NCBI GenBank assembly: GCA_900543095.1
Contig: UQQD01000001.1
Span: forward strand, 41,836-105,835
Length of the DNA stretch: 64,000 nucleotides
Direction: 5' to 3'
Source: an uncultured Ruminococcus sp.
GTDB taxonomy: Bacteria > Bacillota > Clostridia > Oscillospirales > Acutalibacteraceae
Shown: in pieces, positions 1 through 64,000 of the stretch
Numbering within the stretch: position 1 is the first letter of the stretch
Layout of the letters: every line of letters begins with the position of its first letter
Made by a program: the position numbers and the translations under genes
The notes under the pieces: model-generated
The model's database searches: none
Seen by the model: only the letters and a program-made list of their open reading frames with translations
Told to the model about the DNA's origin: nothing

Positions 1-1
1 C

Positions 2-442
2 GGCGATGTTGAAATCACAAAAAAAGCCGCTGAAGAACTGCTGAAAATTTGTCCCGAACACGATGTTGTTGTAACTGCCGAAGCAAAGGGAATTCCGCTT
101 TGTTACGAAATGGCTCGACAGGGCTGTCAGAATTACGTCGTTGCACGCAAGGGCGTAAAGGTTTATATGCGTAATCCTATTGAAGTACAGGTCCACTCGA
201 TAACCACTCAAGATGACCAAGAGCTTTATTTGGGCGAAAATGATGTTGAGTTTTTGAAAGATAAGCGTGTGCTTATTGTTGATGATGTTATTTCAACGGG
301 TGAAAGCCTGAATGCGCTTGAAAACCTTGTTGCACAAACCGGTGCAAAAATTGTCGGCAAGGCTGCCGTGCTTGCAGAGGGCGACGCAAAGGAAAGAAAA
401 GATATAATTTATCTTGAAGAGCTTCCGCTGTTCTTTAAGTAA
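2..442 (+). CDS. Type I phosphoribosyltransferase, 5'-partial (purine/xanthine PRTase-like)
   Basis: The frame is open from the window start. It contains the PRPP-binding motif VLIVDDVISTGESL. Confidence 0.6.
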   Translation, partial: GDVEITKKAAEELLKICPEHDVVVTAEAKGIPLCYEMARQGCQNYVVARKGVKVYMRNPIEVQVHSITTQDDQELYLGENDVEFLKDKRVLIVDDVISTGESLNALENLVAQTGAKIVGKAAVLAEGDAKERKDIIYLEELPLFFK

Positions 443-457
443 TTTACGGAGAAATTT

Positions 458-2638
458 ATGAAACGACTGCTTGGACTGCTTGGACTGATCTACCTTTTTG
501 TTCTTGCGGTCGTTTTTTATTGTTATAGTGCTGCGATTTTGTGGACGGTTGTTATTCTTTCAGTGTTGGCAACGGTTGCAGGATTATTTTTTAAAGTAAT
601 TAAAAGCCGCTGTAAGATATTCAATTATATAATTGCGGTCGGGATTACTTCATTGTGTGCCGTTATATCTGTAATTCTTTATACGAACATTGTATATCTG
701 CCTGCGATTAATGATTATTCCGATAAGGAATTAAGTGTCAGCGGCTATGTTTGTGACGAGGTGCAGAGGACTGAAACGTCTTTTAGCTGTACAATACTTG
801 CAGACAAGATAAACGGCGGCGATGCAAATATAAAAATCGGACTTGTTTCATATTCCGATCAGCGGCTTGAGGATTTTGACCGCATAAAAGCAACGATAAA
901 GCCGAGTACAAACGAAAACGATTATATGAAAAGCAAGGGTATATTCCTATCAGTTTATGACGGCGATTTTGAAATAGAAAAAACAGGAGAAAAACAATTT
1001 TCGCCTTACGCTTGCGCTGTAGCCGTGCGAAAAACGCTTAAAAATTCACTTGACAGTCTGCTTTCGGATAATCCGTCGTCTTTGTGCAAGGCTGTTTTGC
1101 TCGGTGACAAAAAAGCACTTTCATATGATGTCAAGAACAGCTTTACAAAAACCGGAACCTCATTTTTGATAGTGGTGTCGGGAATGCACCTTGCAATCGC
1201 GACAGGATTTATTCTTTTTATATTCAAAAAGTTTGTTAAGAATAAAGTTGTTTTGAGCCTGATTGCCCTGATAACGGTTTTTGCCTATTGTGCGGTAACG
1301 GGCTTTACTCCTTCGGTAATGCGCTCCGGCATTATGGTGGCAATGACATATATCGGTTCGGTGTTTTTCAGACAATCCGAAAGCATAAATTCACTTGGAG
1401 TTGCCGCTCTTGCGCTGACCCTGTTAAATCCGTATGCGGTCGGCGACATAGGTATGCTGCTTTCGTTTTCGGCAACGCTTGGAATAGTGCTATGGTCAAG
1501 ACCTCTTTCGGATTATGTATCGTCAAAGCTCCGAATAAAGCATAAATTTCCGAGAGCTATTGTTGGAATGCTGTCTGTATCTGTTTCAGCTTCGCTGTGG
1601 ATAATGCCGATAGTCATACTTGAATTCGGCAGGATTTCACCGCTTGTGGTGTTGATTTCATTTATATGCGAGCCGCTTGTAAGCGCACTTTTGATATGTG
1701 CGCTCGTTGCGTCGGTGCTTTACGTCTGCCCGGTTATATCGTTTTTTGCATATCCGTTCGGACTTGCGGCAGGGGTTATAGGCAGACTTACGGTTTTTAT
1801 AGTTTCGTTTTTCGGAAATATTCCGTTCTGCTCGGTAAACGCCGATAAGCCGTACTTTTATGTTTGGCTTGCGTTGACGTCAGTGCTTGTAATTGTCGGT
1901 TATTCCGCAAAAGCAAAGCCTTTCTATGTTAAATCGGCTGTTGCTTTTTCGCTTTCGACGCTGATATTGGGCTGGGCTGTTTTTGCAATTATAAGCTATA
2001 ATACAACAACGCTCGGCGTTTATTACAGCGGCGGCGGTGTGACTGCCGCAGTCACAAACGGTTACAACGCTACCTTGATTTCCTGCGGAGGGGCAAACGG
2101 CAGTAAGGACGATGTTATTGAGAGCATTTCAAAGGATATTACGTCTTTGGATAATATAATAATTCCAAATCAGAAAAATAAGTATTCAAAATACCTTCCG
2201 GATCTTTTGGGCGAATTTGACGTTTCAAATGTTTTGGTATATGATAAGGACAGCAATACTCAGGCAATGCTTGAAGAATATGACGGCAAAAAGCGAACGA
2301 CTTTTGGCGACGATATCAGCTTTTCGCTTTTTATTAATTCGGATACAGCGGACACCGTATATACATTTGACGGCAACACGGTGCAGTATCTTGACTCAAA
2401 CAAAACGACAATGCTTTTTGTGCCGTCGGGAGCGGATGTTTCAAAGCTTCCCGATAAAGTGCGAAGTGCAGATTACCTGCTTACTGACGGATTGCCCGAC
2501 AATTATGAATTGCTCGACTGCGGTACGGTAATATATTCGGGAAAAGATGAAAAATTCAGAGAAACAGAAGATGAATTATCATTAATTTCCGAGGATATTA
2601 TTACGGTGTTTTCGGGAAAAATCAAGATAAATTTTTAA
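458..2638 (+). CDS. comEC: ComEC/Rec2 family competence channel protein with degenerate C-terminal domain
   Basis: Polytopic membrane protein with the ComEC signature SFLIVVSGMHLAI. holA follows directly, as in Firmicutes. The C-terminal domain lacks the HxHxDH metal-binding motif. Confidence 0.75.
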   Translation: MKRLLGLLGLIYLFVLAVVFYCYSAAILWTVVILSVLATVAGLFFKVIKSRCKIFNYIIAVGITSLCAVISVILYTNIVYLPAINDYSDKELSVSGYVCDEVQRTETSFSCTILADKINGGDANIKIGLVSYSDQRLEDFDRIKATIKPSTNENDYMKSKGIFLSVYDGDFEIEKTGEKQFSPYACAVAVRKTLKNSLDSLLSDNPSSLCKAVLLGDKKALSYDVKNSFTKTGTSFLIVVSGMHLAIATGFILFIFKKFVKNKVVLSLIALITVFAYCAVTGFTPSVMRSGIMVAMTYIGSVFFRQSESINSLGVAALALTLLNPYAVGDIGMLLSFSATLGIVLWSRPLSDYVSSKLRIKHKFPRAIVGMLSVSVSASLWIMPIVILEFGRISPLVVLISFICEPLVSALLICALVASVLYVCPVISFFAYPFGLAAGVIGRLTVFIVSFFGNIPFCSVNADKPYFYVWLALTSVLVIVGYSAKAKPFYVKSAVAFSLSTLILGWAVFAIISYNTTTLGVYYSGGGVTAAVTNGYNATLISCGGANGSKDDVIESISKDITSLDNIIIPNQKNKYSKYLPDLLGEFDVSNVLVYDKDSNTQAMLEEYDGKKRTTFGDDISFSLFINSDTADTVYTFDGNTVQYLDSNKTTMLFVPSGADVSKLPDKVRSADYLLTDGLPDNYELLDCGTVIYSGKDEKFRETEDELSLISEDIITVFSGKIKINF

Positions 2639-2649
2639 CGGAGGTCGCA

Positions 2650-3711
2650 ATGTCGGCTATAAATGAAACAGAACTGAAAAAGCAAATAAAATCACGGCAG
2701 TTTGCACCTGTTTATCTGATATACGGCTCTGAGCAGATGTTTGTCAGCCGCTATACCCAAAAGCTTGTTGAGGCAGTCGCAGGAAAAAATCCGCCTGAAT
2801 TTAACTATCATTCGTTTGGCGGACAGATGAATCTTGAAGAATTTGCCGCCGCAGTTCAGGTAGTACCGTTTATGTGCGAATACAACTGTGTTGTGGCAAC
2901 GGATATATTTTTTGATATGATGAAGCCGTCGGAGCTTGACGATCTTAAAGCTATAGTCGAAGGCGTTTCGGACGGTACTGTGCTTATAATTTCAATGCCG
3001 ACCTATGTTCCGAAAAAGCAGGAAAAGGCGTTTTTGTCGCTTGTCAGGACGATTGAAAAAAAGGGAGCAGTCTGCAAATTTGAAAAGCTCAGCCAATCCG
3101 TGATTGAACGCTATATAGCAAAATGGGCAAATGAAAACGGCAAGCTGGTCTCGCATATAAATGCGGCAAGGATTATCTCATATTGCGGTCAGGATCTTAA
3201 TTTGCTGAAAAACGAGGTCAATAAGCTTTGCGCCTATGCTTCGGGTGAGGAAATCTCACTTGACGATATAGACAAGCTTACAACGGTAAATAACCTTGAA
3301 ATAAAGATTTATGCGATGACCGGCGCAGTATTGAACAACGACGGTCAAAGGGCGTTTAATACTCTTAATACGCTGATGAATCAGGGTGAAAAGCCTGTGT
3401 TTATATTCAGCGCGCTCGCCTCTGCCTATGTTGACGCCTACAGGGTAAGGGTAGCCGATGAATGTGGAATAATTCAAAATGATTTTATTTCGGATTTTAA
3501 GAGTTATAAAAACAAGTCTTTTGTTCTCAGAAATGCAAGAAACGCTACGCGCAGAGTATCAACCGAGGCACTGAGAAAAAGTCTTGATGTGCTTGTAGAG
3601 GCGGAAACCACGTTAAAGACCGGTATGAAAGATATCAAAAACACATTTCAGCCGTTTATGGAACAGACCATTGCTCAGCTTTTGCTGATTGCAAAGGAGG
3701 GCAGAGTGTAG
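2650..3711 (+). CDS. holA: DNA polymerase III delta subunit
   Basis: The N-terminus YLIYGSEQMFVSRY is typical of HolA, and the gene immediately follows comEC. Confidence 0.75.
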   Translation: MSAINETELKKQIKSRQFAPVYLIYGSEQMFVSRYTQKLVEAVAGKNPPEFNYHSFGGQMNLEEFAAAVQVVPFMCEYNCVVATDIFFDMMKPSELDDLKAIVEGVSDGTVLIISMPTYVPKKQEKAFLSLVRTIEKKGAVCKFEKLSQSVIERYIAKWANENGKLVSHINAARIISYCGQDLNLLKNEVNKLCAYASGEEISLDDIDKLTTVNNLEIKIYAMTGAVLNNDGQRAFNTLNTLMNQGEKPVFIFSALASAYVDAYRVRVADECGIIQNDFISDFKSYKNKSFVLRNARNATRRVSTEALRKSLDVLVEAETTLKTGMKDIKNTFQPFMEQTIAQLLLIAKEGRV

Positions 3712-4305
3712 TTGATAAAGATAAAGGAAGCCGTTATTGTTGAGGGCAGATATGACAAGATAAAGCTTTCGTCTGTTATTGACGCCCCGATAATCGAAAC
3801 CAACGGATTCAGGGTGTTCAATGACAAGGAAAAGCAAAACCTAATCCGCCAAATTGCCGAAGCGAGAGGAATACTCGTGCTCACCGACAGCGACGGCGCA
3901 GGCTTTGTTATACGCAACTTTCTTAACGGTGTAGTTGACAAAAGCCGTATAAAGCACTGCTACATTCCTCAGATTGAGGGCAAGGAAAAGCGCAAGCCGC
4001 AAAAAAGCAAAGAGGGCTTTTTGGGTGTTGAGGGCGTTGACGACGATGTTATAATTGAGGCTGTACGCAAAAGCGGAGCAACCGTAATCGGTGAAAGTCA
4101 TAGTCAGGAACGGCAGATAACAAAGTCCGATCTTTTTTGTCTTGGACTTACAGGTTCGGAAAACGCCGCAAAAAACAGAGAAAAACTGTTGAAGCATCTC
4201 AATTTGCCTTGCTATCTTTCGACAAACGCCGTTCTTACCGCACTTAACTGCTTATATTCACCGGAAGAATTAAAATTGATTTTAATTGAATTGGAAATAA
4301 AATAA
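3712..4305 (+). CDS. rnmV: Ribonuclease M5-like Toprim domain protein
   Basis: VIVEGRYDKIKL...ETNGF...LVLTDSDGAG matches the RnmV Toprim core. Confidence 0.65.
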   Translation: MIKIKEAVIVEGRYDKIKLSSVIDAPIIETNGFRVFNDKEKQNLIRQIAEARGILVLTDSDGAGFVIRNFLNGVVDKSRIKHCYIPQIEGKEKRKPQKSKEGFLGVEGVDDDVIIEAVRKSGATVIGESHSQERQITKSDLFCLGLTGSENAAKNREKLLKHLNLPCYLSTNAVLTALNCLYSPEELKLILIELEIK

Positions 4306-4323
4306 AAAATTTATAAAGTATAA

Positions 4324-4362
4324 AAATCACCGGCTTTTCCAAAACTAAAGTCGGTGATTTTA
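4324..4362 (+). terminator. Rho-independent terminator
   Basis: Hairpin ATCACCGGC...GTCGGTGAT followed by TTTT. Confidence 0.6.
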
Positions 4363-4754
4363 TGTTAAAAATTAAGCTCAAGAATACCGTAAAATTGTTT
4401 TTGTTCGGCGGAACAGGCTACGGCTTGCTTGAAATATTATGGCGGGGAAAAACCCATTGGACAATGGTGCTTACAGGCGGAACGTGTTTTGTGTGGCTTA
4501 TAAATTTGTTCAAGAAATGTTCGGGTATGAAAATGTCAAAAAAATGTCTGCTCGGAAGCGCAGTGATAACCGCCTGCGAATTTGTATGCGGTTGTGTCGT
4601 AAACCTCAAATATAAAATGAACGTGTGGGATTATTCTAACTGCCGTTTTAATATTAAGGGACAGATATGCCCGTTTTACAGTATGCTTTGGGCACTTCTC
4701 TGTATTCCGATAAGTGCGGTTTGTTCGGTTGTATGCAAAAAAGAAAAAGGGTGA
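4362..4754 (+). CDS. Small multi-TM membrane protein (putative ABC-transporter type IV / DUF1113-like)
   Basis: 130 aa with 3-4 hydrophobic segments and a GGTGYGLLEILWRG motif. Confidence 0.45.
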   Translation: MLKIKLKNTVKLFLFGGTGYGLLEILWRGKTHWTMVLTGGTCFVWLINLFKKCSGMKMSKKCLLGSAVITACEFVCGCVVNLKYKMNVWDYSNCRFNIKGQICPFYSMLWALLCIPISAVCSVVCKKEKG

Positions 4755-6074
4755 TTATTCATCGCCCTTTCCGTCCTTCTCTTTATTTTTATCATTTTTA
4801 TCATCTGCGTTATCTGACTTTTCTTCATCAAGCTTTTTAACAACAACACGCAAAATCCTCTGATTTTTGACCTCCATAACGGTAAACCTGAAACCGTGTG
4901 CGTCAAAGCTTTCGCGCTTGTGCGGAATAGTTCCTGCGTGTTCAAGTATAAATCCGCCTACGGTTACCGAATCGCTTTCGATAGAATCCTCGTCCATATC
5001 AAAAAGTCCGAGCATATCCGAAAAGTCCATATCTCCGTTTACCAAAAATTCGTTCTTACCGATTTTGTAGTAATTGTGCTCGATCTCCTCGTCCTCGTCC
5101 CAGATGTCGCCGACGATTTCTTCAAGCAGATCCTCCATAGTAACAATACCGAGTGTTCCGCCGTATTCGTCGGTAACAATGGCAAGGTGAATTTTTGTGC
5201 GTTTAAATGCGCTCAGAATTTTTGAAAGCTGCTGTGACTTAAACACAAAGTACGGCGGTTGAATAATCTGGTCCAACTGCGGTGCTTTGCCGTCTGCAAG
5301 CGATTCAAGGTAATCTCTTGTATGCAGGATACCTATTATATTGTCGATCGTGTCCTTATAAACGGGAATTCTCGAATATCTGTTTTCAATGATAATATCT
5401 TTTATCTTGTCCTGACTGTCCTCGATGTTGATGAATGTAACGTCAACCCTCGGCGTAAGAATTTCTTCGGCGGTCGTTTCGTCAAAGTCAAGCGCAGAGC
5501 GTACCATTTCGCTTTCGCTTTCTTCAAGAACGCCTTCTTCTTCAATGCTTTCAACAATATATTTCAGTTCGTTTTCCGTAACCGACGGCTTTTCTTCCTT
5601 GCTTCCCGCTATTTTAAGAGCAAGAGTCTTAAGTTTTGAAAAAACGAATATAAAAGGTGTTAGAATTATTGTTAAAATCTTCAGAAGTCCGGCAACCTTT
5701 GCCGAATAGCTGTCACAGTGTTCCTTTGCCACGCATTTAGGCAAAATCTCACCGAAAGTAAGAACCAAAAGCGTTGTTGCACCGGTTGCAATGGCAGAAC
5801 CCATATCGCCGAACAACTTAAGACAAAGTACAGTTGCGATGGAGGAAGATGCCAAATTTACGATGTTGTTGCAAATAAGTATGGCGGTAAGTGCATTGTC
5901 AAAGTGGTTGATAATGTACAGCACGTTTTTTGCGGTTTTATCACCGTTTTCTGCTTTTTGCTGAACTCTTATTCTGTTGACAAATGAAAATGCGGTTTCG
6001 GTTGCCGAAAAGAATGCCGACAGTATAATAAGTATTGCAATAGCGACAATCATAACAACTTCTTCTGATGACAA
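4755..6074 (-). CDS. HlyC/CorC family transporter (CNNM/DUF21 TM domain + CBS pair + CorC_HlyC)
   Basis: N-terminal DUF21 TM helices with GEILPK, a central CBS pair, and a C-terminal transporter-associated domain with an acidic tail. Confidence 0.8.
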   Translation of the reverse strand: MSSEEVVMIVAIAILIILSAFFSATETAFSFVNRIRVQQKAENGDKTAKNVLYIINHFDNALTAILICNNIVNLASSSIATVLCLKLFGDMGSAIATGATTLLVLTFGEILPKCVAKEHCDSYSAKVAGLLKILTIILTPFIFVFSKLKTLALKIAGSKEEKPSVTENELKYIVESIEEEGVLEESESEMVRSALDFDETTAEEILTPRVDVTFINIEDSQDKIKDIIIENRYSRIPVYKDTIDNIIGILHTRDYLESLADGKAPQLDQIIQPPYFVFKSQQLSKILSAFKRTKIHLAIVTDEYGGTLGIVTMEDLLEEIVGDIWDEDEEIEHNYYKIGKNEFLVNGDMDFSDMLGLFDMDEDSIESDSVTVGGFILEHAGTIPHKRESFDAHGFRFTVMEVKNQRILRVVVKKLDEEKSDNADDKNDKNKEKDGKGDE

Positions 6075-6184
6075 GTGAATATCACTCCATATATAAAATA
6101 TTATATCTATATTACTATAATTCTTTTAAATAATTATTACATATAAGAAAAAAGAATAAAAAGATTGAAAAATATCGGCATAAA

Positions 6185-6290
6185 TGTTATAATCTAAGTA
6201 CAGTTGACGCTCTTTTGCAACGGTTGCAATTTGTCGCAAGCTTCAACCATGCAAGAAAACCGTAGCATTGCTCAGATTTGAATAATTTAA
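6185..6290 (+). repeat. Family-1 modular intergenic element, copy A (extended -10 + CTAAGTACAG ... TTGCAATTTGTCGCAAGC ... TTGCTCAGATTTGAAT)
   Basis: Contains the conserved 5' box TGTTATAATCTAAGTACAG, the core palindrome and the 3' box. Lies upstream of the ClpP-like gene. Confidence 0.7.
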
Positions 6291-6411
6291 AACTGTATTT
6301 AATGTGTTTTGCAAACAGAACAAAATCGGTATTTAAATTTGTATATGGCATAAAATTTAAATATACATTTTACGGCACTTTCGGGAGAAAATAAATTCCG
6401 GAGGTGTTACT

Positions 6412-7215
6412 ATGTCGCAAAAGCACAAAAACTCACACCATAACCGCAGTGATAAGGACGACTTCGTTAAAAATCCCTGCGATGACGACGTAAATTGTTC
6501 CGAGGAAAACGAAAGGTCAAATTATGACCGTATAGAAGATACCGGATCGGTGCTGACCTGCCGAAATGGCGGCGTTATTTACTGCCTTACCATAATCGGT
6601 CAGATTGAGGGACATTATATTCTTTCTCAGCAAAACAAAACCACAAAGTATGAGCACGTTATTCCGCTTCTTGTATCAATAGAAGAGGACGAGAGAATCG
6701 ACGGACTGCTTGTTCTGCTGAATACCGCAGGAGGAGATGTGGAAGCCGGACTTGCGATAGCCGAGCTTATTTCCGGAATGAAAAAGCCGACGGTTTCAAT
6801 AGTCCTCGGCGGAGGTCATTCTATCGGTATACCGCTTGCCGTAGCCGCAAAAAAGAGCTTTATTGCAAAAAGTGCTTCAATGACGGTTCATCCCGTCCGC
6901 ACAACAGGGCTTACTCTGGGCGTTTCGCAGACGTTTGATTATTTCAAAAAGATGCAGGACAGAATTACTACCTTTGTATGTGAAAACTCAAATATCACAA
7001 AAGGAAGGTATAATCAGCTCGTTTTGAATACAGGCGAGCTTGTTACCGACATCGGAACGATACTTGAGGGACAGGAAGCGGTTAAAGAGGGACTTATCGA
7101 CAGCGTCGGAACGGTGTCGGACGCAATAGATGAGCTTTATGCAATGATAGAGCAAAAAAAGGCAAACGAAAAAAAGAAAACCAAGCCCAAAAGAGAACAG
7201 GAAAAAGCAAATTAA
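6412..7215 (+). CDS. ClpP-family serine protease (TepA-like) with N-terminal extension
   Basis: LLNTAGGDVEAGLAIAELI and a GGGHSIG Ser region, within the ClpP/crotonase fold family. Confidence 0.7.
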   Translation: MSQKHKNSHHNRSDKDDFVKNPCDDDVNCSEENERSNYDRIEDTGSVLTCRNGGVIYCLTIIGQIEGHYILSQQNKTTKYEHVIPLLVSIEEDERIDGLLVLLNTAGGDVEAGLAIAELISGMKKPTVSIVLGGGHSIGIPLAVAAKKSFIAKSASMTVHPVRTTGLTLGVSQTFDYFKKMQDRITTFVCENSNITKGRYNQLVLNTGELVTDIGTILEGQEAVKEGLIDSVGTVSDAIDELYAMIEQKKANEKKKTKPKREQEKAN

Positions 7216-7218
7216 AAT

Positions 7219-7251
7219 CACCGCAGCTCCGTTTCTGGAGCTGCAGCGGTG
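7219..7251 (+). terminator. Terminator-like perfect hairpin
   Basis: CACCGCAGCTCC GTTTCT GGAGCTGCAGCGGTG directly after the stop codon. The T-tract is weak. Confidence 0.45.
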
Positions 7252-7286
7252 AATATATTACATATCGGATAAAAGGAGTACATATT

Positions 7287-8246
7287 ATGACGATTTTAGA
7301 CGCAATAATTCAGGGCATTGTGCAGGGACTTACCGAATTTTTGCCTGTATCATCAAGCGGTCATCTTGCAATAACCCAGCATATTTTAGGCACCGACGGC
7401 AACAGCAACCTTTTCTTTAACGTAATGCTTCACGTCGGAACATTAATAGCTGTAATTGCGTTTTATCACAAGCTGATATGGAATCTTATCAAAGAATTTT
7501 TCAGAATGATAAAGGATATTTTTACCGGCAAATTCAAGTGGAGTCAAATGAACTATGAGCGCAATCTGATAGTGATGCTGATAATCGGACTTTTGCCGTT
7601 GTTTTTGCTCTTTTTACCGATTCCGGGAACAGACATGAAGGTCAAGGATTTTGCCGATGTTCTTTCCGCAAGTCCCTTGCTGATAGTGCCGTCGGTTGCG
7701 CTTATCGTTACAAGCGTGCTTCTTATGGTGGGAATTATCTGCAACCGCAAAAACTCCTCCGGAAGCTTTAAACACCTTAAAAATTCGTCGGGCAGCGGCG
7801 CAGGACGTGAAAATTATACTGTCCTTGACGCTGTTTGCGTAGGTCTTACTCAGGCTGTAGCCGCAGTTTTTCCGGGACTTTCACGTTCGGGTTCAACTCT
7901 TGCTGTGGGTGAAATGAGAGGTATAAACAAGCAAAAGGCTCTTGACTATACATTTGTGCTCGCAATTCCGTCAATTCTTGCAGCGGCGCTTTTGGAGGGC
8001 GTTGACGCCTTAAAAACTCCCGGAGCGATAAGCATCGATCCGCTTATGATAATCATAGGACTTGTTGTATCGGGCGTTGTCGGATACCTTTCGATAGTTA
8101 TTTTCAAATGGTTCTTAAAATCCGATAAAATGATAATTTTTGTAGCATACACGGCTATTGTCGGCGTGGTATTCCTTGTGATTTCATTAATAGAGATGAA
8201 TACGGGTGCAAACCTCTTTACGGGCGCACCGATAGTATTTAATTAA
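7287..8246 (+). CDS. uppP: Undecaprenyl-diphosphatase
   Basis: N-terminus ILDAIIQGIVQGLTEFLPVSSSGHL and a C-terminal PGxSRSGST motif. Confidence 0.85.
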   Translation: MTILDAIIQGIVQGLTEFLPVSSSGHLAITQHILGTDGNSNLFFNVMLHVGTLIAVIAFYHKLIWNLIKEFFRMIKDIFTGKFKWSQMNYERNLIVMLIIGLLPLFLLFLPIPGTDMKVKDFADVLSASPLLIVPSVALIVTSVLLMVGIICNRKNSSGSFKHLKNSSGSGAGRENYTVLDAVCVGLTQAVAAVFPGLSRSGSTLAVGEMRGINKQKALDYTFVLAIPSILAAALLEGVDALKTPGAISIDPLMIIIGLVVSGVVGYLSIVIFKWFLKSDKMIIFVAYTAIVGVVFLVISLIEMNTGANLFTGAPIVFN

Positions 8247-8272
8247 TAGTAGAATAGTAGGAGTGATTTTGA

Positions 8273-10984
8273 TTGTCAGCAAAAAAGCAGACAACAAAAA
8301 GACAAAAATCAAATAAAAAAAGCGCTGCTAAATCTAAGCCTAAAAGAAGCAACGCACAAAGGACCGCCCAAAAGACGGCAAAGCACGGACTTAGCCCAAG
8401 GGTAAGAGCAATACTTTTCGGCACGCTTGCGGTTTTGTTTACAACAATGATTCTTGTAAAGGGCGAAAACGTCTGGACAATGATCAGAGGCTTCTTTTTC
8501 GGAGTATTCGGACTGGGGATTATTCTTGTTCCAGTATTTTTTGTGTATCTCTGTATAATTACCGAAAAAGAGCAGAATATTTCACGCCTCAGAATCAAAG
8601 TTTTGCTTTGTGTACTTACCGTGCTTTTTGCAGGCGCAACGGTTTACGTTATATGCGGAGCGCAGTTTAATACCGAGAGCAATAATTTCTTTTCCTGTCT
8701 TGGCAACCTGTATCTTCAGGCTTCGGATGCAGAAAATTACTTTAATTTCAGCTGTGGTCTGATAGGCGGTATCTTAGGCTATCCCTTAGCGGCACTTTGC
8801 GGAAATACCGCAGCGCTAATCGTGTGCATACTCTTCACGGCAGCCTGCATTTTCTTGGTTGCAAACCTTTCGATAAAAGATATTGCCGCCGCAGCCTCAC
8901 GCAAGGTCACATATGTTCGTGAGGAGGCTGAAAAGCACGCCGAAAAGCGCAGAGAAAGGCGCGAACTCAGGCGCAGACAGCCCGATGATACCGACGTTGG
9001 TTCGGCGGACTATTCTTCGAGTCAAAACACGGACGCAATAGATATTCCGCTCGATGATGTAAAGTCACGCCGCAAGAAGAAAAAACACATAAATAAAAAC
9101 ACAAGCGGCATTGACATAGATTATGTTGATGCAAGCGAGCAGAACGCCGCCGACAAGGATCTGTCGGTCGATCTGCTTAATATCATTAACCGTGCAAGCA
9201 AGCCTCTCGGAGAGGACGCAGACACCACGGTTGAGGACATTGCAGGCGATATTTCTCAGGAGAAACGCTCCAAACGTATGACCGAGGGGGCAAAACAGCC
9301 TGACCCCGAAACCGTGCCTGTTCCTCTTGATTCTGCTCAGGATAAGCCTGAGGGACTTGATGACGCAGGATACAGGGTTGACAGTCCCGAAGATGTAACA
9401 AGCCAAAAGAAGGTTTATCATTTTCCGCCGATACAGCTTTTGAAGCCCAACAACAATAATAACGACCGCTCTGCAATGGAGGAGATGCAGAATAATTCCA
9501 AAAAGCTGATCGAAACGCTCAACAGCTTTGGTGTAAACGCAAGCATAACCAATATCTGCCGAGGACCGTCGGTAACAAGATACGAGCTTCAGCCCGCTCC
9601 CGGCGTAAAGATAAGCAAAATAACCAATCTTTCCGACGATATAGCCCTGAACCTTGCGGCAAACGGCGTGCGTATCGAAGCTCCGATTCCCGGTAAGGCC
9701 GCTGTGGGTATCGAAGTGCCTAACAAGGTCGTAAGTATGGTGTCAATGCGTGAGCTTATTGATTCCGACAAATTCAGAAATTCAAAAAGCAGGCTGACCT
9801 GTGTTCTCGGACGCGACATTACGGGCGATATAGTGGTTGCGGATCTTGCAAAAATGCCGCATTTGCTTATTGCGGGTACTACCGGTTCAGGTAAATCCGT
9901 TTGCGTGAACTCGATACTGATGAGCATACTATTCAAGGCAACGCCCGATGAAGTAAAGCTGCTGCTTATTGACCCCAAAATGGTAGAATTTTCAAAGTAC
10001 AAGGGTATTCCGCATCTTCTTGTTCCCGTTGTTTCCGACGCCAAAAAAGCGGCGGGCGCACTTGCGTGGGCAGTAAACGAAATGCTTCAAAGATATAAGA
10101 TATTCTCGGAATTTGACTGCAAGGATATAGACTCCTACAACAGTCTTATTGACAAAAACCTTGATTACATATCCAAGAATCCGCCTGTTGAAAACGAAGA
10201 AGGCGAGATGATACAGCCTGTTATGGAGGTCAACGGACTCCCTGTTGCAAAGGAAAAAATGAGCCGCGTCGTTATCGCTATTGACGAGCTTGCCGACTTG
10301 ATGATGGCGGCGCCGAGTGAGGTGGAGGATTCTATCTGCCGACTTGCCCAAATGGCCCGTGCCGCAGGAATGCATCTTATTCTTGCAACCCAGCGTCCTA
10401 CCGTAAATGTAATTACGGGTCTTATCAAGGCGAATGTGCCGAGCCGTATTTCGCTTAAAGTAAGCTCAAATATGGATTCAAGAACGATTCTTGACCAGGG
10501 CGGCGGTGAAAAGCTTATCGGCAGGGGCGATATGCTCTTTGCCCCGGTAGGTGCGCCTAAGCCTATGCGTGTTCAGGGGTGTTACGCCTCCGATGAAGAA
10601 ATCGAGGGTGTTACCTCATATATCAAAAAGTCTTATTCGGCTCAGTATAACGCCGATATTGAGGAAAAGATAAAACGAATTGCCGCCGAAGAAATCGCAA
10701 ACGGCAAAAAATCGGGCGGCGGTGCATCTGCCGAGGACGACGGACTTGACGTTGACTCCAAAATGGACGAGGCAATACAGTGCGTAATTGAGGCAGGACA
10801 GGCCTCAACCTCACTTATACAGCGCAGGCTCAAGGTCGGCTACGCAAGAGCGGGACGAATGATCGACGATATGGAACAGCTCGGAATTGTAGGACCACAT
10901 CAGGGGTCAAAGCCGAGAGATGTTCTTATGACCTACAATGAATGGCTTGAACGCCGAAATGTACTTCAAAACAGATCCGAATAA
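8273..10984 (+). CDS. ftsK: DNA translocase FtsK/SpoIIIE
   Basis: TTG start with RBS. N-terminal TM segments, a Walker A (GTTGSGKSV), and a C-terminal gamma winged-helix domain. Confidence 0.9.
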
Positions 10985-11004
10985 AATAGTCAGGAGGGTG
11001 AGTT

Positions 11005-12900
11005 ATGGCTTTTTTGCCTATGAACAGGCAAGAGGTTGCCGACCGTGGCTGGGACAGCGTTGATTTTGTCTATGTCTGCGGCGACAGCTATGTCGACCAC
11101 CCTTCTTTTGGTGCGGCAATAATCACAAGGGTACTTGAAGACTGCGGTTGTCGGGTTGCGTTTCTTGCTCAGCCAAATTGGAAAAACGACAGCGACTTTA
11201 CTCAATTCGGAAAACCAAAACTCGGTTTTATGGTGTCGGCAGGCAACATTGACAGTATGGTAGCTCACTACACGGTTGCGCTTCGCAAACGGCACGACGA
11301 CGCCTATACGGCAGGCGGCAAAAACGGAAAACGTCCCGACAGGGCGGTTACGGTATATTCAAATATCATTCGCAGGCTTTACCCCGACAGCCCGATAATC
11401 ATCGGCGGACTTGAAGCTTCGCTCAGAAGATTTGCTCACTATGATTATTGGAGCAACAGCGTTATGCCGTCCGTACTTTTTGACAGCAAAGCCGACATAT
11501 TGGTATACGGTATGGGTGAACTTCAGACAACAGAAATAGCAAAACGTCTGGGCGAGGGCTATCCCGTTGAATCGCTGTATGATATTAAGGGCATTTGCCA
11601 TAAGATAAAAACAAGCGATTATGTGCCCAAATCCGTTGTTGAACTTCCAAGCTATGAGCGTGTAAAAGAAAGTAAGCGTGATTATGCCATAGCTTCACGC
11701 AAGGAGCTTGACGAGGCGGACGCTGTGCGCGGAAAAACGCTTATCCAACGGCACGGTGATTATATTCTTGTGCAAAATCCGCCTATGCCGCCGCTTAACA
11801 CAAAACAGCTTGATTATGTCTATTCTCTGCCGTATGAACGGGGATACCCTAAATGCTATGAAAAGCTCGGCGGTGTGCCGGGAATAAACGAGGTATTGTT
11901 TTCGATAACGCATAACCGAGGCTGTTTCGGTGCGTGCAACTTTTGTTCGCTTGCATTTCATCAGGGACGTGCCGTTACCGTAAGAAGCGAGCAAAGCATA
12001 ATTGACGAAGCAAAATTATTTCTTAAAGATTCCGGATTCAAGGGGATTATCAGCGACGTGGGAGGACCTACGGCAAATTTCCGTTTACCGTCCTGCGAGA
12101 AGCAAAAAAGACTTGGACTTTGCAAGTCAAAAAAATGCCTTGCGCCAAAAACCTGCCCTAATATGCAGGTGTCGCACACCGAATATCTTGATATTCTGCG
12201 AAAGCTCAGAAATCTTGACGGCATAAAACGTGTGTTTATCCGCAGCGGAATACGCTTTGACTATCTTATGGAAGATGAGAGCGATGAATTTTTGCAGGAG
12301 CTTGTAAAGTATCATATAAGCGGTCAGCTCAGAGTTGCTCCCGAACACTGTTCGGCGGCTGTACTTGATAAAATGGGCAAACCGCATATCGAGGTCTATA
12401 AAAAATTCTGCGATAAATTTTACAGGTATACAAAAATTGCTCACAAGGATCAGTATGTAGTACCGTACCTTATGAGCTCGCACCCGGGTTCAACGCTCAG
12501 GGATGCAGTTGAGCTTGCGCTGTTTTGCAAGCGTGAAAATATTCACCCAAAACAGGTGCAGGACTTTTATCCCACTCCGGGTACCATATCAACAAGTATG
12601 TTCTATACGGGGCTTGACCCATACACTCTCAAAGAGGTTTATGTTCCTAAGTCCGAGAGCGAAAAGGCAATGCAGCGTGCACTTTTGCAGTATTTTATCC
12701 CCGAAAACAAACCGCTTGTAGTCAAAGCCCTTATCAAGGCAGGACGGCGTGACCTTATCGGCAATACAAAGCAGTGCCTTGTAACTCCTCTTGCGGGTCA
12801 GAGCGCAGGCGGATATAAAAAATCCGCAGGCTCTCAGGGGAAAACCAACGGAAAGAACAGGGATAAGTATGCAAAATACAGGCGAAAAAACAAAAAGTAA
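11005..12900 (+). CDS. ygiQ: YgiQ family radical SAM protein (UPF0313)
   Basis: Radical SAM N-terminal domain plus a CFGACNFCSL cluster motif. Confidence 0.85.
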   Translation: MAFLPMNRQEVADRGWDSVDFVYVCGDSYVDHPSFGAAIITRVLEDCGCRVAFLAQPNWKNDSDFTQFGKPKLGFMVSAGNIDSMVAHYTVALRKRHDDAYTAGGKNGKRPDRAVTVYSNIIRRLYPDSPIIIGGLEASLRRFAHYDYWSNSVMPSVLFDSKADILVYGMGELQTTEIAKRLGEGYPVESLYDIKGICHKIKTSDYVPKSVVELPSYERVKESKRDYAIASRKELDEADAVRGKTLIQRHGDYILVQNPPMPPLNTKQLDYVYSLPYERGYPKCYEKLGGVPGINEVLFSITHNRGCFGACNFCSLAFHQGRAVTVRSEQSIIDEAKLFLKDSGFKGIISDVGGPTANFRLPSCEKQKRLGLCKSKKCLAPKTCPNMQVSHTEYLDILRKLRNLDGIKRVFIRSGIRFDYLMEDESDEFLQELVKYHISGQLRVAPEHCSAAVLDKMGKPHIEVYKKFCDKFYRYTKIAHKDQYVVPYLMSSHPGSTLRDAVELALFCKRENIHPKQVQDFYPTPGTISTSMFYTGLDPYTLKEVYVPKSESEKAMQRALLQYFIPENKPLVVKALIKAGRRDLIGNTKQCLVTPLAGQSAGGYKKSAGSQGKTNGKNRDKYAKYRRKNKK

Positions 12901-13798
12901 ATCTAAGAGAATTATCATTTCCGTTTTTGCGGCTGTTCTAATCTTATGCACATTGTTTATCACATTCGGCGAGGGCTTCGGTATGCCCGGTTGGAGCGAA
13001 ATATACGCCTTTTTCGGCGTGAGCGAGGATTTGGACGCTGAATTTTCCGCATGTTTTCTGAGCGTCGGAACATCCGACGCCTGTCTTGTAAAATGCAGGG
13101 ATAAAACTCTGCTTGTCGATACGGGGCTTAGGCTCAGCTATGATAAGATATATGCATTTTTTCGCAGGCACAACATTACACATATTGATACAATGGTGCT
13201 TTCTCACGCCGACAGAGATCATATCGGCGGTGCGGCAAAGGTGCTTGATGATTTTGATGTTGAGTCGGTTTTGATGCCGCAAATTCCCGACGAACAAATC
13301 CCCGACAGCGTGGAATACAGCGAGTTTCAAAGCTCTCTCAAAGAAAATAATCTCAGCGTTATTTATCCCAAAACCGGAAGTGAATTGAAAATAGGAGATA
13401 TGACGCTTGAATTTATTATGCCAGAAAAATCCTATGGCAGTATCAACGACAATTCGCTTGTTTTTAGGCTTAACTATAAAAATAATTCGATTTTGTTTAC
13501 AGGTGATATTTCAAGCAAAGTTGAAGAAGATATACTTAATTCCGATACAGAATTAAAATCCGACATTTTAAAGGTCGCCCACCACGGCAGCAAAACCTCG
13601 TCCTGCGAGGAGTTTCTTTCGGCGGTCGCTCCCAAAATATCGGTCGTCAGTTCGGGAAGATCAAGCAGTAATCTTCCCGATTACACAACAATGGCACGGA
13701 TTGATAAATACAGCGACGAGCTTTACTGCACCGCTGAGGACAGAACCGTTGCAGTAACCTCAGACGGCAGCATTCTCACCGTTCGCACAGGATATTAG
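12869..13798 (+). CDS. Membrane-anchored MBL-fold metallo-hydrolase (ComEC C-terminal domain-like)
   Basis: N-terminal TM helix followed by HADRDHIGG and HHGSK motifs. The start is placed at MQNTGEK, overlapping the ygiQ end by about 32 nt. Confidence 0.65.
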   Translation: MQNTGEKTKSKSKRIIISVFAAVLILCTLFITFGEGFGMPGWSEIYAFFGVSEDLDAEFSACFLSVGTSDACLVKCRDKTLLVDTGLRLSYDKIYAFFRRHNITHIDTMVLSHADRDHIGGAAKVLDDFDVESVLMPQIPDEQIPDSVEYSEFQSSLKENNLSVIYPKTGSELKIGDMTLEFIMPEKSYGSINDNSLVFRLNYKNNSILFTGDISSKVEEDILNSDTELKSDILKVAHHGSKTSSCEEFLSAVAPKISVVSSGRSSSNLPDYTTMARIDKYSDELYCTAEDRTVAVTSDGSILTVRTGY

Positions 13799-13801
13799 GG
13801 C

Positions 13802-13830
13802 TTGACCTTATTTAAAATACATATTATACT
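13802..13830 (+). promoter_or_regulatory. Sigma-A type promoter upstream of tyrS
   Basis: TTGACC, 17-nt spacer, TATACT. Confidence 0.5.
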
Positions 13831-13918
13831 AAATTAAGTATTACTTTGCAGGAACGGTTTTATCGTCCTGCTGCGGTAATACATCTTTATAACATTTACA
13901 TACCAAGAAAGGAATAGA

Positions 13919-15148
13919 TTGATGGGAGTATATGAAGAACTTGTTGCAAGAGGACTTATTGCACAGGTTACCGACGAAGAAGAAATAAAGGAGCTTGTAA
14001 ACAGCGGCAAGGCTACGTTTTATATAGGCTTTGACCCGACAGCAGACAGTCTGCACGTCGGTCATTTTATGGCACTGTGTCTTATGAAGCGTCTGCAAAT
14101 GGCAGGCAACAAGCCGATAGCGCTTGTCGGCGGCGGCACAGGTATGATTGGCGATCCGTCGGGCAGAACCGATATGCGCCAAATGATGACAAAGGAAACA
14201 ATTCAGCATAACGTTGACTGCTTTAAAAAGCAGATGAGCCGTTTTATTGATTTTTCTGACGGCAAGGCGCTTATCGTAAACAATGCAGATTGGCTTCTTG
14301 ACCTCAACTATGTTGAACTTTTGCGTGATGTCGGCGCTTGCTTCAGCGTAAATAATATGCTTCGTGCCGAGTGTTACAAGCAGAGAATGGAAAAAGGACT
14401 TTCCTTCCTTGAATTTAACTATATGATAATGCAGTCATACGATTTTTATGCACTATATCAGAAGTACGGCTGTAATATGCAGTTCGGCGGCGACGACCAG
14501 TGGAGCAATATGCTCGGCGGTACTGAACTTATCAGGCGCAAGCTCGGCAAGGACGCATATGCAATGACAATTAATCTGCTGCTCAATTCCGAGGGCAAGA
14601 AAATGGGCAAGACTCAGTCGGGCGCAGTATGGCTTTCTGCCGAAAAGACCTCGCCGTATGATTTTTATCAGTATTGGCGCAATGTTGATGACGGAGATGT
14701 TATCAAGTGTCTTAAAATGCTTACATTCCTTCCGCTTGAACAGATTGATGAGCTTGCAAGGCTTGAGGGCAGTGAGGTAAACAAGGCAAAGGAAGTTCTT
14801 GCCTATGAGCTTACAAACCTTGTACACGGCAAAGAAGAAGCCGACAAGGCACAGGAGGCGGCAAGAGCGCTTTTCGGCAACAAGGCGGATACCGACAATA
14901 TGCCGTCAACCGAGTTTACTGCCGACGACTTTGCGGATGATGAAATAGCAATTCTTGATTTGCTTAAAAAATGCTCGCTTATCCCGTCAAACAAAGAGGG
15001 AAGACGTCTTATAGAGCAGGGCGGTATTTCCGTTGATGATGAAAAGATAACCGATGTTTATGCAAAAGTCGGAAAACAATCATTTGAAAAGGGTTATGTA
15101 ATCATCAAAAAGGGCAAAAAGGTATTCCATAAGGCAATTTTAAAGTAA
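13919..15148 (+). CDS. tyrS: Tyrosine--tRNA ligase
   Basis: HVGH (HIGH) motif, KMGKT (KMSKS) motif, and a C-terminal S4 domain. Confidence 0.9.
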
Positions 15149-15170
15149 GACGGAAAACAAGGGGTTAAAA

Positions 15171-15593
15171 ATGAAGAAGTTAATGCACGAATTTAAAGTG
15201 TTCATAATGCGCGGCAACGTGCTTGACCTTGCGGTCGGCGTAATAATCGGCGCAGCATTTCAGGCAATAGTAACCTCGTTGACGAACGACGTTATATCGC
15301 CGATACTCGGTATTTTTGGCGGAATGAATTTTGACAACCTTTCAATAGATATAAACGGCGCAACGCTCGCCTACGGAAAATTCATTACAGCAGTTATCAA
15401 CTTTTTGATAATGTCGCTGGTAATTTTCCTTATCGTGAAGCTGGTGAACAAAGTTTTGTCGCTCGGTAAAAAGAAAAAGCCCGAGGAAGCGCCAAAAACA
15501 AAAGTTTGTCCTTTCTGTATGAGTGAGATCGACATAAAGGCAACGAAATGCCCGCATTGCACAAGCGATTTACCCATAGAGCAAACAGAATAA
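15171..15593 (+). CDS. mscL: Large-conductance mechanosensitive channel with C-terminal CxxC-x-CxxC zinc-ribbon tail
   Basis: [30 protein letters not shown] matches the MscL N-terminus. The tail is [18 protein letters not shown]. Confidence 0.85.
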
Positions 15594-15608
15594 ATACTTA
15601 TTACATAA

Positions 15609-15646
15609 AAATACGGCGGTCTGAACTCAGATCGCCGTATTATTGT
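15609..15646. terminator. Bidirectional terminator hairpin between convergent mscL and PAP2 genes
   Basis: ATACGGCG...CGCCGTAT hairpin flanked by A/T runs. Confidence 0.6.
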
Positions 15647-15663
15647 TATCAAATTATTATCGG

Positions 15664-16134
15664 TTACATAACAAATAAAAATACAATTCCGCAGAGGATT
15701 GCTATGGCTGCGCCGACTATGACATCACGCACATAATGCACGCCTGCAAATATTCTTGATAGGGATATAAGCATCGCAACCGCCATATACAAAATTCCTG
15801 CCCAAACATTGACCGACAGCATTGTCATCGCAATAATAAATGCGCTTGCCGTATGGCGGCTCGGCATACTGTCAGGCTCTGATTTTTTTCCTATAACGGG
15901 AGCAACTCCGTAATAATCATAAGGGCGTTGCTCTTTTATAATTTTTCTGAGTATCGTAACAAGCACAAAAACCGCCGCAGGTACAATGAGCGTTTCCCAA
16001 AACGCATCTTTCTTCCAAAAGAATGTAAAAAACAGCAGGAGCGGATAGCTTATAAATACAAGCAATGGCAAAGCCGTGTATATAACCTTTAAAATCCTGT
16101 TTGCGGCTTTATTATTTTTAAAATAATCAGTCAT
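15664..16134 (-). CDS. PAP2 family phosphatase (membrane)
   Basis: PSRH...GVHYVRDV PAP2 motifs with multiple TM segments. Confidence 0.75.
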   Translation of the reverse strand: MTDYFKNNKAANRILKVIYTALPLLVFISYPLLLFFTFFWKKDAFWETLIVPAAVFVLVTILRKIIKEQRPYDYYGVAPVIGKKSEPDSMPSRHTASAFIIAMTMLSVNVWAGILYMAVAMLISLSRIFAGVHYVRDVIVGAAIAILCGIVFLFVM

Positions 16135-16204
16135 TTTGATATATTGTTCCCGATTGATTTTTTACATCTCCCAAAGCTTTGTTATTCAGATTTTACCATA
16201 ACAT

Positions 16205-18037
16205 TCAGACTATTTCAATATTGTATTTTTCAAACCAGCAGTCAATCTCTATAATATAAGCCAGAATCTGCGGGGCCTGCATAAGCTGACCGTACCAGGG
16301 TGTTGTGATTTTATCGGGGTGTTCGATGATACTTTCAACCGCTTCTTTGTTTAGCATATCGGTGAGCGCATTTTTCTTTTGCAGAATTTTTCTTACCCGT
16401 TTTGCACATTCCTCAAAATAAATCGGATTGTGCGTTTTTGGGTAAGGACTTTTCTTTCGCCAACATATTTCATCGGGCAAAATATCCTCAAACGCCTTGC
16501 GGACGATTCCCTTTTCACGGTTGCCCCACGCCTTTAGCTCCCACGGCATATTGTACGCATACTCAACCAGCCTGTAATCGCAAAACGGTACTCTGACCTC
16601 TAGCCCGCTGTACATTGAGCATCTGTCCTTGCGCTCCAGCAGGCATTGCATAAACCAGTAAAAATTAAGGAAAAACATCTCACGCATACGCCTGTCGATT
16701 TTGGTATCGCTCTTTAGCTTAGGTGCAAGATTTATTGTGTCAAGATATTTTTGACGCACATAATCGGCGCCGTTTTTCAGCACGCCGTCCTTTAAGATGT
16801 AGCTTCTCACATCTTGACTGCGCGACCAAGGAAAACAATCCTCAAACAGAATTTCGTGGTTGTGATACCAAGGATAACCGCCGAAAAGTTCATCGGCACA
16901 TTCACCCGAAAGCGCAACGGTAAAATCCTTTTTTATTTCCCTGCAAAACAGCAAAAGCGAGGAATCAACGTCAACATAACCCGGCAAATCCCTTGCTTCA
17001 ACGCTGTCATAAAGTGCGTCGGCAAGCAATGCGTTGTCAAGGATTATTTCACGGTGCTTTGAGTCCGCATTTTTTGACATAAGCGAAATGAATTCATAGT
17101 CGGGAGTGGGTTGAAACAGGCTCTTTTTAAAGTACTTTTCATTGTCCCGATACTCTACCGAATAGGTGGATATTCTGCCGAGCTTGTGTTCCTTATGATA
17201 ATTTGAAGCGGTTTTTACAATAATACTGCTGTCCAGCCCGCCCGACAGGAAGAAGCACATAGGCACGTCGCTTACAAGCTGACGTTCTATTGCGTCGGTC
17301 AGCAGATAACGGGTTTTTTCAACGGTCTGCTGTTCACTGTCGGAGTGTTCTATGGCTCTGATTAAAAAATACTTGCTTATCGTCAGTTTATTGTCTATAT
17401 ATTTTGCACATTCGCCGGGTTTCAGTTCCCTGACTCCCTTAAATATTCCGCAGGACGGCGTTCGTGCAGGTCCTAAGAAAAATATCTCGTACAACCCCTC
17501 CTCGTCAATTTGAGGCTTGACAACGCCGCTTGCAAGCATTGATTTTATTTCGGAAGCAAACATAAGACCGCCGTTGTATTCATAGTAAAACAGCGGTTTT
17601 ACACCGATTTTGTCCCTGCAAAGAAACACCGATTTGTCATCTGTATTGAAAATTGCAAAGGCAAATATTCCGTTAAGCTTTTCGGGGCATTTGTCGCCGT
17701 ATTTGATATAGGTCTTAAGCACAACCTCTGTGTCCGAATGTCCTCTGAATCTGAATCCGTCGGCTTTTAGTTCTTCACGCAGACCTTCGGTGTTGTAAAG
17801 CTCTCCGTTGTACACAATCACATATGTTACGCCGTCGTGTGATACAACCATAGGCTGTTTGCCGTTTTCTCTGTCTATAACAACAAGTCTCCTGTGAATA
17901 AGGGCGGTGTCCTTGTTGATATATATTCCGTTTTCGTCCGGTCCCCGTCTGTCAAGTGTTTGGGACATTCGATTCAAAGTTTTAAGTCTGTCAGCCATAT
18001 TGCTGTTTTTTTCTATCCATCCTGCAATACCACACAT
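16205..18037 (-). CDS. asnB: Asparagine synthase (glutamine-hydrolysing)
   Basis: The mature start is MCGIAGW (Cys2 nucleophile) with a GGAGG RBS. Glutamine amidotransferase N-domain and SGGLDSS PP-loop. Confidence 0.85.
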   Translation of the reverse strand: MCGIAGWIEKNSNMADRLKTLNRMSQTLDRRGPDENGIYINKDTALIHRRLVVIDRENGKQPMVVSHDGVTYVIVYNGELYNTEGLREELKADGFRFRGHSDTEVVLKTYIKYGDKCPEKLNGIFAFAIFNTDDKSVFLCRDKIGVKPLFYYEYNGGLMFASEIKSMLASGVVKPQIDEEGLYEIFFLGPARTPSCGIFKGVRELKPGECAKYIDNKLTISKYFLIRAIEHSDSEQQTVEKTRYLLTDAIERQLVSDVPMCFFLSGGLDSSIIVKTASNYHKEHKLGRISTYSVEYRDNEKYFKKSLFQPTPDYEFISLMSKNADSKHREIILDNALLADALYDSVEARDLPGYVDVDSSLLLFCREIKKDFTVALSGECADELFGGYPWYHNHEILFEDCFPWSRSQDVRSYILKDGVLKNGADYVRQKYLDTINLAPKLKSDTKIDRRMREMFFLNFYWFMQCLLERKDRCSMYSGLEVRVPFCDYRLVEYAYNMPWELKAWGNREKGIVRKAFEDILPDEICWRKKSPYPKTHNPIYFEECAKRVRKILQKKNALTDMLNKEAVESIIEHPDKITTPWYGQLMQAPQILAYIIEIDCWFEKYNIEIV

Positions 18038-18056
18038 AAAATACCTCCATAAAATT

Positions 18057-19136
18057 TCAGTTTGTTCTATATGATTTGAGTGTAAACAAAAAGCATATCG
18101 CAACCCCGACAAGCACGATTCCGGAAATTATACTGCCGCCGAAAATTCCTGCACTTTGAACTGTCGAACTTGAAAAAACCGCAGCTTCGGTCGGAAACAA
18201 AAGAATTCCGATATGTGTAAGCAATGCGGTTATTGCACCCTGAATAATTCTTGTGACGAAAAATAGGAGCTTCTTAGGCTTTACGCTTCCCAATGCCGAA
18301 AAAATCTGAAAGTGCACGCACAATCCGCCAAAGCCTATTGCAAAAGCGACGAGTTCAACGGGACTGTTTTGAGAAATATTTTTTACCGCCGTACAAACTT
18401 CCAGCAGGCAGTACATAAGACTTTTTGTACCGCTGTCAACTGTAAGTTCTCCCAAAATAGCCGTATAAGCCGAGAAAATCACAACAAAGGCGCAGATGTT
18501 GAGCATACCCTTTGAGCTGTCTGCGGCGGCTTCGACAAGCGCCGACGAAAACGGCAGGGGAGTGTTCCTGCTTGCGGACAGGGAATTATAACTCGCCTTA
18601 TTTTTATCAAAAAAGTTTATTGCAATGCCGAGAATAACGACAGACAGCATCTGCGACACAAGAATTATCAAGCCTAATTTTTCGTTTTGGTACAGCGATG
18701 TCCCCACAAAATTTACGATGAACCCCGGTCCTGCACAAACCGCAAACAGTGCCGCCTTTTCTGACTCTTTTTCACTTACCGCACCGCATTTTTTCAGTGC
18801 GGAGATCCCTCTTGCGCCCACGGGATAACCGCCTATCATACTCAGCAGGATTATCGGTGCAAAGCTGCCGTTAAGACCGAACAGCACGCTTGTCAGTTTG
18901 CCAAACGGTTTGCCTATCTGCTGAGCCAAACCGCTTTTTATCAAAAAGCTTGCCGCCGCCATAAAAGGAAACAGCGACGGAATCAAAACATTAAAACAAA
19001 AACCGATTCCGTTTTGTGCGCCGTTTGAACAGCTTTCCGGAAAAATCAGCAGCAAAGCGCACAACGCAAGAACCGCAAGTGCTTTTACCGCAATCTCTGC
19101 TTTATGCAGAACCGCATTAACATACATATCAATCAC
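18057..19136 (-). CDS. Nucleoside-recognition (Gate) domain membrane protein, YlbJ-like sporulation integral membrane protein
   Basis: Polytopic protein of about 360 aa with two Gate-like halves. Confidence 0.55.
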   Translation of the reverse strand: MIDMYVNAVLHKAEIAVKALAVLALCALLLIFPESCSNGAQNGIGFCFNVLIPSLFPFMAAASFLIKSGLAQQIGKPFGKLTSVLFGLNGSFAPIILLSMIGGYPVGARGISALKKCGAVSEKESEKAALFAVCAGPGFIVNFVGTSLYQNEKLGLIILVSQMLSVVILGIAINFFDKNKASYNSLSASRNTPLPFSSALVEAAADSSKGMLNICAFVVIFSAYTAILGELTVDSGTKSLMYCLLEVCTAVKNISQNSPVELVAFAIGFGGLCVHFQIFSALGSVKPKKLLFFVTRIIQGAITALLTHIGILLFPTEAAVFSSSTVQSAGIFGGSIISGIVLVGVAICFLFTLKSYRTN

Positions 19137-19184
19137 CGATAATATATATGATTAAATTCGCATAAAAATAAATATGAAATTAAA

Positions 19185-19466
19185 TTGGGAGAGATTTTTT
19201 TGAAAAAGAAGAACAGTGACAAAGCACCCCACCGACAGCCTGCAGGTCTTGATATGGGTTCAGCTCCGCTCATTGAAATGCTCGGCAACAGAAGGATAAC
19301 GCTTGAAGGCTCAACAGGTATATTATTATATGAAAGTGACAATATTAAAATCAACACCAACAAAATGGTCGTTTCATTTTTTGGCAGAGGACTTTGCGTG
19401 CGATGTATTTCAAGCTCCTGCGTTGAGATTGAGGGCTTTGTCGGCAAAATTGAGTTTCTGACATGA
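19185..19466 (+). CDS. yqfC: YqfC/YabP family sporulation protein
   Basis: About 90 aa. LEGSTGILLYESDNIKINT...VEIEGFVGKIEF matches the YabP/YqfC family. yqfD follows. Confidence 0.7.
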   Translation: MGEIFLKKKNSDKAPHRQPAGLDMGSAPLIEMLGNRRITLEGSTGILLYESDNIKINTNKMVVSFFGRGLCVRCISSSCVEIEGFVGKIEFLT

Positions 19467-19475
19467 GGTGACTGT

Positions 19476-20654
19476 ATGCTTGTTGGATTTGTAAGGTTTT
19501 TCAGAGGTTGGGTGGAGTTTTCAACATACGGAAAATTCCCCGAAAGACTGCTTAATATTACTTCACGCTACGGCATTAAATTATGGGACGCCAAACCCGT
19601 AAGCGGAGGGCTTGACGTCTCAATGTCGGTCAGCGATTACCGAAAAATAAGACGTATTGCAAAAAAGGCAAGAGTCAGGACAAAAATAACAAAAAAGCAC
19701 GGCTTGCCTTTTATTGCGGCGAAGTATAAAAAAAGGATTGGCTTGCCCATAGGCGCACTTCTCGGAATAGTGATGCTTCTTGTGCTCTCAAACTTTATAT
19801 GGTCAATAAGCATTACGGGAACGGAAACCGTAAGCGATACACGGCTTCTTGAGGTGCTTGCCGAAAACGGTGTTGATATAGGCAGGTACAAGAATAATCT
19901 TGACGCAAAGAAGATAAAACGCGACGCCTTGCTTGAGGTTGACGAGGCAGGTTGGATGAGTGTAAATATAACCGGCAGTCTTGTATCTGTTGAGGTAAAG
20001 GAGAAGGCGCAGAAGCCTGAAATAAATCAATTTGTTGCTCCCTGTAACGTTAAGGCAAAATGCGACGGCGTTATAACGGATATAAATGCAAAAAACGGCG
20101 AAACGGTCGTGAAAAAAGGCAGCGGTGTTACCAAGGGCGACCTGCTTGTGAGCGGAACATTGCTTACCAAGCTTGAAACCACACGTTATGTCCACGCCGA
20201 GGCGGAGGTTTATGCCGACGTTATTTCTGATAAGGAATTATCATTGCCCGTAAGCTTTGATTATTATTCTCTTACAGAAAATAAAACCGACAGGAACCGT
20301 CTGAAATTTTTGTGGCTTGAAATTCCGTTTTCGATTTCATTTTCGTCTTATGAAGACTCGGCTTATTCCGAAACCGCAAGGAATATTTGTGCAAACGATG
20401 TTGCCCTGCCTATGCAGATAAAAACCGAAACCGCATATGAAGTACAACATTCGCAGGTAACGCTTGACGATGAGCTTGCTCAGCAGGTGTTTGACAATCA
20501 GATGCTGCTATATGAAGTGTTTGAAAAGGGCGGAAGCAGAGTTGTGAGTAGAAATATTTCGATGAGCACCGATGAAAACTTCTTTCACTGTATGATAGAT
20601 TATGTTTTTAATGAAAATATCGCACAGAGCGTTGAATTCAGCGTGACAGAATAG
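19476..20654 (+). CDS. yqfD: Sporulation protein YqfD
   Basis: Gene order after yqfC, a single TM segment, and a size of about 390 aa. Confidence 0.7.
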   Translation: MLVGFVRFFRGWVEFSTYGKFPERLLNITSRYGIKLWDAKPVSGGLDVSMSVSDYRKIRRIAKKARVRTKITKKHGLPFIAAKYKKRIGLPIGALLGIVMLLVLSNFIWSISITGTETVSDTRLLEVLAENGVDIGRYKNNLDAKKIKRDALLEVDEAGWMSVNITGSLVSVEVKEKAQKPEINQFVAPCNVKAKCDGVITDINAKNGETVVKKGSGVTKGDLLVSGTLLTKLETTRYVHAEAEVYADVISDKELSLPVSFDYYSLTENKTDRNRLKFLWLEIPFSISFSSYEDSAYSETARNICANDVALPMQIKTETAYEVQHSQVTLDDELAQQVFDNQMLLYEVFEKGGSRVVSRNISMSTDENFFHCMIDYVFNENIAQSVEFSVTE

Positions 20655-20674
20655 TCCGTTTGTGGTAAAATAAG

Positions 20675-21475
20675 ATGAATGTAATAAAAGCTGGTGATTT
20701 TGTGAGAATACTTTGCATAGGCGACGTTGTAGGAAGCATAGGGTGCGAATTCCTGCGAAAAAAGCTTCCGACTTTGAAAAAGGTAAAGGGCTTGGATTTT
20801 GTGATATGCAACGGCGAAAATTCCTCCGACGGCAACGGGATAACCCCTGCGTCGGCAAAATTTTTGTTTGACAGCGGAGTTGATGTGATAACGCTTGGAA
20901 ATCATACCTACAGAAGAAAAGAAGCCTATGAGTTTTTAGATGAAAACCCGTTTGTTGTTCGTCCGTCAAATTTTCCCGAAAAACTTGCGCCCGGTGTCGG
21001 AATACAAAATATAGATACGGGGCGCAGAACGATTTCGGTTATAAACGTAATGGGTAATATGAGTATGGACAATAACCTTGACTGCGCCTTTGAAAGTGTT
21101 GATAAAATGCTGTCAAAGGCAGAGAGCCGGATTGTGATAGTTGATTTTCACGCTGAAACTACGAGCGAAAAACGAGCTATGGGCTATTACCTTGACGGCA
21201 GAGTATCCGCAATTTTCGGAACGCATACTCACGTCCAAACCTCCGACGCCCAGGTATTGCCGAACGGCACGGGATATATAACCGATGTCGGAATGACCGG
21301 CACGATACATTCGGTTTTGGGTGTAAAAACAGAAATAATCATAAACAAGCTGAAAACAAAGCTTCCCGCACGCTTCGACCTTGCAAGCGGAGAGTGTAAA
21401 ATGGAATGTGTTATATTTGATATTGAAGACAAGAGCGGAAAGTGTACGTGTGCCGAAAGCCTGCGTATAGAATGA
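20675..21475 (+). CDS. ymdB: TIGR00282 (YmdB-like) metallophosphoesterase
   Basis: LCIGDVVGSIGC...ICNGENSSDGNGIT...GNHTY calcineurin-like motifs. Confidence 0.8.
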   Translation: MNVIKAGDFVRILCIGDVVGSIGCEFLRKKLPTLKKVKGLDFVICNGENSSDGNGITPASAKFLFDSGVDVITLGNHTYRRKEAYEFLDENPFVVRPSNFPEKLAPGVGIQNIDTGRRTISVINVMGNMSMDNNLDCAFESVDKMLSKAESRIVIVDFHAETTSEKRAMGYYLDGRVSAIFGTHTHVQTSDAQVLPNGTGYITDVGMTGTIHSVLGVKTEIIINKLKTKLPARFDLASGECKMECVIFDIEDKSGKCTCAESLRIE

Positions 21476-21532
21476 CCTAAAATACCTAAATAACAGTTTT
21501 GAACTTGTGATAATACAAATTTATTTTTGCTA

Positions 21533-21561
21533 TTGCAAATTCAAAGCAGAAATTGTATAAT
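21533..21561 (+). promoter_or_regulatory. Sigma-A type promoter
   Basis: TTGCAA, 17 nt, TATAAT. Confidence 0.5.
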
Positions 21562-21605
21562 ATACTATGTCTGAAAATATATCTTTTAGAGAAGGATGTG
21601 CGTTT

Positions 21606-23288
21606 ATGATAAACGGCGAAATATTAAAGCAGGCAATAATCTCAGGTGCAAATAATATCAATGCACAGAAGGAACATATTAACGATCTGAATATCTTCCC
21701 CGTGCCCGACGGCGATACGGGAACAAATATGACAATGACGATTTTGGCGGCTGCAGATGCACTTTCCGATTATGACGGTGCAGACGCAGGAGAAGTTGCC
21801 GAGATAACCGCTTCATCAATGCTGAGAGGAGCAAGGGGCAATTCCGGTGTAATCACGTCTATCCTGTTCAGGGGATTTTCTCAGGGACTCAAGGGTATGC
21901 AGGAGGTCAACGGCAAAAACCTTGCCGCTGCGCTCGGAATAGGTGTTGACGGCGCATACAAGGCTGTTATGAAGCCTGCCGAGGGTACTATCCTCACGGT
22001 TGCAAGAATGGCTTATGAAGCCGGCGTTGAGGCGGCAAAGGAAAATTCCGAAGCTGTGTTTGTATGGCAAAAAATCTGTGACAAGGCTAATGAGGCTCTT
22101 GCAATCACCCCCGAACTTTTGCCCGTGCTCAAAAAGGCAGGAGTTGTTGACGCAGGCGGAAAGGGCTTGTGTACGATTTTTGAAGGTATGCTTTCCGTTA
22201 TCAGGGACGGTGTAGTAATCGAATATGACGATACGCCCGCTCAGGCAACAATGGAAACCTATGACAGTGCCGCAGCGGAATTTGACGATGATATTCGCTT
22301 TACCTACTGTACAGAGTTTATTGTGGGCAGAGATCCCGAAATCGAAACCGATCCTCAGGAATTAAAAGATTTTCTTGAAACTGTGGGCGACTGCGTTGTT
22401 GTTGTAAACGATGACGAAATAATAAAAGTTCACGTTCATACCGAAAATCCCGGCAATGTGCTTTCAAAGGGACTTGAATTCGGTCAGCTTTTGACCGTGA
22501 AAGTCGAAAATATGAAGGAACAGCATAAGAACGCAAAGTCAAAATCGAAAAAATCGGCAAAGCCCGTTAAAAAGTCAAAACCCAAGAAGATTGAAAAGGA
22601 AGTTTTCACACCTGTTGAGCCTACCGAAGAATTCGGATTTGTGGCTGTTGCCGCCGGTGAGGGAATGAAAACACTTTTCAAGGACCTTGGCTGTAACAAT
22701 GTTGTGTCCGGCGGTCAGAGTATGAATCCGAGTACAGACGATATTTACGAGGCAATACTTGCTACGCCTGCAAAATGTGTTTTTGTTCTGCCAAACAACA
22801 AGAATATAATCCTTGCCGCAGAACAGACGGTTCCTATGGTCAAGGACAGAACGGTTGTTATCGTTCCCACACGCACGATCCCTCAGGGAATGACAGCAAT
22901 GCTTAACTTTGATCCGGAAATTTCCTCAGAAAGCAACGCCCAGCTTATGATGGACGCCGCTCGCAATGTAGGCACAGGTCTTGTAACCTTTGCCGCACGC
23001 AAAAGCGATTTTGGCGGAATGAAGATAAAAGAGGGCGACATAATCGCACTTGAAAACGGTAAGCTCACTATTACCGAGAAAAATCCCGTAAAGGCGCTTG
23101 TAAAGCTTGCAAAGAATATGGTAAACCGTAATTCATCGTTTATAACATTGATATACGGTGAGGATGTTTCGGAAGAGGACGCTGAAAAAGCATACGAAGA
23201 ACTGCGTGAAAAATTCGGTTCGCACACCGATATTTCACTCGTTAAGGGTGATCAGCCTGTTTATTACTTTATTCTCAGCGTTGAATAA
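21606..23288 (+). CDS. DAK2 domain protein (YloV/FakA-like fatty acid kinase ATP-binding subunit)
   Basis: IFPVPDGDTGTNM DAK2 motif. The start is set at MINGEILK by alignment with the paralog at 40323-41963. Confidence 0.75.
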   Translation: MINGEILKQAIISGANNINAQKEHINDLNIFPVPDGDTGTNMTMTILAAADALSDYDGADAGEVAEITASSMLRGARGNSGVITSILFRGFSQGLKGMQEVNGKNLAAALGIGVDGAYKAVMKPAEGTILTVARMAYEAGVEAAKENSEAVFVWQKICDKANEALAITPELLPVLKKAGVVDAGGKGLCTIFEGMLSVIRDGVVIEYDDTPAQATMETYDSAAAEFDDDIRFTYCTEFIVGRDPEIETDPQELKDFLETVGDCVVVVNDDEIIKVHVHTENPGNVLSKGLEFGQLLTVKVENMKEQHKNAKSKSKKSAKPVKKSKPKKIEKEVFTPVEPTEEFGFVAVAAGEGMKTLFKDLGCNNVVSGGQSMNPSTDDIYEAILATPAKCVFVLPNNKNIILAAEQTVPMVKDRTVVIVPTRTIPQGMTAMLNFDPEISSESNAQLMMDAARNVGTGLVTFAARKSDFGGMKIKEGDIIALENGKLTITEKNPVKALVKLAKNMVNRNSSFITLIYGEDVSEEDAEKAYEELREKFGSHTDISLVKGDQPVYYFILSVE

Positions 23289-23433
23289 ATATATTCGTAT
23301 ATTCGGAGAACAAAATTTTTAAAACGATAATAATATAAATGTCGTGGGGGTCGGCATCCTTAACGACCCTGCTGTAATGTATTCGGGGGCGTTGGGGAGT
23401 TGTCCCCCTGTCTGCATTTTAAAGGATAATACT

Positions 23434-25479
23434 ATGGCTTCACTGTACAAAATGCCAATAACGGCACTGAGCGGCATAGGCACAAAAAAAGCTCGCATGT
23501 TTGAAAAACTCGGAATAAAAAGCGTTGGCGATCTGCTCACATTTTACCCCCGTGCATACGAGGATTGGAGCAATGTTGAAAAAATTAATAATTTGCAATA
23601 CGGCGGAATTTACTGCATAAAGGCAATCCTTGCCGCACCGATAACCGATTCGGTGATAAAGGGCGGCAGGATTATTTCGAGAGGCTCTGTATATGACGAC
23701 ACGGGAGCTCTGCAAATTGTATTTTTTAATAACCGATACATAAGCGGAATGTTAAAAAGCGGAGCAGAATACTTCTTCTACGGAAAAATAGTTTCTGACA
23801 GATATAGCGCACAAATGGTTGCTCCTACATTTTCCCCCGTCAGCGACGGAATGAAAATTCACGCTATATACAAACAAACCGCAGGACTTGTCAGCAAAAC
23901 AATATCCAATGCGGTAAAACAGGCGATCAGCCTGATGCCGAAAAATGTAAATGATCCCTTGCCCGAACAGGTTTGCAAGACCTTCAGCCTTTGCGGTCTG
24001 CGTGAAGCTATAATAGGAATTCACTTTCCAAAGAACAAAGAACAGCTTGAAACGGCACGCAAACGCCTTGTGACCGAGGAGCTTGTGGTGCTGAATCTCG
24101 GAATGAGAAACCTGCGTGAGCATAGCAGGGGAACAAGCGGCATAAAAATAAAACAGGATTATTCGGAAGAATTTGAAAAATACCTGCCGTTTACCCTTAC
24201 AAACGCCCAGAAGCATGCAATTTCCGATTGCTGTAAGGATATGATGACAAAATCATCGCCGATGAACAGACTTGTTCAGGGAGATGTAGGATCGGGCAAA
24301 ACCGCAGTTGCGGCTTCGATTTGTTATACTGTTATTAAAAACGGCTTTCAGGCTGCGTTTATGGCGCCTACCGAGATACTTGCACGTCAACACTATGAGA
24401 CATTTTCACAGCTGCTTGAAAATACAGGCATAAAAATTGCTTTGCTTACGGGTGCGCTGAAAGAATCTGAAAAAAAGCAGATTCGCAGTGACCTTTCGGA
24501 AGGCAAAACAGACCTTGTTATCGGTACTCACGCGCTTATCACAGGCAAAACCGAGTTCAAAAACCTCGGCATTGCAGTAACGGATGAACAGCATCGTTTC
24601 GGCGTAGCTCAAAGGGCAAAGCTTTTGGGCAAAGGGGAAAATCCTCATTTGCTCGTAATGAGCGCAACGCCAATCCCGCGCACGCTCGGACTTATCATAT
24701 TCGGCGATCTTGACATATCTGTTATTGACGAGCTTCCGCCGTCACGCAAGCCCGTAAAGACGGTTGCTTTTGATTCAACTCAGCGCAGTAGGGTTTATGG
24801 CTTTATCAGACAGGAAATAGCCGCAGGACGTCAGGCATATATCGTTTGTCCGCTTGTTGAGGAAGGCGAGCTTGACAACGTTGCCTCAGCCGAAGAATAT
24901 GCCGCAGAGCTGATGCTCAAAGAATTTTCGGATATTCCTGTCGGTATAGTTCACGGAAAGATGAAATCCGATGAAAAAGAGGCGGTTATGGAAAAATTCG
25001 CCGCGAACGAATACTCTCTGCTTGTTGCAACAACGGTAATAGAGGTCGGAGTCGATGTTCCCAATGCTTCGGTTATGGTGATAGAAAACGCCGAACGCTT
25101 TGGATTGTCTCAGCTTCACCAGCTCAGGGGAAGAGTGGGCAGAGGAAGTTTTCAGTCATATTGCGTATTGATAAGCGACAATAATTCTTTAACGGTACGC
25201 AAACGGCTGGAGATAATGTGCTCTACAAACAACGGTTTTGTAATTGCCGATCAGGATCTTAAAATGCGCGGACCGGGCGACTTTTTCGGCGAACGCCAAC
25301 ACGGACTTCCTCAGCTTTCCATTGCTGATTTTGCAGATTCAAAAAGTCTTGAGCTTTCTCAGGAAATTTCGGATTATATTATGCTTACATACAAAGACCT
25401 CCGCTGTGACGAGCTGCACCTGCTCAAGGCTGAAATCGACGTGCTTTTTAATCGTGGAGGTCAAAATTCACTTAATTAG
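23434..25479 (+). CDS. recG: ATP-dependent DNA helicase RecG
   Basis: Wedge domain, GDVGSGKT Walker A, DEQHRFG, and QLHQLRGRVGRG. Confidence 0.9.
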   Translation: MASLYKMPITALSGIGTKKARMFEKLGIKSVGDLLTFYPRAYEDWSNVEKINNLQYGGIYCIKAILAAPITDSVIKGGRIISRGSVYDDTGALQIVFFNNRYISGMLKSGAEYFFYGKIVSDRYSAQMVAPTFSPVSDGMKIHAIYKQTAGLVSKTISNAVKQAISLMPKNVNDPLPEQVCKTFSLCGLREAIIGIHFPKNKEQLETARKRLVTEELVVLNLGMRNLREHSRGTSGIKIKQDYSEEFEKYLPFTLTNAQKHAISDCCKDMMTKSSPMNRLVQGDVGSGKTAVAASICYTVIKNGFQAAFMAPTEILARQHYETFSQLLENTGIKIALLTGALKESEKKQIRSDLSEGKTDLVIGTHALITGKTEFKNLGIAVTDEQHRFGVAQRAKLLGKGENPHLLVMSATPIPRTLGLIIFGDLDISVIDELPPSRKPVKTVAFDSTQRSRVYGFIRQEIAAGRQAYIVCPLVEEGELDNVASAEEYAAELMLKEFSDIPVGIVHGKMKSDEKEAVMEKFAANEYSLLVATTVIEVGVDVPNASVMVIENAERFGLSQLHQLRGRVGRGSFQSYCVLISDNNSLTVRKRLEIMCSTNNGFVIADQDLKMRGPGDFFGERQHGLPQLSIADFADSKSLELSQEISDYIMLTYKDLRCDELHLLKAEIDVLFNRGGQNSLN

Positions 25480-25487
25480 GGGAGATA

Positions 25488-26840
25488 TTGGAAATGAAAA
25501 AATCGGTCAAAATACTGTCACTCATTTTTGTGCTTTGTATTATAATATCATCGGCAATATCGGGTGTTTCGGCAGTTTCTTATCCGAACGACGTCAAAAC
25601 AATGTCCGATTCTATCCTGCTTGTCAATATGGATTCGGGACAGTCGGTTTTTGAAAAGGATCCCGATTCAAAGCGCTATCCTGCTTCAACCACAAAAATT
25701 ATGACTTATATAATTGCGGTTGAACACATTGACGATCTTGACAACACGAGAATTCCGATAAAGCAGGAAGTAATTGATACGCTTGAGGGTACGGGCAGTT
25801 CACTTGCAAATGTTGCGGAGCACGTCGGCGAGAGTATGACTGCTATTGATTTGCTGTACAGTATGATGGTTCCGTCAGGCAACGACGCCGCAATGGTGCT
25901 TGCCGACTATGTGGGCGGGGGCAACATTGACAATTTTGTTAAGATGATGAACGACAAGGCGCAGGAGCTTGGCTGCGAAAACACTCATTTTGCAAATCCC
26001 GACGGCTTGCATGATGACAACCATTACACTACCGCCCGTGACCTTTACAAGATTACTACATATGCGCTTACGCTTCCTCGCTTTGCTCAGATAACCGACA
26101 CCACGGAATACACCTGTGAAGGCGACGACGTACCCCTCATAACCACAAATTACCTTATTGATATAAACCGAGGCGGCGAATATTACTATATGTACGCCAA
26201 GGGAATCAAGACAGGTACTACCGATCAGGCCGGAAGATGTCTTGTTACTACGGCGTCTGCCGACGGATATTCCTATATGGCGGTAATTCTTCATGCTCCG
26301 TACAAAGAAGGCGAACAAGAGGAGTATTACACTTTTACCGATGCCGCCGACCTGTTTCGTTGGGCGCTCACAAGTCTTGAACTGAAAACAGTAAAGACCT
26401 CAACTACTCCGGTATGTGAGCAAAAGATTAAGCTTGCTTGGGGAAAAAGTTCTGTAAATCTTGTCCCTGAGAAGAATATAACCGTGCTTGTACCGTCTGA
26501 TATAGAGGATAAGGATATTACGATTGAGCCCGACCTTCCCGATGTTGCGGAAGCTCCGCTTTCGACCGACAAGCCGATAGGAACTGCAAAGGTTTACTAT
26601 CAGGACAATGACGGCAACAAGCAGGAAATTGCCGAGGTAAACCTTGTTCCCGAAGAAAATATCGAGCGCAGCGGATTTTTGTCGGTGCTTGATGTCATTG
26701 GTACGATATTGCAGTCATACTGGTTTCTTGTAATTATAGGCTTGATAATAATTATACTGTTGATATATTTCATCGTTTCAAGGATAAGCAGGAAACGCAG
26801 AAAGAAAAACCGCAGCGTAAAGCATTACCGCAATTTTTGA
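25488..26840 (+). CDS. D-alanyl-D-alanine carboxypeptidase (S11), C-terminal membrane anchor
   Basis: Signal peptide, SxxK (ASTTK), SGND and KTG motifs, plus a C-terminal TM segment. Confidence 0.8.
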   Translation: MEMKKSVKILSLIFVLCIIISSAISGVSAVSYPNDVKTMSDSILLVNMDSGQSVFEKDPDSKRYPASTTKIMTYIIAVEHIDDLDNTRIPIKQEVIDTLEGTGSSLANVAEHVGESMTAIDLLYSMMVPSGNDAAMVLADYVGGGNIDNFVKMMNDKAQELGCENTHFANPDGLHDDNHYTTARDLYKITTYALTLPRFAQITDTTEYTCEGDDVPLITTNYLIDINRGGEYYYMYAKGIKTGTTDQAGRCLVTTASADGYSYMAVILHAPYKEGEQEEYYTFTDAADLFRWALTSLELKTVKTSTTPVCEQKIKLAWGKSSVNLVPEKNITVLVPSDIEDKDITIEPDLPDVAEAPLSTDKPIGTAKVYYQDNDGNKQEIAEVNLVPEENIERSGFLSVLDVIGTILQSYWFLVIIGLIIIILLIYFIVSRISRKRRKKNRSVKHYRNF

Positions 26841-26892
26841 TATGGATTTTTGCAGGTTAAAATTTTGCTTATTAAAACCGTAATTAATAATA

Positions 26893-26930
26893 AATCCGGA
26901 CGAACAGTTTAGCTTGCTCGTCCGGATTTT
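26893..26930 (+). terminator. Rho-independent terminator
   Basis: ATCCGGACGA...TCGTCCGGAT followed by TTTT. Confidence 0.65.
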
Positions 26931-26987
26931 ATCAATTTGTTCTGTAATATAATTGTAATTATTCTTTTGTTGAATTTTAGCTTGAAT

Positions 26988-27168
26988 GTGTTATAATCTA
27001 AGTGCAGATGTCACCCGTCTTTTAGGCGGGTGACATCTCAGGATTTCAGTGGGAGTTATAATCTCCCACTAAAATCCTGAGGAGCTAAAGCTCCTTTGCA
27101 CTGCTTGCAATCTGTCGCAGGCTTTGCTCCTTGCAAGCAAAGCAAAGCCTTGCTCCGATTTAAATTAT
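26988..27168 (+). repeat. Family-1 modular element, copy B (full-length, 4 hairpins), acting as the nrdR leader
   Basis: TGTGTTATAATCTAAGTGCAG, then P1, P2, GGAGCTAAAGCTCC and GCTTGCAATCTGTCGCAGGC, ending in TTGCTCCGATTTAAAT 26 nt before nrdR. Confidence 0.75.
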
Positions 27169-27195
27169 TTTATAAAAAATACAGAGGTGATCCGT

Positions 27196-27654
27196 ATGAA
27201 ATGTCCATACTGCGGCTATGAAGAAAGCAAAGTAATCGACTCAAGGTCGGCTGACGACGGAGAACGCATACGCAGAAGACGTGAATGTCTTAAATGCGGT
27301 AAGCGCTTTACTACTCACGAAGTAATTGAAACAGTGCCGATAATCGTAGTTAAGCGTGACAAGTCAAGAGAGGTTTTTGACCGCAATAAGCTCACAGCGG
27401 GAATATTGCGTGCCTGCGAAAAACGCCCTGTATCAATTCAGCAGATAGAGTCAATGGTTGATGAAATTGAGGCAAAGATACAAAGCAGTCTTGACCGTGA
27501 GGTCACAACAATGCAAATCGGTGAGCTTGCAATGGAACAGCTTAAGAATGTTGATGAGGTTTCATATGTTCGCTTTGCGTCTGTTTATCGCCAGTTTAAG
27601 GATATAAACACCTTTATGGATGAGCTTAACAAACTGCTCACCGAAAAGAAATAA
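27196..27654 (+). CDS. nrdR: Transcriptional repressor NrdR
   Basis: MKCPYCG zinc ribbon followed by an ATP-cone domain. Confidence 0.9.
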
Positions 27655-27800
27655 TCTAAGTGCAGATGGTCCTCGACTCTTAGGAGTCGAGGATCAATTC
27701 AAGGTGTCAGAGGGAGTTATATCTACCTCTGACACCTTGAGGAGCTGACGCTCCTTTGCACTGTTTGCAATCTGTCGCAAGCTTTGCTCCGACTTAAATG
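27649..27800 (+). repeat. Family-1 modular element, copy C (begins at the nrdR stop codon)
   Basis: AAATAATCTAAGTGCAG, P1 and P2 with altered but complementary stems, then GGAGCTGACGCTCC, TTGCAATCTGTCGCAAGC and TTGCTCCGACTTAAAT. Confidence 0.75.
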
Positions 27801-27923
27801 TTTCGCACTTTCATTTAATGTATATTATACTTATGTAAAGTATGCGGGCGATGTTTTTTCGCTCTTAGGTTATATATTCTTTAATAATAGTCAGCAAATA
27901 AGTATAAAAAAACAAATCCTATG

Positions 27924-27987
27924 GATAATATCTAAGTGCAGGCTCTGCTTCCTGTAAGCAAAGCAGAGCGTTGCCCCGATTTAAATT
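27924..27987 (+). repeat. Family-1 element, copy D (minimal: 5' box + terminal hairpin + 3' box)
   Basis: GATAATATCTAAGTGCAG, then GGCTCTGCTT...AAGCAGAGC and TTGCCCCGATTTAAAT, 26 nt before the 74-aa ORF. Confidence 0.7.
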
Positions 27988-28012
27988 ATAATCAGAATGA
28001 AAGGGCTATCTA

Positions 28013-28237
28013 ATGAAAATATATTCAATCACATATGACAAGGTTTTAAATCTGAAACGAGCCGCCGCAGAAAAATTCACTGACAAAATTCATTTTCACG
28101 ATGCCTGCGGAGGTCAGTATTTTAACCTTGAAACGCCGAACGAGGAGCTTCAAAAGTTCATAGTGGATTATTTTGAAGGACAGGGAATAGCGGCTGTATT
28201 TTCTGAGGATAATATGAATTTTCATCTTGCTAAATAA
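28013..28237 (+). CDS. Hypothetical 74-aa protein
   Basis: ORF with an RBS-like AAAGGG, flanked by element copies D and E. No family was recognised. Confidence 0.4.
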   Translation: MKIYSITYDKVLNLKRAAAEKFTDKIHFHDACGGQYFNLETPNEELQKFIVDYFEGQGIAAVFSEDNMNFHLAK

Positions 28238-28326
28238 TAATCTATGGAGCTAAAGCTCCTTTGCACCGCTTGCAATCTGTCGCAAGCGGTGCTTTTTGCA
28301 GGCAAAACATTGCTCCGATTTAAATG
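28236..28326 (+). repeat. Family-1 element, copy E (5'-truncated: starts at the GGAGCTAAAGCTCC module)
   Basis: ATAATCTATGGAGCTAAAGCTCCTTTGCACCGCTTGCAATCTGTCGCAAGCGGTGC...TTGCTCCGATTTAAAT. Confidence 0.7.
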
Positions 28327-28426
28327 ATATATTTGATAAAGCACTTTAATAAATCCGATTATTGTGGTATAATGATTATGCAGGAATGACGTGAAAGTAT
28401 AAATATATAACAAACGGAGGTAAAAT

Positions 28427-31084
28427 GTGAAAAAAATTAAAAAAATATTTGCTGTATTTTCAGTAATTGCAGTCATAGGGTGCACTTCTGTTTTTAATGT
28501 CGGAGCGGCATCCGTTTCCGATGGAATAAAGGGTGACATTCAGGCAGTAGAAACAAATGATACCGAAGCAGAAGTAACAGCAGAAATTAAAAATTCAAAT
28601 TATTATGCTATCGATGACATTAACTACAAACTTACTGTTTCTGATAATGCAGAAATAGTCGGTGAAAGTCAAAAGAACGGTATTACTCTTTCGGAAAACG
28701 AAAGCGATTCAATGAATACAAAAGTTGCCCTCAAATCAAAGGCAGATCAAAAAGCTTCGGAAACTGTCCCCACAGAAAATCAGGGTATAACATCTGCCAC
28801 ATCTGCAACCGAAAAAGCCGTAACGGTTAAACAGCCGCAGAGCACAGACAACGGAACTGTTAAAACAGGAAATGCTTCTTCTTTCACAATCACTTTGTCT
28901 GTAGTTATTCTCTTTGTCGCACTCTTAATAATTATCTTGAAAATGCGTGGCAAAAAGGCTTTGATGTCGTTAGTTCTTACAGCAACTCTTACCGTATCCT
29001 GCACGGCTGTCGGTATCAGCACAATTTCAGCAAATGCGGCTGAGGAGTATTCCTGTTTTACGGATGTTTCAGAAATAAAAATCGGAAACGAAAGCGTTAC
29101 GATAACGCTCACAGTCGAATATCCGAAGCAGGCAGAAATTCACGATAACACTCTTGCCGACATTCAGAAACTTAACAATAATCAAGCCGAGGTTATTATT
29201 AATGAAGACGGTGAGATTACTTTTATAAGCGGTAAATTCACGGATTACAAGGTTACAAATGTCGATACTGCTTTTTCCTCACTTCAGGCGGTTGAAACCT
29301 TGTTGGGAGCGGATACATACGACTTTACTCTGCTTCCCGTAAAAACAAATGTAGATACAATCACAGGCGATACATATTATAACTTTGAACAATTTTACAA
29401 CAACTATGCAATAAGTTCTTCGTATGTTGTCGTCGGTGCAGATAAAGACGGCAATACAATTTCTGTTGCAAGCTCACTTGAAAAAAATCTTTCAGATGAA
29501 TTGATCGGAGTTGACACATCAAAGCTTATTTCTTCGGATGATGCAATAAACACGGCTTTAAAGGCTTTGCCTAATCTGGAACTTTCCGAAGTAAGAAATC
29601 CTGAACTTGTGATTGATTCGGATTTCAAAAGATACTGTTGGTATGTATATGTCAACAACCATGGATTGGAGGGCAGTGCTACCGAAAGCTTCAGTTACCT
29701 CAAAATTACCGTTGACGCAGTAAATGGTGAATTTTTATCATACGCCCCATTGTCCTCGATTGAAAGTGATAATACCGAAAGCTATGATGCAGACCTGTAT
29801 TTTAAGAATATAAAAACCGAAATGATGGACTATACTGCGGCAGACGGTTCAACAGTTCAACTCCCAACAACTAAAAAGGCAAACGGAAAATATCAGATTA
29901 TTGATACGGAACGAAAAATATATACAGCTGAGCCTCTTGATACGGAGATGAGCAATCTTCTTACCGCAGGAGCATACACTTTTGACAGCCCGGAAGATGT
30001 CCCCGAAAATGTTGTTTCGTTTGTTGACAACATTATTAAAACATATGATTATTTCAAATCAAAGGGCATAACTTCAACCGACGGAAACGGTGTTCCGATA
30101 AAAATATATATGGGATACTACAAAGCATCAGACGGTCAGGAAGTGGCAAATGCCGTAGCCATAGGCAATGCATTCGGCTTCAGCTCATTTATATGCAGCA
30201 ACACTCCTGTTTCAAGATCGCTTGATGTTGCGGCACACGAATACACACATTCATTCAGAGTTGCGGCAATAGGCTCAATGACTTATAGTAATATAACAGG
30301 AGCCTTAGAAGAATCTTATGCCGACATAATGGGTAATCTAACGGAGATGTCAATCAACCCCGAGGGCTGCGATACCGAAAACTGGCTTGTCGGTGAAAGC
30401 AGATTAGGCACAGCAATCAGATCAATGTCAAATCCGGAAGCTTACTGTCAGCCGTCATCGGTCGGCGGTCCGTACTTCTATTATTCGGGGGATGTACTGT
30501 CACAAAGCCTTGATAACGGAGGAGTACACATCAACAGCGGTGTCCTGAATAACATAGCTTTCAACACTTACCAAAAATCTGACTATTCATATGACGAATG
30601 GTTCGACATTTGGCTTAATTCATGCTATGCGGGAGTTGCAGATTTCAATCTGAATGATGTAAGAGGATATGTAAGGCACATTGCAAAGCGACACGCTCTT
30701 AATGAACTTTACGATTTATTTGAGCAAGAATTCATAAACGCAAATGCAGTAAACACAGATACTTTAAAATGGAACGGCTTCCAAAACTTTGAGGGTTACA
30801 AGAAAGCCCAAATAACAGTCAATAATTTACCCTCAGACTGTGATATTTACGGAGTTATAGCTGTGAATCTTGAAAAATCAGACAACACAGTTAAGCTTCT
30901 GCTGCAAAACAGCGGTAAGAATATGTTGTGCAAGGAATACGATATTGTCGGTCAATCAACGCTTACAATTGTTTGTCAGAGAACGGTTGACAATAAAACA
31001 GAGTTATCGTATTTCCGCAAAACCTTTGAGAAAAACGAAGATTTGTCAAATATAACCGTAGATTACAGCGAATTTATAAGCTAA
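28427..31084 (+). CDS. M4 (thermolysin-like) zinc metallopeptidase. It has an N-terminal surface module, an internal sorting-signal-like TM, and a second signal-peptide-like segment
   Basis: GTG start with GGAGG RBS. HEYTH zinc motif plus ExxxD (EESYADIMG). An internal VKTGN + TM + KMRGKK, followed by a signal-peptide-like segment ending in ANA, at aa 150-205. Confidence 0.7.
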   Translation: MKKIKKIFAVFSVIAVIGCTSVFNVGAASVSDGIKGDIQAVETNDTEAEVTAEIKNSNYYAIDDINYKLTVSDNAEIVGESQKNGITLSENESDSMNTKVALKSKADQKASETVPTENQGITSATSATEKAVTVKQPQSTDNGTVKTGNASSFTITLSVVILFVALLIIILKMRGKKALMSLVLTATLTVSCTAVGISTISANAAEEYSCFTDVSEIKIGNESVTITLTVEYPKQAEIHDNTLADIQKLNNNQAEVIINEDGEITFISGKFTDYKVTNVDTAFSSLQAVETLLGADTYDFTLLPVKTNVDTITGDTYYNFEQFYNNYAISSSYVVVGADKDGNTISVASSLEKNLSDELIGVDTSKLISSDDAINTALKALPNLELSEVRNPELVIDSDFKRYCWYVYVNNHGLEGSATESFSYLKITVDAVNGEFLSYAPLSSIESDNTESYDADLYFKNIKTEMMDYTAADGSTVQLPTTKKANGKYQIIDTERKIYTAEPLDTEMSNLLTAGAYTFDSPEDVPENVVSFVDNIIKTYDYFKSKGITSTDGNGVPIKIYMGYYKASDGQEVANAVAIGNAFGFSSFICSNTPVSRSLDVAAHEYTHSFRVAAIGSMTYSNITGALEESYADIMGNLTEMSINPEGCDTENWLVGESRLGTAIRSMSNPEAYCQPSSVGGPYFYYSGDVLSQSLDNGGVHINSGVLNNIAFNTYQKSDYSYDEWFDIWLNSCYAGVADFNLNDVRGYVRHIAKRHALNELYDLFEQEFINANAVNTDTLKWNGFQNFEGYKKAQITVNNLPSDCDIYGVIAVNLEKSDNTVKLLLQNSGKNMLCKEYDIVGQSTLTIVCQRTVDNKTELSYFRKTFEKNEDLSNITVDYSEFIS

Positions 31085-31087
31085 TAA

Positions 31088-31172
31088 AAAGCCGCACAGC
31101 AATCCACCCAAAACAGTTAGCATTTAGCTTAACTTTTGCGGAGTAGGTAACGCTGTGCGGTTTTTATTTTAT
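31088..31172 (+). terminator. Terminator (long hairpin + T-run)
   Basis: GCCGCACAGC...GCTGTGCGG followed by TTTTTATTTT. Confidence 0.5.
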
Positions 31173-31298
31173 CTTGCGACTTAACAATATAGGCGCATTG
31201 ACCGTTTGTTAGGCAAATCAAATCCTCGGGGTAGGTTTCGACCTGACAGCAGATTTTTACCGCACCTACAATAATTTTAGGAATTGATTTTTCAGTAT

Positions 31299-31336
31299 AA
31301 AAATGCCCCCAAAAGTATCCGAGCTTTTGGGGACAT
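31299..31336 (-). terminator. Rho-independent terminator for the minus-strand zinc-ribbon gene
   Basis: On the minus strand, CCCCAAAAGCTCGGATACTTTTGGGG followed by GCATTTTT. Confidence 0.6.
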
Positions 31337-31341
31337 AAAAT

Positions 31342-31944
31342 TTATTCAGGATTATTTTCCGTTGCAGTCGGCTCATTGGACTGAGCAGGTTGTTGTACCG
31401 ATGGTTGTTCAACAGTTTGTTGAGTCGGTTGCTGAACAGGCTGCTGGATTGGTTGCTGTGCAGGCTGTTGTATAGGCTGCTGAACAGGTTGCTGGATTGG
31501 TTGCTGTGCAGGCTGTTGTATAGGTTGCTGAACAGGCTGTTGTATAGGCTGTTGCATCGGTTGCTGCATAGGCTGCTGAACAGCATTTTGCGGAATTTCG
31601 CCGACTCTGTATTCAAGACGGTGCCTTAAAGGCTTGTGGCACTTCGGACAATAAACAAAGCCGTGCGGATACCATGCGCGATAACCGAGATCTTTAGTTC
31701 TGTACTCAAAGGTGCAAAGACAATATTCGCACTGAACCCTAAAAACGGGATCGGGGGTGTTAATTACGTTTACTCCGCCCTGAGTATATGTGACCTGAGG
31801 CGTACCGTTCTGAGGATACGGTGCTGCTTGAGGTGCAGGATTTTGTTGTGTGTTTGGTGCAGCCTGAAAAACAGGGGTGCCGCACTTGCTGCAAAATCTG
31901 TCTTGCGGATCAATCTGATTGCCGCATTTTGTGCAAAAACTCAT
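31342..31944 (-). CDS. Zinc-ribbon protein with QQP(I/V/A/M) tandem repeats and a second Cys-rich ribbon
   Basis: N-terminal CxxC...CxxC, a 12-fold QQPxQQPx repeat, and C-terminal CEYCLC...CPKC. Confidence 0.5.
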   Translation of the reverse strand: MSFCTKCGNQIDPQDRFCSKCGTPVFQAAPNTQQNPAPQAAPYPQNGTPQVTYTQGGVNVINTPDPVFRVQCEYCLCTFEYRTKDLGYRAWYPHGFVYCPKCHKPLRHRLEYRVGEIPQNAVQQPMQQPMQQPIQQPVQQPIQQPAQQPIQQPVQQPIQQPAQQPIQQPVQQPTQQTVEQPSVQQPAQSNEPTATENNPE

Positions 31945-32093
31945 TTTATATCTCCTTGCATTATTTATTAGGTGATTCCCATATATTTATATTATCAATT
32001 AATGAAAGTGTTGTCAACAGAATTTATGTCATATTAGGTAAGAATAAGTAATAATTAGATAGAATTTTTGTTTTCCGAATTTTTAAAACGGTA

Positions 32094-32122
32094 TTGACAT
32101 ACTTTTTGTAAAATAATAAAAT
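32094..32122 (+). promoter_or_regulatory. Sigma-A type promoter for the large dockerin protein gene
   Basis: TTGACA, 17 nt, TAAAAT. Confidence 0.5.
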
Positions 32123-32130
32123 TTAATTGG

Positions 32131-32290
32131 ATGATTTTAACCGGAGCAACTTTCTTATTTGTTTGCAGGTCAGAGCCTGCGACAGACTGCAAACAGTGCA
32201 GGTAGCATTATTCTCTCAGGTTTTCAGAGGAAGGTATCTGTATTTAGGCCATTATCGCCACTGATATATGCTCTTAGGTTATATTTATGC
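32131..32290 (-). repeat. Family-1 modular element, copy J (minus strand, upstream of the 31944 zinc-ribbon gene, antisense to the plus-strand leader)
   Basis: Reverse complement reads AAATATAACCTAAGAGCAT ... TGCACTGTTTGCAGTCTGTCGCAGGCTC ... TTGCTCCGGTTAAAATCAT. Confidence 0.6.
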
Positions 32291-32305
32291 TTAAGGAGAT
32301 CTTTT

Positions 32306-35300
32306 ATGAAAAAATCGTTAAAAAAATCAGTTTCTGTTTTTTTATCCTTGATAATGGTATTATCGGTCTGCAGTGCGGGCTTTTGCGTTTCAAATGCCGC
32401 CGTGGCAGAGGAAGAACCGCTCGGAGTTCCAGTAATAGACGCTGAAGAAACAAAGACCGTGATTTCATTTGATAACGGCAGTACGGCTAAAATCAATAAT
32501 GCACCTGATGTTTCCAAGCTTGAAAATCGGCAGATAGTCGAAAATATTGCCGGCTATGAGGTTTTTTATGACGGCAACAGCATAATGGACGTTACCTTAA
32601 ACGACGTCGTGTCATCCAAAACCGCAACCGAAACCAAAGCGCCTAACGGTTATTATTCCGTCAGATTTGATATGCCCGATACCAACAAAGAAGTTTTTCT
32701 TACGGGACTTACGCCTGATAATATGGAATTGATTCAGGAAAAATTGATAGACAGCTATACAAGCGACAAAGATTTTACGCTTGAATCCTTTGACTTTATT
32801 GACACTGAAAAAACAACGGCGTCAAATGATGACGACAATCTTTGTTGGGCGGGCGTTGCTTCCAATCTTTTGCATTATACAGGCTGGGGGGCAAAGGCAG
32901 GCTATAAAACCGAGGATGATTTGTTTGACCTTTTTGTTGACAGCTTTAACGACGGCCCCTATTTTATTTCAAACGGATTGAGTTGGTTTTTTAACGGTTA
33001 TGAGAATATAATATCAAGCTTTGATCCAAATGATGCAACTGTCAAGAAACCGAACTCCGGAGCATTTTTGCCTGACTATGCCTATGATAAAGTCGGAAGT
33101 GCGAACTTCTTTAATGACGATTACAGCAATTCGATAAAACTGATAAAACAAGCCCAAAAGGATCTTAAAGACGGCAGTGGTGTCGGTATAGGCGTGGGTT
33201 GGCTAAACGGTGACAGCTTTAACGGCGCCCATGTTATTTCCTGTTGGGGTTATGTAAATAATAATGATTACAGCGAAGACGTAAAGGAGCATTACGAGGC
33301 ATTTATTATTTCCGATTCCGACTCGGATGAAAGAGCGGATTCAAACCGCCGTACAGCTCCGAATAAAATTAATATAATTCATTCATCTCCATATTCTGCG
33401 GCAGGATTCAACACATGGCTTTTTAAAGGATACGGCAGCGGATTGCTTTATTCAGTTGATTCAATAAAGCCTTACAGCGATGACCTTGAAAAGGAAACCT
33501 CACCGAGGGCAACAAAAAATAAAAACAGTACTGTGGATTTCTTGGCAGACGGCATTAATGTATCTTCCGCAGATGGAACTTCATCGGATAGCCAAAAAAC
33601 CCTTTTCAGCGATGATGAAATATATTTAACAGCTGTTGTTGCCAAATCCAACATTATAGCGTTTAACGGAGAATGTGAGTTTTCTTTTAGGATATTAAAT
33701 GATCTTGGCAACGAAGTGTATACCGCAACACAGCGAAAGAGTTTGAATACAAACAACGGAGTTAAATTTTATGTCGGTCTAACTGACAAATCTATCCGAC
33801 TTTCCCCCGGAAGCTATACGGCGGAATTAACGGTAAATCCGCAGGAAGAGATAGAGGAAGCGTATTATTACAACAATATGTGTTCAACTGAATTTGTGGT
33901 TGATACAGATGAAAAACCAAACTATGAGTTATCTGTGTCCGCCGATATAGCCGATTTTAACGATCTTGACCAAAGTGAAGCTAAGATCAGCTATCAAGTT
34001 TTTGACGAGATACTTCCCGACATATCGACTGTTGAATTGTACTTGTCTTATTATCAGGATGAAAATTGGACATTGTGGAGAAACGAAAAGAGAGGTTCTC
34101 AGGGTCTTCCGCTGGGCTCTGCGCCCGAAGCTGTTGCATCGCCTGTTTCTTCTTTTGAGGAGGATAATGCCGAGGATTCCATGTTCATTTACAAGTGTTC
34201 CGTTTCAAAAATCGGTTCAAAAGTCAAGTTTTTGGTAAAAGTAACTCTCACAAACGGCAAAACAATAAATGTATATTCTCCGGAATATGAACTGTATTAT
34301 TCAAAAATACTGTATGTTGATGACGATAAAAATACGGGTACATATTCAAATCTTGAAAACGGTGCGACAAAATTGGCAGACGGCGAACAATTCTGCTTTT
34401 CAATTAAAAACGCTTCAACATACGACAGCGGTGTAATAAGCGGTTATTATGTGTTGGCGTTAAGCAACGAAACTCAAACTGTTGATATTACCGATCCTCA
34501 GTATTTCAGCTTGTCTTACGGAGAATCAATCAATTCAATTACAATAGACAGTTGGAATGACGGTTTACCGCTCTCAGGAAAATACAGCGTACTTGTAAAT
34601 GTTTATACTGATGACGGAGTTTTTAATTCGTGCAACAATTTAGGCACACTGTGTTTCAGGGAGCAGAACGGCATAGTTGTTGATACGGCTGACGATGTTT
34701 CCGATGATTATGACGGCAAGACATCGCTGCGAGAAGCAGTTGAGTATTATATTGACCGCAATTTGGTTGATGAATCCATTACGGTTTCCGAAAATTTGAA
34801 GAATGGTTGCTTGAATCTTAATTCTCCGATAAAAATTGACGCTAAGGTAAAAATTGACGGCTCGTCAAATTACGAGCAGGGTGGCAAAAGCTATATTTCA
34901 GGTACCTATATTCAGTCTTACTCCGGAAGTTTATTCAATATAACCGACAGAGGAGAGCTTAATCTGAACGGATTGACTTTGTCAGGGGTTATGGCAGACT
35001 ACGGCGGAACGGTAAATAATAACGGCGGTAAAGCAGAATTCAGCAATGTGAGATTTTTCAATAGCTCTGCAAAAATCGCAGGCGGAGCGGTTTATTCAAG
35101 CGGAGGTATATTGACATTTAAAAATTGTACGTTCAAGTTGAGTTCTTCAGAAAACGGCGGAGCGGTTTTCCTGACTGACGGCGCAAAGGCAGATATGCTT
35201 AATTGCACTTTGTTCAGCAATATGTCAAACAACGGAATAATAACCAATAACAGCGGAAATTTGAATATTGTCAATTCAACATTCACTGAAAATACTAATT

Positions 35301-35926
35301 CTGCATCGGTAGTATCAAACAAAAACACAAATATGCTGGGATGTATCGCAACGGGCAATTACAGTACATATGACCTTGAGGGTAAAATAAATGTATATGG
35401 AAGTTTTATCGGAAAAACAGATAAATATGTAACTGCCGTAAATTGTGAAACAGGCGGTATAGATGATATTTTTGTTACTCAAAACGATGAGGTGGAATAT
35501 GGACTGATTTATAACGGCATTGAGTGCGGACTCCTATTTTACAGACCGTATATTCATGATAAAAAGGGTATAAGCGTAAGCGTTAAAAACGAAATACTCG
35601 AATATTCGGACGGCGTTCAAACATTCAGTACAAATATTCCTGCCGCATTTGACGCTGAGGATTATCAGCTTGATTCAATAGGCGATCAAAGAGGATGTGT
35701 TTACGGCAGTTTTTCATATGTGCCTTATAGGTCCGAATTCATCGGAGATGCCAATATGGACGGAAAGGTTAATATTAATGATGTAACGTGTATTCAAAAG
35801 TACCTGTCGGAATATATCACTCGTGATAAAATAGACTTAAATGCTGCAGATGTAGATATGAACGGCGTTGTCACTATAAAAGATGCAACGTGTCTGCAAA
35901 AAAGACTTACGGCGATGACGGTATGA
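32306..35926 (+). CDS. Secreted multidomain protein: putative papain-like Cys peptidase domain, right-handed beta-helix repeats, C-terminal type-I dockerin
   Basis: Signal peptide MKKSLKK... A CWAG Cys motif and GAHVISCWGY His region. NxxGGAxxxSxG beta-helix repeats. The dockerin is DANMDGKVNINDVTCIQKYL...DVDMNGVVTIKDATCLQKRL. Confidence 0.6.
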   Translation: MKKSLKKSVSVFLSLIMVLSVCSAGFCVSNAAVAEEEPLGVPVIDAEETKTVISFDNGSTAKINNAPDVSKLENRQIVENIAGYEVFYDGNSIMDVTLNDVVSSKTATETKAPNGYYSVRFDMPDTNKEVFLTGLTPDNMELIQEKLIDSYTSDKDFTLESFDFIDTEKTTASNDDDNLCWAGVASNLLHYTGWGAKAGYKTEDDLFDLFVDSFNDGPYFISNGLSWFFNGYENIISSFDPNDATVKKPNSGAFLPDYAYDKVGSANFFNDDYSNSIKLIKQAQKDLKDGSGVGIGVGWLNGDSFNGAHVISCWGYVNNNDYSEDVKEHYEAFIISDSDSDERADSNRRTAPNKINIIHSSPYSAAGFNTWLFKGYGSGLLYSVDSIKPYSDDLEKETSPRATKNKNSTVDFLADGINVSSADGTSSDSQKTLFSDDEIYLTAVVAKSNIIAFNGECEFSFRILNDLGNEVYTATQRKSLNTNNGVKFYVGLTDKSIRLSPGSYTAELTVNPQEEIEEAYYYNNMCSTEFVVDTDEKPNYELSVSADIADFNDLDQSEAKISYQVFDEILPDISTVELYLSYYQDENWTLWRNEKRGSQGLPLGSAPEAVASPVSSFEEDNAEDSMFIYKCSVSKIGSKVKFLVKVTLTNGKTINVYSPEYELYYSKILYVDDDKNTGTYSNLENGATKLADGEQFCFSIKNASTYDSGVISGYYVLALSNETQTVDITDPQYFSLSYGESINSITIDSWNDGLPLSGKYSVLVNVYTDDGVFNSCNNLGTLCFREQNGIVVDTADDVSDDYDGKTSLREAVEYYIDRNLVDESITVSENLKNGCLNLNSPIKIDAKVKIDGSSNYEQGGKSYISGTYIQSYSGSLFNITDRGELNLNGLTLSGVMADYGGTVNNNGGKAEFSNVRFFNSSAKIAGGAVYSSGGILTFKNCTFKLSSSENGGAVFLTDGAKADMLNCTLFSNMSNNGIITNNSGNLNIVNSTFTENTNSASVVSNKNTNMLGCIATGNYSTYDLEGKINVYGSFIGKTDKYVTAVNCETGGIDDIFVTQNDEVEYGLIYNGIECGLLFYRPYIHDKKGISVSVKNEILEYSDGVQTFSTNIPAAFDAEDYQLDSIGDQRGCVYGSFSYVPYRSEFIGDANMDGKVNINDVTCIQKYLSEYITRDKIDLNAADVDMNGVVTIKDATCLQKRLTAMTV

Positions 35927-35928
35927 CT

Positions 35929-36076
35929 TAAGTGCAAGTGACACCTGCCTCTAATTGCATTGCTGATTGTGGGTAAGTCGGAACATTTCTGCAATTTAAA
36001 AGCAAAGGGACTGTCGCATTTAGTGCAGAGCAAAGAAAACGCTTTCTGCATATAAATGCTACAGCCCCTTTTTGGT
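35929..36076 (+). repeat. Family-2 element, copy H (CTTAAGTGCAAG start, long hairpin GGGACTGTCGCATTTA...TAAATGCTACAGCCCC + T-run)
   Basis: It shares its 5' start with family 1 and ends in a terminator-like hairpin. An inverted homolog lies at 50020-50145. Confidence 0.6.
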
Positions 36077-36123
36077 GTAGGGTTTTGTTGAAAATATTGC
36101 CGAAATATGCTACAATATTAAAA

Positions 36124-37119
36124 TCAGATGTTAAGGAAGTCGAAGATGTATTTATAATATTCTTCAATTATAGGATTTGAGCAGGTAAAAATCGTGTGGT
36201 TTGCGTTTTTAATGGTTACAAGCCGACAGTTTTTGAGCCTTTTTGCAAGTTGGTGCTGAGGCTTTAACTTAACTACCTTGTCATTTTCCGCACTTATGAT
36301 AAGCACGTTTGTTTTAATCTTTGAGTCGAGTTTTCGGTTTAATATCTGATTTTTAACGCTCATAGACTCCATTACCCAACTGTTTGTGGGATAATTGTTT
36401 TGATAGTTTTTATCGTAAATATGAAAGAACAGCGTCCTGCGAAACCTGCTCAGGCTTAATGTAGGGTCTGAAAGCACCTGAGAGCTCGGGTTTGGATTTT
36501 TATCCTTTGCCTGCCTGAACCTTGCGTTCCAGCCGTCCTCTTCTGCGTATTTTTTGAGAGATTTGCGAACAAGGAACGCAGGAATATTGCTGGTTTGTGG
36601 AAACACAAGCGGAGATGAGAGCACTGCCTTTTGAATAGTATCGCCGTGCTTTTGAAGATAGAGCATAGCGACCGCTCCGCCCATTGAATGGGTATAGAGC
36701 CATATCGGCAGGCTTTTAAATCGTGGAAGCACAACCTCATTCATAATCTGTTCAAGGTCTGATACATAGTCAAAGAAATCGTTGATATGAGCAAGGCTTA
36801 TGTCATTAACCTCACGTCCCGATATTCCGTGACCTCTTTGGTCATAGATAAAGACATTACAGCCCATATTTAAAAAGTACCAGATATTTTCTTCGTACTT
36901 TTTCATAAATTCTGTAAAACCGTGCAATATAACGACAGTTGCTGCTGCATTTTCGGCTTCGTAATATTTGTAGCGGATAACGCAGTTGTTTTTAGCGTTT
37001 ATACTGCCGCTGTTTTCATAATTTTCAAGAGCTTTGCTGATTTTTTCTATTTTATCGGTAAACTCTTTTTCAGGTATTATTTCATATTTGTGATCAGGCT
37101 TAAAAAGCATTTTATTCAC
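36124..37119 (-). CDS. Alpha/beta hydrolase (lysophospholipase/monoglyceride lipase-like)
   Basis: HGFTE oxyanion region and HSMGG nucleophile elbow. Confidence 0.7.
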   Translation of the reverse strand: MNKMLFKPDHKYEIIPEKEFTDKIEKISKALENYENSGSINAKNNCVIRYKYYEAENAAATVVILHGFTEFMKKYEENIWYFLNMGCNVFIYDQRGHGISGREVNDISLAHINDFFDYVSDLEQIMNEVVLPRFKSLPIWLYTHSMGGAVAMLYLQKHGDTIQKAVLSSPLVFPQTSNIPAFLVRKSLKKYAEEDGWNARFRQAKDKNPNPSSQVLSDPTLSLSRFRRTLFFHIYDKNYQNNYPTNSWVMESMSVKNQILNRKLDSKIKTNVLIISAENDKVVKLKPQHQLAKRLKNCRLVTIKNANHTIFTCSNPIIEEYYKYIFDFLNI

Positions 37120-37163
37120 TCCGATATATTATAGATTAAAACACCGAAAAATGGGGAACAATA

Positions 37164-38111
37164 ATGGTATTCCGTAAGGTAAAGTTAAATGTAAAAAAGG
37201 TTTTGAGGAATATTTTAGTTATTGTTTTAGCCGTTTTAATGTGCAACCTTGTGCTTACCAAAATCGTATATGACTCCTGCTTCGGACGTCAGGACTCCGT
37301 AAAAGCGGAGAGCATACCGAGTGAGCTTTCGCAGATGATTTCTTCACGCCGTCAGCTTGGATTTTTGTCGGGTAAAAATACCCTTTCCGCATATTACTAT
37401 CAGGGCAAAAACAACCGTGCGCTTGTTGTGCTTGCTCCGGGCTATACAGCCGGAGCGGATGATTACCTATGGCAGATAAACAGCCTTCTCAGCGACGGCT
37501 ACGGTGTGTTTGCCTTTGATTCTACGGGCAGCTTTAACAGCGGAGGAAGCTCGTCTGTGGGATTTTCGCAGGAGCTTTGCGACCTTGGTGCCGCCCTTGA
37601 ATATATTGAAGAAAACGCAAAATTCGGCTACAAAAGCCTTGTGCTTTTCGGTCACAGCAGAGGCGGTTATGCCGCCGCTTGCATAAGCAGGTTCGGTCAT
37701 AGTGCCGATGCGGTAATCAGCGTTTCGGGGGTCAACAGCGCAATGGAGGGAATTATGGATTCCTCCGTTCGCAGAATCGGCACAATCGCCTATGCAAATT
37801 ATCCTGCACTGTGGTTTTATCAGGCAACGATTTTCGGTATGGATATTATTAATGTCTGCGCCGACGAGGAAATCTCGTCAAACGATACGCCGACGCTTAT
37901 TATTCACGGAAAAAACGATACAAAGCTTCCGTATGATGAATTCTCTATTATTTCTCACCGTGAAGAGATAACAAACAAAAACGCCCGTTACCTGCTTTGG
38001 GACGGTGACGGAAACGACGGTCACACAAGCATTTTGTTTGACAAAAACGGTAAGGCTAACGCCGAACTTATGGAAGAAATAAATGATTTTATAAAACAGA
38101 GCATAACTTAA
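37164..38111 (+). CDS. Membrane-anchored alpha/beta hydrolase
   Basis: N-terminal TM segment and a GHSRGG nucleophile elbow. Confidence 0.6.
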   Translation: MVFRKVKLNVKKVLRNILVIVLAVLMCNLVLTKIVYDSCFGRQDSVKAESIPSELSQMISSRRQLGFLSGKNTLSAYYYQGKNNRALVVLAPGYTAGADDYLWQINSLLSDGYGVFAFDSTGSFNSGGSSSVGFSQELCDLGAALEYIEENAKFGYKSLVLFGHSRGGYAAACISRFGHSADAVISVSGVNSAMEGIMDSSVRRIGTIAYANYPALWFYQATIFGMDIINVCADEEISSNDTPTLIIHGKNDTKLPYDEFSIISHREEITNKNARYLLWDGDGNDGHTSILFDKNGKANAELMEEINDFIKQSIT

Positions 38112-38112
38112 A

Positions 38113-39165
38113 GTGGGGGAAAGTATGGAAGATGTGGTTGTAATACCTGCCTATCAGCCCGACGAGACTCTTGTCAGGCTTGTGGACGAGCTGTATGATA
38201 ACGGCTTTGGAATACTGATAGTTGACGACGGAAGCGGAAAAGGCTACAAAGAGATATTTAACCGAGTAAGCCAAAAGGCGACTGTTATTGCTCATAATGA
38301 AAATCTCGGAAAGGGCGCCGCGTTAAAAACAGGTTTCAAGGCTATAAAAAATATATTTCCCGATTGCAAATATGTGATAACCTCGGATGCGGACGGGCAG
38401 CACCGCATAGGCGATATTCTTCGTGTAAAGCAGGAGCTTCACAATCAATCAACCTTTGTTTTGACCGTGCGAAAACGAAAAAATAAAATTCCGTTTTTGT
38501 CAAGGTTTGGAAACGATTTGTCAAAGATAGTATATACCACGCTGACAAGCCATTATTTTTCCGATAACCAGTCGGGGCTTAGGGGCTTTTCGGCAAAGCA
38601 TCTTGACTGGATTTTGCTCCCAAAGGGAAACAAGTATGACTATGAAATGAATATGCTGTTTTATGCCGACAAGCAGGGTATACCTATAACCACTATTCCG
38701 ATAGAGGCAATTTACATAGACGACAATAAGTCGTCGCATTTTAATCCGCTCAAAGACACCTTCAGGATATACAAATTGCTTTTTTCAAGTGCATGGGCGT
38801 CGTTTGCGGTGGTTGTTCTGTGCGAGATACTTATCGGGCTGATAAGTATATTTTTCGGCGGCAAGTTTATTTACATCACCGTTACGTCGGCAGGAATACT
38901 GTCCGCATTTGTCGGAATAATGCTTAACCGTCTTGTAGTTTTCCGCAAGGTGCACTACGGTGACGGAACACGCACTATTATATATACAATATTGAGATTT
39001 GCAATATATACCGCAGGCTGTATGCTTATGAATATGTATTTTCCAAACATTCCGCTGTTTTTCAGCTTCAACATAGTCGCCGTGCTTTTTGTTCCGCTGA
39101 AATATTATGTAAATAAGGGTATTCATTTTACCGAATACCACGACATAAACAAAGAAAAAGAATAG
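38113..39165 (+). CDS. GT2 glycosyltransferase (DPM1/polyprenyl-phosphate glycosyltransferase-like) with C-terminal GtrA-like TM domain
   Basis: VIPAYQPDE...ILIVDDGSG and a DADGQH motif, with 4 C-terminal TM helices. Confidence 0.75.
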   Translation: MGESMEDVVVIPAYQPDETLVRLVDELYDNGFGILIVDDGSGKGYKEIFNRVSQKATVIAHNENLGKGAALKTGFKAIKNIFPDCKYVITSDADGQHRIGDILRVKQELHNQSTFVLTVRKRKNKIPFLSRFGNDLSKIVYTTLTSHYFSDNQSGLRGFSAKHLDWILLPKGNKYDYEMNMLFYADKQGIPITTIPIEAIYIDDNKSSHFNPLKDTFRIYKLLFSSAWASFAVVVLCEILIGLISIFFGGKFIYITVTSAGILSAFVGIMLNRLVVFRKVHYGDGTRTIIYTILRFAIYTAGCMLMNMYFPNIPLFFSFNIVAVLFVPLKYYVNKGIHFTEYHDINKEKE

Positions 39166-39332
39166 CCTACATCTATATAGCATATCCGTTAATTTGTATG
39201 GACAGCCCTTGCGGCTGTCTGACTGATTTAAATTATCCACATCAATTATAGTATAATAATAAGCTTTTGTCTATCAAAAATTAATCGGTCAGGCTGAAAT
39301 CAGTCTGACCGTTATTTTATGCGGTGTTAAAA

Positions 39333-40304
39333 TTACTTGTTTTTGTCTGAGGCACGCTCAACCCTGATAAGCTGGTCTATACACGCCTTTACGGTTTCTT
39401 CTGTAGAACAGCCGTGCATTTTGATTATAGGCTTTACCGTACCGAGAAACGTTGCTCCGCCGCGCATATTGAGGTCGAACTTCATAGAAAGCGCATTTTG
39501 TATTCTGTCGAAGATCGGGTTGTTTTCTTCGCCGAGTTCGCTCCTGAGGTCGGATACTATCTGCATTGCCGCTTTGCCCGTGGCTTCAACATTTTTAAGA
39601 AGCAGATTGCCCGAAAATCCGTCTGCCACAACAACGTCAACATAATCGGTAAGCAGATCATATCCCTCAATGTTTCCCGCAAAGTTAAGGTCGGATTTTG
39701 CAAGCAGGTCATATGCTTCTTTTGTAAGGTCGTTGCCCTTTTCTTTTTCTCTGCCGACCGACAAAAGCCCGATGCGTGGGGTTTTTACTCCAAACGCAAG
39801 GCGTGCAAATTCAGAGCCGAGTTCGCCGAATTTTACAAAATCAAGTGCTTTGCACGACATTCTTGCTCCGCAGTCAAGCAGGCACACCCAGCCGCCAGAC
39901 GGGGTTGGAAGCGCAGATGAAAGCACGGGAGATTTAAGCCCGTCAACCATTCCGAGTCTGCATATACTGCCGACAAACAGCGCCCCCGTGTTTCCGGGAG
40001 AAAGGCAGGCAAAGCAGTCGTCGTCTTTTTTGAGCCGATCAAGCGAAAGAGCCATTGAAGAATTGTTGCGGTCGTTAAAAATGCAAATCGGCGGATCGTT
40101 GTTTTTGATAGCGTCGTCGGTTTCCATAAGTTCAACCCTGCTATGCTCAATACCGCTTTCGGCAAGACATTTTTCAAATATCCTGCGGTTGCCTGCAATA
40201 ACCGCACCGAATTCATCATAAGATTTAAGAGCTTCAAACGCACCTCTTACGATTATTTCATCGCCCTTGTCGGCACCGTAGGAATCTATTACAATTTTTC
40301 GCAT
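39333..40304 (-). CDS. plsX: Phosphate acyltransferase PlsX
   Basis: MRKIVIDSYGADKG N-terminus and a GNTGALF motif. Confidence 0.8.
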   Translation of the reverse strand: MRKIVIDSYGADKGDEIIVRGAFEALKSYDEFGAVIAGNRRIFEKCLAESGIEHSRVELMETDDAIKNNDPPICIFNDRNNSSMALSLDRLKKDDDCFACLSPGNTGALFVGSICRLGMVDGLKSPVLSSALPTPSGGWVCLLDCGARMSCKALDFVKFGELGSEFARLAFGVKTPRIGLLSVGREKEKGNDLTKEAYDLLAKSDLNFAGNIEGYDLLTDYVDVVVADGFSGNLLLKNVEATGKAAMQIVSDLRSELGEENNPIFDRIQNALSMKFDLNMRGGATFLGTVKPIIKMHGCSTEETVKACIDQLIRVERASDKNK

Positions 40305-40322
40305 ATACCCTCCGATGTTACT

Positions 40323-41963
40323 TTATTCTATTGCAAAAATATAGTCGTAGACCGGCTGTCCGCCATCTAAAAATCCACATTCAAGGAGCGGAAATTCAGC
40401 TTCTATGCGGCTTTTGAGATTTTCCGCCTCATCTATAGTAACGTTTTTACCGAAAAATGCCGTCAAAACTTCCTTTTCATCAATATTCGGAAGATTCTTT
40501 AAAAATTCTGTTACAGCGTCGTTTTTGTTATCGCACGATGAAAGTACCGTATTGCGGTCAAGCCCGATATAACTTCCCTTTTTAATGCTTATACCGTTGA
40601 TTTTAGCGTCACGGGTCGATGTTGTAATAAATCCCGATGTTACATAAGGAAGCCCAAACGACATTCCGTCAATCAGTTCTTCAACCGTTTCTGCGGAGTT
40701 ATTCATCATTGACAGCGCAGAGTAACCCTCGGCTATCGACTTTGTGGCAATAACCCGAACATCGCACTTGCTGTACATTTCTGCGGCCTGTTTAGCCGCC
40801 ATAATTATGTTTGAGTTATTCGGCAAAACGATTATGTGGTCTGCGTCAACGGCGTCAAAAGCCTTTATAAAGTCCTCGGTTGAGGGGTTGTCGGTCTGTC
40901 CGCCGTTTATTATTATATCTGCGCCAATGCCCGAAAAATATGATGAGATACCGCTGCCTGAAGCAACTGCCGCTATGACATACTTTTTATGTTTAGGTTT
41001 TTCGGCTTTCCTGTGAACGGTTTCATTGTGTTGGAGAGCCATATTCTCAATTTTCAGCGTTAAAAACTCGCCGAACCGATGGGCATAAGCAAGCACCTGT
41101 TCGGGGTTAAACGAATGAACGTGAACCTTAACTATGTTTTCGTCCTTGATCGCAACAATAGAATTCCCCAGAGTTTCAAGCTTTTTTATCATAGCGTCAA
41201 GGTCAAAATCGTCTGCACGACCGTCAGAAAACATAAGCTGTAAAATAAACTCCGTACAGTAACCGTATTCAAAGCTGCCGTCATCGGCTAATGCCATTGA
41301 ATTTTGAGTGCTTGCAAAGCCGTTGTGCGGCGTTTCAAAGCCTTTTTCCAATTTTTTGCCTTTAAGGGCAAGCTCCATACCCTCAAAAACAGCAAGAATA
41401 CCGGCTCCGCCGCTGTCAACCACGCCTGCCTCCGCAAGAACGGGCAAAAGCGACGGTGTGGAATCAAGCGATTTTTTCATAACAGGTATAAGAGCGTCAA
41501 AGCACGACTCAAAGCTGTCAAATGTGTTATAATTCTTTAAAAGAAATTCTGCTGCTTCACGAATAACCGTAAGCATAGTTCCCTCAACAGGGTGAGCAAC
41601 CGAGTCGTATGCCTGCTCAACACCGCTCTGCATTGCATTTGCAAAGTCACAAAGCGACATTTCGCAAAGCTCTTTTGCGCCGTTTGAAAATCCTCTTACA
41701 AACTGCGAAAAGATAACGCCCGAATTTCCTCTTGCGGAAAACAACATTCCGCGGGCAAACGTAGTAAGCAATACTCCGACTTTGGGCGATGAAGTATGAT
41801 TTGTAATTCCGCCGTTCATAGTCATTGCCATATTAAGCCCTGTATCGCCGTCGGGAACAGGGAAAACATTCAGCTCATCAACTGCCTGTCGGTTTGCGTG
41901 CAGATAACAGTAACCGTTGTTGAGCATTAATTCAAGAAAATTTCCGTCAATTTTTGTGTGCAT
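40323..41963 (-). CDS. DAK2 domain protein (FakA-like fatty acid kinase subunit), paralog of 21606-23288
   Basis: VFPVPDGDTGLNM motif. Encoded adjacent to two DegV genes and plsX. Confidence 0.8.
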   Translation of the reverse strand: MHTKIDGNFLELMLNNGYCYLHANRQAVDELNVFPVPDGDTGLNMAMTMNGGITNHTSSPKVGVLLTTFARGMLFSARGNSGVIFSQFVRGFSNGAKELCEMSLCDFANAMQSGVEQAYDSVAHPVEGTMLTVIREAAEFLLKNYNTFDSFESCFDALIPVMKKSLDSTPSLLPVLAEAGVVDSGGAGILAVFEGMELALKGKKLEKGFETPHNGFASTQNSMALADDGSFEYGYCTEFILQLMFSDGRADDFDLDAMIKKLETLGNSIVAIKDENIVKVHVHSFNPEQVLAYAHRFGEFLTLKIENMALQHNETVHRKAEKPKHKKYVIAAVASGSGISSYFSGIGADIIINGGQTDNPSTEDFIKAFDAVDADHIIVLPNNSNIIMAAKQAAEMYSKCDVRVIATKSIAEGYSALSMMNNSAETVEELIDGMSFGLPYVTSGFITTSTRDAKINGISIKKGSYIGLDRNTVLSSCDNKNDAVTEFLKNLPNIDEKEVLTAFFGKNVTIDEAENLKSRIEAEFPLLECGFLDGGQPVYDYIFAIE

Positions 41964-41966
41964 AGA

Positions 41967-42857
41967 TTATTCTCTTCCCTCTATTGTAACTTCTTTGCCT
42001 ACGCAAAACGCAATTACTGCGCCCGGACCCACAGATGCGCCCACGATAGTTGTTATGTAGTTCATATAACAGTCCTTAAATTTTGTGAGCTTTAGGATTT
42101 CATCGCGAAGCTGCTGTGCTTCTGTCAAAGAATCGGAATGTGAAATATACAGCGTCTGTTGTTCGGGGTCAACAACCGTTGCGGCAATCTCGGCGGCAAT
42201 TTCTCTTTTTGCGTTAAGCGAGCCCTTGACCTTTTTTGTGGCATAATTCTGACCGAGCTTGTCTGAAATGAGTATGGGCTTTACACCGAAAAGGTTTCCG
42301 AAAAAAGCACTTGACGCAGTAACTCTGCCAGCACGTTTCAGATACGACAGTGTACCTGCCGTGCCAAACTGATTTACCCTGAGTCGGTTATCTTCAATAT
42401 ATTTTGCAGCTTCGGCTGCTGATTTTCCTTCGCTTCTGAGTTGAGCGGCACGGATTGCAAGATAGCCTTGTCCGAGCGAGCTGATAAGCGAATCTACACA
42501 ATATATGTTTCTTTCGGGATATTGCTCTTTAAGCTCGGCGGCAACGACCTTTGCTATATTTATCGAACCCGAAAGTGCAGATGAGCATGATATATAGATA
42601 ATATCCTGTCCCTGTTCAAGTGACTTTGTAAATTCCGAGCGGAAGTTTTCGGCAGGTACCTGGGTTGTGCGGATACGCACACCGTTCCTCATCAAATCAT
42701 AAAAATCCTTTGGGGAATGGCTTTCCCAGTCAAGGGAAGCCACATATTCCGTTTCGTCAATGACATAATTCATTGCAACGTATTTTATTCCGTATTGTTC
42801 ACGGAGGTTTTTATCAAGATCGCAGGTGGAGTCTGCAAAAATTGCATAATTGTTCAT
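41967..42857 (-). CDS. DegV family fatty-acid-binding protein (FakB-like)
   Basis: MNNYAIFADSTCDL N-terminus, with the start taken at MNNY with RBS. Confidence 0.8.
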   Translation of the reverse strand: MNNYAIFADSTCDLDKNLREQYGIKYVAMNYVIDETEYVASLDWESHSPKDFYDLMRNGVRIRTTQVPAENFRSEFTKSLEQGQDIIYISCSSALSGSINIAKVVAAELKEQYPERNIYCVDSLISSLGQGYLAIRAAQLRSEGKSAAEAAKYIEDNRLRVNQFGTAGTLSYLKRAGRVTASSAFFGNLFGVKPILISDKLGQNYATKKVKGSLNAKREIAAEIAATVVDPEQQTLYISHSDSLTEAQQLRDEILKLTKFKDCYMNYITTIVGASVGPGAVIAFCVGKEVTIEGRE

Positions 42858-42873
42858 TTGTAATCCCTCGTTT

Positions 42874-43821
42874 TTATTTGCCTGACTTAACCGAGGCTTC
42901 AATTTCAGCCATAATTTTCTTTTCCTGTTCAAGGTTTTCACTTATCTTTGTGCCCTGATAGAATGCTGCACAAAGTCCGGGTCCTATGCTTGAGCCGCAC
43001 GCCATACCAACAGGATTGATTATGACCTCACGGGGTGAAAAGCGTTCTTTTATCATATTCGCAAGCATATTCGCAAATTCCTTGCGTTCGGAATGTGCAA
43101 CGAAAATAATTTGCTCCTCGGGATTGATAATGGTCTTTTCCATATATTTTATTGTCATATCAAAGGCGGTTTTCTTACCCTTTGCTTTTACAATAACCTC
43201 CGAAAGTCCTTTGTCGTTAAAATCCGCCATCGGATTAACGCCGACGAGTGTTCCGAAAAGCGCTTTAAAATTTGATATTCTTCCTGTTTTTACCAAAAAG
43301 AACAAATCGTCCATTGCGCCCATCTGATGTACGGTATGTTTTGTGTTTTCTATATATTCAAAGGTTTCTTCTATTGTTGCTCCCTCGCTGCGCTTTTCGC
43401 ACGCCATTACAACCAACAATGCAAGCGCTGTGGAATAACGCAGAGAATCAATGCAAAATATTTTGCGTTCGGGATATTTTTTTTGCAGTTCTTTTGCAAC
43501 CATAACGCTTTCGTTATATGTTGCTGAAAGTCCCGATGAAATGGATATGCTGAGTACATCTTTGCCTGCGGCAAGGTTTTTTTCAAATATTTCCGTCATT
43601 TGTCCTACGGGAACGCTTGCTGTTTTGTACAGCATTTTACGTCCTTTCATTGACGAATAGTATTCATCGGGCGTCATCTTGCTCCAGTCAAGATCAATGT
43701 CCTCGCAATGTCCGTCCGGGAAATAGATGATTCCTTTCAGATAGTCGTCAATCCCAAAACGTTTTCTGAGCTCCGCCGAAAGATCGCATGAGGAATCGGG
43801 TATGATTGCAAAATTGTTCAT
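42874..43821 (-). CDS. DegV family fatty-acid-binding protein (FakB-like)
   Basis: MNNFAIIPDSSCDL N-terminus. Confidence 0.8.
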   Translation of the reverse strand: MNNFAIIPDSSCDLSAELRKRFGIDDYLKGIIYFPDGHCEDIDLDWSKMTPDEYYSSMKGRKMLYKTASVPVGQMTEIFEKNLAAGKDVLSISISSGLSATYNESVMVAKELQKKYPERKIFCIDSLRYSTALALLVVMACEKRSEGATIEETFEYIENTKHTVHQMGAMDDLFFLVKTGRISNFKALFGTLVGVNPMADFNDKGLSEVIVKAKGKKTAFDMTIKYMEKTIINPEEQIIFVAHSERKEFANMLANMIKERFSPREVIINPVGMACGSSIGPGLCAAFYQGTKISENLEQEKKIMAEIEASVKSGK

Positions 43822-44069
43822 ATTATGGTACTCCTTTTAAAAAAATAAAAAAACACTGCCAAAAATTAATGCACTATAACTCTAATTGCAGCATTTGTAT
43901 TATATCATAATAGATAAACTATTTCAACATATTTTGACTATATATGGCTTGAAAAAGGCAGTTATCCGACAAAATACCGCCTTCGGATAATTTTTATTTT
44001 TTATTTGTTGAAATAGTTTGAATGTTCTGCTAAAATAAATTTATATACGCCTTATTCGGAGGATTTAAG

Positions 44070-45023
44070 ATGTGGTGGATAATACTGATAATTATATTAG
44101 CCGTTTTATTAATAGGGGGCTTTGCGGCTATGCTGTTTGTAACCGTTCCGATTGCAAAACGCGTGTATTTTGACACGCTTGTAAGGGACAAGCCCGACAA
44201 ATGGGGGCGTGTTTGTTCGGATACCACAAACGAAGAACAGGTTGCTATGTGGAACGACGGCTGCAAATGGGCTGAACAAAACAAAAGCTGTATGCAGGAG
44301 GTCAGAATTGAAAACGACGGATTAAAGCTGTACGGAGAATATTACGACTTTGGCGGCGAAGGCTGCGTTATAATTTTGCCCGGCAGGTGCGAAAGCCTGA
44401 AATACTCTTATTATTTTGCGCCGCCGTATCAAAAAAGCGGCTGTAATGTGCTTGTAATTGATACCCGTGCTCACGGAAAAAGCGAGGGTATGTATAATAC
44501 AATAGGCACAAAGGAGAGCGGAGACCTTATCAAATGGGTTAATTTTCTTGAAGAGAATTATAAAATACGCAAAGTTTATTTTCATTCAATCTGCGTGGGA
44601 ACATCAACCGCAATGATTGTTATGACGTCGGAAAACTGTCCGAAATCGGTAAAAGGTCTTGTGACCGAGGGTTGTTTTGTTTCGTTTCGTGAGTGTTACA
44701 GAACGCATATGATATATGAAAACCGTCCTTTGTTTCCTGTTCTTGACCTTGTAATGCTATATATTCGCAGGTACGCCCACTCAAAGCTGACGCGTCAGGC
44801 GCCGATAAGGCTTGTCAAAAATATCGACCTGCCGATTTTGTTTTTATTCGGCAGGCAAGACGTGTTCTCACTGCCCGAAAAAAGCAAAAGGATTTTTGCC
44901 GCCTGCAAATCCGAGAATAAAAAAATTGTATGGTTCGACAAGGGTTCACATTCGCACCTGAGAATAAATAATATTGAAAAATATGATGATTCAGTCTGCG
45001 ATTTTATCGGCAGTATAAAATAA
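44070..45023 (+). CDS. Membrane-anchored alpha/beta hydrolase
   Basis: N-terminal TM segment and a HSICVGTS nucleophile elbow. Confidence 0.6.
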   Translation: MWWIILIIILAVLLIGGFAAMLFVTVPIAKRVYFDTLVRDKPDKWGRVCSDTTNEEQVAMWNDGCKWAEQNKSCMQEVRIENDGLKLYGEYYDFGGEGCVIILPGRCESLKYSYYFAPPYQKSGCNVLVIDTRAHGKSEGMYNTIGTKESGDLIKWVNFLEENYKIRKVYFHSICVGTSTAMIVMTSENCPKSVKGLVTEGCFVSFRECYRTHMIYENRPLFPVLDLVMLYIRRYAHSKLTRQAPIRLVKNIDLPILFLFGRQDVFSLPEKSKRIFAACKSENKKIVWFDKGSHSHLRINNIEKYDDSVCDFIGSIK

Positions 45024-45041
45024 CAGGAGCAGTATAATAAA

Positions 45042-46997
45042 ATGAAAAAATATTTGAGAGATTATCTAGATTATAACGACAGTCATCTTGCAAACTCGTC
45101 AAAAGACCTTAAAACCGTTTTTGAGATAATGTTTCGATGCAAGGACAGCATAATTGCGGAGGCAACCGAAAACTACCGCATACGCCGTTATACATACGGT
45201 GAAACAGAAGCGAGGATTAACCGTTCTGCATATGCGCTTTACCAAAAAATCGGTGCAACGCACAAATACGTCGGTCTTGAGATGGAAAACAAAATCGAAT
45301 GGATAATTGCGTTTTGGGCGATACTCAAAAGCGGCAACAAGCCGTATCTCATAAATTGTCGGCATCCGCTTGCGCTTTCGTCGCAGATAATATCCTCGCT
45401 GAATATAAAATATGTTATCGGTACTTCTCCGACAAAGCTAAAGGCAGAATATATCGACTTTTCAGAGATTAGCGGCGAAGACGTTGAGATACCGAGTGAC
45501 TTTGACCTTGAAAAACTGTTTGAGAACGAAATCGCAATTTCAACGTCTGCAACCTCTCTGCACGGCGTGGTGTGCTTTTATACAGGCAGAGAGATTTCCG
45601 ACCAGATACTTAACGCAAAGGATATTCTTAAAAATTCAAAGCGAATGGCTTATCATTACAAGGGCAGTTTAAAGCAACTTGCATTTTTGCCGTTTTATCA
45701 TGTGTTTGGCTTGTTTGCGGTTTATTTTTGGTTTATTTTCTTTGGCAGAACGCTTGTGTTTTTGCCCGATTACTCGCCGAAATCAATTTTACAGACGTGT
45801 CAAAAGCATGAGGTAACTCATATATTTGCCGTGCCGATGCTTTGGCATACTATTGAAAAGGAGCTTACCGAAGAAATTAAAAAGCGCGGTGAAAAGCAGG
45901 AAAAGAAGTTTTATAAGGGTATAAAAATATGTACAAAAATTCAGGACATTGCCCCGTTTTTGGGAGTTAAGCTTTCTCAGCGCATAATGAGCCAAGTCAC
46001 CGACGAGCTTTTCGGAAAATCGGTCAGGTTTTGTATAAGCGGCGGAAGCTACCTAAAGGATTCGACTATGAAGCTGTTTAACGGAATAGGCTATCCCCTG
46101 CACAACGGCTACGGTATGAGCGAAATAGGCATAACCTCAGTTGAACTCAGGCACAAGGCGAGCGAACGCAACGAAAACTCAATCGGACACCCGTTTTCAT
46201 CGGTTGAGTACAAAATCTCAGACAAGGGAACCTTGCTTGTAAGAGGTAAGTCTATCTGTAAGCGTATGTTGATTGACGGCAAAGAGATCACCACGGGCGA
46301 ATGGTTTGATACGGGCGATATTATGGAGTGCCGCAACGGCAATTATTATATCAAAGGGCGTATGAGCGATGTCATAATCGGCTCAAACGGCGAAAATATA
46401 AATCCCGATATTTTGGAGCAGATGTTTGACCTGCGGTATGTCAGCAGATTTTCTGTTCTCGGGTTTGATGATAACGGCGAAGAGGAATTGACCATAGTGG
46501 TTGAGATAAGTCCGAATATCAACAAAGAACAGCTTGACTCTGTTATAAATCATATTAACAAAATAAACAATTCATTACCGCTTGCTTCACAAATAACAAG
46601 GTTTTATTTTACATATGACCCCATTGCCGCAAACGGTGCAATAAAAGTAGGACGCCAATACGTTTCCCGTGCGGTAAAGTCGGGCAAGGTCAGGCTGATA
46701 CCGTTTTCAGAAATTTACAGCGAAGCCTCAGCACACAAGGAGCTTAGCTCGCAGTATGCTGAAAGAGTCAGAAAAATCGTTGCAAAAACCATGTCGATCG
46801 ACGAAAGCGAGGTTGGCGATGATATGCACGTCATTCACGACCTCGGAGCGACAAGCCTGCAGTATTTTGCAATCTTGCTTGCCGTTGCAGATGATTTCGG
46901 CATTGAAAACTGGTCTGAAAAAGACCCGTATTGCTACACAATAAGAGAATTTTGCAGTTATTTGGAAGGTCATTTAAAAAATGAAACAAAAGGTTAA
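45042..46997 (+). CDS. AMP-dependent synthetase (acyl-ACP synthetase/FAAL-like) fused to C-terminal carrier-protein domain
   Basis: YGMSEIG and other adenylation core motifs, plus a C-terminal DLGATSLQY phosphopantetheine-site-like motif. Confidence 0.7.
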   Translation: MKKYLRDYLDYNDSHLANSSKDLKTVFEIMFRCKDSIIAEATENYRIRRYTYGETEARINRSAYALYQKIGATHKYVGLEMENKIEWIIAFWAILKSGNKPYLINCRHPLALSSQIISSLNIKYVIGTSPTKLKAEYIDFSEISGEDVEIPSDFDLEKLFENEIAISTSATSLHGVVCFYTGREISDQILNAKDILKNSKRMAYHYKGSLKQLAFLPFYHVFGLFAVYFWFIFFGRTLVFLPDYSPKSILQTCQKHEVTHIFAVPMLWHTIEKELTEEIKKRGEKQEKKFYKGIKICTKIQDIAPFLGVKLSQRIMSQVTDELFGKSVRFCISGGSYLKDSTMKLFNGIGYPLHNGYGMSEIGITSVELRHKASERNENSIGHPFSSVEYKISDKGTLLVRGKSICKRMLIDGKEITTGEWFDTGDIMECRNGNYYIKGRMSDVIIGSNGENINPDILEQMFDLRYVSRFSVLGFDDNGEEELTIVVEISPNINKEQLDSVINHINKINNSLPLASQITRFYFTYDPIAANGAIKVGRQYVSRAVKSGKVRLIPFSEIYSEASAHKELSSQYAERVRKIVAKTMSIDESEVGDDMHVIHDLGATSLQYFAILLAVADDFGIENWSEKDPYCYTIREFCSYLEGHLKNETKG

Positions 46998-47643
46998 ACA
47001 AAGCGATATTATTACGGCTTTTGTAAAGGTCACGGGGTTTCCTGCGGCGCTTCTGTTTTATAAGCCCAAGGTGGTTTATCAGGATGAAAATATGAAGAAA
47101 AGTAAGCTGCCGAAGCCGTTTATACTTGTGTCAAATCATACATCTCTGCTTGATTTCCCTCTTTATTTGTTTGTATTCTTTAAAAGGAACATCAGATTTC
47201 TGATGGCGGAGGTGCTGTTTACAAAAAATCCTTTTCTCTCAAGACTTTTATATAGGTTGGGCGGAATTTTTGTTGACAGGGACGCATTTAAATTCGGCTT
47301 TATGGGGGAGGCCCTTGAAGCGCTTGACAGCGGCAAAAGCGTGGGAGTGTTTCCACAGGGACGTCTGCCGATAAACGGCAAGCCGTTTCCGTTCAAGCCG
47401 AGTGCGGCGTTTATTGCAATGCATACCGATGCGCTCATAGTGCCTGTTTATACCGACGGTAACTACGGAATTTTTAAACGCACTCACGTTATGATAGGCA
47501 GAGAAATAAATATAAACGAGCTTTGCCCAAAGAATCTCGGCGACGCCGAAAAAATTGAGATTATGACAAAAAAGCTTGAGGAGCTTGTGTTCAGCCTCGG
47601 CGATGAATTAAAGGACAGATTGGATAAGAAAAATGCAGAATAA
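46981..47643 (+). CDS. PlsC-family lysophospholipid acyltransferase
   Basis: NHTSLLD H(x)4D motif and a FPQGR motif. Confidence 0.75.
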   Translation: MKQKVKQSDIITAFVKVTGFPAALLFYKPKVVYQDENMKKSKLPKPFILVSNHTSLLDFPLYLFVFFKRNIRFLMAEVLFTKNPFLSRLLYRLGGIFVDRDAFKFGFMGEALEALDSGKSVGVFPQGRLPINGKPFPFKPSAAFIAMHTDALIVPVYTDGNYGIFKRTHVMIGREININELCPKNLGDAEKIEIMTKKLEELVFSLGDELKDRLDKKNAE

Positions 47644-48298
47644 AAACAGCAAAAAGTCAAAGATTTTTGATGTTCGGTTTTTTCCGATGGATATGGCAAG
47701 GTTTTTTATGATGCTGATGTTTCCGTTTTTAAGAGTAAAAAAACTTGGGCTTGACGGAAAACGCTATAAGATTAATTTTGACGGCGGAGCAATTCTTGCG
47801 GCAAATCATATCGGATTTACCGATCCGCTGACTATATCGGTTGCGTTTTGGTTCAGGCGTGTGTTTTTTTTGGTGGCAGAGGTTTTGATGAAGAACAGGT
47901 TCTTAGCTTTTTGGCTGAAAAAGGCGGGCTGTATTAAAATCGACAGAAATAGCACTGATATTGAAGCCGTAAGAAAATCGGTAAACGTGCTTAAAAACGG
48001 CAAACTGCTTTTGATTTTTCCCCAGGGATATATTGTGCGGGACGGTGAAATCAACAGCCTTAAATCAGGCGCAGTACTAATGGCAATGCAGGCAGGCGTG
48101 CCGATAATTCCTATGTATTCGGACAAAAGAAGTCATAAATTCGGCTTTCGCAGAATAATTATCGGTGAACCGCTTTTTTGCTCGGAGTATTGCAAAAGGA
48201 AAATGCCATCGGTTACGGAAATGAATAATATTTCAGAAATACTGCTCCAAAAGATAGATGAATGTAAAATTGTTTTTGAAAAAACAGAAAGGATTTAA
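47633..48298 (+). CDS. PlsC-family lysophospholipid acyltransferase (second copy)
   Basis: NHIGFTD H(x)4D motif and a FPQGY motif. Confidence 0.75.
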   Translation: MQNKNSKKSKIFDVRFFPMDMARFFMMLMFPFLRVKKLGLDGKRYKINFDGGAILAANHIGFTDPLTISVAFWFRRVFFLVAEVLMKNRFLAFWLKKAGCIKIDRNSTDIEAVRKSVNVLKNGKLLLIFPQGYIVRDGEINSLKSGAVLMAMQAGVPIIPMYSDKRSHKFGFRRIIIGEPLFCSEYCKRKMPSVTEMNNISEILLQKIDECKIVFEKTERI

Positions 48299-48301
48299 AT
48301 T

Positions 48302-48553
48302 ATGGATAGACTCGAAAAACTTAAAAGTATATTTGCAGATCTGTTCGGCGAAGATATAGACCTTGACAAGGTTGACGAAAGCTCAAAATTTGTTGAAGAT
48401 CTCGGAATAAATTCAATAGGACTGCTGTCTATGGCTATGGATATTGAGCAGGAATTCGATATTAAGTTCTGCAACGAAGATTTTGAAAATTTACGCACGG
48501 TAGGGGACGTCATAAAGTGTATTGAAAACAAGAAACAGAACAAAAAATGTTGA
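48302..48553 (+). CDS. Acyl carrier protein
   Basis: 83 aa with a DLGINSIGLL Ser attachment motif. Confidence 0.7.
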   Translation: MDRLEKLKSIFADLFGEDIDLDKVDESSKFVEDLGINSIGLLSMAMDIEQEFDIKFCNEDFENLRTVGDVIKCIENKKQNKKC

Positions 48554-48578
48554 CTTTTGTCATAAAATAAAATATAAT
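48550..48578 (+). promoter_or_regulatory. Sigma-A type promoter
   Basis: TTGACT, 17 nt, TATAAT. Confidence 0.5.
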
Positions 48579-48608
48579 GTTATTAATTGATTTTATGGAG
48601 GTATTATT

Positions 48609-49139
48609 ATGATTTGTCCTAATTGCGGAAATCAAATTGCAGACGGTACAGCTTTCTGCACAAACTGCGGCACACAGCTGAATAATGCTGCTCCCGAACA
48701 GCCTGCTCAGAATTATCAGCAGCCGGTTCAAAATTACCAACAACCGGCTCAGAGCTACCAACAGCCTGCTCAAAACTATCAGCAGCCGGTTCAAAACTAT
48801 CAACAGCCGGTTCAAAACTATCAACAGCCGGTTCAGCCTACGCTTATGAACGCAGAGAACCCTACTGCCGGCAAGGCTCTTGCACTCGGTATTGTTTCAC
48901 TTTGCCTTTGCTGGTTGCCTGTTGCAAGCATTATACTCGGCATATTCGCAATAAAAGCAGGTAATGAAACGCTTGCATATTCCAATCAGGGCTACAACAA
49001 ACGTCCGATGGGAATTATCGCAAAGATATTCGGTATCGTAAGTATAATTGTTTGTTCAATAATGACAATTTATTGGTTAATATTTATTATTGCTATTTGC
49101 GTTGCCGGCTCATACGCCACAACTTACTACTACTATTAA
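48609..49139 (+). CDS. Zinc-ribbon protein with QNYQQP(V/A) repeats and C-terminal DUF4190-like membrane domain
   Basis: CPNCG...CTNCG, a 7-fold repeat, and two TM helices. It is a paralog of the 31342-31944 protein. Confidence 0.55.
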   Translation: MICPNCGNQIADGTAFCTNCGTQLNNAAPEQPAQNYQQPVQNYQQPAQSYQQPAQNYQQPVQNYQQPVQNYQQPVQPTLMNAENPTAGKALALGIVSLCLCWLPVASIILGIFAIKAGNETLAYSNQGYNKRPMGIIAKIFGIVSIIVCSIMTIYWLIFIIAICVAGSYATTYYYY

Positions 49140-49164
49140 CTAATCATTAAAACTCAATTTAATT

Positions 49165-49200
49165 AAAAAACCGGCTTCACTTTAGTGAAGCCGGTTTTTT
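49165..49200 (+). terminator. Rho-independent terminator
   Basis: AAAAAACCGGCTTCAC TTTA GTGAAGCCGG followed by TTTTTT. Confidence 0.7.
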
Positions 49201-49317
49201 CAAAGAAGGCTCTATGTCAATAGTTGGGGTAAACCCGAAAAAGAAGAATTGAAATGAACAAGCGATAGTAAGTCAAGCTGTCGCTTGTTTTTTCATTTGG
49301 TGAGAAAACATATGTAA

Positions 49318-50001
49318 AATACGAATCTCAACGAAGGCTTACAGGCTGTCGGAGAGGGCGCATTCTTCTCAATAGGAGATATAAAAACCATTACAATTCC
49401 CGCAAGCGTTACATATATCGGTGATAACGCAATCGGCTACTATCCGCCCGAACACGATAATCCGTTTGTTCCGTCCGAGGTCATTCCGAATTTTATAATC
49501 TATGGAACAAGCGGCACTGAGGCTCATACTTATGCCGAGAAAAACGGAATTCAGTTTAACAGCGTTGCAATGGGAACAACTGTTAAAGGCACTGCAAAAA
49601 GTTACCTGTCAGAAAGCGATGCGGTTAAAATCCAACTTATAAAATCCGGTGCGATAGCGTATGAAACAACCGTAAAAGGCAACGTTTCCGACTATTCAAT
49701 CGCAGGCGTCGCAAACGGAACATACACAATGAAAGTTTCTAAAAATGCCCACGCCGACAGAGAATATACAGTAAAAGTTTCAAGCGCCGATGTAACGCAA
49801 AATGTTGAAATATTCCCGATGGGTGATGTAAACAACGACGGCTTTATCACTATTCTTGATGCAACTCTTGTGCAGAAGTATTTGGCTAAAGTAATAAATG
49901 AGGACTCCCTTGCGCTGGATAACGCCGATTTTGACTCAGACGATATTGTAAGAATTAATGATGCTACGGCTATTCAAAAAAACTTGCAAAAGCAGATATA
50001 A
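49318..50001 (+). pseudogene. 5'-truncated BspA-like leucine-rich-repeat + dockerin surface protein remnant
   Basis: The frame is open from the stop at 49315 and encodes LRR (GAFxxxxxIKTITIPASVTYIGDNA) before any ATG. The first ATG is at 49570. A C-terminal dockerin is present. Confidence 0.4.
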
Positions 50002-50019
50002 AAAAATATTAATTTTAAG

Positions 50020-50145
50020 ATGGGGGACTGTCGCATTAAGATGCAGAAAGCGTTTTTGTCGCTCTGCGCTGAATGCGACAGTCCCTATCGGCTTTTACTT
50101 TCGGCACCTTCCCTACAATGTGAGGACGTTTTTTGTGCATAATGC
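50020..50145 (-). repeat. Family-2 element, copy I (inverse orientation of copy H)
   Basis: GGGGGACTGTCGCATT...AATGCGACAGTCCC hairpin. The reverse complement aligns at about 80% to 35995-36075. Confidence 0.6.
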
Positions 50146-50244
50146 GGTTAATGAGGGTTATACCTGTTTTTTTGGAATTTTTTCGTTGAAATTATATTTT
50201 GTTTGATATATAATAGGAATATCAAATTTTAAAGGAATGAAAAT

Positions 50245-51093
50245 ATGAATAGTTTAGCAAAAAAAATCATTTCGGTATGTATTGCATTAGTTGTGCTGAT
50301 GTCTGTATCTGTTACCGCATTTGCGGCAGATGACATTCTTGATATTAACGACGGTGCAAAGGTTAATGTCGGCGACAGAGTTAAGTATACGCTTTATCTT
50401 GCCGATACAAAAGAGGAAATTATAGGTTTTGAGCTTCGGCTTTTCTATGATAAGGATTACCTTGAGCTTGACAAAAAATCTCTTGAATTTGACAAGTTTG
50501 ACGGTGTTATCTATAATACAGACCTTGATAATATGATTCCAATCAACTGGACTAATATCAGTAACCCCGCCGATTTTTCAAAGAAAGCAATGTTTTTGTC
50601 GCTTGAATTCAGAGTTCTGAAAGAGGGCGAAACTGATATTTCTCAATTTGTGTCAGAAATGTACGGCGATGATATGACATATCTTAAATCATACACATGG
50701 ACATATGACATCAGCGTAAATGATGAAACCGTTGTTTCGGATCAAGTCCCGATAATCAGCGAAGATGAGGATACGCTGAAAAACAGACAAGGCAGCTTCA
50801 TTAATTATCTTGACGGTAAAGGTGAGGAAAACACACCCGATAAGGATAATCACCCTGCTGTAATCAGTTATACACAAAATGTTACGGATATTGTTGAAGT
50901 AACAAAGAATTCAAGCTCAGGCGGCAATTCCGCCGATTCGGATTTTCCGCTTATCCCGGTAATAATCGGTGCTGCCGTTTTGGTAGTGGTTCTTGCAGTT
51001 GTCGGTGTTTTGATTGTGAAAAAGCGTGATGATAATGTGGATTTATCCGCAATTCCGACTCAACAGGACGAGAATAATAAAAAATCCGACTAA
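50245..51093 (+). CDS. Cohesin-like domain protein with Ser/Asp-rich linker and C-terminal TM anchor
   Basis: Signal peptide, a beta-sandwich-like segment (GFELRLFYDKDYLELD...INWTN), and a C-terminal TM + KKRDD. Confidence 0.45.
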   Translation: MNSLAKKIISVCIALVVLMSVSVTAFAADDILDINDGAKVNVGDRVKYTLYLADTKEEIIGFELRLFYDKDYLELDKKSLEFDKFDGVIYNTDLDNMIPINWTNISNPADFSKKAMFLSLEFRVLKEGETDISQFVSEMYGDDMTYLKSYTWTYDISVNDETVVSDQVPIISEDEDTLKNRQGSFINYLDGKGEENTPDKDNHPAVISYTQNVTDIVEVTKNSSSGGNSADSDFPLIPVIIGAAVLVVVLAVVGVLIVKKRDDNVDLSAIPTQQDENNKKSD

Positions 51094-51222
51094 TTGCACA
51101 AAAATCGACATCAACTTTATTGAAAATTAATTAATATTTTTTTTAAAAATTATTGATTTTTTGACAAAGCTGATATATAATTAAACTAACCGAATTATCG
51201 GAAAATGTATGGAGGAAAAATT

Positions 51223-52248
51223 ATGAAGAAAAAGCTTTTAAGTTTAATTCTTGCAGGTTCTGTTGTGGCTTCAATGGCTGCAATAGCAACAACAAGTGCA
51301 TCTGCTATTGTTGACACAGACGGCACTTATAAACCCGGTGAGGGTATCAAAACAAAGAGAGTTTATTTTACATTGCCTGACGTCTGGAAAAACTCTTACA
51401 CAAATTCAGCCGGCTGTTATTGGTGGGGCGGTACTGACCCTTGCAGCTCTATTGACGGCGGCGTTGGCGAACTTAGTTGGCCGGGATACAAGGCAAAATA
51501 TGATTCAAGCCTTGAAGAGAAGGGTGTTAAAACACTTTATTATCTTGATATTCCCGATGATGTTCCTACAGTAGTTTGGAACAACTACCTTGACGGCGGT
51601 TTGGATGTGACTGCTCCGCAGTATACAGCCGCTATGCAGTGTGAAGATTCAAAGTGTGAGTATATGTCAGAAGGCGATAGGGAGACTTATGATAATCAGG
51701 AAGGTTTCTGGACAGAGATGGAAGACAGCTTCAATGGTGATAAGGCTGCTCTCGGCGATTTTGCCGATAACTTCTTTATGAGTGAATACGGTATTGCTTT
51801 CACAATGAATAATATGATTTGGGTTCCTGATCTTAGTAGTGAGCCTTCTACTTCAGTAACCGGTCAGTTAACTTATTTCGGCGAATGGTACTTCTACTAT
51901 AATGACGGTACATATGGTACATACCCAACAAAGGAAGCAGCTCAGGCAAAGGGCACAGTCGGCGATCTTACAGTTGCTCCCGCTCCACCGGCAACAAAAG
52001 ATGAAGCAGATACAACAAACCCAACAAACCCAGCAAACCCAAAAGATACTGATCCGCAGACAACAGTTCCGGGTGAACCTTCAACCGATGCTACTTCTGC
52101 AGTAAATAAATCAACATCTGATACTACAAAGTCATCTGATAATACTTCAATCAAGACAGGCGCAGCTTCACTTGCAGTTGTTCTTCTTGTTGTTCTTTCA
52201 GGCGTAGCTACAGTTGCTTACTTTACTCGCAAGAAATATGATAAATAA
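51223..52248 (+). CDS. Secreted surface protein with Thr/Pro-rich stalk and C-terminal SIKTG sorting-signal-like anchor
   Basis: Signal peptide. TTNPTNPANP linker. IKTG + 21-aa hydrophobic segment + RKKYDK tail. Confidence 0.5.
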   Translation: MKKKLLSLILAGSVVASMAAIATTSASAIVDTDGTYKPGEGIKTKRVYFTLPDVWKNSYTNSAGCYWWGGTDPCSSIDGGVGELSWPGYKAKYDSSLEEKGVKTLYYLDIPDDVPTVVWNNYLDGGLDVTAPQYTAAMQCEDSKCEYMSEGDRETYDNQEGFWTEMEDSFNGDKAALGDFADNFFMSEYGIAFTMNNMIWVPDLSSEPSTSVTGQLTYFGEWYFYYNDGTYGTYPTKEAAQAKGTVGDLTVAPAPPATKDEADTTNPTNPANPKDTDPQTTVPGEPSTDATSAVNKSTSDTTKSSDNTSIKTGAASLAVVLLVVLSGVATVAYFTRKKYDK

Positions 52249-52276
52249 GTTTGCTGATTCCTTATAGGTAATGCTT

Positions 52277-52305
52277 AAAACGCTCCCGATTTTGGGAGCG
52301 TTTTT
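52277..52305 (+). terminator. Rho-independent terminator
   Basis: AAAACGCTCCCGATTTTGGGAGCG followed by TTTTT. Confidence 0.7.
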
Positions 52306-52383
52306 GCGTATATGATTTAAATTTAGCGGTAAATATGTACAGATACCCTCGTTCTTCTTCATATTACTTGATTTTTAGTGCCT

Positions 52384-52503
52384 GTTATATTATAATCTAA
52401 GTACAGATGTCCTTCGCCGATTAGGCAGAGGGTTGTTATATCAGGGCTTGCAATCTGTCGCAAGCCTTGCTTCTTGTGAGTAAAGCGTTGCTCCGATTTA
52501 AAC
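52384..52503 (+). repeat. Family-1 modular element, copy F, acting as leader of the 52544 gene
   Basis: TGTTATATTATAATCTAAGTACAG, a P1-like hairpin, GGCTTGCAATCTGTCGCAAGCC, and TTGCTCCGATTTAAAC. Confidence 0.7.
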
Positions 52504-52543
52504 TACGATGAATTAATATGGAATGATATTGGAGGAAAAGGTA

Positions 52544-53602
52544 ATGTCAAAAAAAGCAGTTAGTTTTGTTTTGGCAATTATGCTTACGGTTACAATGATA
52601 ACCGTAACGGCTCTTTGCGTATATGCCGAATCAGATGACGATGCCTATGACAACACAGCTTTTTCAGATTATCAGCTTTCGGATAATGCTTTTGAGGGAG
52701 AGCCGCAAGCCGAGCCGTCGGAAACATCGGCAACGGAGGCGAGTACGGATTCTGTAAACGGCAAATATCCGAATTTAACGGTGAATGCAATTTCAAACTA
52801 TTTTCCAAGAGCAGCTGCCGAATACAATTCAACCACAAAAGAAGTAACGGTTACCTATTGGTTAAACCTTTCAAAAAACATTCTTAACACTCAGTGGTAT
52901 ATAACATACGATTCAAGCGTGCTTTCGGTCTCCAACAGAAAAAACACGCCTGCATCTGTATGTCCGACTGTCGGTGCAAACGGAAGTCTTGATTTGAGCG
53001 AGGAAAACATCATAAATTATACCGCAACAAATATGAGATTGTTTGATTTTACTTCTCAAATGGTTCCCTTTGCAAAGATAGTATTTGATGTAGATGATTT
53101 GCAAAACGACAGTGCCGTTACAACAACCATAGATCTTACCGTTGATGTATTGAGGGTGTCGAAAGCAGATTCGAATACGTTGCTGTCGGCTGACAGCGAG
53201 GAAGTCAGCCTTGTAAATAATTGTGAAATAGCAAAAAATCAGCAAACATCCTTAATTGATGTTGATTACAAAACCACATTGACAATATCTAACTATGTTG
53301 CACCGACTACGGCAGAAAATACCAAGAAAAGCACTGATGATGAAAGCAATACTCAACAAGACTCAACCGATGTTTCTGTTGAACCGTCCGAGCAGTCATC
53401 CCAGCCATCTGAAACTGACGCAACCTCAAAAATCGACAGCTCAAATTCCGTTCCTTCCGAAACAGCTCCGCCAAATGTCGGAGCGGGGCAGACTAACGCT
53501 GTTGTTAATACGGGCGATACTTATCTCGCTCTGATATTCCTTTGCGTTCAGATATTTGCAACGGGAGTTTTGTTTGTAATGCGTAAAAAGGAAATGTATT
53601 AA
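52544..53602 (+). CDS. Secreted cohesin-like surface protein with C-terminal VNTGD sorting-signal-like anchor
   Basis: Signal peptide. The QWYITYDSSVLSV pattern resembles the cohesin G..F.L.YD..L pattern. Ser/Thr-rich linker. NTGD + TM + RKKEMY. Confidence 0.45.
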   Translation: MSKKAVSFVLAIMLTVTMITVTALCVYAESDDDAYDNTAFSDYQLSDNAFEGEPQAEPSETSATEASTDSVNGKYPNLTVNAISNYFPRAAAEYNSTTKEVTVTYWLNLSKNILNTQWYITYDSSVLSVSNRKNTPASVCPTVGANGSLDLSEENIINYTATNMRLFDFTSQMVPFAKIVFDVDDLQNDSAVTTTIDLTVDVLRVSKADSNTLLSADSEEVSLVNNCEIAKNQQTSLIDVDYKTTLTISNYVAPTTAENTKKSTDDESNTQQDSTDVSVEPSEQSSQPSETDATSKIDSSNSVPSETAPPNVGAGQTNAVVNTGDTYLALIFLCVQIFATGVLFVMRKKEMY

Positions 53603-53659
53603 TGTAACAATGTACCTGTTTGATATGAGTTATGTTCATAAGAAACACTCTGATTTACA

Positions 53660-53690
53660 AGCCTTCCCCTCAAGGGAGGGTTTTGTTTTT
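53660..53690 (+). terminator. Rho-independent terminator
   Basis: CCTTCCC CTCAA GGGAGGG followed by TTTTGTTTTT. Confidence 0.55.
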
Positions 53691-54201
53691 CACAAACATT
53701 TCAAAGGTGCCCCTTCAGGGGAGCTGTCTCTGCAAGTAGGAGCATAGCTCCTTTATTCCGAGTGTAGCAACGTCAAATATTTAAAAAAACGTCATATTCA
53801 GCATATTTGCACTGCATTTTAGAAAAACAGTGTTTTCCTTTGAGGGGTGAGAGTTGTTTGTAGAGGATAGTCAAAATGCGCAGCGTTCGCCTGCGATTAT
53901 TTGTAGGGAACGGTCTTGACCGTTCCGTTATTTTTGGTTGTAGGGGCGTTTTCTGCGAAAACGGCAAACCCTTTGTCGGCAAGCCGACATTTCCCTTATC
54001 AAGGGAATATATTGTTCGCCCACGGACAGCCGCAAGGGCTGTCCCTACATTCTCAGTGCAGGAAGGTGTATATTTTCCAAAAGTTATGCTCAGCATAGTT
54101 ACAATGCATTCAGGGAATATGCTGTTTACCCTGCAATACATAACACATCAGTTAGATTGAATCGACATTTCGTAATCAAAACTAATAAAAAAGATAAAAC
54201 A

Positions 54202-54235
54202 AAAAAACTGCCTCACCAAAAGTGAAGCAGTTTTG
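54202..54235 (-). terminator. Rho-independent terminator of rpmB
   Basis: On the minus strand, CTGCTTCAC TTTT GGTGAGGCAG followed by TTTTTTT. Confidence 0.7.
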
Positions 54236-54250
54236 TAATTTCATAAAGAA

Positions 54251-54439
54251 TCAGTTAGCTCTGGTAACCTTACCTGAACGTAAACAACGGGTGCAAGCAT
54301 ATACACGCTTCGGAGAACCGTCAACGATAGCCTTAACACGCTGTACGTTTGGTTTCCATGTTCTGTTGGAACGTCTGTGAGAGTGAGATACCTTGATGCC
54401 GAACTTTACATCCTTACCGCAGAATTCACATTTTGCCAT
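54251..54439 (-). CDS. rpmB: 50S ribosomal protein L28
   Basis: MAKCEFCGKDVKFGIKVSHSHRRSNRTWKPNVQ. The start is at MAK with a GGAGG RBS. Confidence 0.85.
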   Translation of the reverse strand: MAKCEFCGKDVKFGIKVSHSHRRSNRTWKPNVQRVKAIVDGSPKRVYACTRCLRSGKVTRAN

Positions 54440-54578
54440 GCGTCTGCACCTCCTTAAACAATTCAAAATCTATCTCTAACTTTGTTATAATAACAGATAA
54501 TGGACAAAAATGCAAGTGTTTTTTTTAAATTTCTTAACTTGTTTTTTTATTTATTTTATTATATAATATATTTTAAGT

Positions 54579-55289
54579 ATGTATTTCTATTATGGAGGAC
54601 TTATGCTTTTTCAGATATTATCGGGAAATTTTACATTTGAATCTATTGTGGCTGAAATTTTAGCCGTACTCGTAATCATATTTTTGATTTTGCCGTTTCA
54701 CGAATGGGCGCACGCATTTACCGCTTCGCTTCTCGGCGACAAGGCGGTAAAGCAAAGGGGCAGGCTCTCGCTTAATCCGCTGAGTCATATCGACCCTATC
54801 GGCGCAATGTTTATGATACTTATCGGATTCGGCTGGGCAAAGCCCGTGCCGATTGATCCGCGAAATTTCAAAAACCCAAAGCTCGGAATGGCAATAACCG
54901 CTGTTATGGGACCTGTTGCCAACCTTGTTGCGGCAATGGCGGGAATGTTGATATTCAACGGCATAGCGTGCTTTGCTCCGACATTCTTTTTCAGCGGCGT
55001 AGGCTCGTTTGTGTATTACTTTCTTACATTTTATATCAGTTCAAACATAACCCTTGCGGTATTTAACCTGATTCCGATGCCGCCGCTTGACGGCTCAAAG
55101 ATACTGTTTTTGTTTTTGCCCGATTCTGCGGTAAACTTTTTCTATAAATATCAGATGATATTTTTCGTTGCACTTTTTGCGCTGATGTATATGGGCGCAT
55201 TAAACGGTGTTATCAGCTGGGCGACCAACGGAATTGCAACAGGCTTAAATTGGCTTACGTCGTTGCCGTATCTCCCGTTTGTTCACTGA
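54579..55289 (+). CDS. Site-2 protease family (M50) membrane metalloprotease
   Basis: HEWAH HExxH motif in a TM helix, and 5-6 TM segments. Confidence 0.65.
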   Translation: MYFYYGGLMLFQILSGNFTFESIVAEILAVLVIIFLILPFHEWAHAFTASLLGDKAVKQRGRLSLNPLSHIDPIGAMFMILIGFGWAKPVPIDPRNFKNPKLGMAITAVMGPVANLVAAMAGMLIFNGIACFAPTFFFSGVGSFVYYFLTFYISSNITLAVFNLIPMPPLDGSKILFLFLPDSAVNFFYKYQMIFFVALFALMYMGALNGVISWATNGIATGLNWLTSLPYLPFVH

Positions 55290-55308
55290 CGGTTTAGGAG
55301 GGCGGCTG

Positions 55309-56028
55309 ATGGAAACGCAATTTCAATATAAGCTGCCCGTTTTTGAGGGGCCGCTTGACCTTCTTTTAACGCTTATCTCAAAAAATAAAATTGATATATA
55401 TGATATTCGGATTTCCGACCTGCTTGACCAATATATGGAACAGATAAACCGTATGCAGGAAAATCAGATGGACATTGCTTCGGAATTTTTGACAATGGCG
55501 TCAAGACTTGTTTATATCAAGTCGGTTATGCTTTTGCCAAAATATGAAGAAGAGGCGGAAGAACTGAAAAAAGAGCTTTCGGGGCAGTTGCTTGAATATG
55601 CGGTTTGCCGTGAGATTGCCGAAAAGCTTGGTAATATATATGACTTTGATACGTTTTGCCGTGAGGCTTCGCCCGTAGAATTTGACTTGACCTATACTCG
55701 GCTTCACCCTGCCGAGGACATTGCAAAAGCGTATATCAGCGCTGTAGGGCGGGGAAAGCGAAAGCTTCCGCCGTCGGAGCAGGCGTTTTCCGGTATTGTT
55801 TCGCACAAGATTGTATCGGTAAACAGCAAGATAATTCAGCTTATGCGCAGACTTTGGCACGGCAAAAGGCTTGAATACCACGAAATTTTTGAAGTGTGCG
55901 AGGGCAAAAGCGAGCTTGTGGCAACATTTCTTGCAACGCTTGAGCTTGTAAAGGGCAAGCGTATACGCATTGAGGGCACGGGCGAAAATGCCGTTGTGCA
56001 TATGATTGAGAAAAAGGAGGCGCAGTGA
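55309..56028 (+). CDS. scpA: Segregation and condensation protein A
   Basis: METQFQYKLPVFEGPLDLLLTLI N-terminus. Confidence 0.85.
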   Translation: METQFQYKLPVFEGPLDLLLTLISKNKIDIYDIRISDLLDQYMEQINRMQENQMDIASEFLTMASRLVYIKSVMLLPKYEEEAEELKKELSGQLLEYAVCREIAEKLGNIYDFDTFCREASPVEFDLTYTRLHPAEDIAKAYISAVGRGKRKLPPSEQAFSGIVSHKIVSVNSKIIQLMRRLWHGKRLEYHEIFEVCEGKSELVATFLATLELVKGKRIRIEGTGENAVVHMIEKKEAQ

Positions 56029-56630
56029 TGGCTGTGGAAAATATTTCTGCCGCAATAGAGGCAATATTGTTTTCAAGCGGTTCTTCCGTTGAGGTCGAAA
56101 GACTTGCCCAGGCACTTGAAATCAGCGAAAACCGTGTAAATGAAGCCGTTGCCGCGCTTATTGAGGATTATGCCGCCGCAAATCGGGGCATAACAATATT
56201 GAAGCTTGATAACGCATATCAAATGACGTCAAACAAAGAATATGCGCCCCAAATCCGTACAGTTATGGATTTGCGCCGCAACACTCCGCTTTCTCAGGCG
56301 GCTCTTGAGGTGCTTGCCGTTGTTGCATACAATCAACCGGTGACTAAGGCTTTTGTTGAGCAGGTCAGAGGCGTTGATTGCAGCGGCGTTATAGGCAGTC
56401 TTACCACAAAGGGGCTTGTTGAGGAAAAGGGCAGACTTGAACTCCCCGGCAGACCGCTTTTGTACGGAACTACCGAAAATTTTCTCAGGTGCTTTAATAT
56501 ATCAAGCCTTGACGAGCTTCCGCCGCTTCCCGAAAACAGCGAGGAAAAAAGCGGTGAAGATAACTCGGAAACGGCCAACAGCTCAGATGATGAGCAAATC
56601 AATATTCTTGACGATCAGACCGATAAATAA
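56025..56630 (+). CDS. scpB: Segregation and condensation protein B
   Basis: EAILFSSGSSVEVERLAQAL motif and an acidic tail. Confidence 0.85.
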   Translation: MMAVENISAAIEAILFSSGSSVEVERLAQALEISENRVNEAVAALIEDYAAANRGITILKLDNAYQMTSNKEYAPQIRTVMDLRRNTPLSQAALEVLAVVAYNQPVTKAFVEQVRGVDCSGVIGSLTTKGLVEEKGRLELPGRPLLYGTTENFLRCFNISSLDELPPLPENSEEKSGEDNSETANSSDDEQINILDDQTDK

Positions 56631-56649
56631 CTTAACGGGAGGAATTGCC

Positions 56650-57264
56650 TTGCTTTGGTTATATATAGTTTCGGGAATATTATTGGCAATCTTCCTTTTG
56701 ATGCTTGTTCCGATAAGCGTTACGGCGACATATGACGAGGACTTTAAGTGCTTGGTTAGAATAGGCTTTGTGCCGATAACGCTTTATCCGCCAAAGCCGA
56801 AAAAAAAGAAAAAAAAGAAACCAAAATCCGAGGGCAACAAACCAAAGGAAGAAAAGCCCAGGGAAAAAAAGCCGAGCCTTATAAAAGAAAAAGGACTTCC
56901 GTGGCTCGTTGATGTTATAAAAAAAGTTTCAGATCTTGCCGTAGGTGCATTAAAGTATTTTTTCAGGCACATAATAATCAGGAAGTTTATGCTGAGTATT
57001 ACGGTTGCAGGAGATGACGCCGCAGACACCGCCGTCAAGTACGGAAAGCTCTGCGCTGCGGTTTATCCCTCTGTCGGTATAATTGCAGGAGCGGCAAGGT
57101 GCAAAAAATACGGAATTGATATAGCTCCCGATTTCGGAAGAGGCGCAAAGACCGAGATAAATATGTATTTAAAGGCAAGGGTGCTGCTTTTGTGGCTTGT
57201 AACGCTTGTGTTCAAGTTTGGAATAAAAGGCTTAAAGCTCTTGTTGGAAATAAAAGAAAATTAA
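56650..57264 (+). CDS. DUF2953 (YtfI-like) membrane protein with poly-Lys segment
   Basis: TTG start with GGGAGG RBS. N-terminal TM segment, a KKKKKKKPK run, and ytfJ downstream. Confidence 0.5.
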   Translation: MLWLYIVSGILLAIFLLMLVPISVTATYDEDFKCLVRIGFVPITLYPPKPKKKKKKKPKSEGNKPKEEKPREKKPSLIKEKGLPWLVDVIKKVSDLAVGALKYFFRHIIIRKFMLSITVAGDDAADTAVKYGKLCAAVYPSVGIIAGAARCKKYGIDIAPDFGRGAKTEINMYLKARVLLLWLVTLVFKFGIKGLKLLLEIKEN

Positions 57265-57296
57265 TAATTCACTATCGGAATTAAGGAGGAAATATT

Positions 57297-57722
57297 ATGG
57301 AACATCCAATCGGAAATCTTATGGATACAACTATGGAAAAGATTAAAGAAATGATAGACGTTAATACTATTATCGGCGAGCCTATAACCTCTGCCGACGG
57401 AACGCTTATCATTCCGGTTTCAAAGGTAAGCTACGGCTTTGCCGCAGGCGGTTCGGATTTGCCTACCAAAAAGGAAAACAAAGATTGCTTCGGCGGCGGC
57501 AGCGGCGCAGGCGTAACTATTCAGCCCGTTGCTTTTTTGACCGTATATCAGGGAGACGTTCGTCTTGTTTCCGTTGACAGCAGCGAGGGTACGGCGGATA
57601 AGCTTATGGATATGATTCCCGATGTTGTCGATACGGTAAAAGGCTTTTTCAAAAAGGACAAAAAAGCAAAAAAGCAAAAAGACGATTTTTCTGAAATAAC
57701 GGTTGACGATATAGACGTGTAA
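57297..57722 (+). CDS. ytfJ: GerW/YtfJ family sporulation protein
   Basis: MEHPIGNLMDTTMEKIKEMIDVNTIIGEPI...IPVSKVSYGFAAGG. Confidence 0.8.
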   Translation: MEHPIGNLMDTTMEKIKEMIDVNTIIGEPITSADGTLIIPVSKVSYGFAAGGSDLPTKKENKDCFGGGSGAGVTIQPVAFLTVYQGDVRLVSVDSSEGTADKLMDMIPDVVDTVKGFFKKDKKAKKQKDDFSEITVDDIDV

Positions 57723-57770
57723 CGTCATAAAGGATATGCCTTTTGCATAAAATATGCAGGGGGTGTCCTT

Positions 57771-58910
57771 ATGAAAAAGGCTGTTTCAGTTTTGCTTTCC
57801 GCTATATTGACCGTGTGCTCGGCGGTTACCGCTTTTGCAGACGAAAGCGACGATCGGGAAGGCTCGCCCGATGTTTCGGCAGAAACCTATGTGCTTTACT
57901 GTGCCGATAACGGACAAATACTTGCCGCAAAGGACGAAAACAAGCGTATGAAGCCTGCAAGCACGACCAAGATAATGACAACTTTGCTTGACCTTGAAGC
58001 GGCTGCGTCCTGCGACGAAACCGTTACATTTACCAAAGAAATGGCCGCCGAGGGCAGTTCTATGTACCTCGAACTCGGCGAAAAGGTCAGGCTGAGCGAC
58101 CTTGCTGTGGGTATGATGATGTCGTCCGGCAACGACGCCGCAAATGCTGCGGCTTTATCTTTGTCGGACAGCTTTGAGGACTTTTCAGAGCTGATGAACG
58201 GGCGTGCAAAGCAGATAGGAATGGATAACACCCATTTTATTACGCCGAGCGGACTGGACGATGACGATCATTATTCAACGGCATATGATATGGCGCTGCT
58301 TATGACATATGCGCTTGAAAACGAAGATTTTGCAAAGCTTTCGGCTAAAAAAAGCGCAAAGGTTGACTTTGTTGAGCCTGAAAAGCATATTACATATTCA
58401 AATCACAACCGCCTTTTGTCACTGTATGAATACTGCATAGGCGGAAAAACGGGCTATACTATGGCGGCAGGCAGATGTCTTGTTTCAGCCGCCCGAAAAG
58501 ACGGTCTTACGCTTGTGTGCGTTACTATGAATGACAGAAACGATTGGGACGACCACATCAAGCTTTACAACTACGGTTTTGACAACTACTTTTCCGAAAA
58601 TTCAAATGACAGCGAGTTTATGGCTGAGATTCCGTGCGTAGGCGGAACGGTCGATACGGTAGATGTTGTCGGGGAAAAGGACATTTCGGTGGTTTTGCCT
58701 GCAAAGGATAAATCTAAGCTTGAACGCAAAGTTTATATAGACAGCTTTCTTTATGCGCCGATAGCCAAAAACCAAACGGTCGGCAGGATAGATTATATAG
58801 TTGACGGCAACCGGGTTGCGAGCGTGAATGTTATTTCGGCAGACAATGTAGAAATAAAGAAAGATAACAGTATATTTAATAAAATTAAGGAACTATTTTC
58901 ATATGGCTAA
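57771..58910 (+). CDS. dacB: D-alanyl-D-alanine carboxypeptidase (sporulation-type DacB-like)
   Basis: Signal peptide plus ASTTK, SGND and KTG motifs. Positioned after scpAB as in Bacillus. Confidence 0.75.
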   Translation: MKKAVSVLLSAILTVCSAVTAFADESDDREGSPDVSAETYVLYCADNGQILAAKDENKRMKPASTTKIMTTLLDLEAAASCDETVTFTKEMAAEGSSMYLELGEKVRLSDLAVGMMMSSGNDAANAAALSLSDSFEDFSELMNGRAKQIGMDNTHFITPSGLDDDDHYSTAYDMALLMTYALENEDFAKLSAKKSAKVDFVEPEKHITYSNHNRLLSLYEYCIGGKTGYTMAAGRCLVSAARKDGLTLVCVTMNDRNDWDDHIKLYNYGFDNYFSENSNDSEFMAEIPCVGGTVDTVDVVGEKDISVVLPAKDKSKLERKVYIDSFLYAPIAKNQTVGRIDYIVDGNRVASVNVISADNVEIKKDNSIFNKIKELFSYG

Positions 58911-59649
58911 AAATGAACCTATAAGACTTCAAAAATTCATTTCTCAGTGCGGCATCGCCTCACGCCGCAAAGCAGAGGAGCTGATACTTAACGGAAGCGT
59001 CAAGGTGAACGGCAAAACGGCGATTCTCGGCGATAAGGTTACGTCTGAGGACAAGGTTTTTATCAAAGGCAAAAGGATAGTTTTGCCTAAGACGAAGTTC
59101 AGATATATTATGCTCAATAAGCCCCGTGGATTTATTACGACGATGAATGATGAGCGCGGCAGAAAATGTGTGGCTCAGCTTGTTGAAAATGTCGGAGAGC
59201 GGGTTTATCCGATAGGCAGGCTTGACAAGGATTCCGAGGGAATGCTGGTGTTCACAAACGACGGTGAATTTGCCAACAAGGTTATGCATCCGAGGAACGG
59301 CGTATATAAAATATACCGAGTTACCGTCCGTCCTTCTGTTGATGAAGAACAGCTTGTAAAGCTCGAAACAGGAGTTGAGCTTGACGGAAAAAAGACTGCG
59401 CCTGCGATAGTTCACGTTATTCACAAGGAGCAGGGCAGAGTGGTGCTTGAAATGATACTGCACGAGGGCAAAAACCGTGAGATACGCAGAATGTGCGAAG
59501 CGGTTGGACTTGAGGTCGCACGCCTTAAGCGCACGCAAATAGGCGGCGTAAAAATGGGTATGCTAAAACAAGGCGATTGGCGTGACCTTACCGAAAACGA
59601 GGTAAAAAAGCTGCTTTCAAATCCCATTGTAAACGGGCGAACAATATGA
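58903..59649 (+). CDS. rluB: 23S rRNA pseudouridine synthase RluB
   Basis: S4 domain (IRLQKFISQCGIASRRKAEELI) plus an RsuA catalytic domain. Confidence 0.85.
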   Translation: MAKNEPIRLQKFISQCGIASRRKAEELILNGSVKVNGKTAILGDKVTSEDKVFIKGKRIVLPKTKFRYIMLNKPRGFITTMNDERGRKCVAQLVENVGERVYPIGRLDKDSEGMLVFTNDGEFANKVMHPRNGVYKIYRVTVRPSVDEEQLVKLETGVELDGKKTAPAIVHVIHKEQGRVVLEMILHEGKNREIRRMCEAVGLEVARLKRTQIGGVKMGMLKQGDWRDLTENEVKKLLSNPIVNGRTI

Positions 59650-59820
59650 TAATTCCATTACAGAAAAATTAACGGATATATATATTCACCGAAATAAAAA
59701 ACTTACAAATATTACAGCATAATTCTTGAACTTTTACAGAATTTGAGATATAATATAAGTTGTGAAATTAGTATGCGGCATTTCTCCGCATATTCAATAC
59801 ATTGTATTGGAGGAATTAAG

Positions 59821-61131
59821 ATGAGTATTGAAAAAATCAATCAGGCAAAATCGGAGATTGCGGCGACCTCCGCATATAAGACGATTACTGATTTTTTTGA
59901 TGAAGGAAGTTTTTGTGAAATCGACGCCTTTACAAAATCCGGCGAAGGTTTTGCTGAAGCAGTTGCAGGCTTTGGCACAGTTGAGGGTATGCCCGTTTAC
60001 GCATTTGCTCAGAACAGCGATATTTGCGGCGGCGCAATGAGCAAGGCTCAGGCTGTAAAGCTCAAAAAGCTTTATTCGCTTGCTCTCAAAACAGGTGCTC
60101 CGATTGTCGGATTCTATGACAGCATAGGCGGAAGACTGCAGCAGGCAACGGAATTACTCGGCGGCTGCGGCGATGTTCTCAACAGTGCAGCATCGTTATC
60201 AGGCGTGGTGCCTCAGATTTCCGTAGTGCTCGGAACCTGTCTCGGTACAAGCGCACTCAATGCGGTAAGCGCCGATTTTGTTATTATGAGTGAAAAAGCT
60301 CAGCTTTCTCTTGATGTAACAGGGGAAAATGCAGACGCAAAATATAACGCAGAACACGGCAATGCCGCAATAGTTGCAAAGGATACTGCCGAGGCTGTTG
60401 AAAAGGCAAAACAGCTTGTACTTTATCTTCCGTCAAACAATCTCAATCTTGCCCCCGAAACCTTTGAAGAAGAACCTTCGGGCGACTGCGGATGCCTTGT
60501 CAGCAAGGTAGTTGACGGCGGCTCAAAGGTTAAGCTGTTTGATGAATACGGTGCAAACGCAAAAACCCGCCTTGCTCATATCGGCGGACAGGTCGTAGGA
60601 ATAGTTAATACAAAAGGCGAGAGCCTTGATTGCAGATCAACTTCAAAGATTGCAAAATTCGTGCGCTTTTGCGATGCCTTTTCAATTCCGGTAATAACAT
60701 TTGCAAATTGCCCCGGATTTGAGTCGCTTGCCTCTGCCGCAAAGCTTGTTTCGGCTTATGCCGAGGCTACAACAGTAAAAATTTCGGTTGTGACCGGTAA
60801 GGCTATCGGTTCCGCATATATTGCGCTTGCAGGTACGGGCGCAAACGCAGACGTGGTTTATGCACTGCCGAACGCAGTTATTTCACCTGTTAATATTGAG
60901 GCGGCCGCATTTATTATGGACGCAGACGAAATGAAGGTTCCTGTTGCCGAGCAAAAGGCTGTTGCCGATAAATTTGCCGAGGAAAATCTTTCTGCTTTCA
61001 ATGCAGGTCAAAACGGTTATGTTGACGGAATCGTAGAAGAAGCCGAATTAAGAAACACACTTATTTCTGCGCTTGATATGCTTTCGGGCAAACGTGTTTC
61101 AACACTTGCAAAGAAACATTCCACTATCTGA
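59821..61131 (+). CDS. Carboxyltransferase (methylmalonyl-CoA carboxyltransferase 12S / acyl-CoA carboxylase beta-like)
   Basis: Two crotonase-like CT subdomains. Start at MSIEK with GGAGG RBS. Confidence 0.75.
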   Translation: MSIEKINQAKSEIAATSAYKTITDFFDEGSFCEIDAFTKSGEGFAEAVAGFGTVEGMPVYAFAQNSDICGGAMSKAQAVKLKKLYSLALKTGAPIVGFYDSIGGRLQQATELLGGCGDVLNSAASLSGVVPQISVVLGTCLGTSALNAVSADFVIMSEKAQLSLDVTGENADAKYNAEHGNAAIVAKDTAEAVEKAKQLVLYLPSNNLNLAPETFEEEPSGDCGCLVSKVVDGGSKVKLFDEYGANAKTRLAHIGGQVVGIVNTKGESLDCRSTSKIAKFVRFCDAFSIPVITFANCPGFESLASAAKLVSAYAEATTVKISVVTGKAIGSAYIALAGTGANADVVYALPNAVISPVNIEAAAFIMDADEMKVPVAEQKAVADKFAEENLSAFNAGQNGYVDGIVEEAELRNTLISALDMLSGKRVSTLAKKHSTI

Positions 61132-61167
61132 TAAATATATAATTGTTAAAATAAAGGGGAAATTAAT

Positions 61168-61530
61168 ATGAAGAATTTGAGAATCACCGTAAACGGTACT
61201 GCATATGACGTACAGGTTGAGGAACTCGGCTCAACAGCCGCAGCTCCTGTTCAGGCTGCCCCTGCTCAGGCAGCTCCGACTCCTGCCGCAAAGCCCGCAC
61301 CAAGCGGCGCCCAGGGTTCAACGGTAATCAAGGCTCCTATGCCCGGTACGGTCGTAAATGTAGTAGTAACCCCCGGTCAGACAGTTAAGTCGGGCGACGA
61401 CCTCGTATTTATTGAGGCAATGAAGATGGAAACACCTGTTAAGGCTGTTAAGGACGGTACAGTAGCAACCGTTGAAGTTGCAAAGGGCGAAGCTGTTGAA
61501 TCAGGAAAGGTTCTTGTAACTCTTAAGTAA
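61168..61530 (+). CDS. Biotin carboxyl carrier protein (1.3S-like) with Ala/Pro linker
   Basis: EAMKMETPV biotinyl-lysine motif. Confidence 0.8.
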   Translation: MKNLRITVNGTAYDVQVEELGSTAAAPVQAAPAQAAPTPAAKPAPSGAQGSTVIKAPMPGTVVNVVVTPGQTVKSGDDLVFIEAMKMETPVKAVKDGTVATVEVAKGEAVESGKVLVTLK

Positions 61531-61724
61531 CCACTGATAAAATCACGCTCGAACGCTGTTTGAAGCTCTTGTATATTTCCCGTCAGCTTGACTAAAAATT
61601 CTCGTAATGCACCTGCATTACTGCGGTTTGTTTGTCCAACCTGACGAAAAATCCGGCAGCGCAATATTTACAAACGATTTAATCAGTGCTTACCCAACTA
61701 AGAAACTCAAAGGGGATAACTATA

Positions 61725-63128
61725 ATGGCAAAGAAAATTAAAATTACCGAAACTGCCCTTCGTGACGCCCACCAGTCGCTTATTGCAACAAGGATGACAA
61801 CAGAAGAAATGCTTCCGATCCTTGACAAGCTCGACAAGGTTGGCTACTATTCGCTTGAATGTTGGGGCGGTGCAACCTATGATGCGTGTCTCAGATTTTT
61901 AAATGAGGACCCGTGGCAGAGATTGCGTACAATCAGAGAGCATTGCCCGAACACAAAGCTTCAAATGCTTTTCAGGGGTCAGAATATGCTTGGATACCGT
62001 CACTATGCCGATGACTGCGTTGAATATCTTGTTCAGCGTTCGATCGCAAACGGTATTGATATAATCCGTATTTTTGACGCATTAAATGACATCAAAAATC
62101 TTCAGACGGCTATCAAGGCGGCAAAAAAAGAGGGCGGTCACGCTCAGGTTGCTATAAGCTATACCACAGGTCCGGTTTTCACCGATGAATACTATGTTGA
62201 TTATGCAAAGAGAATTGCCGATGCAGGTGCAGATTCTATCTGTATTAAGGATATGGCGGCTTTGCTTACACCGTCAAGAACCTACAGCCTTGTAAGGGCT
62301 ATCAAATCGGTGCTTCCCGAGATGCCTGTACAGCTTCATACTCACTACACATCGGGACTTGCCTCAATGTGCTTGTTAAAGGGTGTTGAAGCAGGCGCAG
62401 ACGCTATTGATACGGCAATCAGCCCGCTTGCGCTGGGTACATCGCACGCTCCTACGGAGTCGATGATTGCCGCTTTGAGCGGTACAGAGTACGACACAGG
62501 ACTTGACATAAAGGATTTCACGGATATTCGTGCTTACTTTATGACGCTTCGTGAAAAATATATCGAATCGGGACTTCTTGATACAAAGATGCTTGCAACC
62601 GACGCAAAAGCTCTTATCTATCAGGTTCCCGGCGGTATGCTTTCAAATCTGCTTTCACAGTTAAAGCAGGCAGGTAAAGAGGATCAGCTCGACAAGGTAC
62701 TTGAAGAAGTTCCGAGAGTAAGGAAGGATTCGGGCTATCCGCCGCTTGTTACTCCGACATCTCAGATTGTAGGCACTCAGGCTGTATTCAATGTAATTAC
62801 AGGCGAGCGCTACAAGATTTGCACAAATGAATTCAAAGGTCTTGTTGCAGGCGAATACGGTACAACTCCGATGCCGATTGACCCTGAATTCCAGAAAAAG
62901 ATAATCGGCGACCAAAAGGTTATCACCTGCCGCCCGGCAGATCTGCTTGAGCCTGAACTTGACAAGCTGAGAAGCGAAATTTCCGAATGGATTGAACAGC
63001 CTGAGGACGTTCTCTCATATGCTCAGTTCCCAAAGGTTGCAATAGATTTCTTCAAAAAGAGAAGAAATGCCGAGGTCGGTATTAACGGTGACAAACTCGA
63101 TTCCGAAAATATGATTCACCCCGTTTAA
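61725..63128 (+). CDS. Pyruvate/oxaloacetate carboxyltransferase subunit (5S / OadA-like) lacking biotinyl domain
   Basis: MAKKIKITETALRDAHQSL HMGL-like TIM barrel. No C-terminal AMKM domain. Confidence 0.8.
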   Translation: MAKKIKITETALRDAHQSLIATRMTTEEMLPILDKLDKVGYYSLECWGGATYDACLRFLNEDPWQRLRTIREHCPNTKLQMLFRGQNMLGYRHYADDCVEYLVQRSIANGIDIIRIFDALNDIKNLQTAIKAAKKEGGHAQVAISYTTGPVFTDEYYVDYAKRIADAGADSICIKDMAALLTPSRTYSLVRAIKSVLPEMPVQLHTHYTSGLASMCLLKGVEAGADAIDTAISPLALGTSHAPTESMIAALSGTEYDTGLDIKDFTDIRAYFMTLREKYIESGLLDTKMLATDAKALIYQVPGGMLSNLLSQLKQAGKEDQLDKVLEEVPRVRKDSGYPPLVTPTSQIVGTQAVFNVITGERYKICTNEFKGLVAGEYGTTPMPIDPEFQKKIIGDQKVITCRPADLLEPELDKLRSEISEWIEQPEDVLSYAQFPKVAIDFFKKRRNAEVGINGDKLDSENMIHPV

Positions 63129-63134
63129 TGTTTG

Positions 63135-63233
63135 TTTAAATCTGAGCAACGCTTGCGGTACTTGCGCTGTTTGTAATCTGGTCGCAAGCTCTGCACTTTG
63201 CAGGTAAAGCAAAGCCTTGCTCCGATTTAAATT
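63135..63233 (+). repeat. Family-1 element, copy G (diverged 5' box)
   Basis: AATCTGAGCAACG ... TTTGTAATCTGGTCGCAAGC ... AAAGCAAAGCC TTGCTCCGATTTAAAT. Confidence 0.6.
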
Positions 63234-63243
63234 CGATAAAAAA

Positions 63244-63310
63244 TAAAAGCTATAATTCATATCATCTCCATCATGGTTGCTGATTATGAATTATAGCTTT
63301 TTGTTTTGCG
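63244..63310. terminator. Bidirectional terminator (perfect 17-bp inverted repeat + T-run)
   Basis: AAAAGCTATAATTCATA ... TATGAATTATAGCTTTTTGTTTT between convergent genes. Confidence 0.7.
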
Positions 63311-63356
63311 CTGCGCTAAATGCGGCAGTCGTTTTTATGTGTTTTGAAAGCAGAAA

Positions 63357-64000
63357 TTATTTGTTTCCTGCAATGTGCTTTTGAATTGCCGTTGCATCCG
63401 AAACGCTTATTTTGCCGTCACGATTAAAGTCGGCATTGCGTTTTGCCTTGTCGCTGAGTTCTGTTTTTTGAGCAATGTACTTTTGAATTTCCGTTGCGTC
63501 TCTGACGTTGATTTTTCCGTTGAGATCAACGTCGCCGAGTAAAGCGTCTGTTTTGGTTGTAACGGCTTTAATAACAAATGTTCCGCCGATGTCATCGCCG
63601 TTGTTCGTTTTATACCAGTCCATAAGGTCGGTCATAGTGTTGTCGTAATAAATATAGCTTTCATCGTATTTTGAATCGTTGATGAATACATAAGTGCCCT
63701 TTTGACTGTTGACAAGCCATTCGCCTACGCCTATGGAATTGTTTTTGCCGATGTTTGATGAATTAATATCCACCGCTATTGAGCCTGAGCCTTCAGGCAG
63801 TTCAAAATCGTCAATATCGGCGCAGATATATCCGTTGTAATCAACCGTTCCGCTGAAGAGCTTTTCCCACTCTGCCTTGTCCGAAGAGGGTTTGTCGGAA
63901 ACAGTCGGTACATAATAAATATCATAGTCGGCGCCCAGACATTCGGTTTTGAATATAACCTTGTCAAGGGTGCTGTAGTCATCGGAAAAATCAAATTTGT
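63357..64000 (-). CDS. Dockerin-containing secreted protein, N-terminus beyond window
   Basis: C-terminal dockerin GDVDLNGKINVRDATEIQKYI...DFNRDGKISVSDATAIQKHI. The frame stays open upstream past 63773 to the window end. Confidence 0.6.
   Translation of the reverse strand, partial: KFDFSDDYSTLDKVIFKTECLGADYDIYYVPTVSDKPSSDKAEWEKLFSGTVDYNGYICADIDDFELPEGSGSIAVDINSSNIGKNNSIGVGEWLVNSQKGTYVFINDSKYDESYIYYDNTMTDLMDWYKTNNGDDIGGTFVIKAVTTKTDALLGDVDLNGKINVRDATEIQKYIAQKTELSDKAKRNADFNRDGKISVSDATAIQKHIAGNK

Follow-up and report, generated by a model that had tools for sequence, protein, structure and literature searches.

Two proposed routes of fatty acid activation and PlsC-family acyltransferases in a conserved gene system of gut and rumen Clostridia, most likely building fatty acids into membrane lipids

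The gene system reported here has described analogues in membrane-lipid acylation. These are the LplT/Aas system (PMC11416262; PMC10404611), with the Aas protein of Escherichia coli, and the PlsX/AcpB pair of Enterococcus faecalis, an analogue for a PlsX and a private acyl carrier protein (ACP) acylating (lyso)lipid acceptors. PlsX, PlsC-like acyltransferases, ACP and fatty acid kinase (Fak) also make up the standard phosphatidic-acid toolkit of Firmicutes (PMC6509188). Finally, operons of a glycosyltransferase and a deacetylase lead to aminoglycolipids, HexSDF in Clostridioides difficile (PMC10128005) and GpgSDF in Pseudomonas aeruginosa (PMC11483062). No description of the present gene system was found in the literature.

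The locus belongs to an uncultured Ruminococcus-like gut/rumen bacterium, and the system occupies positions 36124-49139 of the window, i.e. the whole 64-kb stretch of DNA analysed (Table 1). The nine genes of the original prediction and three more upstream of them are all present at the coordinates predicted for them, and ORF and domain searches confirm the domains assigned to them.

Table 1. Features of the system and of its surroundings in the window
Feature	Position	Strand	Evidence or remark
FakA-1, housekeeping-type, outside the system	21567..23288	+	directly upstream of recG (23344-25479)
Soluble PldB (lysophospholipase L2)-like alpha/beta hydrolase	36124..37119	-	Ser nucleophile, HSMGG
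ABH2, TM-anchored alpha/beta hydrolase	37164..38111	+	Ser nucleophile, GHSRGG
Membrane GT2 glycosyltransferase	38113..39165	+	Pfam Glycos_transf_2
Terminator-like hairpin	39286..39311		between convergent GT2 and PlsX genes
PlsX-like acyl-ACP:phosphate transacylase, divergent	39333..40304	-	PF02504, 234 bits
FakA-2, fatty acid kinase ATP-binding subunit	40323..41963	-	Dak2, FakA-like_M, FakA-like_C
FakB (DegV) fatty-acid-binding subunit a	41967..42857	-	TIGR00762, 215.6 bits (cut-off 99.7)
FakB (DegV) fatty-acid-binding subunit b	42874..43821	-	TIGR00762, 201.1 bits
Divergent promoter region	43898..44037		promoter scan
Membrane-anchored alpha/beta hydrolase, Cys-type	44070..45023	+	monoacylglycerol-lipase/esterase fold
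ANL-superfamily acyl ligase with C-terminal FAS-type carrier domain (ligase-CP)	45042..46997	+	AMP-binding and PP-binding
AT1, PlsC-family acyltransferase	46981..47643	+	PF01553, 77 bits; HX4D = HTSLLD, FPQG
AT2, PlsC-family acyltransferase	47633..48298	+	PF01553, 80 bits; HX4D = HIGFTD, FPQG
Standalone acyl carrier protein, dedicated	48302..48553	+	PP-binding, 43 bits; Ser in DLGINS
Zn-ribbon, Q/P-rich repeat, two-TM membrane protein	48609..49139	+	Zn_Ribbon_1, 2.4e-9

The locus was compared with 92 non-redundant related loci, all sampled members of the system coming from MAGs; 28 of these loci are well flanked, with at least 5 kb on both sides. Among these 28, ligase identity ranges from 35 to 82% and gene order is strongly rearranged; divergent, co-directional and inverted arrangements are observed across loci, as well as an MFS_2 gene between FakB and FakA. 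An acyltransferase nevertheless adjoins the ligase-carrier gene in 100% of them, Fak genes accompany it in 82%, the Cys-hydrolase is next to it in 79% and an ACP is near it in 75%; LRAT/PPTase, MFS_2 and PlsX are found in 61, 46 and 43%, respectively. The content of the module differs from genome to genome around an invariant core, ligase-CP and AT1, usually joined by Fak and a lipase-type hydrolase.

Since Firmicutes commonly have Fak and PlsX, and close genomes share gene order by descent, two unrelated operons, Fak/PlsX and ligase/AT/ACP, could have been juxtaposed by chance or inheritance. This explanation is effectively refuted: the linkage still holds where ligase identity falls to 35% and has survived many rearrangements, FakA would be expected within 10 kb in about 1-2% of cases (our own estimate, for 1-2 FakA per genome) against the 82% observed, and ACP and PlsX are gained or lost jointly. 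Because of the co-occurrence counts across related loci, the juxtaposition is not due to chance, and the Fak/PlsX and ligase/AT/ACP genes are one integrated, conserved system. The original prediction, which had placed a Fak pathway beside a separate operon, was thus right about the adjacency but not about the two separate units. The gene set is conserved yet uncharacterised, and its carriers are gut and rumen Clostridia.

Within both operons, neighbouring genes overlap by 17 or 11 nt or are separated by gaps of 3-18 nt, and no terminator-like site is found at the gene junctions, the only consensus matches being weak and intragenic. The divergent spacer, of 248 bp, holds promoter-like sites (scan scores 11/12 and 10/12, with TG extensions) that mirror each other, with a perfect 14-nt TGTTGAAATAGTTT over each -35, and the same region contains an inverted repeat of 35 nt, 77% complementary. 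Both occurrences of the exact 14-mer in the window are in this region; one related locus (L002) keeps its GTTGAAATA core only. The hairpin between GT2 and PlsX has an 11-pair stem with 7 G-C pairs. Co-transcription within each operon is plausible, owing to the tight junctions, the lack of junction terminators, the promoter-like sites of the spacer and this hairpin.

Scores against PF02504, TIGR03599 and TIGR00762 bear out the predicted Fak and PlsX assignments. FakA-2 carries a DGDTG motif and reaches 533 bits against TIGR03599 (cut-off 396), and the two FakB subunits are paralogues with 34% identity. The longest ORF of subunit a reaches 42941, but a start at 42857 is more likely; an ATG is found there after GAGGG, and the orthologues have 294-296 aa. 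A second FakA gene, FakA-1, had been overlooked. Its product (FakA-like_C 256.6, Dak2 140.5 and FakA-like_M 106.5 bits) is 33.6% identical to FakA-2, and the two genes are 17,035 bases apart (23288 to 40323). With this second FakA beside recG in the same window, the island Fak is a paralogue of its own, dedicated to the system and separate from the housekeeping-type FakA next to recG. All 32 cluster-linked FakAs of other loci (32/32) score higher against FakA-2 than against FakA-1.

The organism's own PlsX, PlsC, AcpP and Fak genes could simply be clustered here with an accessory ligase, without forming a dedicated system, and the island genes do match the standard toolkit mentioned above, the host's gene copies being viewed within the window only. 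We consider this quite improbable. A canonical FakA lies next to recG some 17 kb away, and the island FakA falls in a separate, cluster-linked subfamily. PlsX (237.1 bits against TIGR00182, cut-off 243.4), ACP (51.4 against the AcpP equivalog, cut-off 70.45), AT1 and AT2 are each below their equivalog cut-offs, and some PlsX-like members are left as "hypothetical protein" by the NCBI pipeline. Moreover, PlsX and ACP are missing from many family loci, a ligase can substitute, and module content varies among genomes. PlsX homologues of 47-50% identity sit inside the same system in other loci.

In the ligase, motifs A4, A5, A7 and A8 and Lys535 of A10 are invariant, and the P-loop is degenerate (TSATSL) in the window's clade. 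The fused carrier domain, with Ser605, matches AcpP; the fusion is shared by over 120 homologues of at least 50% identity, and the ligase is proposed to load its own carrier. MenE, FadD13, 4-chlorobenzoate ligase (CBL) and FadD10 are top-ranked against the ligase-family profile, DltA is absent among the 60 matches listed, and the NRPS matches listed cover only partial N-terminal stretches (E about 1e-12). These profile matches place the ligase among acyl/aryl-CoA ligases, away from DltA, as expected from the original prediction of an Aas-like synthetase rather than an amino-acid ligase.

The nature of the activated acid has to be considered here. Were it a non-fatty carboxylic acid, such as an aryl, short-chain or hydroxy acid, the system would attach it to a lipid or polymer, and Fak would serve a purpose of its own. 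Two aryl-acid ligases, MenE and CBL, are among the nearest relatives of solved structure, though distant ones (E about 1e-11 to 1e-23), and the ligase has an atypical P-loop. However, FadD10, FadD13 and a long-chain acyl-CoA synthetase follow closely in the ranking, NCBIfam matches are mostly long-chain fatty acid ligases, and the ligase is repeatedly linked to a dedicated Fak, PlsC-type acyltransferases, lipase-fold hydrolases and PLAAT-type enzymes. About 40 residues are also inserted behind motif A4, an insertion that may resemble those of long-chain ligases. A non-fatty substrate is therefore improbable, and fatty acids are the substrate that we infer.

Both acyltransferases match the acyltransferase domain of Aas-type models, in agreement with the "split Aas-like" set of parts that had been proposed; outside the PlsC/Aas type there is a single weak match, that of AT2 with OlsF, an ornithine-lipid synthase (E=0.0026). 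AT1 and AT2 form two stable orthologous groups, and the neighbour of each is constant. The gene before AT1 is always ligase-CP or MFS_2 (63 and 14 cases, respectively), and AT1 is the acyltransferase present in single-AT loci. AT2 is always found downstream of AT1, the next gene being ACP (25 cases) or Lig2, a second, standalone ligase (13 cases); at least two acyltransferases are carried by 21/21 loci with ACP. AT1 is thus probably the core partner of ligase-CP, and AT2 that of the standalone ACP.

In 27 well-flanked, non-redundant loci, ACP occurs with PlsX in 12, with Lig2 in 7 and alone in 2, the six others having none of the three. A loader (PlsX or Lig2) without ACP is never observed (0/27), nor are PlsX and Lig2 together (0/92 loci). 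The association between ACP and loader gives a Fisher p of 9.5e-5, kinship being ignored, and the two are gained or lost jointly within clades at 50% identity or above; two loci (L033, L037) have an ACP and no loader nearby. Since ACP accompanies PlsX or Lig2, which never co-occur, PlsX probably charges the private ACP with acyl groups taken from acyl-phosphate. As ACP co-varies with these loaders and the ligase has its own fused carrier, the standalone ACP is most likely part of the Fak/PlsX lane. It is dedicated, as predicted, but probably not as the partner of the ligase. Fak-2 is also present in five loci that lack PlsX or ACP, so that its output cannot go only via the private ACP.

The lipase predicted in the operon is indeed a membrane alpha/beta hydrolase of monoacylglycerol-lipase (MGL) fold, but its nucleophile is Cys instead of Ser. 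The residues of its triad, Cys175-Asp264-His294, are invariant in two alignments, and of 165 sequences, 154 have a Cys nucleophile and 11 a Ser, the Asp being present in 165/165. The AF2 model (pLDDT 90.8), whose top fold matches are Pf2001 esterase, Rv0183 and human MGL, indicates an MGL/esterase fold with canonical triad geometry. The protein has 12 Cys residues and an N-terminal TM segment (residues 1-32), and the predicted location of its catalytic domain is the cytoplasm. Upstream, the PldB-like hydrolase (Hydrolase_4, 1.2e-40; NCBIfam lysophospholipase L2, 3.5e-39, below the equivalog cut-off) is found with the module in eleven other loci. Homologues of ABH2 (Hydrolase_4, Abhydrolase_1 and Peptidase_S9; N-terminal TM residues 8-39) adjoin it in ten. 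Such conserved, rearranged synteny extends the island, as had been suggested, to GT2 and these two hydrolases, which are peripheral members of the system.

Our favoured reading, to which we give slightly better than even chances, is a two-route activation of free fatty acids followed by PlsC-family acylation of membrane (lyso)glycerolipids, with hydrolase-linked remodelling or salvage. Most likely, free fatty acids are taken up and built into membrane lipids apart from the housekeeping pathway. Both routes would start from free fatty acids, each having its own protein-bound thioester carrier. In lane 1, the invariant core, the ligase would adenylate the fatty acid and pass it to its fused carrier, from which AT1 would transfer it to the acceptor; this is the logic of E. 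coli Aas, except that here the ligase is fused to a carrier and the acyltransferase is separate. In lane 2, FakA-2 and the two FakB would produce acyl-phosphate, to be passed via PlsX and the private ACP to AT2, Lig2 replacing PlsX as ACP loader in other genomes. Membrane (lyso)glycerolipids would be the acceptors of AT1 and AT2, and the Cys-Asp-His hydrolase, the PldB-like lysophospholipase and ABH2 could supply or edit lyso-acceptors, by deacylation or transacylation. Hydrolases and acyltransferases would together constitute a Lands-cycle-like remodelling/salvage circuit. In sister loci the system may be rounded out by an MFS_2 transporter, by an enzyme of LRAT/PLAAT type and by a PPTase, the MFS_2 gene lying between Fak and ligase or between ligase and AT1. 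The LplT/Aas analogy relies on this placement and on the published account of LplT/Aas. MFS_2 or LplT-like transporter, LRAT and PPTase genes are all absent from the window.

GT2 resembles the polyprenyl-phosphate sugar transferases AglJ, PpgS and ArnC (NCBIfam 1.3e-17, 1.4e-16 and 1.5e-8, all below cut-off). The GtrA domain predicted in it gives no Pfam match even at E<=0.1, though its C-terminus is multi-TM, with TM-like segments at 219-333. Together with the CE4 deacetylase of sister loci, GT2 hints at a glycolipid product, not simple phospholipid repair.

With the same donor chemistry, the product could indeed be a specialised lipid instead of repaired or remodelled bulk phospholipid. Candidates would be: (i) an acylated or N-acylated (amino)glycolipid, (ii) a polyprenyl-phosphate-sugar derivative, or (iii) an exported signalling or surface lipid. 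GT2, with the sister-locus deacetylase, would build the head group; acyl chains would come from the private carriers, added by AT1, AT2, LRAT and the Cys-hydrolase. GT2 recurs in varied arrangements, within the cluster in one locus (L056), and the deacetylase lies beside the Cys-hydrolase in nine sister loci, reminiscent of the HexSDF and GpgSDF precedents. Private carriers, PPTase and ABC exporters (the latter at L026) are typical of specialised-lipid clusters, and MFS_2 is of the glycoside-transporter (GPH) family. We nevertheless hold such a product to be rather unlikely. Only about 25% of the well-flanked loci carry GT2, and about 14% the deacetylase, which the window itself lacks. The invariant core consists of ligase-CP and AT1, to which Fak and a hydrolase of lipase type are usually added. 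The acyltransferases are of PlsC/Aas type, the OlsF match of AT2 being weak, and the domain search finds neither a condensation domain nor a GNAT N-acyltransferase.

At the other end of the region, the Zn-ribbon gene could be accessory to the system, and has a promoter-like site of its own (48550-48578); a terminator-like site is found at 49256-49290. Its product has TM segments at 87-118 and 132-172, and homologues flank the module in six other loci.

All the genes named in the original prediction, which had placed a fatty acid kinase (Fak)/PlsX gene set beside a split Aas-like acylation operon, are found at their predicted positions by ORF listing and profile searches (see the table). Within both operons, genes either overlap by 11-17 nt or are separated by gaps of 3-18 nt, and no terminator-like site is detected at the gene junctions of either operon, the scan yielding weak intragenic consensus matches. 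The convergent GT2 and PlsX genes are separated by a hairpin. No Pfam match at E<=0.1 is obtained for the GtrA domain that had been attributed to GT2.

Features of the island, of its surroundings and of other loci (positions in the window, unless a locus is named)
Feature	Position	Strand	Remarks
PldB-like hydrolase	36124-37119	-	soluble
Ser hydrolase (ABH2)	37164-38111	+	TM-anchored
GT2	38113-39165	+	membrane
PlsX	39333-40304	-	PF02504
FakA (FakA-2)	40323-41963	-	Dak2 + FakA-like_M + FakA-like_C
DegV/FakB a	41967-42857 (longest ORF to 42941)	-	
DegV/FakB b	42874-43821	-	
Divergent promoter-like sites	43898-44037		
Alpha/beta hydrolase (Cys-hydrolase)	44070-45023	+	N-terminal TM helix
AMP-binding enzyme (ligase-CP)	45042-46997	+	fused to phosphopantetheine carrier domain
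AT1	46981-47643	+	PF01553, HX4D
AT2	47633-48298	+	PF01553, HX4D
ACP	48302-48553	+	83 aa
Second FakA (FakA-1)	21567-23288	+	
recG	23344-25479		
Zn-ribbon membrane protein	48609-49139	+	Q/P-rich tandem repeat
Zn-ribbon membrane protein	31342-31944	-	Q/P-rich tandem repeat
Consecutive ORFs	50245-51093, 51205-52248, 52523-53602	+	282-359 aa
Dockerin type I modules	32159-35926, 49570-50001, ~63372-63539 (-)		
UppP/BacA undecaprenyl-pyrophosphate phosphatase and PAP2 phosphatase	7287-8246, 15664-16134		
M4 thermolysin-family metallopeptidase	28427-31084		885 aa, FTP propeptide motif
LRAT/PPTase-type additions of other loci	L010 7829-8830; L023 13503-13904; L107 14748-15335; L108 14837-15385		
Gene row with fused AT1 + AT2	L026 6147-13227		fusion of 439 aa

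The divergent spacer (248 bp) carries promoter-like sites. The two divergent ones are mirror images, with an inverted repeat of 35 nt (77% complementary), and a perfect 14-nt TGTTGAAATAGTTT lies over each -35, the exact 14-mer being present nowhere else in the window. The GTTGAAATA core alone is conserved in L002, a related locus at 82% identity (L-numbers designate related loci in other genomes or contigs), and the repeat is not found in L023 and L025. In view of this limited conservation, an operator is not claimed. There is likewise no evidence for a riboswitch or another RNA element in the spacer, where the mirrored promoter-like sites are the only finding, and Rfam and tRNA scans of the window return nothing.

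Relatives of ligase-CP (the fusion of an AMP-binding enzyme with a carrier domain) were gathered from species-representative genomes, contigs encoding selected homologues and metagenome contigs, and candidate components were mapped around the ligase by tblastn and an ACP HMM. This gives 92 non-redundant loci, whose ligases are 35-82% identical to that of the window. Gene order is heavily rearranged among them, yet the same components regroup around the ligase, as in CysABH> FakB< FakA> PlsX> Lig> AT> AT> ACP> LRAT>, in FakB> FakA> MFS2> Lig> AT> CysABH>, or in Lig> MFS2> AT> AT> Lig2> ACP> LRAT/PPT>, where CysABH is the Cys-hydrolase and Lig2 a standalone second ligase. The complete, window-like block of 12 genes is found in L023, L025, L031 and L092, and the ligase module is inverted in L108. 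This regrouping in shuffled loci justifies extending the island to GT2 and the two further hydrolases, as had been suggested.

Linkage was quantified as the presence of a component at most 10 kb from the ligase, in the 28 loci where each flank extends to at least 5 kb. An acyltransferase is present in 100% of these loci, FakA or FakB in 82%, the Cys-hydrolase in 79%, an ACP in 75%, LRAT or LRAT-PPTase in 61%, MFS_2 in 46%, PlsX in 43%, GT2 in 25%, the PldB-like hydrolase in 18%, and ABH2 and a CE4 deacetylase in 14% each. Assuming that a genome encodes one FakA or two, we estimate that FakA would be adjacent to the ligase by chance in about 1-2% of cases. When the observed Fak linkage of 82% is set against this estimate, the Fak/PlsX operon and the ligase operon belong to one system. 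Its two modules can be separated: L107 (GCA_054287765.1) carries a block of Fak, PlsX, Cys-hydrolase, deacetylase, GT2 and hydrolase genes, together with a PPTase, without a ligase module within 10 kb.

Genes that sister loci have in addition encode an LRAT enzyme of the PLAAT/HRASLS type with an NCEHF motif, in some cases as a fusion with a 4'-phosphopantetheinyl transferase, or an Sfp-type PPTase on its own; none of these is encoded in the window. In L026, AT1 and AT2 are fused, and the genes that follow encode an ACP, LRAT, two ABC exporter proteins and a hydrolase resembling palmitoyl-protein thioesterase, a layout that hints at product export. The sampled members of the system all come from MAGs or metagenomes and are annotated by generic names, and a search for cultured hosts returned MAGs alone.

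The window contains a second FakA gene, FakA-1, to which the original prediction made no connection. It lies directly upstream of recG, the canonical Firmicute yloV-recG position, and all three of its domains outscore those of the island FakA (FakA-2) against Pfam. The two proteins are 33.6% identical, and the ligase-adjacent FakAs of other loci all score higher against FakA-2 than against FakA-1 (32/32). Judged from these sequence comparisons, the island Fak is a dedicated paralogue, member of a cluster-linked subfamily, and not the general, housekeeping Fak of the cell. FakA-2 has the three-domain architecture (Dak2, middle and C-terminal domains), the DGDTG motif, within PVPDGDTGLNM, and a TIGR03599 score of 533 bits for a cut-off of 396. 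It stays below the equivalog level of the FakA_VfrB model NF038248 (462.7 bits versus 975). Its DegV-family partners similarly score 215.6 and 201.1 bits with TIGR00762 (cut-off 99.7), and 104 and 87 bits versus 350 with the FakB1 model NF038249, which places them at the subfamily level only. The island PlsX passes PF02504 (234 bits) and scores 237.1 bits with TIGR00182, for an equivalog cut-off of 243.4. Its homologues at 47-50% identity on long contigs sit within the same system, the best 120 homologues (at least 47% identity) apparently all belong to the island subfamily, and some members of this subfamily are labelled 'hypothetical protein' by the NCBI pipeline.

The distribution of the standalone ACP gives insights on its loading. 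In 27 loci, the sequence reaches at least 5 kb upstream of the ligase and at least 6 kb downstream of it; these loci are non-redundant and form 24 groups at 70% ligase identity. Among them, the ACP occurs with PlsX in 12, with Lig2 (which has a canonical P-loop and usually directly precedes the ACP) in 7, and with neither in 2; all three are missing from 6 loci, and PlsX or Lig2 is never present without the ACP (0/27). This association between ACP and loader is significant (Fisher's exact p=9.5e-5, no phylogenetic correction), and in clades at >=50% identity the ACP and its loader are gained or lost jointly. Moreover, PlsX and Lig2 are found together in none of the 92 loci, PlsX alone being present in 17 and Lig2 alone in 13. 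Given this mutual exclusion and the co-occurrence with the ACP, the simplest reading is that PlsX would occupy the same functional slot as the ACP-loading ligase, transferring the Fak-made acyl-phosphate to the private ACP. The island ACP possesses a PP-binding domain with its Ser; it does not match the housekeeping AcpP, scoring 51.4 bits with TIGR00517 (cut-off 70.45) and having INS-I in place of the DSL motif.

A direct precedent for the acyl-phosphate to ACP direction is found in E. faecalis, where Fak makes acyl-phosphate and PlsX fully acylates AcpB, a second, non-FAS ACP encoded near plsX and co-transcribed with it, which is the preferred acceptor, the FAS ACP being a poor one (PMC6509188). 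The Fak-PlsX-ACP lane of the island resembles this pathway, but its FakA is duplicated and of a distinct subfamily, its PlsX is divergent, a ligase replaces PlsX in other genomes, and a dedicated acyltransferase is private to the island. AcpB acts via FabT-mediated repression of fatty acid synthesis, a role in lipid synthesis having been left open (PMC6509188). As the island ACP is encoded in the divergent operon with its own PlsC-type acyltransferase, it is probably an acyl donor.

In ligase-CP, motifs A4 (YHVFG), A5 (GYGMSE), A7 (TGD) and A8 and the A10 lysine (Lys535) are invariant across the family, as is the carrier Ser605 in the 12 ligase-CP sequences of one alignment (12/12). The P-loop (residues ~166-175) is degenerate in the clade of the window (STSATSL, without Gly or Lys), near-canonical in a distant clade (TSGTTLxxK) and canonical in Lig2. 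Searches of PDB sequences, with the single sequence and with a family profile, give MenE, 4-chlorobenzoate-CoA ligase (CBL), Cfl, long-chain acyl-CoA synthetase, FadD13 and FadD10 as top matches; among the matches listed, those to NRPS are partial N-terminal stretches alone (gramicidin synthase, E ~1e-12). The ligase thus does not cluster with D-alanine or amino-acid ligases, the outcome that had been set against a fatty-acyl role, since MenE, CBL, FadD13 and FadD10 come first among the matches listed. A Dlt-like system is ruled out: DltA is not among the 60 PDB matches listed for the family profile, and DltC scores 17 bits (cut-off 68). The carrier domain matches FAS-type AcpP. The substrate would be a fatty acid, an assignment that comes mainly from the genomic context, with Fak, acyltransferases of the PlsC type, hydrolases of lipase fold and PLAAT-type enzymes.

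Both acyltransferases contain PF01553 with an HX4D motif (HTSLLD in AT1, HIGFTD in AT2) and blocks II-IV. They are stable orthologous groups, and AT1 precedes AT2 in all 57 loci with two acyltransferases. AT1 is always preceded by ligase-CP (63 cases) or MFS_2 (14 cases), and AT2 is followed by the ACP (25 cases) or Lig2 (13 cases). AT1 is the one retained in the 20 loci with a single acyltransferase (20/20), 13 of which end at a contig edge, and at least two acyltransferases are present in every locus with an ACP (21/21). This neighbourhood, together with the presence of at least two acyltransferases in each ACP locus, suggests that AT1 is served by the cis carrier of the ligase, and AT2 by the standalone ACP.

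The Cys-hydrolase had been predicted to be a lipase. It has the alpha/beta-hydrolase fold of Ser-type lipases and monoacylglycerol lipases but not their Ser-Asp-His triad: of 165 family sequences, 154, that of the window included, have Cys as nucleophile and 11 have Ser. C175 (elbow H-[SG]-I-C-[VI]-G), D264 and H294 are invariant in alignments. In the AlphaFold model (pLDDT 90.8), the triad lies after strands 5, 7 and 8, at the canonical positions, and among solved structures the Pf2001 esterase and monoacylglycerol lipases are closest in fold. Both the distribution of charges near its N-terminal helix and its content of 12 cysteines suggest that the catalytic domain of the protein is cytoplasmic. 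Cys-nucleophile alpha/beta hydrolases that favour acyl transfer include BAAT, as opposed to Ser-type acyl-CoA thioesterases, and PhaC. Like them, the Cys-hydrolase has Cys instead of Ser at its nucleophile elbow and keeps the Asp and the His, but it has no detectable sequence relationship to them, its nearest folds being Ser-type enzymes. By analogy with BAAT and PhaC, it may form an acyl-thioester intermediate, and it could act as a deacylase or transacylase creating or editing lyso-acceptors, or as a proof-reader of the carriers. The Ser forms are a distinct paralogue (YG[VLI]SMG; L054, L055, L058, L061, L064, L065, L068, L070, L091, L095 and L101), encoded divergently upstream of FakB in some loci, and several loci that have it also have the Cys form.

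Compared with known systems, the core of the island is reminiscent of LplT-Aas, described as a Gram-negative system (PMC11416262). Both combine an HX4D PlsC-family acyltransferase with an ANL enzyme activating fatty acids via a protein-bound acyl-phosphopantetheine thioester, AT1 and AT2 match the acyltransferase domain of Aas-type NCBIfam models, and the ANL domain of the ligase has intact catalytic motifs, with a P-loop that is a family-specific variant. An MFS transporter is also encoded alongside in sister loci, but it is MFS_2/GPH and not of the LplT family; its matches to PDB sequences are marginal ones to MelB alone (E=0.006), with no link to Mfsd2a or LplT, and the window has no MFS_2 or LplT homologue. 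Further differences are that acyltransferase and synthetase are fused in Aas, which uses free AcpP, whereas the island encodes them separately, its ligase bears a carrier domain of its own, and it has two acyltransferases as well as a standalone second ACP. The island system is furthermore found in Gram-positive Clostridia, linked to Fak, PlsX, lipases and the LRAT-type enzyme, and its proteins score 28-72 bits with NF005959 and NF006386, whose cut-offs are 886 and 1221 (28-34 bits versus 886). By analogy, the island core may thus work like LplT/Aas, yet it is not an Aas as regards fused architecture, free AcpP, LplT transporter and equivalog scores.

The 'ligase plus ACP' idea is also found in the NRPS-like FAA clusters (OaaA/OaaACP/OaaC) of gut Clostridia, where the adenylating enzyme stands alone and charges a dedicated ACP with an exogenous fatty acid, to be transferred to an acceptor (PMC13310621). 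The island differs from them by its PlsC-family acyltransferases, ligase-CP fusion, Fak, PlsX and lipases, and no free-standing Condensation domain, such as these clusters use, is matched in any ORF scanned (window 28427-53602), so that membership in these fatty-acid-amide clusters is ruled out.

A specialised glycolipid as product is the main rival to lyso-lipid acylation. GT2 and the CE4 polysaccharide deacetylase of sister loci recall the aminoglycolipid operons HexSDF of C. difficile (PMC10128005) and GpgSDF of P. aeruginosa (PMC11483062); as there, a glycosyltransferase and such a deacetylase are linked to membrane-lipid genes. However, HexS is annotated as MGDG-synthase-type and the island GT2 is polyprenyl-phosphate-type; genes for acyl activation or for acyltransferases are missing from those operons, while the island has no MprF-like flippase and the window no deacetylase.

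The current explanation of how Gram-positive bacteria use exogenous fatty acids involves one route only, Fak-PlsX-PlsY/PlsC. We found no description of this gene combination in the literature; its novelty lies in how known enzyme families are arranged, an arrangement that is new, conserved and apparently insulated. According to PMC10404611, the model organism S. aureus has 'no orphan acyltransferases' that would re-acylate lysolipids. A tentative and rather doubtful reading is that the system gives gut and rumen Clostridia a second pathway of lipid acylation, insulated and so far unrecognised, in which two orthogonal acyl-donor channels let two dedicated acyltransferases attach two different fatty acids from the diet, regiospecifically, to a lyso-lipid that is either imported or generated locally, the Cys-hydrolase and LRAT/PLAAT enzymes being thioester-forming transacylases. 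One lane would consist of the duplicated fatty acid kinase, the PlsX paralogue and the private ACP, and the other of the self-loading ligase-carrier fusion; candidate acceptors could be breakdown products of plant galactolipids and phospholipids, or an aminoglycolipid made by the linked GT2 and deacetylase. We infer substrates, acceptors and flux direction alike.

If this lipid-acylation pathway exists, its Fak/PlsX pair would be the first one to serve a carrier other than the housekeeping one, and the pathway would be a Gram-positive functional counterpart of the Lands cycle and LplT-Aas. Many uncultured Oscillospiraceae, Lachnospiraceae and Ruminococcus-like bacteria have this second dedicated gene set (FakA paralogue, PlsX-like enzyme, private ACP, ligase-carrier fusion, two acyltransferases and Cys-type acyl-enzyme hydrolases), annotated generically throughout. 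If correct, the model would explain how fibre degraders that are abundant in gut and rumen deal with dietary fatty acids, by assimilation or detoxification, and how their membranes are remodelled, and it would give a function to many proteins named 'AMP-binding' or 'hypothetical'. It makes testable predictions: PlsX loads the private ACP, PlsX and a ligase are interchangeable, and the ligase carrier is loaded in cis.

Other genes of the window deserve mention. One of the two Zn-ribbon membrane proteins is encoded directly after the ACP, with its own promoter-like site, and has homologues on the flanks of the ligase module in L002, L003, L005, L036, L048 and L108. The three consecutive ORFs have no Pfam match at E<=0.1, and the first two are also present on L027, the source contig of the window. 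The UppP/BacA and PAP2 genes, also lipid-related, are linked to the system in none of the other loci examined. The dockerin type I modules, one of them on a 1255-aa protein without any other recognised domain, indicate that the host produces a cellulosome, and the genes bearing them point to a cellulolytic, Ruminococcus-like Oscillospiraceae host. Finally, the M4 metallopeptidase is encoded upstream of the island.
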